Origin: a virus
Taxonomy: Duplodnaviria > Caudoviricetes
Length of the DNA stretch: 64,000 nt
Virus record (IMG/VR): IMGVR_UViG_3300010429_002123
Direction: 5' to 3' (one strand)
Positions 1 through 64,000 of the stretch are shown one piece after another. The position numbers were made by a program, and so were the translations under genes. The notes below the pieces were generated by a model, which saw only the letters and a list, made by a program, of their open reading frames with translations, was not told the origin of the DNA and did no database searches. The first letter of the stretch is position 1; the number at the start of each line of letters is the position of its first letter.

Positions 1-2
1 CC

Positions 3-1535
3 GCAGGGGTTGACACTGCGAGAACCAGTTTCACTTCAGGTACAGGTGTTTTTGTAGATGCAAGCGGGGCTTACGGTGCAGGTGGCTCTTCTCTTCCGGC
101 AAATGGAGTAACTGTAACCGAGCTTGGTGTACCCGGATATGTGCAGATAAAAGAAAGTGCAACAAAAGACCCCATAACAGATGGAAATGGTAACCAGGTG
201 TATGGGGTTCTGTTCTATAATACAACAGACAGCAAATTTTATGTAAAGTATTTCAGTGACGTTGCTGACGTGCAGACCGCTTACAGTTTTGGTACGGCTA
301 AAAACATAGACCTTGCATTTGCTGAAATTTTCAATCTTATAAATATGCCAGCCGAAGGTTTTGTAAAAAGCGGACTCGGTAATGTTGACGTTGGAACCAG
401 TAACATTACAGGGGTTACTGCGGGAAACGGTTTAACCGGCGGGGGAACTTCCGGTGTAGTAACCTTAGACGTGTCTGCCGGTGATGGTATAGATGTTGCC
501 ACTGACAGCGTAAGTGTAGATGTGTCCGATATTATAGACACCACAAAGGGTCTCACAGAAGATACAAATAATATTCAGGTAAACATAACACCCACAATGG
601 GTCTGGACTTTAACGGTACTACTGGTGCCCTTGAAGTAGATGTCACTGACCTCTATGACGCTCAGAAAGGTTTGACTGAATCTGCCAATCAGTTACAGGT
701 AAAACTCACTGTTGACAAAGGTCTTGACTTCACAGCCACTACCTATGGTCTTGAAGTTGATACCTCAGACATCATAGACACAAATTACGGTCTGACTGAA
801 GATACAAATAAGATAAGAATTAATCTTGAATCTGCTGGTGGTTTAGAATTTCACTCAACTAATCACACCCTCCAGGTAAAAGCCGATGGTATTAAAGATA
901 GCATGATAGACTTCGGTACTGGTGCAGGCCAGATAAATGCTGATGATATTCCTGCAGGTTCTACTTACGAAATACCAACAAGCACAGACCTGACAAATTA
1001 CGATAACCATCTTGCAAGCACAAGTAACCCCCATTCAGTAACCTATTCGCAGGTTGGGGCAATTCAGAATGCAAATGATACCGTAAAAGATACCCACATA
1101 GACTGGGGCACAGGAACAGACCAGGTAGGTGCCGTTGACGTTCCCATAGCTGATGCTGGTGGACTTATAACAGGAACAAACGTTGAAAGTGCTCTCCAGG
1201 AACTCGCTGGAGACTCTTCTCCGACAGCTTTCAAGTTCACTATGCTTACCCTTAATGCTTCAGACATAACAAACGGCTTTAAAGCTCTCGGGGCAAAAGC
1301 AAGAGGTGCTGTCGGCGTGAAAAGTTATGTCCAGGTTCATCCTGTAGGTGGTCCTATACAGGAACATCTGACTGATTTTGTGGCCATGAACAATGACGCA
1401 AACACAGCACTTGTTATCATATGGACATCTATAAATAGTGACCCGATAACTGGAATAGCTTCTCCGACTTATCCGACAGCGGGGTTGAGAGATGTTCTTA
1501 CCGCAGGAGACAAGCTACTCGTATATTATGAATAA
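3..1535 (+). CDS. Tail fibre / virion structural protein, 5'-truncated by window edge
   Basis: The frame is open from position 3, upstream of the tracked GTG at 141. Gly/Thr/Asp-rich repeats (VTAGNGLTGGGTSG; DVSDIIDT..GLTEDTN) and IDFGTG motifs are typical of phage fibre proteins. Confidence 0.7.
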   Translation, partial: AGVDTARTSFTSGTGVFVDASGAYGAGGSSLPANGVTVTELGVPGYVQIKESATKDPITDGNGNQVYGVLFYNTTDSKFYVKYFSDVADVQTAYSFGTAKNIDLAFAEIFNLINMPAEGFVKSGLGNVDVGTSNITGVTAGNGLTGGGTSGVVTLDVSAGDGIDVATDSVSVDVSDIIDTTKGLTEDTNNIQVNITPTMGLDFNGTTGALEVDVTDLYDAQKGLTESANQLQVKLTVDKGLDFTATTYGLEVDTSDIIDTNYGLTEDTNKIRINLESAGGLEFHSTNHTLQVKADGIKDSMIDFGTGAGQINADDIPAGSTYEIPTSTDLTNYDNHLASTSNPHSVTYSQVGAIQNANDTVKDTHIDWGTGTDQVGAVDVPIADAGGLITGTNVESALQELAGDSSPTAFKFTMLTLNASDITNGFKALGAKARGAVGVKSYVQVHPVGGPIQEHLTDFVAMNNDANTALVIIWTSINSDPITGIASPTYPTAGLRDVLTAGDKLLVYYE

Positions 1536-1542
1536 GTAAACC

Positions 1543-1566
1543 TGGGAGGGGAATGTTCCCCTCCCA
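1543..1566 (+). terminator. Stem-loop after gene (putative terminator/processing site)
   Basis: TGGGAGGGGAA-TG-TTCCCCTCCCA perfect inverted repeat; no clear U-tract. Confidence 0.45.
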
Positions 1567-1580
1567 AACAGGTTAATGAG

Positions 1581-1739
1581 ATGATGGCCAATAGAAAAAA
1601 GGGAAAGAGGAGAATTTTTCCAATAGAGTTTCTAATAATAAGCAAACTTAGCGGAAAAACTCTCGCGATAGCAACCATAGAAGAGTTAAAAAACCTGGAC
1701 TTAGACAAAATCAATATGGTTGTAAAAAGAAAAAAGTAA
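1581..1739 (+). CDS. Small basic hypothetical protein (52 aa, below track threshold)
   Basis: Read by eye: MMANRKKGKRRIFPIEFL...VVKRKK*; fills the intergenic gap; weak RBS. Confidence 0.3.
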   Translation: MMANRKKGKRRIFPIEFLIISKLSGKTLAIATIEELKNLDLDKINMVVKRKK

Positions 1740-1816
1740 GAGGTAAAAAGTAAGAAGTAAAAAGAAACAAAAAGGAATTCCTTAGTTTCAGAAACAATGC
1801 TGGCTAGGAGGACGAA

Positions 1817-2305
1817 ATGGCAAAAGTAAACAGTAAATACATAGATTTTGGTCTCGGAACATATCAAGTAAAAGCGGGGAATCTCCCGACAGACACAACA
1901 GAGTTCGGAAGTAACCTCTCTTCTTCAGATGACACCGTACAAAAAGCATTAATGACACTCAGTAATCTCGTTCTGAGTATGTCCTGGGAGATGGTTACTG
2001 CCTCCCCCTGTGCCCTGCTCCCCAACAAAGGATTTATAGCCAATTACGGTTCACAGTTAGAATTCTCTTTACCGGTAACCTCAGCGATGGGAAAGGAAAT
2101 AAAGATTGCAGGACATGGTTCTGGGGGTTGGAAAATAACTCAAAACTCGGGACAAAAAATAATTTTCGGAAACGCACAGACCACTGTTGGGGTAACGGGA
2201 TTTCTTTCTTCTACGCACCAAAATGATTGTGTAGAGATGGTATGTGTAGAAGCAAATAACATATGGAAAGTAGTTTCCTCTGTGGGAAGTATAAATATAA
2301 ATTAA
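1817..2305 (+). CDS. Tail fibre-associated protein (C-terminal domain shared with 2321 and 3839)
   Basis: AGGAGG RBS. N-terminal IDFGLG motif as in the upstream fibre; C-terminal LP..G..GGWKI..FG..ST..D.VE..W.V.S.VG.I.I domain. Confidence 0.6.
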   Translation: MAKVNSKYIDFGLGTYQVKAGNLPTDTTEFGSNLSSSDDTVQKALMTLSNLVLSMSWEMVTASPCALLPNKGFIANYGSQLEFSLPVTSAMGKEIKIAGHGSGGWKITQNSGQKIIFGNAQTTVGVTGFLSSTHQNDCVEMVCVEANNIWKVVSSVGSININ

Positions 2306-2320
2306 GGAGATGGTTAAAAA

Positions 2321-3775
2321 ATGGCTAAAAATTCAGCCGTAAATCTAGACATTACAAATAATGCTGACGGTTTTGACATCAGTGGTGGTACAGCTATTAG
2401 AAAGTTTGCAATCACGGGGGCTGCCTGGACATTCAGTTCTTCATCATTCACACAGGGTTCTTACACCCACACACTGCCGGGTGCTTCAGATACCCTTGTT
2501 AATCTGGGTTCCTCACAGGTTCTTACAAACAAAACACTTACTTCCCCTGTGATTAATGTCACAAGTGATGCTACTGGTGACATGTATTACAGAAATGCCG
2601 GGGGATTATTCACACGTCTTGCTTTAGGGTCAAATGGACAAATACTCTCTTCAAATGGAACTATTCCCGCATGGATTGCTGCCCCCACAGTGCATACACA
2701 GAACACTGATACAGGAACAACAGCAACCAGTTTCAATGTAGACAGTGGAGGAACTGGTTTTAAATTAAAGAACAATGCTGGAGTCCTCGAGTTAAGAAAC
2801 CTTGCTGACAGTGCATACGCTGATTTGATAGTAAAAGACCTTACAGTTCAGGGAACTACTACGACAATCAATTCTACAACCCTGACAGTTGATGATAAAA
2901 CTATAGAAATAGGTTCTGTAGATACTCCGACTGACACAACAGCAGACGGTGGGGGTGTAGTTCTTAAAGGTACAACAGACAAGACTATACTCTGGGATAA
3001 CTCAAATGATAACTGGACATTTAATCAGTCTGTTAATATTGCTACTGGTTTAAGTTACAAGATTAATAATGTATCAGTATTAAATGCAACCACACTCGGA
3101 AGTTCTGTAGTCAGTTCTTCATTGACTTCAATAGGAACTCTTGCTGCAGGTCTTAACATAGCAACAGGTCAGACATATAAGATTAATTCAGTAGATGTTC
3201 TTTCAGCAACTACTCTTGGTGCGAACGTAGTCAACTCTTCATTAACATCGGTTGGAACAATAGCAACAGGCACATGGAATGCTACTGACATAGCATTAAG
3301 TGCTGGCGGAACAAATGCTTCCCTTACTGCAGTAAATGGTGGAGTTGTTTATTCTACAGCTTCCGCAATGGCAATAAGTGCTGCAGGAACTTCAGGTCAG
3401 TTCTTACAGTCTGCAGGGGCTGCAAGTCCTCAGTGGGCTTCCATAACACAGGCTGAAGTATGGTCGGAAGCTACTGGAGCTACAACTGCTACAGTAAATA
3501 GTGGTTATATTTGCAATAATGCTTCAACAAGGGTTGTTGTTACTCTTCCCTCAACTGCTGCTTTAGGTTCTAAAGTTAGAGTGTGCGGTAAGGGTGCTGC
3601 AGGTTGGCAGGTAACTGCTCCAGCGTCAACCACAATACAGTTTGGTTCTTCTGTAACTGCCACTGCTGGTAATGTTCAGTCAACAAATACTTTTGACACT
3701 CTGGAATTAATTTGCACAGTTGCCAACACAGGTTGGACAGTTCTGTCTGCAGTAGGTAATATTACTATCAATTAG
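2321..3775 (+). CDS. Tail fibre protein
   Basis: Ser/Thr/Gly-rich. Contains LTNKTLTSP, DLTVQGTTTTINSTTLTVDDKTIE and SSLTSVGT motifs common in phage fibres, plus the shared C-terminal domain. Confidence 0.75.
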   Translation: MAKNSAVNLDITNNADGFDISGGTAIRKFAITGAAWTFSSSSFTQGSYTHTLPGASDTLVNLGSSQVLTNKTLTSPVINVTSDATGDMYYRNAGGLFTRLALGSNGQILSSNGTIPAWIAAPTVHTQNTDTGTTATSFNVDSGGTGFKLKNNAGVLELRNLADSAYADLIVKDLTVQGTTTTINSTTLTVDDKTIEIGSVDTPTDTTADGGGVVLKGTTDKTILWDNSNDNWTFNQSVNIATGLSYKINNVSVLNATTLGSSVVSSSLTSIGTLAAGLNIATGQTYKINSVDVLSATTLGANVVNSSLTSVGTIATGTWNATDIALSAGGTNASLTAVNGGVVYSTASAMAISAAGTSGQFLQSAGAASPQWASITQAEVWSEATGATTATVNSGYICNNASTRVVVTLPSTAALGSKVRVCGKGAAGWQVTAPASTTIQFGSSVTATAGNVQSTNTFDTLELICTVANTGWTVLSAVGNITIN

Positions 3776-3785
3776 TTTCTAACAA

Positions 3786-3807
3786 AGGGGAGGAATATTC
3801 CTCCCCT
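3786..3807 (+). terminator. Stem-loop after gene
   Basis: AGGGGAGGAATATTCCTCCCCT palindrome, similar to the hairpin at 1543. Confidence 0.45.
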
Positions 3808-3838
3808 GAATAGAATCCTTATTATAAGGAGAATTAAA

Positions 3839-4342
3839 ATGGCAATTCAAAATAGTATAAATAACATAGAAGTTCCTGATACTCTATACACAGCAAAAGG
3901 TGATTTAGTTGTCGGAACAGGCTCTTCTGCTCAAAGTACTTTAAACATAGGAAGCAATGGTCAGGTATTAACTGCTGATTCTGCAGAATCTGTAGGAGTT
4001 AAATGGGCTACTCCCTCTTTAATACAATTTCCCTGGAATGTTACAAGTACTAATGGAGATATGACAACAGGAAATGGGTATATGATAACTAACACTACTA
4101 CAAGAGTTGTATTAGGGCTGCCTTCTTCTCCCTCTATAGGTAATGTCGTAAAAGTCTATGCAAGGTACGCTGCAGGATGGAAAATTAATGCTTATACAGG
4201 ACATTATATTCGTTTTGGAAATCAAGTGTCAACTTCAGGGGGGTACATACAATCTACAGATGTAGGTGATTGTGTAGAGTTATTATATTATAATAATTAC
4301 TGGCACGTTGTGTCAGGAGTAGGAAATATAACAATAGCTTAA
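3839..4342 (+). CDS. Tail fibre adaptor-like protein
   Basis: N-terminal KGD.VVGTG...VLTADS..GVKW module shared with the four downstream kelch proteins; C-terminal domain shared with 1817/2321. Confidence 0.6.
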   Translation: MAIQNSINNIEVPDTLYTAKGDLVVGTGSSAQSTLNIGSNGQVLTADSAESVGVKWATPSLIQFPWNVTSTNGDMTTGNGYMITNTTTRVVLGLPSSPSIGNVVKVYARYAAGWKINAYTGHYIRFGNQVSTSGGYIQSTDVGDCVELLYYNNYWHVVSGVGNITIA

Positions 4343-4366
4343 AATATAGCATAGGAGTTTTGTTCT

Positions 4367-5389
4367 ATGGCTACAAATAGTATAAATAATAATGTAGAAG
4401 TCCCTAAATCTGATATTATACAAAAAGGCGATTTGTTAATAGGGACAGGTTCTGGAACTTATGTAAGAGTTCCTGTTAGAGAAGATGGATTCTTTCTTGT
4501 TTCTGATTCAAATGAAACTGCAGGAGTTAAGTGGCAAGTTAATCCTGAGCAGAGGGGGTATTTTTCTGTAGGTTACTCTACTACATCTATTAATACTGTA
4601 GATAAGTTTGTTCCAGAAGTGGTACAAACTATTTCTGCTACTATTTCTCTTACTCGAAGAAGAGTTGTAGGGGCTTCAATAATCTCTTCTGCATATGTAG
4701 CAGGGGGGTATGATTATAATAATCTAAACACTAATATTATAGATAAAATACATAATGAACTCTGTTCTGTAATAAGTGCGACATTGTCTTATTCCAGGTA
4801 TCAAGTTGCTGCGAGTTCTTTGGCACAGTATGCTTATTTCGCCGGTGGTTATAATGATACGACAAGAACTAATATTATTCAGAGATTAGATGGTTCAGAC
4901 TCTTTGTCTACTATATCGGCCACACTATCAGCTTCTAAATTCGGAGCTTTCGGTGCTACTATATCGAATTCCGCCTATTTTGCAGGAGGGGACACAGGCA
5001 CAAAAACTAACGTTATTGATAGGTTATCTATTTTAGAAGTAAGAACTACGCTTGGTGTTGTGCTGTCCGTCGCAAAAGGACAAGCTACAGGGGCTTCGTT
5101 TTCTAACACAGCTTATTTCGCTGCCGGGCATAATGGAACTTATCTTAATAGTATAGAGAAACTGTCCAACGCAGAAGCTAGAACCACACTCTCTGCAACT
5201 TTGTCAGCTTCAAAGGATACTCTGGCAAGTTGTTCTTTTGATAATAGTATTTATATTGCTGGTGGGAGTGTGTCAGGAACAAATACGAATGTAATTGAAA
5301 GACTGAATCCTTCTGAAACCGTTAATGTTATAACTGCTGTGCTTTCCTCGTCTAAAAACGCTCTTGCAGGAAGTACTGTGAAAGGATAG
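4367..5389 (+). CDS. Kelch-like beta-propeller protein 1 (putative receptor-binding)
   Basis: About 6 repeats of SAYFAGG...N.I.RL...T.SATLS (kelch-like GG) plus the shared N-terminal module. Confidence 0.7.
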   Translation: MATNSINNNVEVPKSDIIQKGDLLIGTGSGTYVRVPVREDGFFLVSDSNETAGVKWQVNPEQRGYFSVGYSTTSINTVDKFVPEVVQTISATISLTRRRVVGASIISSAYVAGGYDYNNLNTNIIDKIHNELCSVISATLSYSRYQVAASSLAQYAYFAGGYNDTTRTNIIQRLDGSDSLSTISATLSASKFGAFGATISNSAYFAGGDTGTKTNVIDRLSILEVRTTLGVVLSVAKGQATGASFSNTAYFAAGHNGTYLNSIEKLSNAEARTTLSATLSASKDTLASCSFDNSIYIAGGSVSGTNTNVIERLNPSETVNVITAVLSSSKNALAGSTVKG

Positions 5390-5398
5390 GAGAGTATT

Positions 5399-6430
5399 AT
5401 GGCAACTAATAATTTCGGAAATAATTGTGGAGTATATAAAACTACATATACAGCTAAAGGCGACTCAATAGTAGCCACTGCAAGTTCTGTATACACTAAA
5501 TTGGCTACGTCTAATAACGGTCAATATCTAACGTGTGACTCTTCAAAGACTGAAGGTATAGTATGGAAACCATCGCCCGCACAAAAGGTATATTATGCTG
5601 GTGGAAGCAGTGTAAGTGATTCTGACAGGAAAAACTCTATAGATAGGATGCTAAATGAGACAGTACAGACTTTGTCTGCTACTCTTTCTAATTCTTGTCA
5701 CAGGTTGTCTGGGGTATCTCTATCTACAAACTCTTATTTTGCTCTGGGTAGTATAGGAACAAAAACAAACATTATTGATAAATTGAATTCTTATGAAGAA
5801 GTTAGTACTCTTTCTGCCACTATATCTGTATCAAGGGATGCTGTTGCAGGAGCAACTATTTTAACTTCAGCGTATTTTGCTGGAGGGGAAGGAGCTTCTT
5901 CTGTTAAAGTAAACACTATAGACAGGCTTACAAGTGGTGAATCTTGTTCTGCAATTTCTGCTACCCTGTCTTCTTCAAGGAGAGCTTTAGCGGGTTCATA
6001 TTTAAATCAATCAGCATATTTTGCTGGGGGTGAGAATACAACCCCTATTAATGTAAATACTATAGATAGATTATCCTCTTCAGAAGTAAGGACTACTTTA
6101 GGTGCTGTTCTATCTACGACGGACAGATTTCTAGCAGGAGCTTCTTTCGGTAATTCAGCTTATTTTGCGGGAGGTATTGTAGCATCTGATATTAATACTA
6201 TTAATAGGCTAACTACTTCTGAAACCTGTGGAGCTATTTCAGCTACATTATCTACTTCGGCACAATCGACAGCAGGAGCGACATGTTCTGATAACCTGTA
6301 TTTTTCAGGCTCTATAGGCAGTAACTGGCAAAACATAGATAAGTTAGTAAGAGCAGAAACTATAAGCACTATATCTGCTTTGCTATCTGTATCAAAACGA
6401 TACCTGACTTCTACAGGTGTTTCGGGATAG
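5399..6430 (+). CDS. Kelch-like beta-propeller protein 2
   Basis: Same repeat architecture; GGAG RBS. Confidence 0.7.
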   Translation: MATNNFGNNCGVYKTTYTAKGDSIVATASSVYTKLATSNNGQYLTCDSSKTEGIVWKPSPAQKVYYAGGSSVSDSDRKNSIDRMLNETVQTLSATLSNSCHRLSGVSLSTNSYFALGSIGTKTNIIDKLNSYEEVSTLSATISVSRDAVAGATILTSAYFAGGEGASSVKVNTIDRLTSGESCSAISATLSSSRRALAGSYLNQSAYFAGGENTTPINVNTIDRLSSSEVRTTLGAVLSTTDRFLAGASFGNSAYFAGGIVASDINTINRLTTSETCGAISATLSTSAQSTAGATCSDNLYFSGSIGSNWQNIDKLVRAETISTISALLSVSKRYLTSTGVSG

Positions 6431-6440
6431 GAAATTAACA

Positions 6441-7457
6441 ATGGCCACGAACAATTTTACGAATAACTCGGAAATGCTAAAAACAGACCTGGTTCAAAAA
6501 GGTGACGTATTCGTAGGGACAGGAAGTGGTAGTTACCAAAGATTGCAGGTAGGTGAAACAGGTAGTGTTCTCGTTACGGATTCATCTACTTCTACGGGAG
6601 TTAAGTGGGAATCTTTATCTAAAATGTATTTTGCAGGTGGGTGGGATAACTCAAGTAGCACTTCTGTAATAAATGAGTTCGTAAACGAGACTATAAGCAC
6701 CCTGAGTACTTCTTTGTCTTCGTCAAGACATCATTTGCAGGGAGCACCGATACAGAACAAATCTTACTTTGCTGGTGGATATACTACCGCTAATGTTAGA
6801 ACTATTGATAGAATTGTTAATAGCGTGGCGGGAGTCATATCGACGTCTCTTTCCGTAAGCAGGGGTTATGGAGGAAGTGCCTATATTTCTGTGTCAGCTT
6901 ACTTTGCTGGTGGTCAGACTGTTTTAACTTTAAACTCCATAGAACGCTTAACAAGCGGAGAAATATCCTCTGCGATAACAGCAACATTGCCTGCTAGAAG
7001 AAGAGAGTTAGCAGGAGTCCATTTATTAGGGACTGCATATTTTGGTGGTGGATATTTTTCTGGTGGAGGTGTCAGAGTAAATAATATAGAAAAACTCTCT
7101 TCTGCAGAGACAAGAACTACTTTGTCTGCCACATTGTCCTCGTCAAGAGATGCCCTTAGTAGTGCTGGAATATCTTCTTCTGCTTATTTTGCTGGAGGTA
7201 GCACTGGTTCTGTAGTGAATACTATAGACAGGTTAAGTAGCTCTGAAGTTCGAACCACGATTTCTGCTACTCTTTCAGCTTCAAAATATGGTTCTGCAGG
7301 AGCTTCTATTTCGGATTCTTCATATTTTGCCGGAGGGTACACAAGCACAAGTATAAATGCTATAGACAAATTGGTATCGGAGAGTCTCTCGACTATAAGT
7401 GCAACTATATCATCTGTAAGAAGGAATTTTGTTGGGGTGAGTATTAATTTGCTATAG
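6441..7457 (+). CDS. Kelch-like beta-propeller protein 3
   Basis: Start moved to ATG 6441 (MATNNF, matching paralogs); SAYFAGG repeats. Confidence 0.7.
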   Translation: MATNNFTNNSEMLKTDLVQKGDVFVGTGSGSYQRLQVGETGSVLVTDSSTSTGVKWESLSKMYFAGGWDNSSSTSVINEFVNETISTLSTSLSSSRHHLQGAPIQNKSYFAGGYTTANVRTIDRIVNSVAGVISTSLSVSRGYGGSAYISVSAYFAGGQTVLTLNSIERLTSGEISSAITATLPARRRELAGVHLLGTAYFGGGYFSGGGVRVNNIEKLSSAETRTTLSATLSSSRDALSSAGISSSAYFAGGSTGSVVNTIDRLSSSEVRTTISATLSASKYGSAGASISDSSYFAGGYTSTSINAIDKLVSESLSTISATISSVRRNFVGVSINLL

Positions 7458-7508
7458 AGATATGCTATAATTATTATGCTCTTTTAGAGAGATTAAGAGG
7501 TTTTAAGA

Positions 7509-8540
7509 ATGGCTACGAACAATTTTACAAATAATTCTGAGGTATTTAAAACAGACCTGATTCAGAAGGGAGATATTTTCGTAGGGACAGGCAATGGAAC
7601 ATATCAAAGACTACCTATTTATGAGGATAATTTTGTAATAGAAGCGGATTCATCTAAATCAACTGGTGTAGTTTGGGCGTTCCCTCCAGGTAATAAGATA
7701 TATTATGTTGGAGGTAAGGTTACAGCACCTGTTAATACTGTGAATGTTCTAAGAAGAGATGAGTCTTGTTTCTCTCTAAGCCAAACTTTGTCTTCTTCCA
7801 GAGATAATATGGGGGCAGCAGTCATAACTAGTTCTGCTTATTTTGCTGGTGGTTTTACGGCTTCTGCTGTTGTATCTACCATAGATAAACTTGATAGTGG
7901 AGTAATGATGGGTGTTTCCGCAGTACTGCCAACAGCTAGGGGTAAGTTGGCTGGTTCTTCCATTAGTGTGTCGGCTTATTTTGCAGGGGGATGTAATTTT
8001 ACTAATAATGTATTCTACAATACTATATCAAGGTTAACTAACGATACTACGTGTGCTAATATAGCAGCCACTTTGTCGGCTTCTAAAGCGTATATAGCTT
8101 CTGCCACTATACTGTATTCTGCTTACTTTGCTGGAGGTCAGTTAAATGGAGGTTCTGCAGTAAGAACAATAGATAAACTTACTAATGCGGAGGCTTATGC
8201 AGCTGTTTCGGCTACATTGTCTATATCTAAATTTGTAGTTGCGGGGGCGGTAATAGGTAATTCTGCTTATTTTGCAGGAGGTTGGACAGGTTCAGCACAC
8301 ACCAACGTTATTGAGCGTTTTACTAGTTCCGAGTCTATATCTAATATATCCGCTACTCTATCTGTCTCGAAAAATGGTCTTGCTGGGTCTTCAGTCATAT
8401 CAAACATATACTTTGCTGGGGGAGATAATGGCGGTTACTCCAACGTAATAGAGAGACTTAAAAGTAATGAATCATGCGGGACTATATCTGCTACTTTATC
8501 ATCCACTAGGTGCTATATGTCTGGGGTAACTTCAAGTTAA
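7509..8540 (+). CDS. Kelch-like beta-propeller protein 4
   Basis: Same architecture as proteins 1-3. Confidence 0.7.
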   Translation: MATNNFTNNSEVFKTDLIQKGDIFVGTGNGTYQRLPIYEDNFVIEADSSKSTGVVWAFPPGNKIYYVGGKVTAPVNTVNVLRRDESCFSLSQTLSSSRDNMGAAVITSSAYFAGGFTASAVVSTIDKLDSGVMMGVSAVLPTARGKLAGSSISVSAYFAGGCNFTNNVFYNTISRLTNDTTCANIAATLSASKAYIASATILYSAYFAGGQLNGGSAVRTIDKLTNAEAYAAVSATLSISKFVVAGAVIGNSAYFAGGWTGSAHTNVIERFTSSESISNISATLSVSKNGLAGSSVISNIYFAGGDNGGYSNVIERLKSNESCGTISATLSSTRCYMSGVTSS

Positions 8541-8569
8541 CTATAAGGAAGGAATGTTATTTTATTTAT

Positions 8570-9976
8570 ATGGATAATAGTAAGAGTATATTTAACAATA
8601 TAGATGAAACTTTGAATAAGTTCAACTATTGTTCGATGGGCAATAGTTATGTAATGGAACAGGGGTCAATAAACTCTGGGATAACTCCCGAGAGGATGTA
8701 TCGAAACTGCCTTATTAACTGGCAGGCAGTTGCTGGTGCATTAAAGGAATATCATTTCAATAATGAACGTAACGACATTAAAATACGTAAACAGGCCGTC
8801 AGGCTTAAACAAATAGATGAGAAGCTCTCTCAGACTACTGACAAGTATGAGAAAGAACTTCTCGAACTTGATAAAGAGTCTATAAATCTTAAACTTATAG
8901 AGTTAGAATCTACAAAGAAACTCACCATGCCTCTTGTCAAAGATGCATGGGAACGTTTACATTTCTTGGAACAGAACATGAAACGTTTGGAGGAACATGG
9001 GCTTAGACCTTTTGAAGAGGCAGAACTTGAGTATCAGAGGAGCAAAGCTCTTCAGGATTTAAGAGCAGAGAGGATAGCAAATCAATTAGGAGTATCTAAG
9101 GGTTCCATAGAATGGGCACATACTTATGGAGCTGATATTTCAGAGTTATTAAGTCCGAATTCTTTAGAAGCATGTATTAAAAACCCTGAGTTTACTCTTA
9201 ACATGCCTCTTAACGACAGACATTTAGCACTCGTAAGAAATGAAGAGTTTGTCGCCAAGAAGAACCTCTTGATAGCAATTCCGAAAAAGAACAATGACGA
9301 CATTCTGGGAACAAATATAACCCCTGAAGTATTCATATATCCACATGGTATGGCGTGGGAAAAGAAGTTCTTGCCCGGATACACCTACGATGAAGCCAGA
9401 AACAGACTGGTAGAGTATGCCAAAGAACTCGGAGTTGACTATCTATTCTTCTTAGATGATGATATTCTCATGCCTCAGTTTGCTCTTCTTGAACTTTATA
9501 ATGCTATGGTCGGGGGAAACCTTGATATTGTAGCCGGTTATTACTATCAAAAGATGAATAAGAGAATGCCTACATGGGGGCATAGACTTGAGGACGGGAA
9601 ACACATAGTTCCTGAAGTGGAATCAGCTACCTCGCTTGTTCCCTGTAACTGGGTGATAGGAACGGGCTGTATGTTAATAAGAATGTCTGTGTTTGATAAA
9701 ATAAAAAAGCCGTATTTCAATATGATATACGACGGGAAAGAAAGAATGACTGTGGGAGAAGACTGCTACTTTATTACTAAGTGCGAGGCTTCTGGTATAA
9801 AATCTTACATTCACCCGAAAGTTAAGTGTGGACATATTTCTTACGACCGTAACAAGATTCACTGGGGAGACCAGGTTACGGAGTTTAGACCGGGAGAATG
9901 TATAAGCGTAAGTAATGAAGACGTTAACAATCAATCGTCTGCCCTTATAAGCAGTAGTAAACATGTTAAAATATAA
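8570..9976 (+). CDS. Coiled-coil + GT-A (family 2-like) glycosyltransferase
   Basis: ARN..V..A...G.DYLFFLDDD (DxD), GTGCMLIRMSVF, GED.YF and GH motifs; start placed at ATG 8570. Confidence 0.75.
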   Translation: MDNSKSIFNNIDETLNKFNYCSMGNSYVMEQGSINSGITPERMYRNCLINWQAVAGALKEYHFNNERNDIKIRKQAVRLKQIDEKLSQTTDKYEKELLELDKESINLKLIELESTKKLTMPLVKDAWERLHFLEQNMKRLEEHGLRPFEEAELEYQRSKALQDLRAERIANQLGVSKGSIEWAHTYGADISELLSPNSLEACIKNPEFTLNMPLNDRHLALVRNEEFVAKKNLLIAIPKKNNDDILGTNITPEVFIYPHGMAWEKKFLPGYTYDEARNRLVEYAKELGVDYLFFLDDDILMPQFALLELYNAMVGGNLDIVAGYYYQKMNKRMPTWGHRLEDGKHIVPEVESATSLVPCNWVIGTGCMLIRMSVFDKIKKPYFNMIYDGKERMTVGEDCYFITKCEASGIKSYIHPKVKCGHISYDRNKIHWGDQVTEFRPGECISVSNEDVNNQSSALISSSKHVKI

Positions 9977-9990
9977 AGGAGGAACAATGA

Positions 9991-10284
9991 ATGGCACTTC
10001 AGAAAGAACTTGAATTTCAGAGAAGTGGATTTATGTGCACTTACTGGAAAATAGGAGAAGTTTCATTAGAAAGTAATTCTGCTAACGGTAAAGTATTATT
10101 AAACGGCTACAAAGACCAGACTTCCAGAGAAGCGGGTAAAAGTCCCGTAGAAACCAGACAGTATAGCTTCGGGGGTTATTATACGCTGACTGAAATGGAC
10201 AAAGCAGAGAATAATGTTTTAAAGATGAGTTACTCTGCTATTAAATCTTACGACCCCGCTTTTACCGATGCCGTTGACGTATAG
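9991..10284 (+). CDS. Small tail-associated phage protein
   Basis: AGGAGG RBS; MAL.K...Y.....F.DA.DV pattern seen in small proteins beside tail fibre genes. Confidence 0.5.
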   Translation: MALQKELEFQRSGFMCTYWKIGEVSLESNSANGKVLLNGYKDQTSREAGKSPVETRQYSFGGYYTLTEMDKAENNVLKMSYSAIKSYDPAFTDAVDV

Positions 10285-10298
10285 ACAAGGAGGGAATT

Positions 10299-11144
10299 AT
10301 GCCAATTTCAGAGTATCATAATATAGACACAACGAAACCTCGTAAGTTTGCTAAAATAAATGACACCTCCCATAAGGTGGAAAGTATAGAAGAAGTGGTT
10401 GGAACGTCAGAACCTGCCCCACAGGAAGGCTATTCATTTGTGCAGTTATTTTCTACGGCTCCTTCTGTGGGAAGTCTCTACGTTGAAGAAACTGAAAGGT
10501 TCATATATCCGAGGGCGTACACAAAGATATTAAATTCCACTAACATAGTAGAAAGTGTATTTACTGTATCTACTTTGTCTGAGCCTGATAGTATAGAAGG
10601 TTACACGTTAAAAGAGATTTCTCTTCTTGACGCGAAAAACTTGCAGGAACATAAATACGTGTCGGAAACAAATACGTATATAGCTCCCAGGAAATATGCA
10701 AAAATAAGTAACTCTTCTTTACTGGTAACAGAGATAATAAACCATTATCTCCAAACTGAACCCGATAGTATAGAGGGGTACACACTCGTAGAGCTTGTTC
10801 CAGAGACGTGCTGGGGTGACGTGGGGTGGAGTTATGATTCTGAAAGTAACTCCTTTTCTCCACCGGATGAAAGTGCTTCTTACTTGAGCGGGGCAAAAAC
10901 TGAAAGAATAAGTACACTTGAGGGGGAGATGTTTTCTAAGATTCTAGAGAGCTACCCTATACAGAAACAACTCTTTTTGCTGAATCAGATAGATAGTGAG
11001 AGAGACACAAACCAGCTAAAAACTGAACTGATAACTTACCTTAACGCCCTCAGGGATTTAAAAGACACTTACGAGGGACAAATAAATGCTTGTGCAACCA
11101 TACAAGACCTGGGAAACCTTTCGTTTACGTGGGAAGTAACTTAA
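10299..11144 (+). CDS. Putative tail fibre assembly/chaperone-like protein with 3 internal repeats
   Basis: Three PR.YAKI...EP...EGY repeats; GWSYD...FSPP motif; C-terminal INAC.TI.DL..L.F.W resembles fibre chaperones. Confidence 0.5.
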   Translation: MPISEYHNIDTTKPRKFAKINDTSHKVESIEEVVGTSEPAPQEGYSFVQLFSTAPSVGSLYVEETERFIYPRAYTKILNSTNIVESVFTVSTLSEPDSIEGYTLKEISLLDAKNLQEHKYVSETNTYIAPRKYAKISNSSLLVTEIINHYLQTEPDSIEGYTLVELVPETCWGDVGWSYDSESNSFSPPDESASYLSGAKTERISTLEGEMFSKILESYPIQKQLFLLNQIDSERDTNQLKTELITYLNALRDLKDTYEGQINACATIQDLGNLSFTWEVT

Positions 11145-11384
11145 GAGCCTGGGGGGTAATTGCCGTGGGGTTAACAATAAAGAACAAACTGTGGAAACAG
11201 CTTATCTTACAGCTTCTGACCAAGTTTAAGACAGCTCTGCTCTTTATAACCAAAAAGATAAAAAGAAAGTATATAACCCACATAAAAAGGACAAAAAGCG
11301 GGCTTTTTATAGTTACGGCTTTTTCTGAAAACTGACCTAACAAACGGGCAAATCCCGTTATTAAAATAAAGGAGGAAATTTTAT

Positions 11385-11882
11385 ATGACAGGTAGTACTT
11401 ATACCAACATTTCAACTATTTCTCAGGTTGTTTCAAACTTACAGGGGTCTTATGAGACCGTTAATCCTGGAGGTACCATAGACACTTTTGATTCTCCTAT
11501 GATGGGTTATCTTGTCACAGAAAAAAGGTTTTCAAAAGGTGGTTCTGTTACAGTACCTTTTGACCCGGAAACTGCCCCTGGTGATTTCGAAGTAACAGGT
11601 GCTTTAAAAGTTGATGGCAGTCTCGGTCTTTTCGGGCACGCCCCGGCAAGTAAACCCTCGGCTTACACACAGACCTACTCAACTTCCGTGAAAACTCTCG
11701 GAGCTTATACCCCCGACACGGAAAGTGGTGCCTATACAGCCCAGACAACTGAGAGTATAGCAAAATTAGATGACTTGAATGCCTTAAGAGTTGCTTACGA
11801 AAACCTGAGGGCATTTGTAGAGAACATCGCTAAAGTAGAAAACGCCGTCATCGACGACATGCAGTCTATAGGCATGTTCTAA
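11385..11882 (+). CDS. Hypothetical virion protein
   Basis: AGGAGG RBS; LGLFGHAPA motif and a C-terminal helix (IDDMQSIGMF) like fibre/decoration proteins. Confidence 0.45.
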   Translation: MTGSTYTNISTISQVVSNLQGSYETVNPGGTIDTFDSPMMGYLVTEKRFSKGGSVTVPFDPETAPGDFEVTGALKVDGSLGLFGHAPASKPSAYTQTYSTSVKTLGAYTPDTESGAYTAQTTESIAKLDDLNALRVAYENLRAFVENIAKVENAVIDDMQSIGMF

Positions 11883-11890
11883 GCCCATAC

Positions 11891-11918
11891 AGGATAAAGA
11901 CTCACGGGTCTTTATCCT
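11891..11918 (+). terminator. Rho-independent terminator
   Basis: AGGATAAAGAC...GTCTTTATCCT stem followed by T-rich tract. Confidence 0.55.
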
Positions 11919-11943
11919 TTGCTTTTATCTTTAAGGAAGGTGA

Positions 11944-12147
11944 TTGTATTTGCTACCTTATGTGCTGTATCCAGGGGTTGTTCTCGACTACTCCGAGGCT
12001 ATAATAGGACTGTTTTTAGTAGAATACGACACGGGAAAAAAGATAGAAAAAGACTGGTTACCCTGCAGAGACTTTATCCCGAAAAAACAGGAGCGGGTAA
12101 CAGTCAGGGATGGAAAGGAAAAATATATATGCCGGAGCATATCTTAA
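11944..12147 (+). CDS. Hypothetical protein
   Basis: 67-aa ORF with GGAAGGTG upstream of a TTG start. Confidence 0.35.
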   Translation: MYLLPYVLYPGVVLDYSEAIIGLFLVEYDTGKKIEKDWLPCRDFIPKKQERVTVRDGKEKYICRSIS

Positions 12148-12545
12148 GAAAAGGGGCTTTTTGGGACTTCGCCTCGAAAATTATACCGGGTTTAGACCAC
12201 TGTGCTACCACTCTCTTCTCTGTTATTTTTATGCCAAAGTGGTATTTTGTAAACCCCGAAGGGTTTAGAGAGACGGCCTTACTCCTGCACGAAAAAGAGC
12301 ACGTTGCTCAATGGAAAAAATACGGACTGGGCTTTACGTTTTCCTACTTATTTAACAAAGAGAAGCGAAAAGAGTATGAGCTCACAGCTTACAGAGTCCA
12401 GATAAAGTATCTGATGGAGCACGGGGTATACATAGACAAAGAGGGGTGGGCTAAAACCATATCCTCTCTCTATTCTGTATTAAACTTTATCACCTACGAC
12501 GAAGCCTACACTTTTCTGGATTTATTGGAAAAAATCAGGACTTGA
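12129..12545 (+). CDS. Zincin-like metallopeptidase (HExxH)
   Basis: LLHEKEHVAQW ... YELTAY motif; start placed at ATG 12129. Confidence 0.6.
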   Translation: MPEHILRKGAFWDFASKIIPGLDHCATTLFSVIFMPKWYFVNPEGFRETALLLHEKEHVAQWKKYGLGFTFSYLFNKEKRKEYELTAYRVQIKYLMEHGVYIDKEGWAKTISSLYSVLNFITYDEAYTFLDLLEKIRT

Positions 12546-12569
12546 CCCTTAAAAAGTATGTGTTATAAT
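12542..12569 (+). promoter_or_regulatory. sigma70/A-type promoter
   Basis: TTGACC-16-TATAAT with extended TG. Confidence 0.5.
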
Positions 12570-12626
12570 TATAAAATAGTATGCGACAAAAAGAATTTTA
12601 ATCTAATTTTAAAGGAGAAATTGTTT

Positions 12627-12893
12627 ATGCTTGGACCAGCTAAAGAAAGAGAATTTATTGTCAAGGAGGCTACCTTACTGAAAATCCTCAACCTTGCACA
12701 GAGTCTTAATGGTATCTGTACAGTGTTGATGCAGGAGATAAACGGCACAGTTTTTGAGCCTCTGCAGGAGAGGTTAAACTCAGCCACTCAAAATCTTCAG
12801 GCAGCCGTTACTGCCACCGCAAAAGAACTGCAGGAGGCCAAAGACGTAAGCCAGGTAGTAGCTCAAATCTCAGAAAAAAGAGTTAAAAAATAA
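12627..12893 (+). CDS. Hypothetical coiled-coil protein
   Basis: AAGGAG RBS before ATG 12627. Confidence 0.5.
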   Translation: MLGPAKEREFIVKEATLLKILNLAQSLNGICTVLMQEINGTVFEPLQERLNSATQNLQAAVTATAKELQEAKDVSQVVAQISEKRVKK

Positions 12894-12913
12894 GGATAAA
12901 AGGAGATAAAACA

Positions 12914-13384
12914 ATGAATTTTTTAGAGATAGCAAAGACCGTAGAGAACATAAGAAAAGGTATTTCCGCCGTGCATAAAAAAGCACAAAATATAGCCGTT
13001 ACTCTAGACCAGATAGACGATGTCATTTTTTCTGTCCTTGACGTTGTTTCCCCCGCTCTCCCAAAAACATGGCAAATAGCTATACAGGCCATAAAACAGT
13101 TTGAACAGATGGGAATCAAGTATTTAATTCCCGACATAGTCAAAGCCGAAGAAACTCCCGGAGTAACTGGGGAAGAAAAATTGGCAATTGCCGTACAGGG
13201 AATCACACAGGTTCCTATAGAAACAGTTAAAGAAGTTCTTGTCACTGTAGCAAAACCAGAGGTTCCCGCGTCTCTTCCCGCAAAAACCGAGGAAGAAAAG
13301 AGCACGGTGGACAAAATAGTAGAAACCTCAGAGAAAGTAACGTCGGTTGTCAAATTCATAAATGGTTTTATAAAGGGTTTTTAA
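12914..13384 (+). CDS. Hypothetical protein, possibly holin-like (LL-H type)
   Basis: Sits upstream of the endolysin; AIKQFEQ...TGEEKLAIAV resembles the LL-H holin motif; no strong transmembrane helix. Confidence 0.35.
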   Translation: MNFLEIAKTVENIRKGISAVHKKAQNIAVTLDQIDDVIFSVLDVVSPALPKTWQIAIQAIKQFEQMGIKYLIPDIVKAEETPGVTGEEKLAIAVQGITQVPIETVKEVLVTVAKPEVPASLPAKTEEEKSTVDKIVETSEKVTSVVKFINGFIKGF

Positions 13385-13411
13385 CACTGAGTTAGCTAAG
13401 TTGAGGAGAAA

Positions 13412-13437
13412 TAAAAAGCGGGGTTTCCCGCTTTTTA
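13412..13437 (+). terminator. Rho-independent terminator
   Basis: TAAAAAGCGGG-GTTT-CCCGCTTTTTA. Confidence 0.75.
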
Positions 13438-13547
13438 CTTTTCTACGACTTTCTTAAAGAAGAGGAGTTAACGCCTTTTACTATAAGCTCTTATATGGTA
13501 TAATTAGAACATCTATGAATGAGACTTGACAAGAAAGGGGATACGTT

Positions 13548-14465
13548 ATGGCGATAAAAGGAATAGTTTTCCACTGGTCTGCAGGTAAATATGACCAGGT
13601 TTTTGAAGACTACCATTACTGTATCACGTATAATCCGACAACAAAAAAAGCTAAGATAGTTCAGATGTGCGAGAGTGACGACGAGATAAAAGCCCATACG
13701 TGGCACAGAAACAAGGGAAGAATAGGAATAAGCCTGAGTTGTGCTTACAACGCCACTACGGGTAATCTCGGTCAATACCCGCCCACAGACGCTCAAATAG
13801 AAATGGCCTGTGCTCTGGCCGGGAGACTCATCAAAAAACACGGAATAAAACCTGAAGACGACGAAGTAAACACCCATGCTGACTGGGCTGATTATGATAA
13901 TTACGGTCCTACCAGAAATGAAAACGGGTGTGAAAGATGGGATTTGTGGGTTCCGAACTGGAAAAACTATAAGAAAAATCTCGGGGACGTAATGAAAGAC
14001 AAAAGCTGGTGGTATGCCCAGCACGGAGAAGCCAAAGCGGAGGAAGAGGTAGAAAAACCCGCTAAGACTGACCCGAAGTTTAAAGACCTCGTAGCAAAAT
14101 ACGCAAAAGAATTTGATTTAAGGGAAGACTTTATTCATTCTATAATTTTACAGGAGTCTTCCTATAACCCAAAGGCTGTCAGTTCTTCTAACGCAAAAGG
14201 TCTCATGCAACTTCTTCCCGCCACATTTGCAGACTGTTTGAAAGCTTTAGGGTTACCCCCAACGTCAGACCCTTTCTCACCGGAGATAAACATACGCTGT
14301 GGGTGTTATTATTTTTCCTGGCTGTGGAAGAACTTGAAAAACACAAAAAGCACTCTCTGGCTTTTGTCTAAAGCTTATAATGATGGTCCCGGAACTGTGA
14401 GGGGTTTTGACCCCACAGACTTAAAGTCTGAGTATGCAGACAAGGTTTTATCAAGAATAAAGTAG
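13548..14465 (+). CDS. Endolysin: N-acetylmuramoyl-L-alanine amidase + SLT lytic transglycosylase
   Basis: N-terminal FHWSAG..YHY..AHT...NTH Zn-amidase pattern; C-terminal QESSYNP.AVS..AKGLMQL...AYN.G SLT motifs. Confidence 0.85.
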   Translation: MAIKGIVFHWSAGKYDQVFEDYHYCITYNPTTKKAKIVQMCESDDEIKAHTWHRNKGRIGISLSCAYNATTGNLGQYPPTDAQIEMACALAGRLIKKHGIKPEDDEVNTHADWADYDNYGPTRNENGCERWDLWVPNWKNYKKNLGDVMKDKSWWYAQHGEAKAEEEVEKPAKTDPKFKDLVAKYAKEFDLREDFIHSIILQESSYNPKAVSSSNAKGLMQLLPATFADCLKALGLPPTSDPFSPEINIRCGCYYFSWLWKNLKNTKSTLWLLSKAYNDGPGTVRGFDPTDLKSEYADKVLSRIK

Positions 14466-14474
14466 GTGCACTGT

Positions 14475-15278
14475 ATGATAACAAGAGGACTTTCCTTACC
14501 CGGAAGTAAACAAAAATCTTCAGGAAAAGGTCTTTATAACTGGGGGTCTATCCCGGAAGAAAAAGACCCTGAAGAGAAAAATGAGGAGACCACAACGGCT
14601 TCAGTAGGCACAGGGGTTCCTATGAACATTTTTAGTTCTACAAAAGAGCCGAAACCTAAAAAAAGAAAAGACAATTTTCCTGTTGAATACGGAAATGAAG
14701 AAAGAGAGTTGGTAGTCTATACAGGGCTGACTGACCTCTTTCCAAACGAAAAAAAGCCGAGAAAGTCACGGGGGAGCGAATTTACAGAAACTATCAGACA
14801 GCTTGAAGAAGAGTGTCTTGTTTTAGAAGACATGTGTGGGATACTCGAGGGTGGTCCCGGTAGTGGCCAGTATGAAAGACATTCTAACGGGATTCCGAAG
14901 AAAAAGACAGATTTAAGGCAAAACATCTTAAAGTCTGTGGAAGATGCAAACAGGTATTATAAACACGGAATACCGTCCGCCATAGGGGACTTCAAAGAGG
15001 CCAGTGCCAGCCTGAAAGCCTATCTGAAACACGTTGCGGGAGAGAACTCTTCTGAAATAAAATTTCCCCACGCCGAAAATTACAAAAAAGAACGTAGCAG
15101 ACTTCATAAAATTGCGACGTTTTCGAAGGGTTCGTTAGACCATTATAAAAAAATAGTGGACGAACTTACTCCGAAACTTCAGGCGGAGGAGGAGAATGAA
15201 AAAAGGCAGAAAAACAAAAATCCTTTCCTGGCAAAAATAATAGCTATGGATAAAGCAAAAAGAGGGGGGATAAAGTAA
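14475..15278 (+). CDS. EGGPGSG-motif protein (putative head-internal)
   Basis: IRQLEEECLVLE...LEGGPGSG motif. Confidence 0.55.
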   Translation: MITRGLSLPGSKQKSSGKGLYNWGSIPEEKDPEEKNEETTTASVGTGVPMNIFSSTKEPKPKKRKDNFPVEYGNEERELVVYTGLTDLFPNEKKPRKSRGSEFTETIRQLEEECLVLEDMCGILEGGPGSGQYERHSNGIPKKKTDLRQNILKSVEDANRYYKHGIPSAIGDFKEASASLKAYLKHVAGENSSEIKFPHAENYKKERSRLHKIATFSKGSLDHYKKIVDELTPKLQAEEENEKRQKNKNPFLAKIIAMDKAKRGGIK

Positions 15279-15283
15279 CAAGT

Positions 15284-15706
15284 ATGAAAGAGCTAGAACA
15301 GTTACAAGAAGAGTGTGAAATTCTAGAGTTACAATGTGGGTATCTCTTAGACGTATTAGCAGAAGGGGGTCCGGGAAGTGGTAGAAAACCTTCTTCAAGT
15401 ACTCATACGTCTCTGGAAGACTACTTGACAAAACATGCCACGGAAAACTTAACAAAAGGGTTGACTCTCGCTAAAAATCCCCGTAAGGAGGCCGAGGCCA
15501 AAAACACCCTTAGTTCAGCTTTAGGGCACGCTACAGCTTTATATAAATTAAAACTCGAACCGGACAGTGAGAGGAAAATCTTACGTTTCGAGACCTTCTG
15601 GGGGGACGCGGATAGTCATGGGGAAAAAATAAAAGCAAAAAACCCGTCTTTGGAGAAGTTACGGGGGCGGGCAATTAAAGCCCTGGAAGTCTTTCGAGAC
15701 CTTTAG
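15284..15706 (+). CDS. EGGPGSG-motif protein
   Basis: QLQEECEILE...LAEGGPGSGR. Confidence 0.55.
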   Translation: MKELEQLQEECEILELQCGYLLDVLAEGGPGSGRKPSSSTHTSLEDYLTKHATENLTKGLTLAKNPRKEAEAKNTLSSALGHATALYKLKLEPDSERKILRFETFWGDADSHGEKIKAKNPSLEKLRGRAIKALEVFRDL

Positions 15707-15729
15707 ACAAATAAGAAAGGAGGCAAGAA

Positions 15730-16242
15730 ATGAAAAACCTCAGGGAAGTGAACACCATTTTAGAACAGGATTGTGAAATTCTCGAAAAAGAGATAGTAAA
15801 GGTGATGACCCTCGTGTGTGAAGGAGGTCCAGGCTCTGGGAGAAGACCTTCCGGCCTAGCTCGAAGAACTATTGTTGGAAGAAAAGCAACCACACCAGAC
15901 AGAACCCCCGATGAAACCCTGAACTTATTAAAAGATGGTCATACAGCGAATATAAAAGGTTTTACCAGAGAGCCGAGGTACTCAGAAAAAGACGGTAAGA
16001 AAAGATTTTTTATACCTCAGTACCCTGATACTCTGATGAAAGTAGGAACTGACGCAGGATTTATAACAAAAGACCCCTCGGACACTAAGAAAGGGACAAG
16101 TCGAGGAGGAAGGTATAAGGGCTGGTCTTACTGGGCTCAGCACAAAGATACTTACACAGACATGGACAAAGATGCTGTGGATAAAAAAGTGTTTCTGCTC
16201 AAAAAAGCAATTGACACTGTAACATCGAAAGGAGCAAAATAA
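15730..16242 (+). CDS. EGGPGSG-motif protein
   Basis: LEQDCEILE...VCEGGPGSGR; AGGAGG RBS. Confidence 0.55.
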   Translation: MKNLREVNTILEQDCEILEKEIVKVMTLVCEGGPGSGRRPSGLARRTIVGRKATTPDRTPDETLNLLKDGHTANIKGFTREPRYSEKDGKKRFFIPQYPDTLMKVGTDAGFITKDPSDTKKGTSRGGRYKGWSYWAQHKDTYTDMDKDAVDKKVFLLKKAIDTVTSKGAK

Positions 16243-17222
16243 TGTTAGCAATGAGGCAGTTAGAAGAAGAGTGCGGGGTTCTCGAAGCCCAGGTAGAAAT
16301 CCTTACCAAACAGTTAGAAGAGGGAGGACCAGGTTCTGGAAGGAAATCTTCTGGAGAAAACGCTTTCACAGGAATACAAAAAAAGTATGGCCTTGACGCC
16401 GATTCTATAAAAAAGGCTCAGGCTTGGAAAAAAGAAAAGAATTCTTCCGAGTCAGACGGCTTGAAACTGATAGCGAAAAGTGCTGCAAAATCAATTCTCG
16501 GACAGGCGAAAGAAAACCAGAAAGAAAAAATCAAACAGCTAAGAGCAGAATTCACCAGAAAAGCTAAAGAGATGCGTAATAAAGCGAAAGAAGAAAGTAT
16601 AGAGGCTCAAATCGAAGAGTTAAAAGAATATATAAGTTATCTTAACTCCGAACTCGCTGAGGGGGGTCCGGGCTCAGGCCGGAGACCTGGGGGAGGCTCA
16701 TCGGGCAAAAGTTCAGGAGGTTCAAAACACGGTTATGGTTGGGACACGGGTTACACCCCCTATGAAAGAAATCCGGTGGGGATAGAAAAACCTAAGTATG
16801 GTTACCATAACCAGGAAAGAAGCCTGCCTAACATGGTTGCCAGACTGTCGAGTTCTCATGGAGAAAAAGTCAATGACATAGATTCCCTTGTGAACCTTGA
16901 CATGAAAAGTCTGAAAAGAGACATTTCTCAGGGCGGGTTCGCTGCGGAAGACAAGGGGAGAGGCCACGGAGAGCACGAAGCAAGGAAAAAGTATTCAAAT
17001 GACCTGAAAAACCTCGTTAGAACCTATGAACAGGACGGGAACAAAGCTGACTTTGTGTCCAGCCTGGAAAGGCTCTCGAAAGAGTATACAAGCACAAAAT
17101 CCCCGCAGTCAAAAGGAACAAGTGCTATGGCCGACTATAAAAACGCTAAAAACAGCACATACGACCAGAGCCTTGCCCAGCACGGGAAAGAAATAGGGTT
17201 ACTTTTAAAGAATTTTAAATAA
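16242..17222 (+). CDS. Double EGGPGSG-motif protein
   Basis: Two coiled-coil+EGGPGSGR units; C-terminal domain paralogous to 20278. Confidence 0.55.
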   Translation: MLAMRQLEEECGVLEAQVEILTKQLEEGGPGSGRKSSGENAFTGIQKKYGLDADSIKKAQAWKKEKNSSESDGLKLIAKSAAKSILGQAKENQKEKIKQLRAEFTRKAKEMRNKAKEESIEAQIEELKEYISYLNSELAEGGPGSGRRPGGGSSGKSSGGSKHGYGWDTGYTPYERNPVGIEKPKYGYHNQERSLPNMVARLSSSHGEKVNDIDSLVNLDMKSLKRDISQGGFAAEDKGRGHGEHEARKKYSNDLKNLVRTYEQDGNKADFVSSLERLSKEYTSTKSPQSKGTSAMADYKNAKNSTYDQSLAQHGKEIGLLLKNFK

Positions 17223-17251
17223 ACTCAAATAATGAGAACAAAGGAGGACGT

Positions 17252-17821
17252 ATGAACAACATACAGAACATTCAAGAAGAAATAGTAGAGATAAATAAAG
17301 AACTTGCCCAACTGGCCGAAGAAATTGGTGTTGCCGTTGAGCAGAGGAGACAGGAATCTATAGAGAGCCTTGAAGAAGAAGTTGTGGTCTTAGAAGACCT
17401 TATAAAAACCCTTGAAGAAGGTGGTCCCGGTTCCGGTAGAAGACCTGGGGGTGGGATAAGAAGGAGAGTAGACTCTGCAACAGCAAAAAATCAGGACTGG
17501 AAAGATAGAATAAAAGACCATGCGATAGACTATGCAAAAAGAGCGTTGGACATGCATTCTACTTCGAACAGCTCAAAAGAAAATAACAGAATTAAACTGG
17601 CAAATGCCTTAGCCAACTTTAGTGCTTTTGACGACGAGATAAAACCCAAGAGCACTCTCAAAAACAAGCATTATGACGCCTATAACGTCCATGCCTCTCA
17701 TCTGGGAGACGCTTTTAAACGGGGAAGTGACTCTAATGACTCTCTGGCAAAAAGCCTAAAAGGCAGACTTGACAAAGAAACCCCAAAAAAAGTTGATTAT
17801 CACGACTTTAATAAATACTAA
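17252..17821 (+). CDS. EGGPGSG-motif protein
   Basis: Acidic coiled coil, then LEEGGPGSGRRPG, then a basic domain. Confidence 0.55.
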   Translation: MNNIQNIQEEIVEINKELAQLAEEIGVAVEQRRQESIESLEEEVVVLEDLIKTLEEGGPGSGRRPGGGIRRRVDSATAKNQDWKDRIKDHAIDYAKRALDMHSTSNSSKENNRIKLANALANFSAFDDEIKPKSTLKNKHYDAYNVHASHLGDAFKRGSDSNDSLAKSLKGRLDKETPKKVDYHDFNKY

Positions 17822-17837
17822 GAAGGGAGAATGAAAA

Positions 17838-18770
17838 ATGTTTGGTTTAGACGACAAACTTTCAGAACTCATTTTAGAACAGGTAGTCTCTGATGTAATC
17901 TTAAAACCCGCAAAGAACTTAAAGAAAAAGGAAGTTCAGCCAGATTCAGAGAAACCGACGGACAAAAAACCCTTAGAAAAGACAAAACTCATAGATAAAA
18001 AATGCGTTGAGGCAAGCATTGTTTCTACTATCGAAGAAGTGCTGAGGGAAGAGGGGATAAACCCCACAAAAACTCTTACCTCGTTCATCCTCACCAGACT
18101 TAAAGAGGAAACTGCTCCCGCTAAATTTATGCGAAAAAGAGCCAAGTCAGCTCTCGAACAGGAGGTAACAAAAACTCTCCCTAAAGATGATACGGTTCAG
18201 AAAATAAGTATAAAACCCGTTCCTTCCGGGAAAGTGCGTGCTCCAGGAGGAGTAAACCAGTATGTGCCCAGAGATACAGAAATGCCTTCTGTTACTGTAG
18301 CTATAATCACGGGAGAGAAACTTGGTAAGAAAAAGATGATTGATAAAAAAGTTGAAGAAAGCCTGAAGCCTTCCCATTTCTCCGGGCAAGCCGGAGTAAG
18401 AAACCCCGGGGCTCTGGCTGCGTATCTCGGAAGAAAAAAGATGGAACGAGAACACGGCACAGAAGAGGGGGCAAAAAAGTTTAAAGAAAAGGTAATGTTT
18501 GGCCAGAAAAGAAGTAAACACGAACAGGACTTCTCTGATAAGCTAGAAGCCGGTGAGCACATAACAACCCCTCCCGGTTTTATTCCCCCGGACAAACGAA
18601 CTCTCTGGATGGACACATGGAACACTGTTTACGACAGACAACTCTCCAAAGGAAAATCAGCCCAGCAGGCAGAAATCGTGGCTTACTCTGTGGCCACTAA
18701 AATGGTTCAGGACAGTCTCCCCGGAAAAGCCTTTAAGGAGGACAGAGAGTGTCTTACCAGAGTAGCTTAA
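17838..18770 (+). CDS. Hypothetical head-associated protein with C-terminal ChaB-like domain
   Basis: WMDTWNTVYD...AEIVAYSVATKMV resembles ChaB helices; also RNPGALAAYLGRKK. Confidence 0.45.
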   Translation: MFGLDDKLSELILEQVVSDVILKPAKNLKKKEVQPDSEKPTDKKPLEKTKLIDKKCVEASIVSTIEEVLREEGINPTKTLTSFILTRLKEETAPAKFMRKRAKSALEQEVTKTLPKDDTVQKISIKPVPSGKVRAPGGVNQYVPRDTEMPSVTVAIITGEKLGKKKMIDKKVEESLKPSHFSGQAGVRNPGALAAYLGRKKMEREHGTEEGAKKFKEKVMFGQKRSKHEQDFSDKLEAGEHITTPPGFIPPDKRTLWMDTWNTVYDRQLSKGKSAQQAEIVAYSVATKMVQDSLPGKAFKEDRECLTRVA

Positions 18771-20224
18771 AACTTCTTCTTTCAAAGAAAAAGTATAATA
18801 ACTTAAAAGAAAGTGGTTCTCCCGGTATGCAGTGGGGCTTTACAAAAGGCCAGCCGAACGGCGGGAGAACCGCTAAAAAGCCGGAACCTGAAGAGTATAA
18901 AAGTAACGTCATAGACAGCGTGCCTTTAGAGTATAAGGCCGTTATGGACGACCTAGTGAAAGCGGGGCATAAATCTTATTTTGTAGGGGGAGCGGTTCGG
19001 GATACCATTTTAGGAAAACCTCCAAAAGACTGGGACATCACAACAAGTGCTCCCGTTGAAGAAAGTGTTAAAGTCCTTGAGAACCTCGGAACCGTCTTAG
19101 GAATTGGCCAGCAGTACGGAATAGCTATAGGGACAATAAACGGAAAACAAATAGAGGTGGCCTCGTTTAGAAAAGACCTGGGTTACTCAGACAAAAGAAG
19201 ACCGGACGAAGTGATAACCCGGGGGGTCTCCGAAGAAGAAGACGTCCAAAGAAGAGACTTCACCATGAATGGTCTCCTTATGGACTTAAGGGGGAATATA
19301 AAAGACTATGTCGGAGGTATAGACGACCTGAGTAAGAAAATTATTCGCTTCATAGGAGACCCTGATGCCAGAGTAGCTGAGGATAGTATAAGAATGCTCC
19401 GAGCAGTAAGGTTTGCAACACGTTTTGACTTTAATATAGACGAAGACTCCCTGGAAGCCATAAGAAGAAACAGGCAGGACATCTATAATACCTCCTACGA
19501 GCGTATCAGAGACGAACTGGACAAATCTTTCGGTAAAAACCCTCAAAAGGCTGTGGAACTCTTACAGCAGACCGGCTTAGACAAAACTCTCTTCGGAGAA
19601 CTAAACCCTAAAGATTTCCCGAAAACTGTAGAGTCAACTGCCATAGTCTGGGGGAGTTTACTTTCAGATAAAGGGCTGGAGACTTACAAACTTCCTGTGG
19701 GCGTAAAAAAGACTGTCAGCACTATTAAAAAGCTGGGGGAGGACTACGAGAACGTCTCCGATGACCCTATAGAGCGGAAAAAATTAAAAATAGCCATAGA
19801 GAAAGTGTTACCCGTAGAAGAATTTGATAAGTTTTTAAAAATGGCTGGTAAAGAGCAGAAATTTAATTTAAAATCTATAAAAGTCCCTGAGGATACTACT
19901 CCTCTGGTTCAAGGAAAAGACCTTATGAATCTGGGAAAGAAACCCGGAAAGAACTTTTCTGACCTATTAAACAAAGGGTATAGTATGCAACTTCAGGGAA
20001 AAAGTAAAGAAGAAATTTTGAACATACTAAGGAATGAAGGTGTGGGTTACTCTACACTTCTAAAAATAGAAAACCTGTTAGATAAGCGGGAGTGGCTCAA
20101 TGAGACCTTAAAGACTGGCACACAAAGAGGTTATTCCCGGCTTTATGCAGACACCTTGATACAGGAATGTGAAATGCTTGACCTTTACGCAGGGGTAGTA
20201 ATGACTCAGTTACTGAGAAGGTAA
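18749..20224 (+). CDS. cca: CCA-adding tRNA nucleotidyltransferase (class II, CCA/poly(A) polymerase family)
   Basis: VGGAVRD..LG..PKDWD, RRDFTMN, EDSIRMLRAVRFA, ERIRDEL, GKDL..G.KPG. Confidence 0.9.
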   Translation: MSYQSSLKLLLSKKKYNNLKESGSPGMQWGFTKGQPNGGRTAKKPEPEEYKSNVIDSVPLEYKAVMDDLVKAGHKSYFVGGAVRDTILGKPPKDWDITTSAPVEESVKVLENLGTVLGIGQQYGIAIGTINGKQIEVASFRKDLGYSDKRRPDEVITRGVSEEEDVQRRDFTMNGLLMDLRGNIKDYVGGIDDLSKKIIRFIGDPDARVAEDSIRMLRAVRFATRFDFNIDEDSLEAIRRNRQDIYNTSYERIRDELDKSFGKNPQKAVELLQQTGLDKTLFGELNPKDFPKTVESTAIVWGSLLSDKGLETYKLPVGVKKTVSTIKKLGEDYENVSDDPIERKKLKIAIEKVLPVEEFDKFLKMAGKEQKFNLKSIKVPEDTTPLVQGKDLMNLGKKPGKNFSDLLNKGYSMQLQGKSKEEILNILRNEGVGYSTLLKIENLLDKREWLNETLKTGTQRGYSRLYADTLIQECEMLDLYAGVVMTQLLRR

Positions 20225-20277
20225 AGATTCGAGACGCTATGTAAGAAAATAGTAAGTACAAAAGGAGGAAAAGACGA

Positions 20278-20850
20278 ATGAAAAGGCTGAACACAGAAAT
20301 AAGAAAACTGGAAAGAGAATGTGACTTCTTAGAGGGGCAGGTTGCCGAAGTTATGCAGTATTTATGGGAAGGTGGACCAGGTTCCGGGAGAAAACCGGGA
20401 GGACATGGCTATGGTCATGATTCAGCAGGAACACCTAAGTATGGTTTCCACAACCCGGAGCGTAATCTCCCAAACGCTCTTGCTATAGCTTCTAACCGGT
20501 TGGGCTACCTTGTCAACGGGGCTGACAAAGACTATGAAAAAGAAAAAACAGCCATAAAAACTGGTAAGTCCTCGGACTATTACAAAGGATTCGTGCATGG
20601 GGAGCACAAGGGAATGAGACAATTCACAAATGACCTGAAGGGTCTTGTTCAAGATTACGAGAAGAACGGAGATGAGAAGGGTTTAAGAGACAAAGCTCAC
20701 GCCCTTGCTAAAACCTATGATGACACTCCTGAGTTCTCTTCACCCGGAAAATCTGGCTTAGACGATTATAAAAATGAAAAAGGAAAAGGGTATAAAAGCC
20801 AGTTAAGAGCTCACAGTGATGAATTGAAAGGTATTTTAAAACGCTTTTAA
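20278..20850 (+). CDS. EGGPGSG-motif protein
   Basis: LERECDFLE...LWEGGPGSGRKPG; paralog of the 16242 C-terminal domain. Confidence 0.55.
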   Translation: MKRLNTEIRKLERECDFLEGQVAEVMQYLWEGGPGSGRKPGGHGYGHDSAGTPKYGFHNPERNLPNALAIASNRLGYLVNGADKDYEKEKTAIKTGKSSDYYKGFVHGEHKGMRQFTNDLKGLVQDYEKNGDEKGLRDKAHALAKTYDDTPEFSSPGKSGLDDYKNEKGKGYKSQLRAHSDELKGILKRF

Positions 20851-20862
20851 GTCCGTAAAACA

Positions 20863-20892
20863 AAAAGGGACTGGTTTTAACCAGTCCCTTTT
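20863..20892. terminator. Bidirectional terminator
   Basis: AAAAGGGACTGGTT-TT-AACCAGTCCCTTTT between convergent genes. Confidence 0.8.
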
Positions 20893-20901
20893 CATTTGAT
20901 T

Positions 20902-21171
20902 TTACCACCGGAAAGACTCAGCCGGGTCATATTCGAACACTTCATCAAACTGAGCCTTGTGACTCATTCCGTCTTCAAAGTCACAGTCCATATTTTCACA
21001 TATGTCGAGGATTTCTTCTATTGAAGAGTCAGTCATATCGTTACAGAGGATTTCTCTGATAATGTCTTCCTCGAAGTCCCAACCGTTTTCTTGGACGTGT
21101 TTTTCTGCCTGCTCGATTTCCTCGATGGTGAATGCATTCTTTATCATTTCATTTATAAATTCCTGTGTCAT
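20902..21171 (-). CDS. Small highly acidic protein (candidate DNA mimic)
   Basis: 27 D/E vs 5 K/R in 89 aa; AGGAGG RBS, own promoter and terminator. Confidence 0.6.
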   Translation of the reverse strand: MTQEFINEMIKNAFTIEEIEQAEKHVQENGWDFEEDIIREILCNDMTDSSIEEILDICENMDCDFEDGMSHKAQFDEVFEYDPAESFRW

Positions 21172-21229
21172 GTTGTTTTCCTCCTTTTATTGAGGTCTTT
21201 GGCCTGCCTGACCTCTTTCTCACATTCTT

Positions 21230-21283
21230 ATAATAGCATAACTTAATATACTTGTCAATACTTTTTGTAAAAATAAGTTAACT
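21230..21283 (-). promoter_or_regulatory. Conserved early promoter (minus strand)
   Basis: Reverse complement reads AGTTAACTTATTTTTACAAAAAGTA-TTGACA-17-TATTAT with extended TG. Confidence 0.8.
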
Positions 21284-21300
21284 ATTTTTTAGGGAAAAGA

Positions 21301-21354
21301 AGTTAGCTATTTTTTACAAAAAGGCTTGACAAGTAAAACATCTTGTGCTACACT
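21301..21354 (+). promoter_or_regulatory. Conserved early promoter
   Basis: TTTTTACAAAAAGGC-TTGACA-17-TACACT with TG. Confidence 0.8.
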
Positions 21355-21413
21355 TTACAGAGTGAAAGAACCGTGAAAAAGACTCCTGTCAGTAAAAGGA
21401 GAAAGTTTACCGA

Positions 21414-21468
21414 CACAAAAAGGAGTTTTGTTAGCACAAGAAGGATTTTTGTTAACACAAAAAGGAGG
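21414..21468 (+). repeat. 21-bp imperfect tandem repeat in 5' leader
   Basis: CACAAAAAGGAGTTTTGTTAG / CACAAGAAGGATTTTTGTTAA / CACAAAAAGGAGG. Confidence 0.6.
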
Positions 21469-21475
21469 AAGAGAA

Positions 21476-23293
21476 ATGGTAGCAACTATAAAAGAAAACA
21501 TGCCTGCAACCCTCAGAAAGATTAGAAAAGGACTGGTATTTGACCCGGACAGTGTCTGGAAAGAACTCTTTCAAAACGCCTTCAGGGCTCTTGCAAAAAC
21601 TATAGAGATAGACCTCGAGGCTGATTCTATAACAATGATAGATGACGGTGTAGGTTTGGATAACCCTGAAGTTCTTTTTGAAAAGTCCACTTCAGGGTGG
21701 ACAACTGACGTGTGTAATCCCTACGGAGAAGGTCTCTTTGCTGTGTTTTCAGTAGCAGAGGAGATAGTTATACAGTCTAAAGACTGGTTTGTTCACATAG
21801 ACGTAGAGGAGATTCTCCTGGACGAAAGTCTGAGATACAGTATAGAAAAATCAGAAGAGTTCATAAACGGGTTTAAAATAACTCTTCGAGGAGAAGAAAT
21901 ACGAAAAAACTGGACTTCTATTTATACAGAGGTAGAGACACTGGGTGCCGTGTGTAAGCAGGAGGTATTCTTAAATAAACTTCCCATAGCAAAAAAAGAC
22001 CTGTTTGCTCTTCCTAAAGCAGACTTTGTTTACAAAGTAGAAAACTCTTCTTTTCGAGGAAACCTTGCTCCAGAAAGAGGCTGGGAAGATATACACGTTT
22101 ATTTTGAAAACCGATTTGTCTGTGAATGCTGGGTTGGAGGTCTTTCTGGAGTGATAGAACTTGTCAACGGAAATGTCGTAGACTTAAAAGCCCCAGACAG
22201 AAAGGCCATTATTCAAAATGATAAATACTGGACATTCATGGACCTTTTAAAAGAAGAAAAAGAAAAAATGTACAGGGCTTTTGTCGTAGCCAGACCGGAC
22301 TTGTTACATTTATACTCAGAAAAGATAGCTACTACCCTCAAGGTAAAAGATTATGTAAGGCATTTGACTTTTGAGGAGGAAGTTTTTAATACCAAAAAAC
22401 TCTTAACGGGTATAGAAGACCTTTTTCAACAAATGACTGACCTTACCTCTGAACAGGTAGAAAGAAGAGTAGAAAAAGCTAAAGTCGAGAAGATGGAGAC
22501 AATAGAAGAGCCCCAAAAACTTCTGGATAACTGCTATTCTGAAAACAGAGAAGAAGAAGACTACTCTCACGTAGTGCCTCTCGTGGTGTCCGAAGAAGAG
22601 AGAAAGGAAAAAGAAATTGAAAAGAAAAAGATGGAAAAAAGAAAAAGTGCGACAGTATTAAAGAGAATAAAAAAGAACCCGCAAAAAAAGATATTTGTAA
22701 AGGCTTCCGAAGCCACAGAGTATAAGGCTATGATAGCTGAATTAGAGTATTACGGGTATACAGTGTTAGTAGCCCAAAATGAACTTTATGCCTGTGCCTT
22801 TGAGGAGTTTGGTATAACTAGCATAAAATCTGTTGGGAAAGAAATAGAAAAAGCCAATAAAGTAACCGACGTAGCTGTAAAAAACCATAAGGAAAGAAGA
22901 ATTATCTATCTCTTGTCTTTTATTGAAGATTATTATAAAATAGGAGATGTATTCAGGATAGGTAAACTTGAACTTGAAATAAGAACGACTATCCTGGGAA
23001 AAACCAATATAGAAAAACAAAAAGTGCTGGGTCTGTGCGATAAAGGTAAAATTTATCTGGACAGAACTGGATTAGAGTATATAGAAAGAACCGATGGTTC
23101 GACTTATGGTTACAGAAACGTTGAGTATGTAGGACTTTCTTTAGATGACTGGAAATACATACCTTTTTTACTCCAGACAGTATCCCATGAACTGGCACAC
23201 TTACTGAAGAACACTAAGGATAATACAGTTGAGCATTTTAAAGCGGAAAACCAGATAAGAGAAGAGTTATTAAGAATGTTTAAAAGGAGGTAG
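21476..23293 (+). CDS. GHKL (HATPase_c) ATPase with C-terminal HExxH motif
   Basis: KELFQNA, IDDGVG and YGEGLFAVF GHKL motifs; C-terminal SHELAH...H; AGGAGG RBS before ATG 21476. Confidence 0.75.
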   Translation: MVATIKENMPATLRKIRKGLVFDPDSVWKELFQNAFRALAKTIEIDLEADSITMIDDGVGLDNPEVLFEKSTSGWTTDVCNPYGEGLFAVFSVAEEIVIQSKDWFVHIDVEEILLDESLRYSIEKSEEFINGFKITLRGEEIRKNWTSIYTEVETLGAVCKQEVFLNKLPIAKKDLFALPKADFVYKVENSSFRGNLAPERGWEDIHVYFENRFVCECWVGGLSGVIELVNGNVVDLKAPDRKAIIQNDKYWTFMDLLKEEKEKMYRAFVVARPDLLHLYSEKIATTLKVKDYVRHLTFEEEVFNTKKLLTGIEDLFQQMTDLTSEQVERRVEKAKVEKMETIEEPQKLLDNCYSENREEEDYSHVVPLVVSEEERKEKEIEKKKMEKRKSATVLKRIKKNPQKKIFVKASEATEYKAMIAELEYYGYTVLVAQNELYACAFEEFGITSIKSVGKEIEKANKVTDVAVKNHKERRIIYLLSFIEDYYKIGDVFRIGKLELEIRTTILGKTNIEKQKVLGLCDKGKIYLDRTGLEYIERTDGSTYGYRNVEYVGLSLDDWKYIPFLLQTVSHELAHLLKNTKDNTVEHFKAENQIREELLRMFKRR

Positions 23294-23298
23294 CTCGA

Positions 23299-23739
23299 AT
23301 GCTGGGAAAGTTTAAGAAAAAGATATATGACGCCAGAATACGTTTCGGAGACGAAAGTTACTTCATCATAGATACGTTAAAGGAACCTATAAATATAGAG
23401 GGTATTTTTCCTCAGACGGGTGAGAAACTGGGAACTTATCTAATAAGGCTAAAAGAGGTTTCGAACGCTTTGGAACTCAGACTGGCTCGCAAAATATCGA
23501 GTGCGGAACCTTTTATGATAGCTTCTGAAGAGTTCTCTTCTCTTTTAAATTACAGAGTTTTCACCAGACTGATGATAAGAGCTAAAGACATGACCTCCTT
23601 AAGGTGTGCAAATGACTTGACTTTTCATGGTATTTCGAAAAGTCATTTCAAATTAAGGGACACTTACTTTAAAATAGGTTTAGAAGTAGAAATAGTAGGA
23701 AGAGCCCCGGATGAAAAAGATGTATGTGTTTACTTTTAA
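23299..23739 (+). CDS. Hypothetical protein
   Basis: AGGAGG RBS, in operon. Confidence 0.5.
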   Translation: MLGKFKKKIYDARIRFGDESYFIIDTLKEPINIEGIFPQTGEKLGTYLIRLKEVSNALELRLARKISSAEPFMIASEEFSSLLNYRVFTRLMIRAKDMTSLRCANDLTFHGISKSHFKLRDTYFKIGLEVEIVGRAPDEKDVCVYF

Positions 23740-23770
23740 GTAGAAAAATTAGAGAGGAGAAAGAGCCGAT

Positions 23771-24076
23771 ATGAACAGTCCGTATAACGAAGAAGGTTAC
23801 CAGAAGCAGTTCTTAAAAGCCTGTGAAAGATTACCGAAACAGATTCCTTTTCTTCATGAAGAGAGAGAAGGAGGTTATTTCTACTTAGCGTTCTTACTTC
23901 CCTTTTTCCCGCAGCCTTTGGAGGAGACCCGCATGCAGTTAATAAGAGAGCTGGCACAAATGATGCAGGAACTGGAAGAAAAGGACGAAATAGACCTTGA
24001 GGAGTTGGAGGTGCTGAAGGGAATAAAAACTCCTATTGCTTCGGAAGGGTATTCTGTGGCTTTTTCTATGAGTTAG
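23771..24076 (+). CDS. Hypothetical protein
   Basis: ORF in operon with RBS. Confidence 0.45.
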   Translation: MNSPYNEEGYQKQFLKACERLPKQIPFLHEEREGGYFYLAFLLPFFPQPLEETRMQLIRELAQMMQELEEKDEIDLEELEVLKGIKTPIASEGYSVAFSMS

Positions 24077-24123
24077 AGTCTTTTTAGAACTAAAAATTTT
24101 TGTTAATGAAAAGGAGAAAACTT

Positions 24124-24426
24124 ATGAAGTGCTTAAGTCTTTACTCGGAATACATAGAGGAGATACTTTCCGGTGAAAAAACGGAGGAATATCGCAGTTG
24201 GAAAATATCCTGCCCACAGGACATATTGTTGGTAGGTAGCAAGTCCCCCCGTGGGAAATACTCCGGGTTAGGTGCCTGTATTGTGCACGTATCAAGGATA
24301 GAAGGACAAAAACCTAATTACGATTGGATTTTGGAAAACGTACGACCTGTGGAGCCTTTTCCAGTAAAGGGAAAGCTCGGCCTGTATGAAATACCCGATA
24401 ATCTTATTCGTCTATTAAAAGACTAG
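24124..24426 (+). CDS. ASCH (PUA-like) domain protein
   Basis: MKCLSL...I.SGEKTEEYRSW...W.LENVRP..PFPVKGKLGLYE signature. Confidence 0.85.
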   Translation: MKCLSLYSEYIEEILSGEKTEEYRSWKISCPQDILLVGSKSPRGKYSGLGACIVHVSRIEGQKPNYDWILENVRPVEPFPVKGKLGLYEIPDNLIRLLKD

Positions 24427-24525
24427 TTTACACAGAAAGCGAAATATGATAAAATAAAGGAAACTGACCCGATAGACTACCTATAAGGTGGTCTTTCCTA
24501 TTTTAAAAAGAAAGGAATTGATAGA

Positions 24526-24960
24526 ATGGCTGAACTTAAGTATACTACGAAGAAAACCCCTGAGCAGTTAGAAAAAGAACAAAAAGTATTTGCGAAAAAG
24601 TATCCGTATGGGGAAATTTTAAAAGACTATCACAGACTCCAGAGGTCACTGAAGCCGAGCGAAAGAGATTACTTAAAAGACACAAGAGATGCCCTGAAAC
24701 CTCTCGCCTCTTCAAATAACAGGGAGGAAGTAGCCTCCGCTCTCGCCGCAACCACAGGGGCTGCAGCCTGGCTGAAAAGACGCATGGACGAAGCCGATGG
24801 AAAAACCGTTACCCCCGCTTCATGGGACAGGGTGGCCGAAGAAACAGAAAAGCTGACAAAATCTCTGCTGGCCGGAAACCGAGACATAGAAAGTATGAGA
24901 GACGAACTCAAGTGGAGACTGAAAACAGCATGGCATAAAGGTGGACTCGTAGGGAGCTAA
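24526..24960 (+). CDS. Small protein with Gly-rich C-terminus (…GGLVGS)
   Basis: ORF with RBS; first of a five-gene cluster. Confidence 0.55.
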   Translation: MAELKYTTKKTPEQLEKEQKVFAKKYPYGEILKDYHRLQRSLKPSERDYLKDTRDALKPLASSNNREEVASALAATTGAAAWLKRRMDEADGKTVTPASWDRVAEETEKLTKSLLAGNRDIESMRDELKWRLKTAWHKGGLVGS

Positions 24961-25008
24961 ATCACATCATATTCAAATATTAAAATTAAAAGAAAGGCGG
25001 GAAAAAAC

Positions 25009-25338
25009 ATGGCAGATACAGCGACAGCTCCAGTTAATGCTACAATCAGAAACCCAAAAGGTCTGAATCCTTCGGACGTAAGGGACATGAACAAGTACAC
25101 CAAGTATTATAACAAAAAGCAGAAACTCATCGGTAAACTCGCAAGAGAAAATGCTCTTATGCAGGTAGAAAAAAGCCCCTCAAAGAAGCCGAAGATGGCT
25201 GCCTCCGAAAGAGCCAGACTTTTCAAAAAAGATATGTGGGGACAAAGTCTAAGAACCCTTGAAAATTACGCAAAATTACCACCCGCAGAACGGGCAAGAA
25301 CACCTTTTAAAGACGTTGCGGCAGTAGGAGGGGGTTAA
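25009..25338 (+). CDS. Small basic protein ending …AVGGG
   Basis: Lys-rich; C-terminal GG. Confidence 0.55.
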   Translation: MADTATAPVNATIRNPKGLNPSDVRDMNKYTKYYNKKQKLIGKLARENALMQVEKSPSKKPKMAASERARLFKKDMWGQSLRTLENYAKLPPAERARTPFKDVAAVGGG

Positions 25339-25342
25339 GTAA

Positions 25343-25699
25343 ATGGCGAAATCAGTGGGAGATATACTCAGAAAGTTAGTTTCAGACAGGGCTAAAACTC
25401 TGGACAAAACTTACGATAAAAAATACCCGAACGCAAATAACCAGTCAAAACAGGACAGAACACAGAGAAATATAGATATACTAAAATCTATCTCAAACGC
25501 AAGAAGAGCAGGAAAAGAACTAACCCCCAAAGACCTCGCTTACATGGTCTGGGACGCTTCGGCCAAAAAGGGAACCGGTTGGCACGGAGCTGACGGGCGA
25601 CCTATGACAGCAGATAAGATTGAAAACCTTATAGCAAGTGACATGGCAAAGGCTGGTTTACGCTCGCCCGATTCCGCCAGTGGTGGAACCGGGGGTTAA
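25343..25699 (+). CDS. Small basic protein ending …SGGTGG
   Basis: C-terminal GG. Confidence 0.55.
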   Translation: MAKSVGDILRKLVSDRAKTLDKTYDKKYPNANNQSKQDRTQRNIDILKSISNARRAGKELTPKDLAYMVWDASAKKGTGWHGADGRPMTADKIENLIASDMAKAGLRSPDSASGGTGG

Positions 25700-25720
25700 G
25701 CAACAAAGGAGGGACATGCA

Positions 25721-26161
25721 GTGGCCACGTATATAGGTTCAAAAATGCCCAAAGGAAGGGCTACTCTCTCTAACAAAGACATCTTAAAAGCCGTGCAGAA
25801 TATGATAAAAGAGAAAGATAGACAAGATGTGAGAAGGTGGGGAGAACCTGACGAGCAGGACAAAAAATGGAACAAAGAAAGAGATAAAAACATAAAGGAC
25901 GCCTTAGGTAAACTCTCCGGTAAGGTCTCTGCTGAAGACGCCTTGAAACGGCTTGGGGGACTCAAAAAACAAGAAGTTTCTCCCTCACTGTTTAAAGATG
26001 ATTACCTTTATAAGGGCTCTCCTTATTTCGATAAAGATGAGTTAGGATACTTAAAAGACGAGATAAGAAAAGTAGAGACAAGGAAGACTCTTGACTATCA
26101 GAAAAAAAGGGAAAGAGCAATGACCCCGGATATGTTTGGAAAAAGCGGGTCAGGAGGCTAA
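25721..26161 (+). CDS. Small basic protein ending …SGSGG
   Basis: Paralog of 26256 (KTLDYQK.RERAMTPDMF). Confidence 0.6.
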   Translation: MATYIGSKMPKGRATLSNKDILKAVQNMIKEKDRQDVRRWGEPDEQDKKWNKERDKNIKDALGKLSGKVSAEDALKRLGGLKKQEVSPSLFKDDYLYKGSPYFDKDELGYLKDEIRKVETRKTLDYQKKRERAMTPDMFGKSGSGG

Positions 26162-26255
26162 TAGTAGACCATAGGAATCTTTTTTTAGATATGGATTCAA
26201 TCTTAAACAACAGAACTTCTGCCCCGACAGGGACAGGAGGTATAGGAGGTTAAAA

Positions 26256-26669
26256 ATGCCCACATATTATGGAGGAAAAACTCCCAACAAACGAGTAGCT
26301 TTAAACAAAAATGAAATAATGAAAGCTGTTAAGGCTGTTTTAAAAAAAGAATATGACGACGAGGATAGATATTCTTCCCCGGACAAAGAAACTTTAAATG
26401 ACCGTAAGGAAAGAGAAAAAGGTCTAAGAAAGAAAATGGATTCTCTTTCTAAAAATCCCTCCGTTGAAGAGATTACCTCTGCTCTCTCCAACGTAAAAAT
26501 GAAAGATATAGTCGGAAGAGGTGAATCTGCCTTTTTTACAAAGGGGGAGTTAAAAGACGTTGAGAAAAAAATAGGACAAGCAGAAGTTAAAAAAACTCTT
26601 GATTACCAGAAAGCAAGGGAAAGGGCGATGACTCCTGACATGTTTGCTGTGGGTGGGTCAGGAGGATAA
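26256..26669 (+). CDS. Small basic protein ending …GGSGG
   Basis: Paralog of 25721; AGGAGG RBS. Confidence 0.6.
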   Translation: MPTYYGGKTPNKRVALNKNEIMKAVKAVLKKEYDDEDRYSSPDKETLNDRKEREKGLRKKMDSLSKNPSVEEITSALSNVKMKDIVGRGESAFFTKGELKDVEKKIGQAEVKKTLDYQKARERAMTPDMFAVGGSGG

Positions 26670-26671
26670 GT

Positions 26672-27448
26672 ATGATAAATTTATGTAGACTATCTGAACA
26701 GGTAGAGATACTTGAAGAGATGGTAAGTATTTTAGAAGGGGGTCCTCCGAAAGACGGAGGACCCGGCAGTGGGAACTATGAAAGGCGCAAGCAGTATGAC
26801 CCGGAAACTCAGGAAATGGTTGATTTTTTAGGCAAGGTTGTGGGGGGAGCACTTGACTCCTCTCTTAACCCCCGTGACTTCGCTCACACGAAACATTATG
26901 TACCTCCTGCCCTGAAAGCTCACCGACTGGAGGCTCTTGATTTCGCAATGGCGTTCTGGCAAATGCAAAAAGAAGACAAGCCAAGTATAGATAACTTTTA
27001 TGCCAATGCTAAAAAGAACACAGAAAAATTCACAAAAGACAACATGTCTCAAGATGACCTGCTCGACCGTCTTGCAAACGCTAAAAAATTCATAGTCGGA
27101 GAGAAGTTTACTGCCCGACAGGAAGACACACCCGAACAAAAAGAGCTTCGAAAGATTGACCGCCTGCTGGCGAGCAAAGACCCTATTCCTTACTCGATAG
27201 CTCTCGGACGGCTTAGCAAAGAAGGGGGAACACGCCTAAGAGACACTGGAGACCCCAAGAAGGAGCAACATCTCGACTTAAAAGCTATTGACGCTATCAC
27301 TGCAGAAAAGAATTATAATCTGAGAAACTTCCCTCACAGAAAAGACCCTTCTCCCTACTACAATGGCCTTACCAAACAGTTAGTTACCAGGGTAAAAGAA
27401 AGAGCAGAGAAACACGGAATTTCAGTTAAAAAAGCAGATTATGAATAG
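26672..27448 (+). CDS. EGGP…GGPGSG-motif protein
   Basis: LSEQVEILEE...LEGGPPKDGGPGSGNYER. Confidence 0.55.
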   Translation: MINLCRLSEQVEILEEMVSILEGGPPKDGGPGSGNYERRKQYDPETQEMVDFLGKVVGGALDSSLNPRDFAHTKHYVPPALKAHRLEALDFAMAFWQMQKEDKPSIDNFYANAKKNTEKFTKDNMSQDDLLDRLANAKKFIVGEKFTARQEDTPEQKELRKIDRLLASKDPIPYSIALGRLSKEGGTRLRDTGDPKKEQHLDLKAIDAITAEKNYNLRNFPHRKDPSPYYNGLTKQLVTRVKERAEKHGISVKKADYE

Positions 27449-27473
27449 ACTCTAAACAGACAAGGAAAACTTT

Positions 27474-28241
27474 ATGACAAAATTGCAAAAAGCTAAAGAC
27501 CTTCTAAAAAGCATCGAGAGCACGGAGGTTCTCGTTGCTTTCTCCGGTGGAAAGGACTCCATCGTAACTCTCGACCTGTGCTGTGAAATGTTCGAGCGGG
27601 TCGAAGCGTTTTACATGTATATAGTTAAAGATTTAAACTTTGTTAATTCCTTTCTCGACCCTCTGGCAGAAAAGTATGAGATTAAACTCCACAGAGTTCC
27701 TCACTATATTCTGTGTCAGGCTTACAAGCTGGGACTCTACACAATAAATTACTCTTTTCAGGAATCTGAACTGAGGCTCAGTGACGTAGAGACTTACATA
27801 AAGGCCAAAACCGGGATAGAATGGATTGCCAACGGGGCAAGAAAAGCGGACAGCATCGAAAGACTCGCTATGCTTTCAAACAATGGGGGGATTGACCGAA
27901 ACACTCACAAGGTATATCCCATAGCTGAGTGGAAAGCTGAAGATGTCCGCAGTTACCTGAGGTTAAGAAACCTTCCTTTGCCGGAAAATCAGGGGAAGAA
28001 AATGTCCGGGGTTGACCTCTGCCCGGAAACTCTCTGCTGGATTCAGGAAAACCACCCTTCAGACTTTGAAAAAATCAAAAACATCTTTCCTTTCGTGGAA
28101 GCTCCTGTGAAACGAAAAGAGTTTTTGCTAAAGCGGGGGGAGAGTGTCCCAGTCCCAGTTGACCCCCCGGCTAAGAAGAAGCGGGGGAAGAAGAGTCTTG
28201 ACAAGACCAACACCCGCGTTGAGGATAAGACTCTGGCATAA
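27474..28241 (+). CDS. PAPS reductase-like PP-loop adenine nucleotide hydrolase
   Basis: VAFSGGKDS PP-loop, G.RKADS..R, YPIAEW...DV..YL. Confidence 0.8.
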   Translation: MTKLQKAKDLLKSIESTEVLVAFSGGKDSIVTLDLCCEMFERVEAFYMYIVKDLNFVNSFLDPLAEKYEIKLHRVPHYILCQAYKLGLYTINYSFQESELRLSDVETYIKAKTGIEWIANGARKADSIERLAMLSNNGGIDRNTHKVYPIAEWKAEDVRSYLRLRNLPLPENQGKKMSGVDLCPETLCWIQENHPSDFEKIKNIFPFVEAPVKRKEFLLKRGESVPVPVDPPAKKKRGKKSLDKTNTRVEDKTLA

Positions 28242-28595
28242 ACTGCAGGGAAGAGCGTTTGCTATCTTCTCCCTCTTTTCCAAGTCATACCCCGCTATAT
28301 AAAGAACAGCTCCTATTGTCTCTTTTCTTCCCGCGTGAAGCAAGGCATTTGCCTCAGCATGGCAGGAACCACACAAATCATATCTTTCTCCGGGGGGTAT
28401 GTTTCTTTTTTGCCTCTCACAGTAACCCAGGTCGATGCAGTTAGTCTCTCCTCTGGGTCTCCCGTTATAACCTGTGCTTATTATGTTATCATCTTTTACT
28501 ATTATGGCTCCGTATTTTCTCCGAAGACACGTCGAACGTTCATAGACGGCCTCCGTTATATTAAAATAGTATTCATCTTTCGTTAGTCTTCTCAT
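28128..28595 (-). CDS. dCMP deaminase (ComEB-like)
   Basis: RSTCLRRKYGA, TGYNG, HAEANA, PCSLC. Confidence 0.9.
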   Translation of the reverse strand: MRRLTKDEYYFNITEAVYERSTCLRRKYGAIIVKDDNIISTGYNGRPRGETNCIDLGYCERQKRNIPPGERYDLCGSCHAEANALLHAGRKETIGAVLYIAGYDLEKREKIANALPCSLCQSLILNAGVGLVKTLLPPLLLSRGVNWDWDTLPPL

Positions 28596-28628
28596 TAAGT
28601 TCCCTCTACTTTAAAAATCATTTTAAAA

Positions 28629-28657
28629 AGTTTAGCATGGCCTTTCGAACTTGTCAA
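28629..28657 (-). promoter_or_regulatory. Promoter for dCMP deaminase
   Basis: Reverse complement TTGACA-17-TAAACT with extended TG. Confidence 0.6.
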
Positions 28658-28690
28658 CTCTTTCCCTTGCTGTGGAAGGTTCGGAAAGAA

Positions 28691-28745
28691 AGTTAACTTA
28701 TTTTTACAAAAAGTATTGACAAGTAATATGGGACTATGCTATTAT
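28691..28745 (+). promoter_or_regulatory. Conserved early promoter
   Basis: AGTTAACTTATTTTTACAAAAAGTA-TTGACA-18-TATTAT. Confidence 0.8.
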
Positions 28746-28807
28746 ATATTTAGTGAAAGAACGAAGAAAATAAACAGGCCGGTAACCCGGCAGAAGGAGA
28801 GACAAAA

Positions 28808-29698
28808 ATGAAAACATACAAAAAGACCGAAAAAACAGAAAACAAGGAGACCGTTGCTGACAAAATCACAGCTAATATAATAGCTGAACTGGAAAAAGGA
28901 AACTTAGCTTGGAGCAGAAACTGGACTGGAACCGCCCCGACAAATGCCATGTCAAAAAAAGAATACCGTGGTATAAACAGACTGAACCTGATGCTGGTAG
29001 GTATGGACAAAGGTTTCCAGAGTCCATACTGGATGACTTACAACCAGGCAAAAGACCTGGGCGGTAATGTCATAGCAGGCTCTAAAGGCTCACAAGTAAT
29101 ATACTGGAAAGTCCTCAAATATGACAAAATAGACGAAGAGACTCAGGAAGTCTCCTCAAAGTCAATACCTTATATGAGATATTCCACAGTATTCAACCTT
29201 GACCAGATTGAAAACATCGACAAAACAAAGTTCGAGACCAAGAAAACACAAGTAAACCCTGTGGAAGAGGCCGAAAAAATCATAAGAAATTATCAGAATG
29301 GTCCAGCTATCGAGTTCGGGTGTTTCAATCCGTGCTACAGACCCGCAACAGACGAAGTCAAAATGCCCGCTATAAATGCGTTCAACAGTGAAGAAGGTTA
29401 CTACTCAACAATGTTTCACGAGCTCGGTCACTCGACAGGACATGCAACAAGACTGAATAGAGAAGAAGTCGTAGGAGTAAACTTCTTCGGTAGCCACAAC
29501 TACGCGACAGAAGAGTTAGTAGCCGAGTTTACAAGTGCTTTCTGCTGTGCAAGCTGTGGTATGTCTAATGAAAAAGTCATTGAAAATCAGGCCGCATATG
29601 TACAAAACTGGTTAAAAGTCTTAAAAAATGACAGAAAAATGGTCATAAATGCGGCAGCCCGTGCAGAAAAATCTTACGCCAGAATACTCGGAAGGTAA
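28808..29698 (+). CDS. ardC: ArdC-family antirestriction ssDNA-binding protein with zincin-like domain
   Basis: YRGIN, WMTYNQA...GG.V..G.KG, VFNLDQ, YYSTMFHELGHSTGH..RL.R, YA.EELVAE, AAY..NWL. Confidence 0.9.
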   Translation: MKTYKKTEKTENKETVADKITANIIAELEKGNLAWSRNWTGTAPTNAMSKKEYRGINRLNLMLVGMDKGFQSPYWMTYNQAKDLGGNVIAGSKGSQVIYWKVLKYDKIDEETQEVSSKSIPYMRYSTVFNLDQIENIDKTKFETKKTQVNPVEEAEKIIRNYQNGPAIEFGCFNPCYRPATDEVKMPAINAFNSEEGYYSTMFHELGHSTGHATRLNREEVVGVNFFGSHNYATEELVAEFTSAFCCASCGMSNEKVIENQAAYVQNWLKVLKNDRKMVINAAARAEKSYARILGR

Positions 29699-29710
29699 AA
29701 AAAAAAGAAA

Positions 29711-29732
29711 AGGGAGGAGTTCTCTCCTCCCT
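29711..29732 (+). terminator. Stem-loop after ardC
   Basis: AGGGAGGAG-TTCT-CTCCTCCCT. Confidence 0.5.
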
Positions 29733-29750
29733 GAATAGGAGGGAACCCAG

Positions 29751-30008
29751 ATGTTAATTGACTGCTCACAGTGCCTACAATGTCAGGAGACGTTTCTCCC
29801 AAAAGCGTATAGGTTTAAAGGCCACACCTTTTCAAACGACAGGCAATTCTGTTCGGGAACCTGTCGAGGAAAATGGACATTTCAAAACAAGTTCCCTATG
29901 TGGGACTTATCAACTCTTGCCCGTAGCAGGATTATGAAAAAACGTATCTTGTTTAAAATATACCCGGCAGTTATGCTGGTGATGAGACTTGTCTGGAAAA
30001 GTATGTAA
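29751..30008 (+). CDS. Cys-containing hypothetical protein
   Basis: C..C...FCS..C pattern; GGAGG RBS. Confidence 0.45.
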   Translation: MLIDCSQCLQCQETFLPKAYRFKGHTFSNDRQFCSGTCRGKWTFQNKFPMWDLSTLARSRIMKKRILFKIYPAVMLVMRLVWKSM

Positions 30009-30175
30009 GGTTCAACCAGACACTCTTGAGAGAAGCGTAAAATGCTTCAGGATTAAAAAGTTTCTAAAAAACGGAGAAAGATACTATTTTGAGTTTGGGG
30101 CGGTTAAAACGCAAAATAGAGGCCATAATAACTGGGCGAAAAAGTGAAAGAACAAAAAGAAAGGACGGAGACAAA

Positions 30176-30460
30176 ATGGAAGTAAAAGAAAGAGTAATTG
30201 AGCTTCTTAAAAAAACGGGTGACTACATGACAAACAGTACAATAGCCTTGAGACTTGGAAAAAAGGTCTCTCAAATTGAGACTATAACAACGCAATTATA
30301 CAAAGAAAAACAGGTTATGAAAATGGGCGTCAACAAGAATAAAAACGCTTACAGGTTCTGTGATTTTAGTGAGGTAGATTTCCCCCCGGAGGTATTAGAT
30401 AGCCTTTTTGTAAAAAAAGTATTGACAAGTATCCCTGACTATGCTACAATAAAAAAGTAA
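30176..30460 (+). CDS. Putative winged-helix DNA-binding protein
   Basis: VIELLK...MTNSTIALRLG...I...T.QL.KE HTH-like pattern. Confidence 0.45.
   Translation: MEVKERVIELLKKTGDYMTNSTIALRLGKKVSQIETITTQLYKEKQVMKMGVNKNKNAYRFCDFSEVDFPPEVLDSLFVKKVLTSIPDYATIKK
30405..30450 (+). promoter_or_regulatory. Conserved early promoter
   Basis: TTTTTGTAAAAAAAGTA-TTGACA-17-TACAAT with TG. Confidence 0.8.
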
Positions 30461-30488
30461 AAAGAAATCAAAAGAGGAGGAAATAAAA

Positions 30489-30899
30489 ATGGAAAAAGTG
30501 ATGGAGTTCTTAAAAGCCTGGGAAGAAAAAGAGTATGCCTGGTATGAAAGGATGGCTGCCAGGTACAAAGAGGAAAAGGGCTGGAAAGTCGGTTGGAGAG
30601 AAGATAACGGCGTCAGCAAGGCTGACTGGGAAGAACTTCGGAGCTTTTCCACTCACCCTCAGATGGTCGAAAGACTCAAAAACAAAATCCACAAAGTAGC
30701 TGTGGAAAGAGCAAAAAAATTCACCTGCCAGATTGAAAAAAAGGTTGGGAGAGTCACTGACTGCTCCGACCTTAAGTTCAATCCCGTGGGTAGCTTAGAC
30801 GGCTGGGTAAAAGGAGAAAAAGGTTCGGCGTGGGTACAAACTGTGTACGCCGGAGGATACAATATCCAGAGACTGCACTTCAGAACTATAGTAAAATAA
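30489..30899 (+). CDS. Conserved hypothetical phage protein
   Basis: C-terminal TVYAGGYNIQRLHFR motif recognisable from phage hypothetical proteins; GAGGAGG RBS. Confidence 0.6.
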   Translation: MEKVMEFLKAWEEKEYAWYERMAARYKEEKGWKVGWREDNGVSKADWEELRSFSTHPQMVERLKNKIHKVAVERAKKFTCQIEKKVGRVTDCSDLKFNPVGSLDGWVKGEKGSAWVQTVYAGGYNIQRLHFRTIVK

Positions 30900-30916
30900 C
30901 AGGAGGTAACACTGCT

Positions 30917-31126
30917 ATGTCAGCAAGAAAAATAATAGAAGCTCTGGAAAAAGAGCTGGAAACAATAGAAAAAACCACACCGTTCCCCGTAAGCTCTGAG
31001 GACAGCTCGTTTATCAAAGGTATAGAGTTTGCCATAGACCACATAAAAGAAACGTATGGAATAGACGAGTTTGCCGGGTGGGTTGAAAAAGAAAAAGCCT
31101 TCTGGGCAGAAAAGGAAGCAAGATAG
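30917..31126 (+). CDS. Hypothetical protein
   Basis: AGGAGG RBS before ATG 30917. Confidence 0.5.
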   Translation: MSARKIIEALEKELETIEKTTPFPVSSEDSSFIKGIEFAIDHIKETYGIDEFAGWVEKEKAFWAEKEAR

Positions 31127-31127
31127 T

Positions 31128-31628
31128 ATGTTGGGACTTTTTCAAAAAATAGAATTCATGGGCAAGATAGAGAAAAAGAAAAAAGAACTCGGAGGAACAG
31201 CAAAGGACAAAAGAGAAACAAGCTGTATAAAGTGTTCCTTATGCTGTTGGCACAGACCCTGTGAGTTTGACAAAGAAGACGTTAGAAAAATAGCCGAATC
31301 TCTTGGGCTCACAGAAAAAAGGTTCTTTAAAAAATATCTTTGTGTTGACCAATACCAAGAAGGACAGGATTTTGTTCTTCTACCCATAAGAAAAAGCCAA
31401 AAAGACCTGGCCGGAAAGTTTGTACCCATACGAAGGACATATGATGTTGACACCCCCTGCATATTTCTAAGCAGGAAAAAATGCAAGGTATTTGAATTCC
31501 AACCCTATGGAGCAAGACTTTGTGCCTGCTGGAAACAGACAGAAGAGGGAGAAAACAAGCCCTTCTTCTGGACAAAAGAGGAGCTCTTTGACCTGGGCTG
31601 GAGCGGTATTGTGTGGGAGGCTTATTAA
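31128..31628 (+). CDS. YkgJ-like CxxCxxCC cysteine-cluster protein
   Basis: CIKCSLCC ... PCIFL...CKVFE.QP. Confidence 0.7.
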   Translation: MLGLFQKIEFMGKIEKKKKELGGTAKDKRETSCIKCSLCCWHRPCEFDKEDVRKIAESLGLTEKRFFKKYLCVDQYQEGQDFVLLPIRKSQKDLAGKFVPIRRTYDVDTPCIFLSRKKCKVFEFQPYGARLCACWKQTEEGENKPFFWTKEELFDLGWSGIVWEAY

Positions 31629-31643
31629 AAAGGAGGAGAGACC

Positions 31644-32135
31644 ATGAGAAAACAAGATACATCAGAGGAACCGAAATGTGAAAAAATAGAATGCGAAATA
31701 CGTAATGGTTATCTGTTCGAAGCAAAAAACAAAGACACATATAGAGGGTGCTACTACGGAGAGGACGACTGGAGTATGGAGGTTTACGCCGACAGCCTCG
31801 AAAGTCTGATTGAAAACACCGCAAAAGAAGTCATAAGTACAGGTATAGAAGTAGTGTATGTAAGTGTGTCGAAAGTAAAGAGGCTCTCCTGTAACTACGA
31901 AGGAAAGACATTTCATTTTACTCTGGCAAAAACCGAACTCGAAGGACTGGACTTTTACCAAAAGGTAAAGAGTTCGGAGACATACAAAAGACTCTGTTTA
32001 GAAAAAGAGGCGAGAGAAGAAAAACTTAGGGAACTGCAGGAGGAAAGAGCCAAAAGAAACACCATACGAAGAGAAAAAAAGTTATTGACCTACCTTGCCA
32101 ATAAATACGGAATGGAAGAAAAAGACTTAATGTAA
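31644..32135 (+). CDS. Hypothetical protein
   Basis: AGGAGG RBS. Confidence 0.5.
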   Translation: MRKQDTSEEPKCEKIECEIRNGYLFEAKNKDTYRGCYYGEDDWSMEVYADSLESLIENTAKEVISTGIEVVYVSVSKVKRLSCNYEGKTFHFTLAKTELEGLDFYQKVKSSETYKRLCLEKEAREEKLRELQEERAKRNTIRREKKLLTYLANKYGMEEKDLM

Positions 32136-32140
32136 GAGGG

Positions 32141-33055
32141 GTGAGAAGAATGTTAGAGTTTTTAGTTGTGGATAACAAAGGGAAGTTTTATATTACAATA
32201 CTGGACAAAGACAATTATGAGGAACGTATGAGCAATCTGCTCATCAACGGGCACCCCCCGGAGAAGACTTATAAAGAAGACTGGTATAAAATTAATAATT
32301 TCCCGGAGTATGTGATGAAAAGAACCCCTGATAAGACAGTGCAGACTTTCTGGGAGTTAAAACCTGCCTACGCTACAAATACCTCTTTTCCTCAGACTGT
32401 CTACTCTGAGGAGGACTTTGCCGAAGAACTTCTTGATGCGTGTTATGACATTAAACGGGTAGTTATTCCCGGCGAATACGTGGGGGTAGAGTTTACTGTA
32501 AAAGAAACAATATTTGTAGACGGGGAGTTTAATGTGCAAAAAGCAAGAGGCAACTATCAGCACCACCTGATTGACCAGATACAGACCCACTCAGATTTGC
32601 TCTATTTAAAAAAGTGCTTTATATCCCAGGAGGAGAGCTTTAAACGCATAACAAAATACTTCAAAGAGAACTTAGACTTTAAACAATGTGATGCTCTCTT
32701 TTACGAAGCCTCCCTGTCAATTGTGGTTAGAAAAAAGCTATACTATTACTTGCCCGTTGAGTTCCGAGTCACGAGAAAAAAGGGAAGGAAATACAAGACA
32801 GAATTGCAAATAAAAGACCACGAAGTTCGTGAGGTCTTTAGACTGGAAAAGGGAAACCTTTTCTCTTTCACGGGAGAAAACGAAGAGGACTTAGAAAAAA
32901 ATATCAAGAATTATTGCAAAGAGATTGTGGACTTCTTAAATACCCCGGCGGAAGTCTGCACAAGTTGTGACGGTGTGGGTTACAGACTAAAAAAGATAAC
33001 CCCCGAAGGCAAGCAGGAAGACATAGTAAGAAATCATGACGTGTTTTATCATTAG
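32141..33055 (+). CDS. Hypothetical protein with C-terminal CxxCxGxG motif
   Basis: 304-aa ORF; CTSCDGVG. Confidence 0.55.
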   Translation: MRRMLEFLVVDNKGKFYITILDKDNYEERMSNLLINGHPPEKTYKEDWYKINNFPEYVMKRTPDKTVQTFWELKPAYATNTSFPQTVYSEEDFAEELLDACYDIKRVVIPGEYVGVEFTVKETIFVDGEFNVQKARGNYQHHLIDQIQTHSDLLYLKKCFISQEESFKRITKYFKENLDFKQCDALFYEASLSIVVRKKLYYYLPVEFRVTRKKGRKYKTELQIKDHEVREVFRLEKGNLFSFTGENEEDLEKNIKNYCKEIVDFLNTPAEVCTSCDGVGYRLKKITPEGKQEDIVRNHDVFYH

Positions 33056-33078
33056 ACCATAAGAAAAGGAGCTTGGCT

Positions 33079-33846
33079 ATGAAAAAAGATGCTATAGGAA
33101 CCCGAATGAAAGAAAACTATGAAGAAAGGTATAGGTTCAAATTACTCAGAAGAACCCCTGTCATTCTTCGACTTGACGGGAATGCCTTCCATACCCTCTT
33201 GAGAAAAAGTGTGAAACCCTTTGACGAGGGCTTTTCTCTGGTGATGGAAAAAACAGCTCACACTTTATGCCAGAAAATTCAAGGAGTAAAATGCTGTTAC
33301 GTACAGTCAGATGAGATGTCTTTTCTTCTGACTGATTATGACCGGTTAGAGACTTCGGCGTGGTTTGATTATAACGTCCAGAAGATGGTAAGCATTTCAT
33401 CAGGTATGGCCTCGGTTACGTTTTCTGCCCTGTTTGACAGGCCAGCAGTATTTGACGCCAGAGTTTTTAATCTTCCGAAAGAGGAGGTTAATAATTATTT
33501 TGTCTGGAGACAGAAAGATTGGATAAGAAACTCTATCTCTATGCTAGCCCGTGCTCATTACTCTGATAAACAGGTCTTTAAAAAGGGAAAAAAGGAACTT
33601 CTCGACATGCTGGGTGAAAAGAACATTCACTGGGAACTTCTCCTCGACCGGTGGAAGTATGGCGTGTTCGTAGAGAGAAAATCTTCTGTAGACCCCCTTA
33701 CGGGCTCTCCAGGAAGCCACTGGGAAACGCTTACACTTTGCCCTATTTTTACGGACAAGAAGGAGACTTTAGAAAAGTATCTTTCAGAAAAACCAGAGAA
33801 AGGAGAGGGTAGCAACCTACCTGAAAACCCAGATGAACATAACTGA
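33079..33846 (+). CDS. thg1: tRNA(His) guanylyltransferase Thg1-like protein (3'-5' polymerase)
   Basis: RMKENYE, ILRLDGNAFH, YVQSDEMS, AWFD..VQK..S, FDARVF, NYFVWRQ.DW.RNS. Confidence 0.9.
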   Translation: MKKDAIGTRMKENYEERYRFKLLRRTPVILRLDGNAFHTLLRKSVKPFDEGFSLVMEKTAHTLCQKIQGVKCCYVQSDEMSFLLTDYDRLETSAWFDYNVQKMVSISSGMASVTFSALFDRPAVFDARVFNLPKEEVNNYFVWRQKDWIRNSISMLARAHYSDKQVFKKGKKELLDMLGEKNIHWELLLDRWKYGVFVERKSSVDPLTGSPGSHWETLTLCPIFTDKKETLEKYLSEKPEKGEGSNLPENPDEHN

Positions 33847-34423
33847 AATCGTAGCATATCAATGCGGGGTATGTAAAAACGGATTTGTTGTCAGGGCTGT
33901 GGCTGAAGAGTGCTGTAAAGAAAAACCTAAACCTTCCTGTCAACTTTGTGGTACGGAGGACGTGAGGCCACATTACTACATGTGTGACTCCTGTTCGGAA
34001 AAAAGAAGGTATGAAAAGTCAAAGAAAGTGTTTTTAAGGGATTACAAAGAAGAGTGCTTTTATGACGACAGAGCAGACAGATATTTTAAAGACATCGAAG
34101 ATTTTCTGGATTATTATGAATCAGAGGAGACGAAAACTCTTCCCGAATACTGCCTGGGTTGTGACAGAATTGACTTTGTCGTGGACATTGACCACGCATT
34201 AGAATCCGCCGAGGAGGAGATGGGAGAGGACTTTGATGACAGAGCACTTGTAGACAGGGAGGAACTAGAAAAGTTCGTTTCTTCCTGGAATGAGAAACAA
34301 ACAGCCCGTGCCTATTCTGTAAACTATAAAACAACAGTAATCCTTTCCGATGAACCTCTGTGGAAGGATTGGCAGAAGCAGTTGCAAAAAAGAAAGGAAC
34401 AGGGGCATGAGGAGAGACACTGA
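33833..34423 (+). CDS. Zn-finger hypothetical protein
   Basis: Multiple CxxC motifs. Confidence 0.5.
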   Translation: MNITEIVAYQCGVCKNGFVVRAVAEECCKEKPKPSCQLCGTEDVRPHYYMCDSCSEKRRYEKSKKVFLRDYKEECFYDDRADRYFKDIEDFLDYYESEETKTLPEYCLGCDRIDFVVDIDHALESAEEEMGEDFDDRALVDREELEKFVSSWNEKQTARAYSVNYKTTVILSDEPLWKDWQKQLQKRKEQGHEERH

Positions 34424-34811
34424 CGACGATTACTGTTTTGCCTGTGGCAGGTTTCTGGCACAACCCAACCCATTTAAAGGCGATTCCCAGAGGTGCTTTT
34501 CCTGTGGGGCGTTCGGAAAGACCGGAGGGGTATTCGGCTCAGTCTACGACCTTGAGGACACCCTCAGGTACTTAAGTCTGGAGGGAATTGAGAAAGTAAC
34601 TGTGCGTGATTACACCATAGATTACATGGAGTGGCGTAAACTTCTTCAGTATCAAAAGTATAGGCTGAGAAAAGGGGACATCATATGGGGACGCGGTATA
34701 GCAAGACCCTTCTCTCTGGTAATAGAAGAGGATTTGCCGGAACCGAAGGTGCCCTTACTTTACAGTGTGGAAGTAACTGAGTTAGAAAAAGGAACCTCTT
34801 CATCACAGTAA
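34407..34811 (+). CDS. Hypothetical protein with two CxxC
   Basis: CFAC...CFSC; start placed at ATG 34407. Confidence 0.45.
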   Translation: MRRDTDDDYCFACGRFLAQPNPFKGDSQRCFSCGAFGKTGGVFGSVYDLEDTLRYLSLEGIEKVTVRDYTIDYMEWRKLLQYQKYRLRKGDIIWGRGIARPFSLVIEEDLPEPKVPLLYSVEVTELEKGTSSSQ

Positions 34812-34824
34812 AGAAGGCGGTAAA

Positions 34825-34860
34825 AAGACCCGGTCTAAGCCCTGCTCTGACTGGGTCTTT
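34825..34860 (+). terminator. Stem-loop ending the operon
   Basis: AAAGACCCGGTC...GACTGGGTCTTT. Confidence 0.5.
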
Positions 34861-35247
34861 ATTATTAGCAAAAGTAAGTTTAAAAATCCTGTGTTATAGA
34901 GAGTAAAAAGTCCTTCGAAAAGCCTTATACAGCAATCGTATTCACTCTAAATACAAATAAGTTCCAAAATACTGAACCGCAATAGTCCCGTTTTCGGAAA
35001 AAATGTCCTAAACAGTAAAATCGGTATTATTCGTAAAATCGGAAAAGCTCTTCTTGAGTAAGCATAGGCGATACCATACACAGTGTTCGCACTGTGTTTC
35101 CTGTGCCGATGAAAATCGGCGGCGTACCCATCTCGCTCTCGCTCGAACACGTTAGTGTGAGAGGGGGTAGGGGGAGAGCGAGAGAGTTACTCTCATCTTG
35201 TTAAGGGTTTCTGGTTAAATTGCTCTTGTTACATGATTCTAGTTCAT

Positions 35248-35358
35248 CTACTCCACAAGTAGAACCCTTTCTACTCCACAAGTAGAACCCTTTCTACTCC
35301 ACAAGTAGAACCCTTTCTACTCCACAAGTAGAACCCTTTCTACTCCACAAGTAGAACC
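35248..35358. repeat. 23-bp perfect tandem repeat x4.8 (putative replication-origin iterons)
   Basis: CTACTCCACAAGTAGAACCCTTT starting at 35248, 35271, 35294, 35317 and (partial) 35340, in a ~660-bp intergenic region upstream of HTH genes. Confidence 0.85.
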
Positions 35359-35416
35359 TCCTATTTATGCGGATTGCAGAGAAAAATGAAAATATAAAAA
35401 TTTAGTAGTGTGGCTA

Positions 35417-35445
35417 TTGACAAGGGAATGAATTACTGTTATACT
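35417..35445 (+). promoter_or_regulatory. sigma70/A promoter
   Basis: TTGACA-17-TATACT with TG. Confidence 0.75.
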
Positions 35446-35575
35446 TTTTGCACAAGGAGTCTTTTTTGGGGTAATGAAAAAGGCATCTCTTTGGCGAGAA
35501 TGCCCTCTTTGTAATAGTTTAAGAGTAATTATAGCAGGTTATATCTCGTATGTAAATAAAGAAAGGAAAAGCAAC

Positions 35576-35935
35576 ATGGTAAATAGCCCTATTTTTCACG
35601 GGATTCTACTCTCCCCTTCGTTTCTTTCTTCTCAAAATCTTTTGAGGGGAGCAGAACTAAAAGTTCTTCTAAGCATTCTTGAAACCTATGAATTTGCAGA
35701 AAAACTTTCCAGGATTGATTGCCGAGAGATAGGCCAACGAACAGGCTTCACCTTAAGGACGGTGATGAAAACCTTAAACTCTTTGGAGAACAAGGAGATT
35801 TTAACAATCCAGAGGGAGAAGGGAAAAGTAAACACTTATTCCTTTTCTCCTGGTTTTATATCACCCTTTGACGGGGAAGGAGGAGAGAACATTGGAAAAG
35901 TGGAAAAAATTTCTTGTTCCCTCGTCTCTTCTTGA
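35576..35935 (+). CDS. Winged-helix HTH protein
   Basis: LRGAELKVLL...REIGQRTGFTLRTVMKTLNSLE.K..L.I.R..G..NTY. Confidence 0.7.
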   Translation: MVNSPIFHGILLSPSFLSSQNLLRGAELKVLLSILETYEFAEKLSRIDCREIGQRTGFTLRTVMKTLNSLENKEILTIQREKGKVNTYSFSPGFISPFDGEGGENIGKVEKISCSLVSS

Positions 35936-36572
35936 GCGGGGTGAAAACCTCTCGGACGCTGAAGTTAGAGTGTTACTATCTCTTTTCTTTCATAGGAACT
36001 TGCAGAGTAACTGTTCTTACCCCGGTTATAAGCTAATACAGGAAGAAACAGGTAAAAGTCACTCCATGATACGGAAAGTAATCAGTTCACTTGAGCGAAA
36101 GGGAAAAATAAAAACGGAGAAAAAGAGAAGTAAAAACGGGTGGCACAATGTCTATGAGTTTGTGTGTGAGCAATGGGTTCAGGACTTAGAAGAAGCAGAA
36201 TACGAGGGGAAGAATGCGGTGGAGGACGAGAAGTCCGAAAAGCCCAAAGTGAGAACAAAAAACCGGGAGATACCTGAAGGCGAAAAGAGACCGGGCAAAG
36301 ACTATCCCCCCTTTGAGCCGTGGGAAGTAATTGAGTTTAAAAAGACTTTAAGGGCTACTCTAGAGAGAGCAGGAAATCATCGGAATATTGAGGATTGTTT
36401 CTCTCTTCTCTACCCGGACTTTCTGAAAGTGTTGGAGGGACTAAGAAAAGTAGGCAAACCAGTCGGAAATAGATATAGATATTTCCTGACGTTTCTAGAG
36501 AAAGACGACGTTATTACTCGTATTGAGGGACTGAAGGAAAAAAGGACAATAACGAATCTCGATGAGTTTTAA
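35868..36572 (+). CDS. HTH protein, phage replication-initiator-like N-terminus
   Basis: LSDAEVRVLLSL...SYPGYK.I.EETGKS...IRK.I.SLE.KG.I...NVY. Confidence 0.65.
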   Translation: MTGKEERTLEKWKKFLVPSSLLERGENLSDAEVRVLLSLFFHRNLQSNCSYPGYKLIQEETGKSHSMIRKVISSLERKGKIKTEKKRSKNGWHNVYEFVCEQWVQDLEEAEYEGKNAVEDEKSEKPKVRTKNREIPEGEKRPGKDYPPFEPWEVIEFKKTLRATLERAGNHRNIEDCFSLLYPDFLKVLEGLRKVGKPVGNRYRYFLTFLEKDDVITRIEGLKEKRTITNLDEF

Positions 36573-36797
36573 AAACCCTGGGAGACACATGGGGCTTCAT
36601 ATACTCTCCCATAAAAAATGTGGGAGTGAAAGAAACAAGGCTTGAAAACGAGAAGAGACACCTGGGCAGGAGTCTCAAAAAAAATCTATGCTCTTATTAT
36701 AGCAGAGAAACTCCTGACTGTAAAGATATATTTTAAAGTTGGGAGGAGTGCTTTAATGAACAAGTAAAAAACCCTGATGTATTTTAGTTCTCTATCT

Positions 36798-36850
36798 GTT
36801 AACTCTTTTGTAAAAAAAGTATTGACAAGTTATTTTCTCTGTGCTATACT
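36798..36850 (+). promoter_or_regulatory. Conserved early promoter
   Basis: GTTAACTCTTTTGTAAAAAAAGTA-TTGACA-17-TATACT. Confidence 0.8.
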
Positions 36851-36887
36851 CTATTAAGAAAGAACGAAAAAGAACGGAGGAAAAAAT

Positions 36888-37406
36888 ATGTATCAGATAA
36901 GCAGAGAGGACTTAGTCGAAAAACTTATGACAGGAGAGGTCACTGAGTTTTTCTTAGCACCAAGACTATCAGGTCTTTGCGACCCCAACACAGAGAAAGT
37001 CGCCCAGGATATAATTGGTCAGTGGAAAAAGTCCTGTGGGTTAGCAGAGGGACTCAAAAGTTTCATAAAAAACTATGAGTATCGCCACTGCAATACTTAC
37101 AGTGGAATGACAGCCTGTTTGTACGTAGACGAGCAGGGAGAGAAAGAAGTAACCCCGAAAGTCTACATACAGCCCGAAAAGACTGAAGAGCCTCCCACGG
37201 CTATGCAAAAAGCCGAAAAACACTATATCTTTATAGGAAAGGTTCAGGACAAGATATGGAAGTTGAAGAGTCTGAAAAACTCTAATATTATGTCTTTCGA
37301 CGAAACATATGCTCTGGAACTTCTGACAGAAGATTTCCTCCCACTGTTTTACGAGGATGAGAGCAGAGCTATAAAAGCTGTGTTAGACAGGTTCGTCATC
37401 AGATAG
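36888..37406 (+). CDS. Hypothetical early protein
   Basis: GGAGG RBS; N-terminal half weakly resembles 38358 (F..NY.Y..CN...G). Confidence 0.55.
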   Translation: MYQISREDLVEKLMTGEVTEFFLAPRLSGLCDPNTEKVAQDIIGQWKKSCGLAEGLKSFIKNYEYRHCNTYSGMTACLYVDEQGEKEVTPKVYIQPEKTEEPPTAMQKAEKHYIFIGKVQDKIWKLKSLKNSNIMSFDETYALELLTEDFLPLFYEDESRAIKAVLDRFVIR

Positions 37407-37454
37407 CTCTTTTTTACAAAAAGAATTGACAAGTTACGTTGTCCGTGCTATAAT
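37403..37454 (+). promoter_or_regulatory. Conserved early promoter
   Basis: TTTTTTACAAAAAGAA-TTGACA-17-TATAAT. Confidence 0.8.
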
Positions 37455-37518
37455 ACAAAATGTGAAAGAACTCAATTGTCCAGACACTGTCTGGATAATT
37501 TAAAAAGGAGAAAAGATT

Positions 37519-38364
37519 ATGATTAAGTTACTGTATAGTACCGAAAAAACTAACTCTTTCAGGCCAACCCCCTGGAAGATTACCCTCAGCCCGTTCAAGG
37601 CTTACAGAGGAGACAGTCATACCTATTCTGCTTTCCTGGCCGTAGGTTCTGCTTATGAGTTTAATCCGGTGGAAACTTCGGGAGAAGGCTTTCTCTTCGA
37701 CAGAAGCGACTATTCTTTCCAGAATACTATTCTTGACACTCAGTTCTCGAAGATAATAGAGACAAAAGCTAAAAAGACTCTTCTGGTTGTTCCCTGCTCG
37801 GAAAACGAAAATGAAAGAATTGTGCTCCTTACACTGAGAGGAGACTTCCGTGGCTCTTATAACCACTCTCCCTTTGATGAGACTAAAAATAAACATGGCT
37901 ACTATCTTTACGGCTGTGAAATTCTTTACTCCATGTCTGGAAGTAAGCATTGTTGTCCTACGGCTCACATGGTTTTGAGGTTCACTCTCCCAAACGGTTT
38001 TTTTGCAATTCATAACAGAGGAAGAAGGCTCGATGTTTATGAAAAAGTTTCCTGGGAAAAAGGTATTGAACTTATCGAGACCGAAGAGTTCAAGTTCTGG
38101 TATCACGAAGTGTTCTCTAAAGAGACGAATGAGCTCTCATTAGACAAAGTCCCTGCCATAACGGAGGTTAGTTCTGACTTTTCCCAGATGTGGGAAGAAA
38201 ACTCTCGATTGGTTGGCCGTCTTGAGAAGGCCATGAAGCAACTGAGCCCGGAAGACGAGAAAGAGACAGAAAGTTTACTTGTCAAATTAAAAAGCTCTTT
38301 GAGTTCCCTGAAGAAACTTATGGAAGAACAGAATGAGGAAAGGATTAAGGTGAATATATGTTAA
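37519..38364 (+). CDS. Hypothetical protein
   Basis: AGGAG RBS, 281 aa. Confidence 0.55.
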   Translation: MIKLLYSTEKTNSFRPTPWKITLSPFKAYRGDSHTYSAFLAVGSAYEFNPVETSGEGFLFDRSDYSFQNTILDTQFSKIIETKAKKTLLVVPCSENENERIVLLTLRGDFRGSYNHSPFDETKNKHGYYLYGCEILYSMSGSKHCCPTAHMVLRFTLPNGFFAIHNRGRRLDVYEKVSWEKGIELIETEEFKFWYHEVFSKETNELSLDKVPAITEVSSDFSQMWEENSRLVGRLEKAMKQLSPEDEKETESLLVKLKSSLSSLKKLMEEQNEERIKVNIC

Positions 38365-38618
38365 TAAAATTACGAGAAAACTCTTTGTTAAAAAAGCTGA
38401 AAAAGGGAGAAGTAAACTCTTTTATAGTGTGCCCCGGTAAGTGTAGCCCACGCTCGGAGTTTTCGGCTACCCAGACTTCCGAGGAGTTACAAAAAGACGG
38501 ACGTCTTGAAGACAACTTTAAAAATCTTGTGAATTCTTTTTTCTATTATTCCTGCAATGACGAGCTTGGAAATAACTTGCATTTTTTTGTGGAAAAGCCT
38601 GACGAAAAAGGGGGATAA
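38358..38618 (+). CDS. Hypothetical protein
   Basis: Translationally coupled ORF. Confidence 0.5.
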   Translation: MLIKLRENSLLKKLKKGEVNSFIVCPGKCSPRSEFSATQTSEELQKDGRLEDNFKNLVNSFFYYSCNDELGNNLHFFVEKPDEKGG

Positions 38619-38620
38619 AA

Positions 38621-39265
38621 ATGAGTCTCGAAGATTACGCCGAAATGACGGGAAAACCTATAGACTCTGAGGGTAACCTTTACAAAGAGTGGATTAGATA
38701 CTCTTTAGAGGACGGTTGTGTGTCAGACCCTGTGCTGAGCGAATACAGGTGGGCTTCAGAAGACCCCTACAGCCCTTCAAGAAGAAGATATTATAGGCGT
38801 TTATTGCACAGAGAACTGGCCAAACAAAAACATCATCGGTATTCTTTATGGGCTAAAGAGTGGAATAAGAGCCTTCCCTTCAATTTCTATTTCCATAACG
38901 GTCTTTACCGAGTAGGTCTGGATATTCTTTCGGAAAATAACATAGGTGTCCCCGGCAAAGACATAAGATGCTCAACGACACACACTTTTGTTCAGGTTAT
39001 GCTCTTCTGGGCGTTGTGGGACATCCCCTTTTACACCATAAATGTGGAAAGTAAAAGTTTTTCCGAGAAGTACACATTACGTTCTACAGACATTTATTCT
39101 TATTTTAGCAACCGTGCGGAGACAGGGACAGAAAAAGGAACTGTTAACCTTAGACTCCTGGCCTACAAAGGTGACATTGAGATAAGAGACCCTTACTTTT
39201 TTAAGGAGATATTTCCCGAACTTAAACTCACCTCTTTGCAGTTGCAAGAAAAAGAAAAAATCTAA
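38621..39265 (+). CDS. Hypothetical protein
   Basis: Coupled ORF, 214 aa. Confidence 0.5.
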   Translation: MSLEDYAEMTGKPIDSEGNLYKEWIRYSLEDGCVSDPVLSEYRWASEDPYSPSRRRYYRRLLHRELAKQKHHRYSLWAKEWNKSLPFNFYFHNGLYRVGLDILSENNIGVPGKDIRCSTTHTFVQVMLFWALWDIPFYTINVESKSFSEKYTLRSTDIYSYFSNRAETGTEKGTVNLRLLAYKGDIEIRDPYFFKEIFPELKLTSLQLQEKEKI

Positions 39266-39315
39266 CCAGAAGAAAAAAATATCTTTTCGCAAAGGCGAAA
39301 TGAAGGTTAAAAATT

Positions 39316-39666
39316 ATGCTGGGCTTTTTAAAAGAACTTTTTTCAGACATAGCGGGTGCTTCAGATACTACTTGTTACCCCCGGCAGAAAAGGGTTTCTG
39401 GTAACAGTAATTACTACGAATACATTTTTGACGGAGACCCTAAAAACTGTAACATAATGAAGTTAAGAGAAGTCCTTAATGGTTGTATCCCTATTTATAA
39501 CACCTATCCCGAAACCTTCAGGACAAAAGAAGAGTTTGATAATGCTTACTCTATAGCAATAAAGCAATACAGGCAAAGGGAAAGGTACCATCAGGAAAAA
39601 AGAGAGGCCGAAAGAAACATCAAGGACTGGCAAAAAGAAGCGGAAAAAAGGCATAATGTTGAGTAG
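39316..39666 (+). CDS. Hypothetical protein
   Basis: ORF in operon. Confidence 0.45.
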   Translation: MLGFLKELFSDIAGASDTTCYPRQKRVSGNSNYYEYIFDGDPKNCNIMKLREVLNGCIPIYNTYPETFRTKEEFDNAYSIAIKQYRQRERYHQEKREAERNIKDWQKEAEKRHNVE

Positions 39667-39678
39667 GAGAGGATAACT

Positions 39679-40317
39679 ATGAGTAAGAATGAGTATAATC
39701 CCACATTTATATCTCCCCCCGGAGAAACCTTGCGTGAGGCTTTAAAAGAGAGAGAAATAACCCAGGCAGACCTGGAAAAAACTCTGAACCTCGATTTCCA
39801 CACCGTGGAAGGGCTGTTGCAAGGGGTTATCCCCCTGACAGAAGAAATCTCCGCCGGACTGGAAAGTGCTACAGGTATTCCGGCGAGTTTCTGGAAGAGT
39901 TCAGAGAAAAGATACAGAGAAAACCTGAGGAAAAATAAGGAGACCCTTAGAGAAAGTGTGGCCGAGTTCTGTTTTGAGCTTCGCAAGGAACACTTCAAAT
40001 TCGCCCTTAGGAGTGTTTATCGTACAGAGTTGAAAAACTACGAACTCACCTCTGATGGGTATGATTCTGTGTGGAGAAATCACTATTATAATATATTACC
40101 AGACGAGGATTGTGACTACCTCAGAAACTTGCTGAAGGTCTCTTATAAGACTCTCTCCGAAAAGGAGAAAGAAGCGGTTAGAAAAGAATCGGACAGACTT
40201 TTAGAGAACTTGAAATCTTATGCAGAAGAAGGCTTTACTGACTCGCTCTTCCTTTTGCTGAAAAGTCTGGAACACACCCGGACAGAGAATGAAAACTTGG
40301 AGAAAAAAGATAGTTAA
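39679..40317 (+). CDS. HigA-like XRE HTH fused to a domain paralogous to 40406
   Basis: SPPGETLRE.L.ER.ITQ.DL...GIPASFW; C-terminal SYKTLSEKEKE..RKE.D. Confidence 0.7.
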   Translation: MSKNEYNPTFISPPGETLREALKEREITQADLEKTLNLDFHTVEGLLQGVIPLTEEISAGLESATGIPASFWKSSEKRYRENLRKNKETLRESVAEFCFELRKEHFKFALRSVYRTELKNYELTSDGYDSVWRNHYYNILPDEDCDYLRNLLKVSYKTLSEKEKEAVRKESDRLLENLKSYAEEGFTDSLFLLLKSLEHTRTENENLEKKDS

Positions 40318-40365
40318 CTGTTTTTACAAAAAGGCTTGACAAGTGTAACAAAGAGATGATACTAT
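40312..40365 (+). promoter_or_regulatory. Conserved early promoter
   Basis: AGTTAACTGTTTTTACAAAAAGGC-TTGACA-18-TACTAT. Confidence 0.75.
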
Positions 40366-40405
40366 ACTAACAGTAACAACAAACTTACCACAAAGGAGAT
40401 GTCCT

Positions 40406-40834
40406 ATGAACGTAAGAGAAAGATTAGCCGAACTCTGTCACGAGCAGTGGAGCGGGTGGATGGAGTATTTGTTTAGTAAATGCGTGGAAAACAAAAAGAC
40501 CACGGAAATTGCTGGAAACACCTACGATTACACCTCTCTGACCATTCCAAGCTGGGCAGTAGAACGGTGGGGAAGACAGATGAAAACCCCCTATAAAGAC
40601 CTATCGGAGGAAGAAAAAGAATCAGACAGAAAAGAAGCAGATAAAATCCTGGCTCTCGGGAAAGAAATCTTTGACGAGGATTTAAAGACTCTTGTCATGG
40701 GGACGCTCCTCGAAACCCTAAAAGAGGAGTTCCCCGAAGACTTCCTTGATGACGGGGAAGAACCCTTCTGCATAGAGGAACTCCTTATGCCGGAAATAAG
40801 TGACCTTTTAGGTGAAGAAAAACCCAAAGAATAA
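40406..40834 (+). CDS. RyR-domain-like phage protein
   Basis: LAE.CHEQW...PYKDLSEEEKESDR. Confidence 0.6.
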   Translation: MNVRERLAELCHEQWSGWMEYLFSKCVENKKTTEIAGNTYDYTSLTIPSWAVERWGRQMKTPYKDLSEEEKESDRKEADKILALGKEIFDEDLKTLVMGTLLETLKEEFPEDFLDDGEEPFCIEELLMPEISDLLGEEKPKE

Positions 40835-40881
40835 GGGGTAAAGACCTTTAATTCTTTAGGCACGTGTGCTATAATTTAAAG

Positions 40882-41045
40882 AACATTGATAAAAATAAAA
40901 TAAGTGATAAATCCAGTCACTGACTCGAAGTTAAGTCTTTCTTAAGACTTTTTGAGTCAAAGGCTTAGAAAACTTTCAGTTTAGAGAGAGTGAGTAATTA
41001 AGCCAATCTAGCGGAGTTTCTAGAGAAACATGATTAGTTGGAAAG
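40882..41045 (+). ncRNA. Structured guide-RNA scaffold copy 1 (omegaRNA/tracr-fused-like)
   Basis: Downstream of TGcTATAAT (40867-40875); homologous to five other copies with compensatory changes; ends in the 30-nt repeat. Confidence 0.8.
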
Positions 41046-41169
41046 TACACGCCTTTCTAAGGAAACATATTTAGATGGAAAGGATAGAGAGTTTCCTTTG
41101 AAGAAAAGTTTCTAAAGGAACATGATTAGATGGAAAGTTTTAAAGGAGTAATTATAGTTAGGTGGAAAG
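41016..41169 (+). CRISPR. Mini-array 1 (3 repeats + degenerate 4th)
   Basis: Repeats at 41016-41045, ~41054-41082 and 41108-41137, degenerate to 41169; spacers ~8 and 25 nt. Confidence 0.7.
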
Positions 41170-41201
41170 ATAAGAAAAGGTAGGAAAAGAGGAAACAATT
41201 T

Positions 41202-41864
41202 TTGAAAGAAAGAATAAAACTTGTTCCCTGTGGGGTAGGGACGATTATTACTCTCCCACAGGAGTTAGAATCTTATTTTTTGGACTCTGCAAGGGAAGTG
41301 CGGAAAAAAGGCAAAATAAAAATTAAATTCGAGTTAACACCCCAGGCCAAAATCTTAGACATATATAACCTGCTTTATTACTACAGGTCTAAGAAGCAAC
41401 CCCTGCTTTACACTTTAACCCTTTTTGATGAGCTGTTTCTTCTGAAAATAGAAGAATGCGAGTATGGTTTTGTGTTGAGGGGGTCACCCGTAACTCTCAT
41501 TGTCCGTGGGTTACTGGGAAGAGCAGAGACATTTGATGAGAAGGAGTGTGTTATGGAAAACTTTAGAGAGTTTTTACCTAAAGACCTGACTATTCAGGAA
41601 GTAGTCAGAGAATTTCAAGGAAGATGTAACGCTGTAAGTTTCAAACTGAATAGAGAGATTCCAGGTACCATCTCTGTATTGGAAGAAAGATTTTCTGTAG
41701 AAAAAGGCTTTGGTTTAAAAAGAACTTTCTTCACGGGCAGTAATGGGGACGCTCCCCCCAAGAAAAAACCTCTTTATACGATTTCTGTCACCGTTCGGGA
41801 ACTCGCTGGAGCAGAAGGGGTTCCGATTCCTGAGATTTGCATAGAGGGACTGTCTGCCGGTTAA
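41202..41864 (+). CDS. Hypothetical protein between scaffold copies 1 and 2
   Basis: 220-aa ORF, TTG start. Confidence 0.5.
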   Translation: MKERIKLVPCGVGTIITLPQELESYFLDSAREVRKKGKIKIKFELTPQAKILDIYNLLYYYRSKKQPLLYTLTLFDELFLLKIEECEYGFVLRGSPVTLIVRGLLGRAETFDEKECVMENFREFLPKDLTIQEVVREFQGRCNAVSFKLNREIPGTISVLEERFSVEKGFGLKRTFFTGSNGDAPPKKKPLYTISVTVRELAGAEGVPIPEICIEGLSAG

Positions 41865-41904
41865 AGAAAGTTTCACAGACCGTTAAAAAGTTTTAAAAAT
41901 TGGC

Positions 41905-41933
41905 TTGACAATCTTTACTATTCGTAGTATGAT
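41905..41933 (+). promoter_or_regulatory. Promoter for scaffold copy 2 and nuclease gene
   Basis: TTGACA-17-TATGAT. Confidence 0.75.
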
Positions 41934-41940
41934 TATTTAA

Positions 41941-42106
41941 AGAACACCAACGAAAACAAAAATAACCGATAAGTCCAGTCGGTGACTCGAAGTTAAGTCT
42001 TTCTTAAGACTTTTTGAGTCAAAGGCTTGCAAAGTTCTCGGTTTATAGAGAACGAGTAATCAAGCCAATCTAACGGGTTTCTAAAGAAACATGGTTAGAT
42101 GGAAAG
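41941..42106 (+). ncRNA. Structured guide-RNA scaffold copy 2
   Basis: Stems ACCGA/TCGGT, GACTC/GAGTC, AAGTCTT/AAGACTT, GGCTTG/CAAGCC, GTTCTC/GAGAAC, CTAAC/GTTAG. Confidence 0.8.
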
Positions 42107-42144
42107 ATTTCATAATTTCTTTAGAAACGTGGTTAGTTGGAAAG
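42077..42144 (+). CRISPR. Mini-array 2 (2 repeats)
   Basis: Repeats at 42077-42106 and 42115-42144; 8-nt spacer. Confidence 0.7.
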
Positions 42145-42254
42145 AATGAGGGTTTGTTGGAGTTTTCGGAGAAAAGACTTTAAAACCCGGTTTTTCGGAA
42201 AGATGGGAAAAGTTTTAAGGTTCAAAAGTGAAAGAATTAATAGGAGGGAACGAC

Positions 42255-44552
42255 ATGATAGTTAGAAAAAGGAGAAAACTGAAGGACACTACGGAGGCGA
42301 AAGCTAAGAGGTCAGCCTCTGCCAAAAGGGCGAAAAGATATTCGGGACCGAAGTTCGCCTTTACTTTACCGCTTAAGGCTTGCAAATGGGAGAAAGACAT
42401 GGTATTTAAAAAGATAAACGGATACAGGCAAATGTATAATCACACTACTTTTGTAATATCTAAGTTATATCACGCCATGTGCCTCTCTTTACTGGAAGAC
42501 CAGGGTACTACCATTACAGACTCTGTCTTAAAAAGTATGAAAGGGCAGTTTGACAAGGCAAAAAGAGACTGTATAGAGAAGTATAAAGGACAGACCTACA
42601 CAAAACAGGAGTTCGCTTCTCTGCTCGAGTCCGAAGGGTTTAATGCGAAAGAAATAGAAAAAGCCATTCTCTGTTTTGCAAAAGAGAAGTTCAAAGAGAA
42701 AAAACTTGAACTAATAAAAGCTCAGAAAAACTTAAATAAGAAAAGTGCCATTTCCAACAAAATGAGTAATAAAACTGGGGGGAGCATCCTGGAAAAAACC
42801 GAGGAAGAAGAAGAGTATGAAGAGTTTTTAGAAAGCCTCGAAGAAGATGAAGACCCCACTACAGACTCTGACCCCGACTTAAAAGAGGCTCTTTCTGAGC
42901 CCGACGTCTGGGTAACCACAGACAAAGTCTACACAGGGGCGGAGAAGAAAACAGCTAAAGAGAACGCCCGGAAGGCAAGGGAGGAGCTCCAGAGAATAAA
43001 AGATGATTATGTCACTTTTCTTAAGTCGCACGGTCTTCCCACAGGTAATAAAAATAGCATAAACACAACACCCCCGGCAGAATTCAGAATTAAACACCCC
43101 CATTTGTATTATAATCTGCCTGGAAATGTTGTAGACACCATACTGGCCAGGGTGGAGTGTGCTCAGAAAAAGGTCTTTTACCAGGATGGTATGAACTTTA
43201 ATTATTACAGAAAAGACTTACGTAAGTCTTACCCCGCCAGAAAAGGTTCAGACCTTGCCATAGAACGGGACGCAAAAAATCCTCAGAAGTTTGTGCTCAG
43301 TGTGAGATTCGGGCACCATATTTCAAAAGAAAGAGAAAAACAGGGAGAAAAACAGGAAGAGTTTTTGAAACTTCCAATCGTAGCAGTAACCCCCTACGAC
43401 TTTGAGGTGCTGAACAGGTTGGAAACAGGTGTTTTTCAAGAGCACAGAATTCTGCGTAAGCAGGTGGGAAAAGAACTGAAGCTGTTTGTGCAGGTGGTTG
43501 TAAACGGAGAACCGCCTAAAAAACCCCAAAAGCTCGGAAAAGGCGTTGTAGGCATAGATATAGGAACACAAACGACAGGCTTTCATAGTGACACGGTAAC
43601 AAGATTAGTGGAACTGGCAGACACTCTTTACCCACAGGAAAAAGAATTCGTCTTCATAAAAAGAGCCCTCGACAGGTCGAGAAGAATGACCAACGTGACT
43701 AACTATAAGCCGGATAAAGAAGGAAGAAAAGGAAGAGGAGACGTAGCTGACAGAAAAGACAGAAAAGGGTGGATAAAGTCGAGATATTACAGGGAACTGC
43801 AGAGACTCCTGAGAAGTAATGAGCGTAAAAGAGCGAGAAAAAGAGAGCTTGCTCACTTCCTTTTAGCAAAAGAAATTGTGGCTCTCGGAGATACCTTTGT
43901 AATAGAAAAAGTCAACTGGAAGGGACTTCAAAGACGGGCAAAAAAGACAGAAAAGAACTCCAAAGGGAAGTTTAAAAAGAAAAAAAGGTTCGGTAAGAGT
44001 CTGGGAGAAAAAGCCCCGGCAAGTTTCGAGCAAATCCTTAAGAGAAAAGTTGAACAGGCCGGAGGAAAGTTCATCTACGTAAACACTCAGGCATATAGAG
44101 CCTCCCAGTATAATCATGTGACAGATACTTACACAAAAAGAGACCTGAGTACCCGCTGGGTTAACATAGGAGGCCACGTCGTTCAAAGAGATATGTATTC
44201 AGCCTTTTTGTTAAAAAACTTCAAAAACGAAGTGTCTCCTGACAGGAAAAAGTGTGAAGAAGACTTTGATGACTTTCTCACACGTCACAATGCGGAAGTT
44301 ACGCGTCTGAACCAGCTTAAACTAACAAAGGTCTTAAAAAGCTCGATGGGCATGAACCACATACCTTCTGCTATGGAGCTTGAATTAGCCAGGTTAGAAG
44401 GGTCTGTGGAAGAAGAAGTCCTTGACCGGATAGAAAGCTCTCTGGCCAGAGCAGAAGAGACTTACGGAGAAGAAATCCCGGAAGAAGTCCTCGAAGAGAT
44501 TTTTAACCCAAAACTCTCTATAGAAGAAATCTCCGGGATAGCCGCAGACTGA
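42255..44552 (+). CDS. tnpB: Large TnpB/Cas12-like RNA-guided RuvC nuclease (~765 aa)
   Basis: RuvC-I VVGIDIG, RuvC-II FVIEKVNWKGL, RuvC-III QRDMYSAF; RALDRSRR, KKRFGKSL..KAP and ASQYNH motifs of a TnpB clade; GGAGG RBS before ATG 42255 (track start is GTG 42228). Confidence 0.85.
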   Translation: MIVRKRRKLKDTTEAKAKRSASAKRAKRYSGPKFAFTLPLKACKWEKDMVFKKINGYRQMYNHTTFVISKLYHAMCLSLLEDQGTTITDSVLKSMKGQFDKAKRDCIEKYKGQTYTKQEFASLLESEGFNAKEIEKAILCFAKEKFKEKKLELIKAQKNLNKKSAISNKMSNKTGGSILEKTEEEEEYEEFLESLEEDEDPTTDSDPDLKEALSEPDVWVTTDKVYTGAEKKTAKENARKAREELQRIKDDYVTFLKSHGLPTGNKNSINTTPPAEFRIKHPHLYYNLPGNVVDTILARVECAQKKVFYQDGMNFNYYRKDLRKSYPARKGSDLAIERDAKNPQKFVLSVRFGHHISKEREKQGEKQEEFLKLPIVAVTPYDFEVLNRLETGVFQEHRILRKQVGKELKLFVQVVVNGEPPKKPQKLGKGVVGIDIGTQTTGFHSDTVTRLVELADTLYPQEKEFVFIKRALDRSRRMTNVTNYKPDKEGRKGRGDVADRKDRKGWIKSRYYRELQRLLRSNERKRARKRELAHFLLAKEIVALGDTFVIEKVNWKGLQRRAKKTEKNSKGKFKKKKRFGKSLGEKAPASFEQILKRKVEQAGGKFIYVNTQAYRASQYNHVTDTYTKRDLSTRWVNIGGHVVQRDMYSAFLLKNFKNEVSPDRKKCEEDFDDFLTRHNAEVTRLNQLKLTKVLKSSMGMNHIPSAMELELARLEGSVEEEVLDRIESSLARAEETYGEEIPEEVLEEIFNPKLSIEEISGIAAD

Positions 44553-44562
44553 TTACCAGTAA

Positions 44563-44596
44563 CCCGTGACTGAGTTGCCAAGACCAAAGTCACGGG
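44563..44596 (+). other. Hairpin immediately downstream of the nuclease gene
   Basis: CCCGTGACT...AGTCACGGG. Confidence 0.5.
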
Positions 44597-44614
44597 ACTT
44601 ACTCTGGTTAAAAT

Positions 44615-44775
44615 GTAGACAAAAGATTAAAATAAGTGACAAATCCAGTCACTACCTTGAAGCTAAGTCTTAGAAAAGACTTTTTAAGGTAAGGCTTGGA
44701 AAGTTCTCGGTTTATAGAGAATGGGTAATCAAGCCAAACTAACAGGGTTCTAAGGAATTACGGTTAGATGGAAAG
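44615..44775 (+). ncRNA. Structured guide-RNA scaffold copy 3
   Basis: AGTGAC-AAATCCA-GTCACT; TACCTT/AAGGTA; ends GGTTCTAAGGAATTACGGTTAGATGGAAAG. Confidence 0.8.
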
Positions 44776-44827
44776 CTCTAATCCTTCTCTTGAAAGTGTT
44801 TCTAAAGAAACATGGTTAGATGGAAAG
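44746..44827 (+). CRISPR. Mini-array 3 (2 repeats)
   Basis: Repeats at 44746-44775 and 44798-44827; 22-nt spacer CTCTAATCCTTCTCTTGAAAGT. Confidence 0.7.
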
Positions 44828-44871
44828 ATGATAGATTTTAATGTAGAGAGTAGAAGTGAGGTGGAGTAAGA

Positions 44872-45321
44872 GTGGGAGAATCTAGTGAGAACTTTGGAAA
44901 TATGGTAAAACTATACAGGCTCGCTGAAGACGTGATGGAAAAAGCTGAGAAAAAACATGAAGAGATAAAAGAGAAAAGAAAAGCGAAAAGAGCTTTAAGA
45001 GGCGTGCAGAAAAAAGCGGAACCCAAAAAAACTTATAAAGACCTTTTAGAAACCTTTAATCAGATGGTTAAAGATAAGTTTCAGATTATTCCCCCTCTCT
45101 GCGGGAAAGACGCCAAGTTTTCTAAAGAGCTCATAGACCACTTCGGTTACGAGTTAACTGAAAGGGTTTTTTTATGGACTCTTAAAGAATGGAAAACCAT
45201 ACAGAGAAAGTTCAGGATAGAGGGTCTTCCCACAGTGGGAATTATTTACGGATTTAATAACTATTTGTTTTCTGAGGTACAGAAGCAGGAAAAACTCTCA
45301 GAAACAGAGAATGAATTTTAA
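44872..45321 (+). CDS. Hypothetical protein (replication module context)
   Basis: GAGGTGGAG RBS; lies upstream of loader and helicase. Confidence 0.5.
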   Translation: MGESSENFGNMVKLYRLAEDVMEKAEKKHEEIKEKRKAKRALRGVQKKAEPKKTYKDLLETFNQMVKDKFQIIPPLCGKDAKFSKELIDHFGYELTERVFLWTLKEWKTIQRKFRIEGLPTVGIIYGFNNYLFSEVQKQEKLSETENEF

Positions 45322-45344
45322 TAAAAAGAAAGCAGGAAAAGGAG

Positions 45345-45650
45345 GTGATTACAGTGGAAATAATGCTGAATAAGATGACAGACCAGGAAAAGACAGAGTT
45401 TTACAAAGAGAAAATTCTAGCCTGGGGCAAAAAGCACGGAGGAGTTTTCTCTATCCCCTACTGCTTGCGAAAGAAAGAAGACAGCGAGCTACACGAGACA
45501 TGGGTAACTTTTTTGACAGAAAACGCCCCCCGGATTGTAAAGACAAGACAGATGGAATTTACTCCGAGAGCCCTGAAAGAACTTCAAAAAACAAACAAAA
45601 TAAAAAAACTTCCGAGTTCAACAAGCTTTAGAAAGTATGCCCTTGTATAA
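45345..45650 (+). CDS. Hypothetical protein
   Basis: ORF in operon. Confidence 0.45.
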   Translation: MITVEIMLNKMTDQEKTEFYKEKILAWGKKHGGVFSIPYCLRKKEDSELHETWVTFLTENAPRIVKTRQMEFTPRALKELQKTNKIKKLPSSTSFRKYALV

Positions 45651-45676
45651 CCGGGGAAAATAACCAGAGAGGAGGC

Positions 45677-46336
45677 GTGGAGATACAAATAAAAAGTGGA
45701 AAAATTAAAATTCAAAGTAAAGACTTTCTGGTCAGAGCCAGAATTCCTGAGAGGTTCTGGAAAGTGAAACTGAACCTTATTCCAGAGTCCCCATATAAAG
45801 ATACTCTTAACAACTATATAGAAAACTTCGAGGACTTCTACACACGAGGTGTAGGTCTTTTTATATACTCGAAAGACAATTCCTGTGGAAAGACTTCTGC
45901 AGGGGTTATTCTGTTAAAAGCGGGTATAAGTAAGGGTTTAACCTGTCTTTTTGCTGGCTCTGATGAAGTCATGGACAGTAAAGTGAGAAAAATAAGATTT
46001 GACGAAGACGAAGACCTTATTTCTCGCATGCACAGAGTGAATATACTTCTTATTGACGACATCGACAAAGAATACAGAGGAACCAGCGGTTTTTCTGAAA
46101 ATCAACTCGAGGCTCTTATACGAAAAAGGTCACAACAGCTAAAAGTGACCATCGTAACCAGTAACAGAACACCTGCAGAAATAAAAGAAATCTACAGTTC
46201 TGCCCTTTCAGAACTTATGAAAGAGTGTATGTACCCACTCAAGATTCCGGGACAGAGTGAGGGAGGAAAAAACTGGAGAGCAGAAGAGGCTCGTTTTTTA
46301 GCAGAAAAACTTCGAGTTCCCCCTAAAGACTACTGA
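45677..46336 (+). CDS. DnaC/IstB-like AAA+ helicase loader
   Basis: IPERF, GLFIY..NSCGKT (Walker A), ILLIDD (Walker B), TIVTSN. Confidence 0.8.
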   Translation: MEIQIKSGKIKIQSKDFLVRARIPERFWKVKLNLIPESPYKDTLNNYIENFEDFYTRGVGLFIYSKDNSCGKTSAGVILLKAGISKGLTCLFAGSDEVMDSKVRKIRFDEDEDLISRMHRVNILLIDDIDKEYRGTSGFSENQLEALIRKRSQQLKVTIVTSNRTPAEIKEIYSSALSELMKECMYPLKIPGQSEGGKNWRAEEARFLAEKLRVPPKDY

Positions 46337-46372
46337 AAAGCTACTTAGTAAACTAGAGGAGGAAAACATTAA

Positions 46373-46630
46373 ATGATGACTACAGTAAAACGCAAAATTG
46401 TCTCTCTCCGGGGAGCGAAAGCAGAACTTATAGAAGGCCGTGTGTACGACCTCAGACCCGGACAAATAAAATATGAAATTCGACACAGTAAACAAGACCC
46501 AACTGTTCCCAGCTCTCTTGAAATTCGAGTAAAAGGAAACTTCTACGGAACCCTCCTGACTTCTGTCCACATAGGTGGGGTTTACTCGGAACTCTCAGCA
46601 GAAGAACAAAAAATCCTCTCTTTTGATTAG
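46373..46630 (+). CDS. Hypothetical protein
   Basis: GAGGAGG RBS. Confidence 0.5.
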   Translation: MMTTVKRKIVSLRGAKAELIEGRVYDLRPGQIKYEIRHSKQDPTVPSSLEIRVKGNFYGTLLTSVHIGGVYSELSAEEQKILSFD

Positions 46631-46712
46631 CCCAGCGTTCTTAACTATTTAACTACTTTGGTCAGTTTGGGTGCCTCCGGCTGGCCTACTATAAGGGAAG
46701 GAACTGTCGTGC

Positions 46713-54708: not shown

Positions 54709-54801
54709 GACGGGGGAATGGAGTGTGTGTAAAGCGGAAAGAATGATGAAACAATCTTATATAGAAAAGCGATATAAAAAAGAAAAGAGGTTTATAAAAG
54801 T

Positions 54802-55212
54802 ATGGCCAGGCGGAAAAAAAGTTTGAAAGAATGTAGTTTTTGTGGGGTTTGCTATCAGGGCAGAACCTGTAAAAACTGCATGGAGTTGCCCGACTTCTCT
54901 ACGGAGGCGGACACTATCTGGTTTACTAACGTAGCCCTACGAGCAGTAGACCAGTCGTTTGTTATGGGGATAGTAGATTCTGAAGAAACTTATGCGACAA
55001 AGTTTTTTACCCTCCACAAAAAGCCGGAAAAATCTTATATGTCCCTGACGGTTTACCCATCAGTACCTAAAAGAACGGAGTCTTTAGACAGTCTAACCTT
55101 GACTTACTGTCTTGGAAACACGCAATCTTGCACCAGGAAAAAGATACATAACAGAATTTTAAATATCTTTAAAACTCTGGCTGAAGAGGGTATTGTGCGG
55201 GAGGGAAAGTAG
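54802..55212 (+). CDS. Hypothetical protein with N-terminal CxxC pairs
   Basis: ORF with GAGG RBS. Confidence 0.45.
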   Translation: MARRKKSLKECSFCGVCYQGRTCKNCMELPDFSTEADTIWFTNVALRAVDQSFVMGIVDSEETYATKFFTLHKKPEKSYMSLTVYPSVPKRTESLDSLTLTYCLGNTQSCTRKKIHNRILNIFKTLAEEGIVREGK

Positions 55213-55213
55213 C

Positions 55214-55423
55214 ATGTCCCGTCCTGTCAGTGAGAAAACTTATGCAAGAATGAAAATGTATAATAAAAGTAAATGTGATTCGTGCCATGTTCCTCTCCCG
55301 AGGTATCATACAGATGACGGGTATACTCTTTTAGAGATAGAACTTCCTACGACAATCCTGATTTTTTGTAACGAAAAATGTTATAAGAGATGGAGAACGT
55401 CTGAAAGAGGGAAAGAGGTCTGA
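55214..55423 (+). CDS. Small Zn-finger protein
   Basis: CDSC...FCNEKC. Confidence 0.45.
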   Translation: MSRPVSEKTYARMKMYNKSKCDSCHVPLPRYHTDDGYTLLEIELPTTILIFCNEKCYKRWRTSERGKEV

Positions 55424-55431
55424 GTAGAGTT

Positions 55432-55815
55432 ATGCTTAAGGTCAAAGTCACAAACGGAGTAATTTCTGTGAAGGGAGAAACCTCTCATGGGCAATATGTT
55501 GTTATGCGTACCTACTGGGGTAAGAGGTTTCGTTTACTCTTTGATATAAAGGAAAACACTCCCGCCGAACTTTACCAGAGTATACAGACCTTTTTGGCCA
55601 TGACGAAAACTGACTATCCAGTAAGAATAACTGTAGGTGATTCTTTTATATTTTGCAGTGGAAAGCTCTGCTCCTGGGACATGAGTCCTTACCCCTCTGT
55701 TCCGTGGTGTCATTGCGAGATAGAACTCGATGTTAAAGAAGAAGGAAGAGCTTCTTTGGAAGAAAGAAGAGGAGAGATGACCCCTACAAGTTTAGTTATT
55801 ACCGAAAAAGACTAA
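55432..55815 (+). CDS. Hypothetical protein
   Basis: ORF in operon. Confidence 0.45.
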   Translation: MLKVKVTNGVISVKGETSHGQYVVMRTYWGKRFRLLFDIKENTPAELYQSIQTFLAMTKTDYPVRITVGDSFIFCSGKLCSWDMSPYPSVPWCHCEIELDVKEEGRASLEERRGEMTPTSLVITEKD

Positions 55816-55870
55816 GGACTTCTTAAGGGGCGTTCATGAGAAGTCAAAAGCACAGAAAGGAAGAAGAATA

Positions 55871-56683
55871 GTGTTTACTAAGGTTCTTAAAAAGTTTGGT
55901 TTTGGTATCTGGTATCAAAACTTAAATGAGTGTAAGCAGACTCATAAGAAAGGGTTTCCCTGGCATGGGAGAGGTAGTCTTTACGAACAAAGTTCCACGG
56001 GACAGAGAAAATCTTTAGGGTTGGAATGGAGCCTATTCAATAAAAAGATAGCTTTAGGAGTTAGCAACTCTTTTGATTTCTTAGATAATGAAATAAAGTT
56101 TGGATTCAGAATACCGGGGTTTAGCTTGTGGTTACGTGCAGAGAATTTTATGCCTAAATCGTGGCTGAGAAAATGGGAAGAGGCCAGCAGGGAAACTTCT
56201 ATTTCCCTGTTCTATGAAGAAGACTCGAAAGAATGGTTTTTTTCCTGGGAACTCTGGTCAGATGACCTGGGTTGGTCGCAACAAAAAAGAAGCTGGTGGA
56301 GAAAGCAGTTCATAGGCTTAAATTCCCTATTTTGGGGGGAGGAAAAAGTTAAAATGACAACTTATAAGTCCTGTGAATTTCCCATTCCTCTACCAGAAGG
56401 AAACTATCCCGCAAAGATAGAACTCAAGGAGCGGTTAGGGAAAAGAAAAAGGTGGCCTTTTTCTCAAAAACATTTTTCTGCAGATGTGAAGTTTTTAAAA
56501 CCTATCCCCATACCCGGAAAAGGAGAAAACTCCTGGGATTGTGGGGATGACGCTTATTATGGCATGGGTTTCCCATGTAAAAGCGTGGAAGAGGCTGTGG
56601 GGCACGTTGTAACTTCTGTGTATCGAACACGCCTACGATACGGAGGGGAAAGATGTCTTGATTGGAGTGTGGAACATAGTTGA
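55871..56683 (+). CDS. Trp-rich hypothetical protein
   Basis: 270 aa; PIPIPGKGENSWDCGDD motif. Confidence 0.55.
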   Translation: MFTKVLKKFGFGIWYQNLNECKQTHKKGFPWHGRGSLYEQSSTGQRKSLGLEWSLFNKKIALGVSNSFDFLDNEIKFGFRIPGFSLWLRAENFMPKSWLRKWEEASRETSISLFYEEDSKEWFFSWELWSDDLGWSQQKRSWWRKQFIGLNSLFWGEEKVKMTTYKSCEFPIPLPEGNYPAKIELKERLGKRKRWPFSQKHFSADVKFLKPIPIPGKGENSWDCGDDAYYGMGFPCKSVEEAVGHVVTSVYRTRLRYGGERCLDWSVEHS

Positions 56684-57693
56684 GAAAAGACTTCACAGTG
56701 ATTGAGCTGTTTGCCGGAGCCGGGGGCTTAGCTCTCGGGCTTGAACACGCCGGATTTAAAACACTGGCTTTAAACGAAAAGAACAAGTGGTGCTGTTCCA
56801 CCCTGAGAAAAAACCGTCCTAATTGGAATATAATAGAGAAACCCGTGGAAGAGGTCGTGTCAGAGGGTATAAAAAAGTATTTTCCGTTTGACAGTGTGGA
56901 TACTCTTTCTGGAGGTTACCCCTGCCAGTCTTTTAGCACGGCTGGGAAAGGTCTGGGCTTTGAAGACATAAGAGGAACAATGCTTTTCTACTATCTTCAG
57001 GTGTTAGAAGAGCTAAAGCCTCGACTCTGTCTTTTAGAGAACGTAAGGGGTCTTCTCTCTCATGACAAAGGTGCTACTATGAAAGTTACTCTTGATATGT
57101 TAGAAAAAGCGGGGTATTTTGTCACCCATAGTCTTCTCAATGCTGTAGACTTTAACGTGGGGCAGAGGAGAGAACGTGTGGTTATTGTAGGAATTAGAAA
57201 AGACTTACCAAAAGACATTTTTACTTTCCCGAAAAAGAGCGACAGAAAGCTCTCCTTACGAGAGGTTTTAAAAGACGTTCCTTCTTCTCCCTGTGCCCGA
57301 TACTCGGCGAAAAGGGCGAGAGTTATGTCTCTGGTTCCTCCGGGGGGTTACTGGAAACATCTCCCCGATGACGTAGCCAGAGATTACATGGGGGCAAGTT
57401 ATTTTTCCGGGGGAGGAAGAACAGGTTTAGCCCGGAAATTATCATGGGATGAGCCTTCCCACACACTAATGTGTAGCCCTTCTCAAAAACTGACAGAGAG
57501 ATGCCACCCGGAAGAAGTGCGCCCTCTCTCTATCAGGGAATATGCCCGGGTACAGAGCTTTCCTGATGGGTGGGAATTTTGCGGTTCCATGCAGGAGCAA
57601 TACAGACAAATCGGTAATGCTGTCCCTGTTAATTTTGCGAGAGCACTTGGACAGGCTTTGCTCTCCTCTCTTGAGAAAATAAATAAAGGTTAA
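56680..57693 (+). CDS. DNA (cytosine-5)-methyltransferase, orphan
   Basis: ELFAGAGG (I), GGYPCQSFS (IV), LENVRG (VI), QRRER (VIII), RVQSFP, QIGNAVP (X). Confidence 0.95.
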   Translation: MRKDFTVIELFAGAGGLALGLEHAGFKTLALNEKNKWCCSTLRKNRPNWNIIEKPVEEVVSEGIKKYFPFDSVDTLSGGYPCQSFSTAGKGLGFEDIRGTMLFYYLQVLEELKPRLCLLENVRGLLSHDKGATMKVTLDMLEKAGYFVTHSLLNAVDFNVGQRRERVVIVGIRKDLPKDIFTFPKKSDRKLSLREVLKDVPSSPCARYSAKRARVMSLVPPGGYWKHLPDDVARDYMGASYFSGGGRTGLARKLSWDEPSHTLMCSPSQKLTERCHPEEVRPLSIREYARVQSFPDGWEFCGSMQEQYRQIGNAVPVNFARALGQALLSSLEKINKG

Positions 57694-57700
57694 AAATGGC

Positions 57701-57729
57701 TTGACAATTTTTACTACATCTGATATACT
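57701..57729 (+). promoter_or_regulatory. sigma70/A promoter
   Basis: TTGACA-17-TATACT with TG. Confidence 0.75.
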
Positions 57730-57767
57730 TAATGGAAAGCAGAAATAAAGTTGAAAGGAGAATAATT

Positions 57768-58178
57768 ATGAGTCACTTTTGCAGTGTGAAAACGAAAATC
57801 ATGGACGAGGTGTGCCTCAGAAAGGCAATAGAAGACTGCGGTTATAAAGTCATAGAAAACACCGAGGTAAAGAGTTATGAGGGAGAAAAACAGAAAGTAG
57901 ACTTCGCTCTTGACCTAAAAAGCAAATATGGCGTGGGTTTTAAACAGACCCAGGAAGGCTTTACCGTAGTAGCTGACTGGTGGGGCGTGGGCACGGAAAG
58001 GATAAAGGTTCCCACCAAAAAAGAAGAAAACATGAGGGAAAACACCTTTATGGAAGGCATAAACCAGAGGTACGCCTACAGAAAGACTCTCTCTGCCCTT
58101 GAAGAGCAGGGATTTACTCTCGCCGAAGAAACCCTCGGCGAAGAGCAGGAGATATGTCTTACTGTAAGACAGTGGTAA
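57768..58178 (+). CDS. DUF1257/Ycf35-like protein
   Basis: MSHF..VKT.I.D...L.KA..D.GY...GF......VVADW...QRYAY...GF...E...L.VRQW. Confidence 0.75.
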   Translation: MSHFCSVKTKIMDEVCLRKAIEDCGYKVIENTEVKSYEGEKQKVDFALDLKSKYGVGFKQTQEGFTVVADWWGVGTERIKVPTKKEENMRENTFMEGINQRYAYRKTLSALEEQGFTLAEETLGEEQEICLTVRQW

Positions 58179-58193
58179 GACACCTGTAAGTCC

Positions 58194-58658
58194 GTGTGGG
58201 GAAGTATAAGAAGTCTCGACCAAGAAGAAGAGGTAGAAATAGAAATTCTAAATTGGAATCTACGAAAGGAAATACAGAGAACTCCTGGAGTAATGTCCAA
58301 CGTCACGCTTTCTCCTCCTCGTTTCGTCGAGACTTTGTTTATAGAGTTCTTTCTAGCGAAAGCAGGCCACTCTGCCAGTTTGTCTCTCTTGCACAGACAG
58401 GCTTACTACGAACAAAAAACCTTATGGGTTAGTCTTCTTAGTAAACAATTTTTTGAGGGCACGCTGACAAGTCACAGCGTGAGTATGGGAATGGGTAGAA
58501 CCCCCATCTACTCTTTTTCTCTCCTCGGAATGAATACTTCAGGGATTACAGGGTGGGATTACCAAGAAAAGCAACGACTGCTGGAAGAAAGATGTGTTTC
58601 CTTGGGCTTAAATCTAAACTCAGTATCTATAATAGAAATAGAAAGAAAAGAGGAATAA
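58194..58658 (+). CDS. Hypothetical protein
   Basis: 154-aa ORF; start uncertain. Confidence 0.35.
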   Translation: MWGSIRSLDQEEEVEIEILNWNLRKEIQRTPGVMSNVTLSPPRFVETLFIEFFLAKAGHSASLSLLHRQAYYEQKTLWVSLLSKQFFEGTLTSHSVSMGMGRTPIYSFSLLGMNTSGITGWDYQEKQRLLEERCVSLGLNLNSVSIIEIERKEE

Positions 58659-58664
58659 TAAGAT

Positions 58665-59171
58665 ATGTATCACATAAAAATAGGTGAGCCCTATATTGAG
58701 AATCACAAAAATTGTTATAAGAAGCACGGAATTACTGAGTGCAGTATAAACGTAAAAACTATTAAGATGCGAGGCTCCCCTGTGTATGGATTTTTAGAAG
58801 CCTCTGAAGGTAATACCCGAAGTCCGGGGTATACTCAGATGAAAATCTTTGCCCAGGAAACGGGGCTGTTTGACTTCTTTTTTGACAGGGATAAAGGGCT
58901 CCTGAGAAGAATCCCCGGAGTCTTTCCCATCATGAAGGGACACTTGAAAAGCCTGACAAAGGCGAGAGAAAACTGGGAAAAGACTCACCCGGACTGTAAA
59001 AACCTTCTCCCCTCACCCAGCAAAACCCCTGAGGATTACCAGATGGACGACCCGCGTTATACAGAGCTTGAACAGAGTTTTGATTGGAACTACGCAAAAC
59101 TCCTCTGGTATGAATGGTGGTTTGAATGGGCTTTAGAGAACTGTCATATGCCCGTAATCTGTAATTATTAG
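58665..59171 (+). CDS. Hypothetical protein
   Basis: ORF with GAGG RBS. Confidence 0.5.
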   Translation: MYHIKIGEPYIENHKNCYKKHGITECSINVKTIKMRGSPVYGFLEASEGNTRSPGYTQMKIFAQETGLFDFFFDRDKGLLRRIPGVFPIMKGHLKSLTKARENWEKTHPDCKNLLPSPSKTPEDYQMDDPRYTELEQSFDWNYAKLLWYEWWFEWALENCHMPVICNY

Positions 59172-59191
59172 AGTTCAGGAGGTTTGTAACT

Positions 59192-59626
59192 ATGGGAATT
59201 AGTATCGAGTTGCCTTTATCAAAAGAAGCGTTTGAACTCCTAAAAACCTTACCCCCAACCCTTTTGACTTTAGAAAAGATATGCGAGGAAGAACGAAGAG
59301 ACTCTGACATCTTTTTTATAGAATATTTTCTTTACTCTTGTCTTAGCCCAGAGGAGGGTTGCTGGCATAGACCTCGATATGTCACGAACCCCTTACTTAC
59401 AAACACACATATGACAAATGAATTTCCCTCTCTCGACCAAGCCCGTAATGCTCTTTATTGCACGGAATGTCGAACAAAGTGGCCTTTTCGCGTGACGAAG
59501 TTTAAAAACAGCCAAGTGTCCTCTTACAATGGGGCGTTTTATTCCTCTATAGGGAAAAAGATTTCTTTTCCAGGAGAGATTGTTTATAGAAACTCTCAGC
59601 CTTTACCGGAAGGGGGTGTTGATTAA
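59192..59626 (+). CDS. Hypothetical protein
   Basis: AGGAGG RBS. Confidence 0.5.
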   Translation: MGISIELPLSKEAFELLKTLPPTLLTLEKICEEERRDSDIFFIEYFLYSCLSPEEGCWHRPRYVTNPLLTNTHMTNEFPSLDQARNALYCTECRTKWPFRVTKFKNSQVSSYNGAFYSSIGKKISFPGEIVYRNSQPLPEGGVD

Positions 59627-59847
59627 TGGCCATGTTTTTACTCCGTCCCCCTGGCGAAGAAAAGACTGCGGAAAACGTGCAGTTCGAGCCTGATATTTAT
59701 ATCCCCATGTCACACAAAACGCGAGTAACTTCTATATACCCGACGTCGAGATGTGAAAGTTGCGGGGCTAAAGACTTTAAATTTGATAAAACTATAGGTG
59801 CGTATAGATGCGAATATTGTCAAAGTGTTATCCCTGTTCGATGTTAA
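59626..59847 (+). CDS. Small Zn-ribbon protein
   Basis: CESCGA...CEYC. Confidence 0.5.
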   Translation: MAMFLLRPPGEEKTAENVQFEPDIYIPMSHKTRVTSIYPTSRCESCGAKDFKFDKTIGAYRCEYCQSVIPVRC

Positions 59848-59886
59848 AAATGAAAGGAGAGTGTAACATGCATTGCTCGTTATTAG

Positions 59887-60105
59887 ATGAAAAGTAAAAA
59901 GTATCATACCTTTGCTGTGCTTACAGAAAATAATTGCTGGTATGAGCTTTTAGAGTCAGATATAGAAATCAAAAGAAACGAAGGAGAAGAAGCCTACAAA
60001 CGTCATAAGGACTTTCTGGAGCAGGAATGGCTAAACTTTTTCTATAAGACACTGGAAGAAGCCTCCCCGGATGACCTGTTGACTGTCGTAGACTACAAGG
60101 GGTAA
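59887..60105 (+). CDS. Hypothetical protein
   Basis: ORF in operon. Confidence 0.4.
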   Translation: MKSKKYHTFAVLTENNCWYELLESDIEIKRNEGEEAYKRHKDFLEQEWLNFFYKTLEEASPDDLLTVVDYKG

Positions 60106-60106
60106 G

Positions 60107-60292
60107 ATGAAAAAGGAAATAGTAATTCAACAAGACCTGAATCTTCAGAAAACATATAATGAAGGTTTTTTTGCGGGAGCAAAATTTATGTTCCAAAAAT
60201 TCTATACTTTTATGAAAGACGGAGGAAATCTCGTGGAGTTCAGAGAAGACGCCATAATCCTGGGAGTAGAGAGGGGTGACGAAAACAAATGA
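60107..60292 (+). CDS. Hypothetical protein
   Basis: Coupled ORF. Confidence 0.4.
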   Translation: MKKEIVIQQDLNLQKTYNEGFFAGAKFMFQKFYTFMKDGGNLVEFREDAIILGVERGDENK

Positions 60293-60888
60293 ACATTTTT
60301 TTCACGGCTGACAGCCATTTTTTTCATAAAAACATTATTTCCTACTGTCAACGCCCTTTCAAATCAGTTGAAGAAATGCACAAAGTACTGATAGAAAACT
60401 GGAACAAAGTAGTAGGAAGAAATGACCTTGTCTACCACCTGGGGGATTTTGGCATGGGTAACATCTCTGATTTGCAAAAGCTAAGAGAGAAGCTCAACGG
60501 ACAGATAGTTCTTATCGCCGGAGGACATGATAAAGCTATAGTAGCCGACCTTATAGCAAGTGATTACATGTTCCTGAAAATAAGGCACCTGCTGACTCTT
60601 CAAACTTCCATAGGTAAAATTGTTCTTTGTCATTACCCCCTGAGGGTATGGGATTGTTCTCACTACAATAGCTACCACTTATTCGGCCATTGTCATGGCT
60701 CTCAAAAGACGTGGGGAAAGTCTTATGACGTCGGTGTAGATACTAATAACTTTACTCCTCTATCTCTCTCGGAGATAAGTAACATCATGAAAGACCTGCC
60801 GGATAACCCTAACCTTTGTAGGGGTCGGGAAGTGTCTGAAGTAATAGAAAGGCACAAGAATTATGCACAGACGACTCAACCTGCGTGA
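60289..60888 (+). CDS. Calcineurin-like metallophosphoesterase
   Basis: FTADSHF.H, HLGDF, GGHD (GNHD variant), HYP, FGHCH, DVGVD. Confidence 0.9.
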   Translation: MNIFFTADSHFFHKNIISYCQRPFKSVEEMHKVLIENWNKVVGRNDLVYHLGDFGMGNISDLQKLREKLNGQIVLIAGGHDKAIVADLIASDYMFLKIRHLLTLQTSIGKIVLCHYPLRVWDCSHYNSYHLFGHCHGSQKTWGKSYDVGVDTNNFTPLSLSEISNIMKDLPDNPNLCRGREVSEVIERHKNYAQTTQPA

Positions 60889-61180
60889 ACTGCAGGAAAT
60901 AGCAGAAGACGTAGGAATAGAAAACATTGAAATGCGTGTGGTTTCAGACCCGGAGAAAGACTGGGAGGCACATTTATTAAAACTTCCAGAGGTGATGCAG
61001 TGGCTTCTTCTCCGAGATAAAAGGTGGGCAAGATTTTTAAAAGAGGAATTTTTCTTCAAGTTCTTTCGCCCTGTGTTCTGGATACGAATAAAAGGGGAAG
61101 AAATGGAAAAGGAAGAGCTGGAAGCCTGGGAAAACCTGCCCCTTTACCGAAAGGAGAAAGAACATGAGGTGGAAGTGTAG
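60863..61180 (+). CDS. Hypothetical protein
   Basis: Coupled ORF. Confidence 0.4.
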   Translation: MHRRLNLRELQEIAEDVGIENIEMRVVSDPEKDWEAHLLKLPEVMQWLLLRDKRWARFLKEEFFFKFFRPVFWIRIKGEEMEKEELEAWENLPLYRKEKEHEVEV

Positions 61181-61418
61181 ATGTGACAAATGCGGGGAAC
61201 TTTTTACAACCTCATGCTGGACAAGAGAGAAGTGTAAGTGTCAGCAAGAAGAAGTAGAGACTCTTTCCGCAGAGGGGTTCGTGGAGGCGTTGAAAAACTT
61301 TCAGTTCCCCGAAGTAAAGAGAATAAAGCCCACCCTGCTTGCCGATGAACTTGTAGGCTGTAAGCCTCTTCAGGAACTTTCAGAGTTTAATCTTAAAAAG
61401 TCGAGAGAGGAGGTGTGA
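61164..61418 (+). CDS. Hypothetical protein with Cys cluster
   Basis: AGGAG RBS; CRCDKC. Confidence 0.4.
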   Translation: MRWKCRCDKCGELFTTSCWTREKCKCQQEEVETLSAEGFVEALKNFQFPEVKRIKPTLLADELVGCKPLQELSEFNLKKSREEV

Positions 61419-61421
61419 CTC

Positions 61422-61706
61422 GTGAAAAAAGCCCAACCTTTTCGTCTTATATACCCTGAAGTCCTGTGCCCTATTTGTGGAAAACGGGCAGAAAGAGACC
61501 CGGGAGGAGAAATTGAGTTTCTTAAAGGAATCAGACTCAAATACAAATGCTGTGGGATAGTGATAAAAACAGAGTATGTGCTCTCCGACTGTGATACGGA
61601 CATTCCCAGATGGAGTTTTTCTAAACTCAGGGAAGGCAGTGAGGCGGAAAAAGCCGAAGCTACGTGGAAAAACCTGACACAAGCTATATTTAAAGCCGTT
61701 TTTTAA
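61422..61706 (+). CDS. Zn-ribbon hypothetical protein
   Basis: CPICG...KCC; GAGGAGG RBS. Confidence 0.45.
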   Translation: MKKAQPFRLIYPEVLCPICGKRAERDPGGEIEFLKGIRLKYKCCGIVIKTEYVLSDCDTDIPRWSFSKLREGSEAEKAEATWKNLTQAIFKAVF

Positions 61707-61776
61707 AAAGTATGAGGGAAAGACGCAAAGAAAAGAGAGGAAAAAGTGGAGGATAGAGAGGGGAAAGACACAAGAG

Positions 61777-62793
61777 GTGAATCGAAAAGACATTGAGTAC
61801 GTACTGGATTATCTTGGGTGTAAAGATACGATTGTAAGAGGAGACACTATTACATTTAGTTGTCTGCTGGCAAAGTATGAACCAGCACATTTTGGTTCAG
61901 ACAGAAGACCGAGTTGTAATGTAAAAATCACAGATGGGATAAGCCCGACTTACTGCTTTGCCTGTGGTAAGCACGGAGGACTCCTAAAATACATGTGGAA
62001 ATATTGTGGATATGCGGGGTATAGTCAGGCACAGATTCAGTATCTAAATGATTTTATTCTCTGTGCTGAAGACACTTTATTGCAAGACTTGCTGGGCAAG
62101 CCAATTAAGAGAGAGCCTGCAGTCGAAGAAAGGCTTCTCGATGCTCTCGGTAATTTCGAATACTGTTATGAGTTTAAGAAAAATGATGAGTTAAGGTTGC
62201 TTGGGAACGAGTCCTGGTGGGAATTTTGGCAAGTTGGAGGAAAGGACGGGAGAGTTCTGTTTCCTCTTATAGAAAAACGTTCGGGGGATATAAAGTTTGT
62301 GCAGGGAAGACTGATGAAAGACAACATGGAGGGACCAAAGTATAAAACCTACCCAAAAGGTGCCTCTATAAGTAAGTATCTCTTCGGGGAACATATGCAC
62401 ACCCCTCAAAAAACTACAGGAATAATAATGGAAGGTATAGTAGACACGATAAACACCAATTACCTTCTAGAAAAAGAGAAGTTTCATGACACTCTGGCCG
62501 TGGGACTGATGGGAAAAAACGCTTCGGACGCCCAGGTAACAAAGATAAAATCTTATTTCCAAAAGGTTATTCTTATGCTTGATAATGACCCTCCGGGAAG
62601 AACGGGGGCTTATACTCTGGAGCACAAACTTAAAAATTCCATGATAACATATGGTGTAACTTACCCGGAAGGTTTTAAAGACCCGGATGACTTATGTCAT
62701 TCAGACAGGCTGTTTGAGGTGCTTTCTACTAAGGAGACACACTTCGAAAGAACCTTGAAGGCTCTTGTTTCCCGGGCAGTTGCAAAAAGTTAA
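61777..62793 (+). CDS. dnaG: DNA primase (Zn-binding + TOPRIM)
   Basis: SC..H..D..PS...CFACG, GR, PKY, LFG, IMEG..D, LMLDND..G, KDPDD. Confidence 0.85.
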   Translation: MNRKDIEYVLDYLGCKDTIVRGDTITFSCLLAKYEPAHFGSDRRPSCNVKITDGISPTYCFACGKHGGLLKYMWKYCGYAGYSQAQIQYLNDFILCAEDTLLQDLLGKPIKREPAVEERLLDALGNFEYCYEFKKNDELRLLGNESWWEFWQVGGKDGRVLFPLIEKRSGDIKFVQGRLMKDNMEGPKYKTYPKGASISKYLFGEHMHTPQKTTGIIMEGIVDTINTNYLLEKEKFHDTLAVGLMGKNASDAQVTKIKSYFQKVILMLDNDPPGRTGAYTLEHKLKNSMITYGVTYPEGFKDPDDLCHSDRLFEVLSTKETHFERTLKALVSRAVAKS

Positions 62794-62841
62794 CTTATTT
62801 TTACAAAAAGTATTGACATTTATTTTCCTCCGTGTTACAAT
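62788..62841 (+). promoter_or_regulatory. Conserved early promoter
   Basis: AGTTAACTTATTTTTACAAAAAGTA-TTGACA-17-TACAAT. Confidence 0.8.
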
Positions 62842-62883
62842 GTTTTTAGTGAAAGAACTAAAAACGAAACGGAGGAAAAGAAA

Positions 62884-63417
62884 ATGATGAAAAGTGAATT
62901 CGAGAGATTAATAGGGAAAGAAATTTCCCAAGAAAACTACAAAGTGGTGGAGACAGTATACGCCCACCACTCTCTTATTTCAGACGTGGAGGGCAAAAAA
63001 CAGGTAGAGAGCCTCTATAATCAGTTTGGTCTGGGTATATTCCACGATATGTTACCTCACGCCGAAGCACAGATGGAACTCGACAGGTCTATCAGAATGT
63101 TCAAAAATATGTTAGATGAAGAGACCCGTCACGAAACCCTTCAGGAAAACACTGTGAGGTTTCACGAGGAGCTTCGAAAAGAAGTTTCCCTTGAAAAGAG
63201 ACCGGAAATCACCAGAAAACTCGCTACAGCAGAAGAAGGTCTTCTCAAAGCTCAAAAAGAAAGAGCCCGACTTGAAACCCTTTTAAACGAGTGTGTAAAC
63301 CTTAAAAAGGCTCTTACCTCAAGAACAGCGGGAGCTTACGACGTGAAAAAGCACGCTATAGCCCTGAGACAGGCCGAAGTAGACCTCGGAACTATAAGGA
63401 AAGAATGTGCTTTCTAA
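62884..63417 (+). CDS. Hypothetical coiled-coil protein
   Basis: GGAGG RBS; MMKSEFE...Y..VE.VY phage-type N-terminus. Confidence 0.55.
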   Translation: MMKSEFERLIGKEISQENYKVVETVYAHHSLISDVEGKKQVESLYNQFGLGIFHDMLPHAEAQMELDRSIRMFKNMLDEETRHETLQENTVRFHEELRKEVSLEKRPEITRKLATAEEGLLKAQKERARLETLLNECVNLKKALTSRTAGAYDVKKHAIALRQAEVDLGTIRKECAF

Positions 63418-63437
63418 AAACAAAAAGGAGGTTACTT

Positions 63438-63563
63438 ATGGATAACTTATTCGTACACCTCTTGGTAAGAGAACATGCCCGTGAACAAATAAGGTGCACA
63501 ACTTTTCAAAGACCACCCACAGGACTGTTACTCAGAGTTCTCCTGTGGAATTTGCAAAAATAA
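63438..63563 (+). CDS. Small hypothetical protein (41 aa)
   Basis: AGGAGG RBS; read by eye. Confidence 0.35.
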   Translation: MDNLFVHLLVREHAREQIRCTTFQRPPTGLLLRVLLWNLQK

Positions 63564-63587
63564 ATAGAGGAAAAAGGAGGATATAAC

Positions 63588-64000
63588 ATGAAGAGCACAG
63601 TAAGTGTGAAATCCCTGCAAGAAGAGATAAATGCCTGGGAAGAGACAAAAGAGAGGTTTTTCAGAGGAAAAGACCAGTTTATTGCTTCAATGGAGATAGC
63701 ACGTCTGGAGAAAGAAAAAGCTATACTACAGGAGATTAACCGTCTGAAAAAAGAGTTAAAAACTTCAGATGAGCGAACACCTATTACCTCAAACTGGAAG
63801 GGTTATGAGTATATAGAAAGAGCTATAAGAATAGCAGAAGAGGCCGGAGTAAGTGTGATAATACACGGTGTAAAAGACACTCCTGCTATACACTTGAGTC
63901 TGCCTCTCAAAAGAGAAAAAAAGTCATACCCTCTCGATACTTCCCTCTGCCCAGACGGGAGAAAACTTCTGGCCTTTGCCGAAGAAAAACTGAGTCTTAC
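63588..64000 (+). CDS. Hypothetical protein, 3'-truncated
   Basis: AGGAGG RBS, ATG 63588, frame open to window end. Confidence 0.55.
   Translation, partial: MKSTVSVKSLQEEINAWEETKERFFRGKDQFIASMEIARLEKEKAILQEINRLKKELKTSDERTPITSNWKGYEYIERAIRIAEEAGVSVIIHGVKDTPAIHLSLPLKREKKSYPLDTSLCPDGRKLLAFAEEKLSL

Follow-up and report, generated by a model that had tools for sequence, protein, structure and literature searches.

Gene content of the locus

Why do consecutive small proteins of a phage end in two glycines beside the gene of an ATP-using enzyme? This question is raised by positions 24,124 to 28,241 of the window analyzed here, a 64,000-nucleotide stretch of a jumbo-phage record of approximately 184 kb (183.6 kb; completeness 78%). 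A sequence-only reading had described tandem small ORFs, four of them ending in GG, next to an ASCH gene and a PP-loop gene with an SGGKDS motif. All ORFs are as it described, and independent gene callers found the same genes in three further samples that contain identical contigs.

The locus lies on the + strand throughout. It begins with an ASCH-domain gene (24124..24426; PF04266, E 2e-5), a conserved accessory of the module discussed below, whose product has 100 amino acids counted from ATG, or 108 if an upstream TTG is used. Five small basic proteins follow (pI 9.4-10.2). The first (24526..24960, 144 amino acids, ending in HKGGLVGS), for which a homolog search returned none, is a possible module member with two residues beyond its Gly-rich tail; Gly-rich tails with one or two trailing residues exist in related loci (GGKGN, GSGQ, and NAGS). 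The second (25009..25338, 109 amino acids) ends in AAVGGG. Both the third (25343..25699, 118 amino acids, ending in SASGGTGG) and the fifth (26256..26669, 137 amino acids, ending in AVGGSGG) fit the family tail G-G-x-G-G-COOH. An IMG/VR search found no close relatives of the third, and the fifth had no homologs beyond its own lineage among 5.8 billion clusters, or among 1.84 billion representatives searched by profile. The fourth (25721..26161, 146 amino acids, ending in GKSGSGG) is a paralog of the fifth at 39-42% identity. As had been noted, these two are the only obvious paralogs, and there is no mutual BLAST similarity among the rest. The best-conserved block of the pair comprises the last approximately 30 residues (KTLDYQK.RERAMTPDMF..GSGG). 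An AF2 model of the fifth protein is all-alpha (helices at residues 18-39, 44-62, 70-78, and 96-125; pLDDT 69), with its tail, residues 126-137, modelled as disordered.

Downstream are a gene for a 258-amino acid protein (26672..27448) and that of the core enzyme of the module, a PAPS-reductase-like, IbrA-like PP-loop ATP pyrophosphatase of 255 amino acids (27474..28241). The anti-defence genes ArdC and Gad1 are located near the five small genes, and a cluster of genes with EGGPGSG tags adjoins them.

Gly-Gly ends in this genome

Greedy calling over the entire 183.6-kb record gave 233 ORFs, of which five end in GG, where about one is expected at a Gly content of 6.4%. Four of these five are consecutive genes of this locus, a clustering that exceeds chance. 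GG ends are thus present in four of the five small proteins; the strict form G..GG occurs in only two of the five, and the RRKS patch of related tails is missing from all of them.

This degeneracy relative to the RRKS.GG.GG consensus raises the alternative that the five proteins are unrelated to canonical GG-tailed partners and are instead lineage-specific basic proteins, with Gly ends that are flexible or partly encoded by ribosome-binding sites. They might then be virion-internal or DNA-condensing proteins beside the tagged-cargo cluster, or early anti-defence proteins, in keeping with the adjoining EGGPGSG-tag cluster, ArdC, and Gad1. It also agrees with this alternative that all five are orphans by cluster, profile, IMG/VR, and homolog searches, and that a plausible Shine-Dalgarno sequence (GGAGG) for the next gene overlaps two of the five tails, before 25343 and 26672. 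We nevertheless regard it as improbable. Four of only five GG-ending ORFs in 233 sit consecutively between orthologous ASCH and PP-loop genes; the arrangement matches that in Lactobacillus phage JNU_P7 and related phages, where two to four GG-tailed proteins of 92-167 amino acids are encoded; and conservation between the two paralogs is highest in the C-terminal block. Three of the five tail genes are followed by spacers of 21-95 nt, of which the 95-nt spacer lies 3' of 25721..26161 and the 21-nt spacer 3' of 25343..25699 holds its own Shine-Dalgarno sequence (AAAGGAGGG). Because of these spacers, and because all four Gly codons occur in relatives, the tails are not a by-product of Shine-Dalgarno sequences. 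Since the five proteins are orphans, their link to the canonical family comes entirely from the tail, synteny, and the orthologous enzyme and ASCH genes.

The tail in related loci

GG ends had been predicted to be enriched beside homologous enzymes, and this is what we observed in 71 distant phage loci. Considering stop-to-stop frames of at least 30 amino acids within 3 kb of an enzyme homolog, 56 of 3037 frames on the strand of the enzyme ended in G..GG, versus 0 of 4602 on the opposite strand. At least one such end was present in 35 of the 71 loci, and most of these ORFs abut the enzyme gene. Similarly, GG ends were found in 41 of 608 small called ORFs at up to 3 kb, versus 3 of 335 farther off. 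Approximately half of the enzyme loci are without a strict GG end, and many have Gly-rich tails that end in a single G or continue for one or two residues. The ORF upstream of the closest enzyme homolog (54% identity) does not end in GG, nor does the gene immediately upstream of the enzyme studied here.

Sixty distinct tails yield the consensus [RK]-N-x-[AYF]-R-R-K-S-x-G-[GS]-x-G-G. This tail is common to at least five families without BLAST similarity to one another, several loci carry two to four different ones, and within a single family more than 20 homologs keep the ending SFGSKGG. For the last two glycines, relatives use GGT (33), GGC (23), GGA (16), and GGG (8), and in many cases no gene starts just after the tail. 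The use of all four Gly codons, together with the many tails that precede no gene start, shows that selection acts at the protein level.

The linkage of tails to the enzyme, on which the sequence-only reading had staked its proposal, was found in both directions. A DNA pattern for RRKS.GG.GG-TAA, scanned against 2.9 million IMG/VR contigs, matched in 31 places, and the enzyme gene abuts the tail in 28 of the 29 that could be evaluated. In 185,579 species genomes, all 18-19 matches that end an Arg-rich ORF carry the enzyme, whereas nearly all chance matches are without it. The enzyme-linked matches come from Clostridia, Megasphaera, Bilophila/Desulfovibrio, Bryobacteraceae, Moraxella, and Haemophilus. 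Taken together, these comparisons indicate that the tail is kept at the protein level on sequence-unrelated proteins and that it occurs almost only beside the PP-loop enzyme, to which it is usually translationally coupled. They suggest that the GG-tailed proteins and the enzyme form a widespread, undescribed gene module. A literature search found no paper on a GG-tailed third component, or on ASCH, as a member of the IbrA/IbrB cassette.

The same linkage bears on an earlier alternative, in which the tails are decoys that act independently of the PP-loop enzyme, mimicking the C-terminal Gly of ubiquitin-like proteins or CD-NTases and jamming E1-like antiphage enzymes of the host (Bil, CBASS Cap2). 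Decoys, which we consider very unlikely, are favored only by the Gly-Gly at the C terminus and by the anti-defence genes nearby. They fit poorly with a tail that keeps strict synteny and translational coupling with the enzyme and lies almost exclusively next to its gene, in phages and prophages of many bacterial phyla. In addition, the conserved motif reaches back to RRKS, unlike ubiquitin-like tails, and the module of siphoviruses is found among late packaging genes instead of early anti-defence genes.

The PP-loop enzyme and its partners

The 27474-28241 protein matches PF01507 (PAPS_reduct, E 1e-14) and phrog_424 (E 1e-20). Its SGGKDS motif is invariant across 30 homologs (S24, G26, K27, and D28), so that the predicted PP-loop for ATP binding is intact. 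The usual annotation of such a gene is auxiliary metabolic gene, and the hallmark of CysH is an ECGLH-type tail with a C-terminal catalytic Cys. An assimilatory PAPS reductase of the CysH type was rejected: the enzyme has no Cys among its last 55 residues, none is conserved C-terminally in the alignment, and the scores against cysH models fall far short of threshold (TIGR00434, 30.6 bits with a cut-off of 165). Among the 30 homologs C36 is the only near-invariant Cys, and there is no Cys cluster. The nearest Foldseek neighbors of an AF2 model of the enzyme (pLDDT 87) were TilS, TtuA (including TtuA-TtuB, 5gha), NcsA, APS/PAPS reductases, and LarE. The fold is therefore closest to PP-loop enzymes that adenylate, among them TtuA in complex with its GG-tailed carrier; the likeness to TtuA extends only to the PP-loop domain in general (TM 0.45-0.49).

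The enzyme family and the intact SGGKDS motif are shared with IbrA/IbrB (E. coli YbdN/YbdM-type), as is a ParB_N-like partner. The gene for this IbrB-like protein (G000 8106-8927, - strand) was missed by the generic PF02195 model and was identified with a partner profile (E 3.6e-71) and by phmmer against individual partners (E down to 5.5e-46). It lies directly downstream of the enzyme in approximately 75 of 80 related loci, but approximately 83 kb from it in this genome, outside the window. A further difference from IbrA/IbrB is the expansion of the tail proteins to five. The proposal that ASCH belongs to the module has held up: ASCH genes are within 4 kb of the enzyme in 63 of 106 loci, and phmmer places ASCH homologs no more than a few kb from the PAPS-reductase-like gene in 33 or more related loci (E down to 5e-21). 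Judging by these sequence matches, the ASCH and ParB-like proteins are conserved members of the module.

Possible roles of the tail

We interpret the locus as an expanded and divergent version of a phage module that has four parts and is widespread, and in which the Gly-Gly end is recognized and most likely adenylated, a reading to which we assign a probability of about 0.45. Its parts would be the IbrA-like PP-loop enzyme, the IbrB-like ParB protein, ASCH, and one to five small proteins that are very basic and evolve fast, and whose sole common trait is a flexible C-terminal Gly-Gly-COOH tail. The free Gly-Gly end would be the feature recognized by the enzyme module. By analogy with the GG tail of TtuB in TtuA, it most likely enters the PP-loop active site, where the terminal carboxylate may be adenylated. 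Carboxylates are adenylated by the PP-loop enzymes asparagine synthetase, NAD synthetase, and QueC; to our knowledge, no member of the PAPS-reductase clade adenylates a protein C terminus. Transfer of the activated end to a nucleophile could give an amide-linked conjugate, for which DNA is the favored target in view of the Arg-rich or clamp-binding-like heads of the proteins and of ParB and ASCH as partners. A thiocarboxylate that donates sulfur could be formed instead. The module of small siphoviruses is placed between the late activator and terminase genes; therefore, it probably acts just before packaging, presumably on replicated DNA or virion components.

The idea that tails and PP-loop enzyme are functionally tied is partly supported by these comparisons, and its basis could be adenylation with conjugation, thiocarboxylation, or docking alone. 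Motifs confined to the C terminus can also be non-covalent docking peptides, as is the C-terminal tail of SSB. The tail would then never be activated; as an adaptor, its GG-COOH end would bring the PP-loop/ParB enzyme to DNA through diverse heads, and it would be the DNA that the enzyme modifies, for instance in its backbone or bases in the manner of DndC/SspD. Variable heads on a common tail are consistent with such an adaptor: canonical partners are Arg-rich peptides of 32-88 amino acids with a median pI of 12, which would act as DNA binders, and one tail family has an invariant N-terminal QLDLF, which we take to resemble the beta-clamp-binding consensus. The pairing of enzymes also fits, given that DndC and DndB, one PAPS-reductase-like and the other ParB-like, act on DNA as a pair (PMC10853773), and that SspD likewise combines an SGGKDS enzyme with a ParB-superfamily protein and DNA as the target (PMC10853773, PMC12839542). 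By contrast, the enzyme of this locus is without the cysteine dyad and Fe-S cysteines of DndC/SspD in the alignment of 30 homologs, and the motif always stops exactly at a free carboxylate with two glycines, a hallmark of tails that reach an active site. We view the adaptor as possible but rather unlikely, although the computed results fit docking and activation alike. Neighbor scans of limited scope revealed no DndA, DndD, or DndE homologs; Pfam scans of a few neighboring genes in three related loci gave ASCH, ParB, and terminase only. We know of no GG-tailed small proteins in Dnd or Ssp systems.

Binding as such, which both adaptor and adenylation would involve, was addressed by complex prediction with the enzyme, ATP, Mg, and residues 95-137 of the 26256..26669 protein. 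The outcome was weakly in favor of the suggested enzyme-tail pairing: the ipSAE of 0.32 exceeded that of the best control (0.00), and the three runs disagreed (0.32, 0.00, and 0.39; at least 0% of contacts in common; partner pLDDT at least 41). In calibration, 58 of the 80 solved complexes and 2 of the 110 mismatched pairs attained the resulting mark, 'weak support'; at values of at most 0.60, only 7 of these solved complexes did so, as did both mismatched pairs.

Adenylation of the Gly-Gly end by the PP-loop enzyme can further be compared with known carriers. In TtuA/TtuB (Ncs6/Urm1) tRNA thiolation, a PP-loop ATP pyrophosphatase likewise takes the C-terminal Gly-Gly of a small protein into its active site. 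However, TtuB has a beta-grasp fold and depends for its activation on an E1-like enzyme distinct from TtuA, which itself carries an Fe-S cluster, whereas the small proteins here are helical or disordered and the enzyme has no Cys cluster. Ubiquitin-like and ThiS-MoaD carriers share the C-terminal Gly-Gly, but not their beta-grasp fold and E1-like enzyme, with this locus. A beta-grasp fold was rejected for the small proteins based on the all-alpha model of the fifth and on the short Arg-rich canonical partners. For E1-like enzymes (ThiF/MoeB), PF00899 gave no match at E<=0.1 in the 183.6-kb record, itself 78% complete, and matched in 14 of 14 control genomes. Pup/PafA and LysW/LysX resemble the proposed chemistry in that the C-terminal carboxylate of a small, mostly disordered or non-beta-grasp protein is ATP-activated and joined to an amine; they differ in that the ligase is glutamine-synthetase-like or of the ATP-grasp type, not a PP-loop enzyme, and in that the terminal residue is Glu. 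Pup-type tagging was rejected, because the tails end in GG and not in GGQ or GGE and PF03136 (PafA/Dop) had no match.

More speculative, and in our view doubtful, is a complete E1-independent phage tagging system, in which the PP-loop enzyme, together with the ParB-like protein, would adenylate the GG end and join the small proteins covalently to DNA or other targets just before packaging, with ASCH as reader or amidohydrolase of the adduct. If true, the DNA adduct would be a peptide-DNA hypermodification or an end protection. More generally, unrelated small proteins with a common tail beside one ATP-using enzyme suggest a new mode of tail activation or docking.

The gene between the tails and the enzyme

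Two points were absent from the earlier description, namely the membership of the enzyme in a PAPS-reductase/ParB cassette and the separate tag family of the GGPGSG-motif gene. The product of this gene (26672-27448) has an N-terminal leader, an ILE-GGPPKDGGPGSGN tag (ILE-GGPPKDGGPGSG near the N terminus), and no match in Pfam, PHROG, or NCBIfam. It was ruled out as the ParB-like partner (hhalign probability 0.2). Tags of the GGPGSG type are present in 18 proteins of its own genome and in none of the related loci; by this motif, the gene is a member of a separate, genome-specific tag family, and it is probably an insertion that separates the tail genes from the enzyme gene and no component of the module.

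Gene content of the window

The IMG/VR virus record that bears the window, IMGVR_UViG_3300010429_002123, comprises 183,650 bases at an estimated completeness of 78%. Genes identical to those of the window are also present on contigs of up to 234 kb, and the virus is therefore a jumbo phage. All of the ORFs named in an earlier, sequence-only reading are present in the sequence, and independent gene callers also identified the window ORFs on identical copies from three other samples. Two close copies of the locus, L002 and L003, are 100% identical. No DNA similarity to the window was found among GenBank phages, and an IMG/VR scan with the single enzyme protein as query gave no matches.

An ASCH gene (24124-24426, PF04266) precedes five co-directional small ORFs (24526-26669, plus strand) encoding basic proteins (pI 9.4-10.2) with the C termini ..GGLVGS, ..AVGGG, ..SGGTGG, ..SGSGG and ..GGSGG, of which only the last two are paralogs. 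A 258-aa ORF (26672-27448) bearing ILE-GGPPKDGGPGSG separates these tail genes from that of the enzyme (27474-28241, plus strand), a 255-aa PP-loop protein of the PAPS_reduct family (PF01507, E 1e-14; phrog_424) whose SGGKDS PP-loop is invariant. At its 3' end (28128-28241), the enzyme gene specifies a basic C-terminal extension of low confidence, and these 114 nt also belong to a convergent dCMP-deaminase gene (28128-28595, minus strand). Also around the tail cluster are genes for a CCA-adding enzyme (18749-20224), an ArdC-like antirestriction protein composed of ArdcN and a metallopeptidase (28808-29698), a homolog of the anti-Gabija protein Gad1 (32141-33055) and a Thg1-like tRNA-His guanylyltransferase (33073-33846), which gives the flanks the appearance of an anti-defence and tRNA-repair neighbourhood.

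Gly-Gly tails of the window proteins

Greedy calling places Gly-Gly ends on 5 of the 233 ORFs of the whole record, compared with about one expected at 6.4% Gly, and four of the five are consecutive tail genes of the window. The window tails are nevertheless degenerate relative to those of related loci: they lack RRKS, and only two of the five fit G..GG. No homologs of the window tail proteins were detected by word-indexed search, by profile HMM (1.84 billion representatives) or in IMG/VR scans. Because the tails are degenerate and the proteins orphans, we retain as a minority possibility that the five are unrelated small basic proteins. For the same reason of orphan status, conservation of the tail was tested instead in a Lactobacillus-phage family, where more than 20 homologs (60-97% identity) keep ..SFGSKGG.

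An in-frame GGAGG encodes Gly-Gly, and the DNA behind the tails was therefore examined for a Shine-Dalgarno origin. Such an artefact is ruled out by codon use, by the spacing of genes and by the extent of the motif. The last two Gly codons in 40 relatives are drawn from all four possibilities (GGT 33, GGC 23, GGA 16, GGG 8). Many tails of relatives precede a spacer with its own Shine-Dalgarno sequence, or no gene at all, and spacers of 21, 49 and 95 nt follow three of the five window tail genes. Conservation of the tail reaches R-R-K-S at positions -10 to -7, the motif running nine residues upstream.

Two-way association of tail and enzyme

Searches with the enzyme identified about 100 homologs of roughly 220 aa (35-54% identity), and an alignment of 30 of them was used to retrieve 80 IMG/VR loci. 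Gly-Gly ends are present on 42 of 1414 called ORFs of these loci, nearly all of them small, on the strand of the enzyme and adjoining it. In the 71 loci where the enzyme ORF was located, 41 of 608 small ORFs within 3 kb of the enzyme end in Gly-Gly, compared with 3 of 335 farther off. When every stop-to-stop frame of 30 aa or more lying no farther than 3 kb from the enzyme was counted in these loci, a C-terminal G..GG closed 56 of 3037 frames on the enzyme's strand and 0 of 4602 on the opposite strand, which bears out the linkage between terminal glycines and enzyme homologs that the sequence-only reading had anticipated. At least one enzyme-strand G..GG end is present in 35 of the 71 loci.

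The typical partner is an Arg-rich peptide of 32-88 aa (median pI 12) that ends in RN.[FY]RRKS.GG.GG and whose stop codon abuts or overlaps the start codon of the enzyme. Other loci, including that of the cultured Lactobacillus phage JNU_P7, encode larger proteins with GG tails, two to four per locus and 92-167 aa in length, that end in K.GSTGS[RK]GG, KRSSFGSKGG or STGHSGG. Together, these proteins form at least five families unrelated by BLAST, and the tail is their sole common feature. The nearest homologs of the window enzyme, P0003 and P0004, lie on contigs of about 1 kb, and the single visible upstream ORF does not end in GG, an uninformative case. Several enzyme clades without a strict GG (L053, L060, L074, L081, L076, L005 and L030) are still preceded by a small Arg-rich ORF whose tail is Gly-rich, such as ..RRLRRG, ..LGMSSG, ..FGLSTG, ..GGSNG, ..GGGGGSGQ or ..GGKGN, so the terminal residue can vary, or may be processed.

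In the reverse direction, all 2.9 million IMG/VR contigs were searched with a degenerate DNA pattern that encodes RRKS.GG.GG and a TAA stop, and 31 places matched. Sufficient flanking DNA was available for 29 of these, and in 28 the enzyme gene is directly adjacent, usually with a ParB-like gene after it. The same pattern occurs at 58 places in 185,579 prokaryotic species represented by one genome each. The enzyme is present at all of the 18-19 places where the motif closes an Arg-rich ORF, in prophages of Clostridia, Megasphaera, Bilophila/Desulfovibrio, Bryobacteraceae, Moraxella and Haemophilus; the remaining matches are nearly all short or non-coding chance occurrences without the enzyme. 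The agreement of the forward and reverse surveys makes the association two-way and cross-phylum. On small basic proteins that are otherwise unrelated, a free Gly-Gly end is under selection and linked to the enzyme.

Other members of the module

The enzyme, ParB and ASCH proteins and the tail proteins constitute a conserved module. At least 33 loci have a homolog of the window ASCH protein (E down to 5e-21) no more than a few kb from the enzyme, and in about 75 of the 80 loci the gene immediately downstream of that for the enzyme encodes a ParB_N-like protein (phrog_620/9353). The generic Pfam model PF02195 matched no ParB in this phage; a profile built from related ParB partners matches positions 8106-8927 (minus strand) of the whole record, outside the window, with an E value of 3.6e-71. 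The IbrB-like ParB partner therefore exists in this jumbo phage but at a distance of about 83 kb from the enzyme gene. The 258-aa gene at 26672-27448 was also considered as a hidden ParB partner and was rejected (hhalign probability 0.2). In JNU_P7 (L115, MN830256), the ParB-like partner at 4959-5657 is annotated as two short CDSs of 103 and 109 aa, which points to a frameshift, a sequencing error or a gene that is split.

In siphoviruses of about 40 kb, the module is flanked by an ArpU-type late regulator on one side and by the small and large terminase genes on the other, a position suggestive of late expression. Cultured carriers of the module are Lactobacillus phage JNU_P7 and the L. reuteri prophage LR1.

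Structure of the enzyme and a possible role of the tail

The enzyme model is confident (pLDDT 87), and its closest structural neighbours are adenylating PP-loop enzymes, namely TilS, TtuA (including the TtuA-TtuB complex), NcsA, APS/PAPS reductases and LarE. By contrast with CysH, the enzyme has no C-terminal catalytic Cys, and its scores against cysH models are far below the cut-offs; it also lacks the Cys dyad or cluster of DndC and TtuA. A single Cys is near-invariant in the 30-homolog alignment. The protein encoded at 26256-26669 (137 aa) has a helical model in which residues 126-137 form a disordered tail (pLDDT 69) and, unlike ubiquitin-like and sulfur-carrier proteins, is not predicted to adopt a beta-grasp fold. 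Neither an E1-like enzyme nor a Pup ligase was found in the phage record, which is 78% complete.

The sequence-only reading had proposed that the enzyme activates the C-terminal Gly of these proteins and had suggested modelling the two together. A complex of the window enzyme (with alignment), ATP, Mg and residues 95-137 of the 137-aa protein was predicted with an ipSAE of 0.32, compared with 0.00 for the best control, which the tool rates as 'weak support'. The runs themselves diverged (0.32, 0.00 and 0.39), with contact agreement of at least 0% and partner pLDDT of at least 41. In calibration, 58 of 80 solved complexes attained the ipSAE mark, as did 2 of 110 mismatched pairs, and values of 0.60 or less were obtained for only 7 of the 80 solved complexes and for both passing mismatches. 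The prediction raises the odds of enzyme-tail binding only slightly. Binding of this kind would also be expected under the main rival explanation, according to which the tail is a non-covalent docking peptide and the tail proteins are adaptors that bring the enzyme to DNA.

We infer that the tail is the element recognized by the enzyme module. Adenylation of carboxylates is established chemistry of PP-loop enzymes, and we favour adenylation of the terminal carboxylate of the tail over docking; an amine or a sulfur would then accept the activated tail. Of the possible targets we favour DNA, given that the tail proteins have Arg-rich heads and that one family has an invariant N-terminal QLDLF. 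This family (92-99 aa; L040:6566-6844, L039:8219-8518, L041:8685-8960, L050:8985-9266 and P0099-P0125) is encoded immediately before the small terminase gene in Lactobacillus phages and prophages. Its GG-tailed members begin with MA[KQR]QLDLF, resembling in sequence the beta-sliding-clamp-binding consensus QL[SD]LF, and contain internal R.NR.TG repeats similar to the ones in the short Arg-rich peptides.

To our knowledge, no chemistry is known for IbrA/IbrB-type cassettes. The cassette itself has been described before, and we regard the Gly-Gly-tailed partner as a new element of it. Full-text literature searches, including papers on related systems, gave no account of such a partner of phage PAPS-reductase-like enzymes, and the tail proteins matched no Pfam, PHROG or NCBIfam family and are labelled 'hypothetical' in GenBank. 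Phage 'PAPS reductases' are routinely labelled as sulfur-metabolism auxiliary genes (e.g. bioRxiv 10.1101/2021.07.29.453957). Translational coupling of the tail to the enzyme in phages of Firmicutes, Desulfobacterota, Acidobacteriota and Gammaproteobacteria presents a portable Gly-Gly-COOH tail as the first concrete, testable substrate or cofactor candidate for this enzyme family. There is a real chance that the module represents a C-terminal activation system of a new kind. Should the tail prove to be adenylated, protein C termini would be activated by a new route, outside the E1, PafA and ATP-grasp enzymes, and DNA or virions might be modified in a novel way.

Additional features of the genome

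Four tandem paralogous ORFs of about 340 aa each are located at 4367-8540, at least one of them with a Kelch motif (PF01344, E 8e-10). Eukaryotic Kelch propellers such as KLHDC2 read C-terminal Gly-Gly degrons; the co-occurrence of Kelch-type ORFs and Gly-Gly tails here is probably a coincidence, and these ORFs may encode receptor-binding proteins.

The EGGPPKDGGPGSGN tag of the 258-aa protein is present in 18 proteins of this genome, eight encoded in the window at 14466-27448 and ten (380-516 aa) outside it at positions 166602-183396 of the whole record. It takes the form [ILV]-x-E-GGPGSG(R/Q) or L-x-EGGPPKDGG.GSGNW.RH and, together with the helical leader that precedes it, lies 25-140 residues from the N terminus. 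The tag is missing from every related locus and is therefore independent of the GG-tail module, a separate lineage-specific feature that could serve as a protease or capsid-targeting tag.

Follow-up and report, generated by a model that had tools for sequence, protein, structure and literature searches.

The nuclease gene and the cassettes around it

The window, that is, the whole 64,000-nt stretch of phage DNA that was analysed, carries on its plus strand, at 42255..44552, the gene (P0002) of a 765-residue RuvC nuclease derived from TnpB, which was recognised by its open reading frame, its ribosome-binding site and its profile and fold matches. According to the ORF listing, the frame can start at GTG 42228 or at ATG 42255 and ends at 44552. 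An AGGAGG ribosome-binding site is located 8 nt upstream of the ATG and gene callers gave the same 765-residue product on two other assemblies, so that the length and coordinates proposed in an earlier note on this DNA were right. Because the identical protein occurs on three independent assemblies, it is not an assembly artefact. Residue numbers marked P0001 refer to the frame read from GTG 42228 (774 residues) and exceed the real numbers by 9. The gene is present as a single copy in the genome of a phage of approximately 217-234 kb, and its neighbours are replication genes, among which no TnpA was found.

The catalytic triad that the earlier note had read from the motifs GIDIG, IEK and QRD is complete, with the RuvC-I Asp at D435 (D444 in P0001; 43557..43559, +), the RuvC-II Glu at E551 (E560 in P0001; 43905..43907, +) and the RuvC-III Asp at D646 (D655 in P0001; 44190..44192, +). 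A family alignment of 119 sequences shows D444 and D655 without variation and E560 with a conservation of at least 90%; in an alignment of 12 sequences, E560 is invariant. All family-invariant residues (18/18, the catalytic Asp pair included) are kept. Where the TNB zinc ribbon would have its first CxxC, the protein has ASQYNHVTD (44100..44126, +; P0001 625-633), in which A625, S626, Q627 and H630 are invariant in the family alignment. Together, ASQYNH and NIGGH align with both CxxC pairs of canonical TnpB (ASQYNHVTD against CSRCG), and the TNB-equivalent segment contains zero cysteines, so that the zinc ribbon of TnpB is lacking. Profile matches vary in strength: PF07282 reaches 17.1 bits over the TNB segment, below its 26.3-bit cutoff, and the Pfam search gave no match (the OrfB_IS605 threshold was not reached), NF040570 (NCBIfam guided_TnpB) scores 53.8 bits (E 1.9e-14) against a cutoff of 100, and phrog_506 'transposase' matches with 4.9e-27.

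The second component of the locus is a set of at least 13 intact cassettes spread over more than 130 kb of the phage genome, of which the window contains six, including the two that flank the nuclease gene. All 13 share one anatomy, in which a scaffold of about 110 nt is followed by one to five repeats of 30 nt with unique spacers of about 36 nt. The candidate guide cassettes of the window all lie on the plus strand and consist of a scaffold plus repeats: cassette 1 (40904..41137) has three repeats, at 41016, 41053 and 41108; cassette 2 (41966..42144), directly 5′ of the nuclease gene, has two, at 42077 and 42115; cassette 3 (44636..44827), 84 nt 3′ of the nuclease stop codon, has two, at 44746 and 44798; cassettes 4 (49778..50022) and 5 (50633..50868) have three each and cassette 6 (54459..54675) has two. 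The spot occupied by cassette 3 is the one where IS relatives carry their omegaRNA. A sigma-70-like promoter (TTGACA, 17 nt, TATGAT; 11/12) at 41905..41933 (+) precedes both cassette 2 and the nuclease gene, which may therefore be transcribed together. The scaffold has 43 base pairs, 98.4% of which are paired across the cassettes compared with 33-51% in slide controls, and 16 pairs have changed on both sides, a level reached by 0 of 500 shuffles. Cassettes are intergenic and on the gene strand, with the last repeat 20-70 nt from the next start codon, and in every case this last repeat runs into flanking phage DNA. Rfam gave no family match in 40800-45800.

Two other identities of these elements were considered and rejected. 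The approximately 170-nt direct repeats that flank the nuclease gene are not the ends of an IS, since the element occurs 13-14 times on the contig and always with arrays; no IS ends were found at the gene, the flanking repeats being two of the 13 genome-wide cassettes. With GTTTC...GAAAG, the repeat resembles Cas6-type repeats in appearance. It was absent from 185,579 species genomes, apart from one isolated chance match, from JGI metagenome contigs and from IMG/VR. A mimic of a host CRISPR or a decoy for Cas6 was thus discarded, given this absence and the homology of the supposed leader to omegaRNA. Another owner of the repeat is unlikely, as it was unseen in the genomes, metagenomes and viruses searched and no Cas1 was found.

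The lineage-specific insertions of the nuclease total 264 residues; most of the added mass belongs to the helical (REC) lobe at the N-terminal side, and WED, the RuvC linker and both termini contain smaller insertions. The expansion of the recognition lobe suggested in the earlier note is therefore visible in the alignment as well as in the AF2 model. A basic N-terminal extension (real residues ~1-31; 42255..42347, +; 12 Lys and Arg in 25 residues) is absent from the clade and has low pLDDT. The expanded REC lobe itself (P0001 53-318; 42384..43181, +), delimited by alignment insertions and modelled helices (H53-92, H98-119, H140-193 and H237-267), includes about 145 lineage-specific residues, among them a 54-residue helix. 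Its tip is acidic (EEEEEYEEF...DSDPD; P0001 192-217; nt 42801-42878) and is preceded by a Lys-rich tract. A 60-residue acidic tail, absent from the clade and predicted to be helical, closes the protein (44370..44549, +; 19 Asp and Glu against 4 Lys and Arg; helix 714-746 with pLDDT 73-92). Both charged segments had been described correctly from the sequence.

The AF2 model (pLDDT 78.6, pTM 0.71) has as its best structural match ISFba1 TnpB (Foldseek E 3.9e-12; Z 15.2, rmsd 3.4 Å, 364 residues), and ISDra2 TnpB matches it with Z 14.6; residues 4-385 of the former and 2-377 of the latter map onto model residues 40-672. As modelled, the nuclease is a WED-REC-RuvC-TNB protein with a split RuvC, of the TnpB/Cas12f type. 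With the intact triad, this match bears out the assignment to the TnpB clade, which the earlier note would have given up for any fold other than RuvC; the predicted fold is RuvC. An exhaustive HMMER search with residues 1-330 gave no relative among 1.84 billion representatives, and a sequence search of the PDB, LaTranC and the solved Cas12 structures included, gave no match. Look-alikes of the N-terminal lobe in a protein atlas provide weak leads only, namely small Bacillota proteins and HTH_OrfB_IS605.

Kinship with ISCbt1-type transposons

All detectable relatives (200/200) are TnpB-type proteins of about 495 residues. The closest ones are 37-48% identical to the nuclease and cover only its C-terminal 36-61%, the WED-RuvC-TNB half, and no full-length relative was found among 5.8 billion clusters or in IMG/VR. 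By sequence, the nuclease groups with TnpBs carried by IS elements, outside the established Cas12 subtypes. Since its clade relatives range from 447 to 560 residues (median 495), the nuclease is about 270 residues oversized even within its clade. Those examined are carried by ordinary IS200/IS605 elements, which have a Y1 TnpA and are bounded by a left-end hairpin and a right end. The earlier note had accepted that closest homologs of the same size in ordinary IS elements would tell against its proposal; they do reside in such elements, but they are about 270 residues smaller. The replacement of CxxC by ASQYNHVTD that it reported stands, but not as a peculiarity of this protein: the CxxC pair is absent from all 118 clade relatives, which have 0-1 Cys in the TNB segment, and in the alignment the loss of the zinc ribbon is common to all of the ISCbt1-type clade, with ASQ..H invariant. 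Size and context, not the loss of the zinc finger, are what set the nuclease apart. The phage encodes a second TnpB-type protein, P0122 (207 residues), with RuvC and a zinc-ribbon TNB. Its kinship with the nuclease is remote (hhalign E 0.0023) and it has no WED or REC lobes, and the nuclease is the sole ISCbt1-clade member on the phage genome.

The link between the cassettes and this clade came from covariance models run in both directions. A model of the phage scaffold found full-length, same-strand matches in 19 of 37 ISCbt1-type loci, beginning approximately -30 to +100 nt from the tnpB stop codon (≤ ~0.05 per locus expected by chance) and ending at the mapped right-end boundary of the IS, which is a hairpin followed by AGTGTCAG. 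Reciprocally, a model built from 30 transposon omegaRNAs alone was run on the phage, where its top 7 matches, and 10 of 18 altogether, are cassettes, matched in the right register and strand orientation, with cassette 6 scoring highest (26.3 bits, E 0.0012). Structured non-coding DNA may draw weak matches from such models. The E-values of individual matches are weak (0.0012 to ~8), and the case consists in position, strand, register and rank. Both RNAs share P2 with a GTTAA internal loop, a P3 module (AAAGnCTTA...TAAGnC) and a P4 module (CnAACG...CGTTnG) with an 8-nt tail, and the cassette repeat corresponds to the 3′ hairpin plus tail of the omegaRNA. According to these models, the unit of scaffold and first repeat derives from the ISCbt1-clade omegaRNA. 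Scaffold and IS flanks are connected by structure-aware models only: a comparison by sequence alone (blastn-short, nhmmer) gave nothing significant. No tandem duplication of the right-end hairpin was found in 84 IS-borne relatives. A predicted guide encoded 3′ of the gene, as expected of a TnpB, is present in cassette 3, whose scaffold is homologous to the omegaRNAs of the clade.

Spacers and the possible function of the system

Approximately 17 spacers are 33-39 nt long and mutually unrelated, and many others are short or irregular (0, 7, 8, 9, 14, 22 and 25 nt). In the phage's own genome, none of the spacers has a match at DNA level above chance, for which reason regulation by self-targeting of the TldR kind was rejected. 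A target gene family could be assigned, at protein level only, to one of the ~17 regular spacers. This spacer, g141538_s1, encodes YVETVHYIDRLN, in the same frame as the Rad52/22 recombinase ORF that it matches on two metagenome contigs (~0.002 expected by chance). Compared with the phage's own Rad52 homolog, it agrees in 11 of 12 residues and in only 25 of 36 nt, with mismatches from position 6, and its codon usage is foreign. Judged by this match, at protein level only, the spacer is apparently a piece of a Rad52-type phage recombinase gene in a foreign allelic form. When six-frame spacer peptides were compared with the phage's own proteome, the Rad52 spacer alone gave a non-trivial match. 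Searches for protospacers gave only noise in GenBank phages (E ≥ 0.2), nothing in IMG/VR for exact 20-mers of two spacers and no match there for a wobble-degenerate pattern of the Rad52 spacer; no exact protospacer or TAM was found in either collection. From their sequences, the guides look acquired.

The reading preferred here, with a probability of roughly 70%, is that of a domesticated phage nuclease of TranC-like or type V-like kind, served by dispersed guide cassettes derived from omegaRNA and probably directed against competing phages. An ISCbt1-type TnpB of an IS200/IS605 element would have left its transposon, with TnpA and the ends gone and a single copy remaining, and would have gained about 264 residues as a basic N-terminal extension, a larger REC with an acidic tip, small inserts in WED and the RuvC linker, and a C-terminal helix of acidic character. 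The 13 or more dispersed cassettes, transcribed along gene direction, would supply it with guides, each cassette being a derivative of the clade omegaRNA (P1-P4 plus the 8-nt tail) in which the last 30 nt may have turned into a CRISPR-like repeat, followed by up to four more repeat units with unique spacers of about 36 nt. Scaffold, first repeat and first spacer would form a natural single guide. Downstream repeat-spacer units could be freed and paired with a scaffold part acting in trans, as with a tracrRNA, and this use of the scaffold is uncertain because downstream repeats pair with it over only ~5-7 bp. The loaded nuclease would then cut DNA from competing phages or prophages that matches the guide next to a TAM, and would spare the arrays of its own phage as well as that phage's diverged alleles. 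Functionally, the system would probably amount to a TranC-like or type V-like phage CRISPR without adaptation module. It possesses a RuvC effector with repeat-spacer arrays, as type V systems do, these being atypical in that they are tiny (1-5 repeats) and dispersed; as for the cas1/cas2 module of type V, no Cas1 was found in the 183.6-kb contig, which is 78% complete. A more far-reaching version, put forward tentatively, sees a nascent type V CRISPR in a virus, in which unsplit omegaRNA and array in one transcript were copied to at least 13 promoters, as a guide 'regulon' that arms the enlarged, zinc-free TnpB against rival phages at various times during infection. New repeat-spacer units would then arise independently of Cas1-Cas2, for instance through recombination or the nuclease's own cuts.

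Three other explanations have to be weighed against the domesticated nuclease. The one that survives best, although unlikely, is that the cassettes are 5′-leader elements acting in cis, on whose scaffold and repeats a TnpB-derived or other RNA-binding factor controls the processing, stability or translation of the mRNA, the spacers being mostly filler and no foreign DNA being targeted. Their intergenic, gene-strand placing with the last repeat shortly before a start codon fits this, as do the many short or irregular spacers (0-25 nt), the lack of exact targets in the searches and the position of cassette 2, which follows a strong promoter and directly precedes the nuclease gene. A precedent is the processing by TnpB of its own transcript into omegaRNA (PMC10278001). 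Leaders of this kind, however, do not account for some 17 unrelated spacers that hold a CRISPR-like 33-39 nt, one of them apparently a foreign Rad52 allele fragment with foreign codon usage, nor would RNA binding alone need the RuvC triad and all family-invariant residues, which are conserved.

Still less probable is a device for homing or marker exclusion, in which the terminal 'guide' would be the adjacent phage DNA and the nuclease would cut cassette-free alleles of co-infecting relatives, so that cassettes and their neighbours spread by recombinational repair. Non-restorative homing that depends on TnpB is how IS605 elements spread, and in T4-like phages marker exclusion is brought about by free-standing homing endonucleases (PMC13565253); with these precedents, the dispersal of the cassettes directly beside genes and the reading of every last repeat into phage DNA can be accommodated. 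Contrary to this, no conserved TAM-like motif comparable to the TTAC of ISCbt1 left ends was found at the 5′ boundaries of the cassettes, and the internal, array-like spacers are left unexplained. The weakest proposal, that the nuclease is a drifted IS remnant with junk insertions and that the cassettes serve another effector such as P0122 or a host Cas protein, can draw on the second TnpB-type protein, on low-complexity insertions without homologs and on the Cas6-type look of the repeat, but is very improbable given a scaffold homologous specifically to the omegaRNA of a clade with no other member in the genome, a remote P0122 without the guide-holding WED/REC lobes, no host array with this repeat in the 185,579 species genomes or the metagenome collection, a frame intact over 765 codons with invariant residues kept and a strong ribosome-binding site, and two cassettes flanking the gene.

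How TnpB gave rise to the CRISPR effectors of the Cas12 group is an active question. In the current model, the transposon guide RNA was split into tracrRNA and crRNA and the protein grew. Because an enlarged nuclease occurs here together with candidate guide genes made of omegaRNA plus mini-array, the locus has the look of a transposon nuclease in transition to a CRISPR system, and the idea of a TnpB-to-Cas12 transition voiced in the earlier note is strengthened by cassettes that match the nuclease's own clade. The changes in RNA and protein are at a stage undescribed in the literature searched: scaffold and first repeat have not yet separated, the ancestral 3′ hairpin of the omegaRNA can be recognised in the repeat, and the protein has gained ~264 residues, yet retains 37-48% identity to mobile relatives over the shared C-terminal half. 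Since both protein and RNA can be aligned between ancestor-like IS copies and the derived system, each step is testable by swapping parts. Further, the locus suggests that phages may run a many-locus guide system without adaptation genes, and a zinc-free TnpB scaffold with predicted natural single guides is a possible chassis for editing.

Comparison with known systems

The ISCbt1-type TnpBs, for example CST008 of Clostridium phage c-st, gp155 of Geobacillus virus E3 and the 'ISCbt1' transposase of phiCD211/AR1086-1, belong to the same clade and share with the nuclease 37-48% identity over the WED-RuvC-TNB half, the D-E-D triad, the zinc-free ASQ..H and the architecture of the scaffold. In contrast to the 765-residue, single-copy phage nuclease, which has no TnpA or IS ends and at least 13 dispersed scaffold-array cassettes, they are proteins of 447-560 residues encoded beside a Y1 TnpA between end hairpins, often in multiple copies, with one omegaRNA that carries one guide. 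Cas12f and Cas12n, miniature effectors of type V-F and its relatives that depend on a tracrRNA, resemble the nuclease in fold and domain order (AsCas12f: Foldseek E 6e-12, Z 13.2-13.6, at an identity of only 12-15%), and they use a long structured guide scaffold like that predicted for the phage nuclease. Unlike the latter, Cas12f is a protein of 400-550 residues with zinc-finger TNB/REC elements that acts as a dimer, with a canonical array beside the effector and usually cas1/cas2/cas4.

Cas-phi (Cas12j) and Cas-lambda (Cas12l), compact type V effectors which match the model with Z 10.5-10.8, are proteins of 700-800 residues with one RuvC that huge phages encode alongside small arrays and without adaptation genes, with a presumed role in conflict between phages. 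The system described here shares these traits: it is phage-borne, its effector is of similar size with one RuvC, its arrays are short and no Cas1 was found. Cas-phi and Cas-lambda are far from IS-borne TnpB in sequence and use short crRNAs without an omegaRNA-like scaffold from one array per locus, whereas the phage nuclease is near IS-borne TnpB and has an omegaRNA-like scaffold and many loci. TldRs, on the other hand, are TnpB-like, nuclease-dead repressors that have lost the RuvC catalytic residues and target host promoters (PMC10705468). As in the present case, they are TnpBs domesticated outside the transposon with separately encoded guide RNAs (here, candidate guides); unlike in TldR, the triad is intact, and at DNA level no spacer matches the phage's own genome.

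A parallel is offered by the TranC systems (transposon-CRISPR intermediates; Jin et al., Cell 2025, summarised in PMC13565253 and bioRxiv 10.64898/2026.03.27.714800), which combine an effector near IS-borne TnpB with CRISPR-like repeats derived from omegaRNA. They include LaTranC (PDB 9jfq) and the phage-borne CauTranC9. Expanded REC/WED and a long C-terminal domain are described for some TranC clades, and some clades are viral; cas accessory genes are absent, as is the adaptation module from many phage-borne and TranC systems. LaTranC matches the nuclease model structurally (Z 12.5), with no match at sequence level. The TranC systems described there have one array of 3-20 repeats of 32-38 bp by the effector and a separate tracrRNA (PMC13565253; bioRxiv 10.64898/2026.03.27.714800). 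In contrast, the scaffold of the phage is fused in cis to the first repeat, its repeats are of 30 nt and number one to five per array, and its arrays are distributed over at least 13 loci across more than 130 kb.

The nuclease and its closest relatives

The window belongs to a 183,650-bp IMG/VR viral contig with a CheckV completeness of 78%, and the identical nuclease protein was also found on a 216,837-bp ENA contig and on a Logan contig, while a 233,925-bp contig is listed in the cluster record of the protein. The phage genes are small, densely packed and nearly all on one strand. The nuclease ORF extends on the plus strand from a GTG at 42228 or an ATG at 42255 to position 44552. Because AGGAGG lies 8 nt upstream of the ATG and independent gene calls give a 765-aa product, the coordinates 42255-44552 proposed in an earlier note are correct; every motif quoted there was also recovered in the translation. 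Residues are numbered here from the GTG (P0001, the 774-aa frame), so that positions in the real protein are lower by 9. The neighbouring genes include those of a DnaC-like loader and a DnaB-type helicase (46713-49193; 826 aa), the latter with a helicase-family match confined to residues 1-348 and not covering the C-terminal ~480. Elsewhere in the window, a 23-bp unit (TCTACTCCACAAGTAGAACCCTT) with an iteron-like look is repeated 5-6 times in tandem in an intergenic gap (35224-35361), and four neighbouring paralogous genes of 340-346 aa have internal repeat blocks in common (4367-8540; families D4, D7 and D9). A conserved promoter-like motif, TTTTTACAAAAAG(G/T)(C/A)TTGACA(A/T), occurs eight times (21293, 28683, 30389, 36789, 37393, 40303, 49191 and 62780) and probably represents sigma-70-type phage promoters of a single temporal class.

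Pfam returned no match to the protein, NCBIfam guided_TnpB scored 53.8 bits against a cutoff of 100 bits, and PHROG 506 ('transposase') matched at 4.9e-27. An AlphaFold2 model built with 118 homologs (mean pLDDT 78.6, pTM 0.71) had ISFba1 TnpB as its top Foldseek match (E 3.9e-12, TM 0.69 by target), with AsCas12f, Cas12p, Cas12m and LaTranC next in rank. VIA-align placed residues 4-385 of ISFba1 TnpB (Z 15.2, rmsd 3.4 A over 364 residues) and residues 2-377 of ISDra2 TnpB (Z 14.6) inside model residues 40-672. Since both TnpB proteins fit whole within this stretch, the nuclease is, as modelled, a complete TnpB core with insertions and two terminal extensions. The catalytic residues D444 and D655 are invariant across 119 sequences, E560 is at least 90% conserved, and all 18 invariant positions of that family alignment are kept. 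The predicted structure has the TnpB fold, and the assignment to TnpB-clade effectors with an intact D-E-D triad holds.

A search of 5.8 billion protein clusters yielded no full-length match except the nuclease itself; the remaining 200 matches share 37-48% identity over its C-terminal 36-61%. These relatives are 447-560 aa long (median 495), and those with names are 'ISCbt1' IS200/IS605 OrfB proteins of Clostridium, Clostridioides and Geobacillus phages and TnpB of Fusobacterium and Bacillales. At the loci examined they sit in ordinary insertion sequences, with a Y1 TnpA just upstream of tnpB and a hairpin at the left end. Phage c-st carries three identical 2,213-bp copies with sharp boundaries, TTAC at the start and a hairpin plus AGTGTCAG at the end.

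The claim that the nuclease is oversized proved real even against its own clade, because 264 of the 774 residues fall in columns filled by fewer than 10% of relatives and an exhaustive HMMER search of residues 1-330 against 1.84 billion representatives matched only the nuclease. The additions comprise a basic N-terminal extension (12 K+R in 25 residues), ~145 residues in the helical REC lobe (long predicted helices, e.g. 140-193 and 237-267, with an acidic tract at the tip), 18 in the WED, 8 in the RuvC linker and an acidic C-terminal tail of 60 residues (19 D+E; predicted helix, pLDDT 73-92). The N-terminal insertion with its acidic tract and the acidic tail, both described earlier, were therefore mapped as lineage-specific. 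The reported replacement of the CxxC ribbon by ASQYNHVTD is likewise real: in a profile alignment with the canonical TnpB fragment of the same phage, the two CxxC pairs fall exactly on ASQYNH and NIGGH, and PF07282 gives the TNB-equivalent segment only 17.1 bits. It is not, however, peculiar to this protein. That segment has no cysteine in 94 of the 118 relatives and one in the other 24, while A625, S626, Q627 and H630 are invariant; judged from these alignments, zinc-finger loss is a trait of the ISCbt1-type clade.

Cassettes and their relation to transposon omegaRNAs

The nuclease gene is flanked by direct repeats of ~170 nt, which were rejected as IS ends because the element is present 13 times in the contig. 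All 13 of these cassettes, six of them in the window, lie on the gene strand. Each begins with a conserved A/T-rich lead-in of ~30 nt and a scaffold of ~110 nt, followed by 1-5 copies of a 30-nt repeat (GTTTCTAAAGAAACATGGTTAGATGGAAAG) with unique spacers, ~17 of them of 33-39 nt and some shorter; the last repeat ends 20-70 nt before the next gene. A truncated 14th (G000:C1:164881-164998 of the phage contig, L009:5231-5348, minus strand; 68.7 bits), between two tRNA genes, retains only P1-P3 without P4 or repeat; it could represent a cassette in decay or an RNA that consists of scaffold alone. Between the nuclease gene and the cassette downstream of it, just 3' of the stop codon, lies a 9-bp GC-rich hairpin without a T-run (CCCGTGACT...AGTCACGGG, 44563-44596). 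Scaffold and first repeat form a four-stem fold of 43 pairs, with 98.4% of cells paired compared with 90.1% in shuffles. Sixteen pairs are changed on both sides, a number reached by none of 500 shuffles, and pairing falls to 33-51% when partner columns are shifted. A cis-regulatory role is possible, since the cassettes lie upstream of genes and many of their spacers are short. A homing-type role is also possible, although a TAM-like motif was not found at the cassette 5' boundaries.

The origin of the scaffold was approached from both sides. A covariance model of the phage scaffolds (R1), run unfiltered over 37 ISCbt1-type tnpB loci, gave a full-length same-strand match starting ~-30 to +100 nt from the tnpB stop, the place of the omegaRNA, at 19 loci, with a chance expectation of at most ~0.05 per locus. 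In the closest relatives these matches stop exactly at the right-end boundary (hairpin plus AGTGTCAG). Conversely, a model built solely from 30 independently aligned transposon omegaRNAs (R2) was searched against the phage, and its top seven and 10 of its 18 matches were cassettes, with strand and register both correct (best at 54446-54601; 26.3 bits, E 0.0012). Both RNAs have a P1 of 5 bp that closes a loop of 7-8 nt, a P2 in two parts separated by a GTTAA internal loop, and AAAGnCTTA...TAAGnC as the outer P3 stem, where the two sets differ by a compensatory change of G:C to U:A. Both end in a hairpin CnAACG...CGTTnG and an 8-nt tail. Because single E-values are weak and sequence-only comparison with the IS relatives did not detect these modules, the link was judged by position, strand, register and rank. 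On these grounds it is concluded that scaffold plus first repeat derives from the omegaRNA of the ISCbt1 clade, the repeat being the counterpart of its 3' hairpin and tail. A duplicated right-end hairpin was seen in none of 84 IS-borne relatives examined. R1 also scores on the hairpin at the left end of the IS relatives (CCAACTCC-TTTA-GGGGTTGG plus ATGGATAG; 1486-1515 in locus L017, same position in L020, L030, L037 and L048); the tail of this hairpin is closer to ATGGAAAG, the tail of the phage repeat, than is AGTGTCAG, the tail at the right end.

The phage genome encodes no ISCbt1-clade protein other than P0001. The cassettes could instead serve P0122, a 207-aa 'half TnpB' encoded beyond the window (G000:C1:158583-159206, L101:1453-2076, minus strand), behind the gene of a 158-aa double-zinc-ribbon protein. 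P0122 has a RuvC with an intact GIDLG/AIEH/LDRD triad and a canonical CxxC...CxxC TNB zinc ribbon. Such a role is unlikely, as P0122 is only a remote relative of the 765-aa nuclease and lacks the guide-holding WED/REC lobes. Mimicry of a host CRISPR is also unlikely, given that the cassette repeat occurs in no sampled genome or metagenome contig and no Cas1 is present in the 183,650-bp contig (78% complete).

Spacers as candidate guides

The cassette spacers matched neither the phage's own DNA nor GenBank phages, and exact 20-mers of two spacers had no match in IMG/VR. One spacer of a five-repeat cassette beyond the window (TATGTGGAGACC...CTTAAC) has an open frame with GC-rich wobble positions, and its wobble-degenerate form matched two metagenome contigs, with ~0.002 expected. 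The matches fall inside the coding sequence of a 177-aa Rad52/22 ssDNA-annealing protein (Pfam 3e-14) and share its reading frame; the contig that encodes it has serine recombinase genes as well. The phage has its own homolog (~65300-65830 in window numbering, about 1.5 kb past the window end; G000:C1:53887-54237, locus L105), 56% identical to the matched protein. The peptide at the site is YVETVNYIDRLN in this homolog and YVETVHYIDRLN in the spacer, and only 25 of the 36 spacer positions are matched in the phage DNA, where mismatches begin at position 6. Since the peptide is near-identical while the DNA differs to this extent, the spacer appears, in this single case, to derive from a diverged foreign allele of a recombinase gene of which the phage has its own version. 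This one spacer agrees with a function in which competing phages or prophages would be targeted and self spared.

Comparison with TranC

TranC systems are TnpB-like effectors with CRISPR arrays, gained through the split of an omegaRNA into tracrRNA and crRNA; they have many independent origins, some in phages, and in some the REC/WED and C-terminal domains are enlarged (PMC13565253; bioRxiv 10.64898/2026.03.27.714800). By analogy, the phage nuclease and its cassettes would have a TranC-like working mode. Those described have a single adjacent array with 3-20 repeats of 32-38 bp (PMC13565253; bioRxiv 10.64898/2026.03.27.714800), whereas the phage unit is spread over at least 13 loci and its scaffold is still joined to the first repeat; further, its effector belongs to a zinc-free clade and carries orphan insertions.
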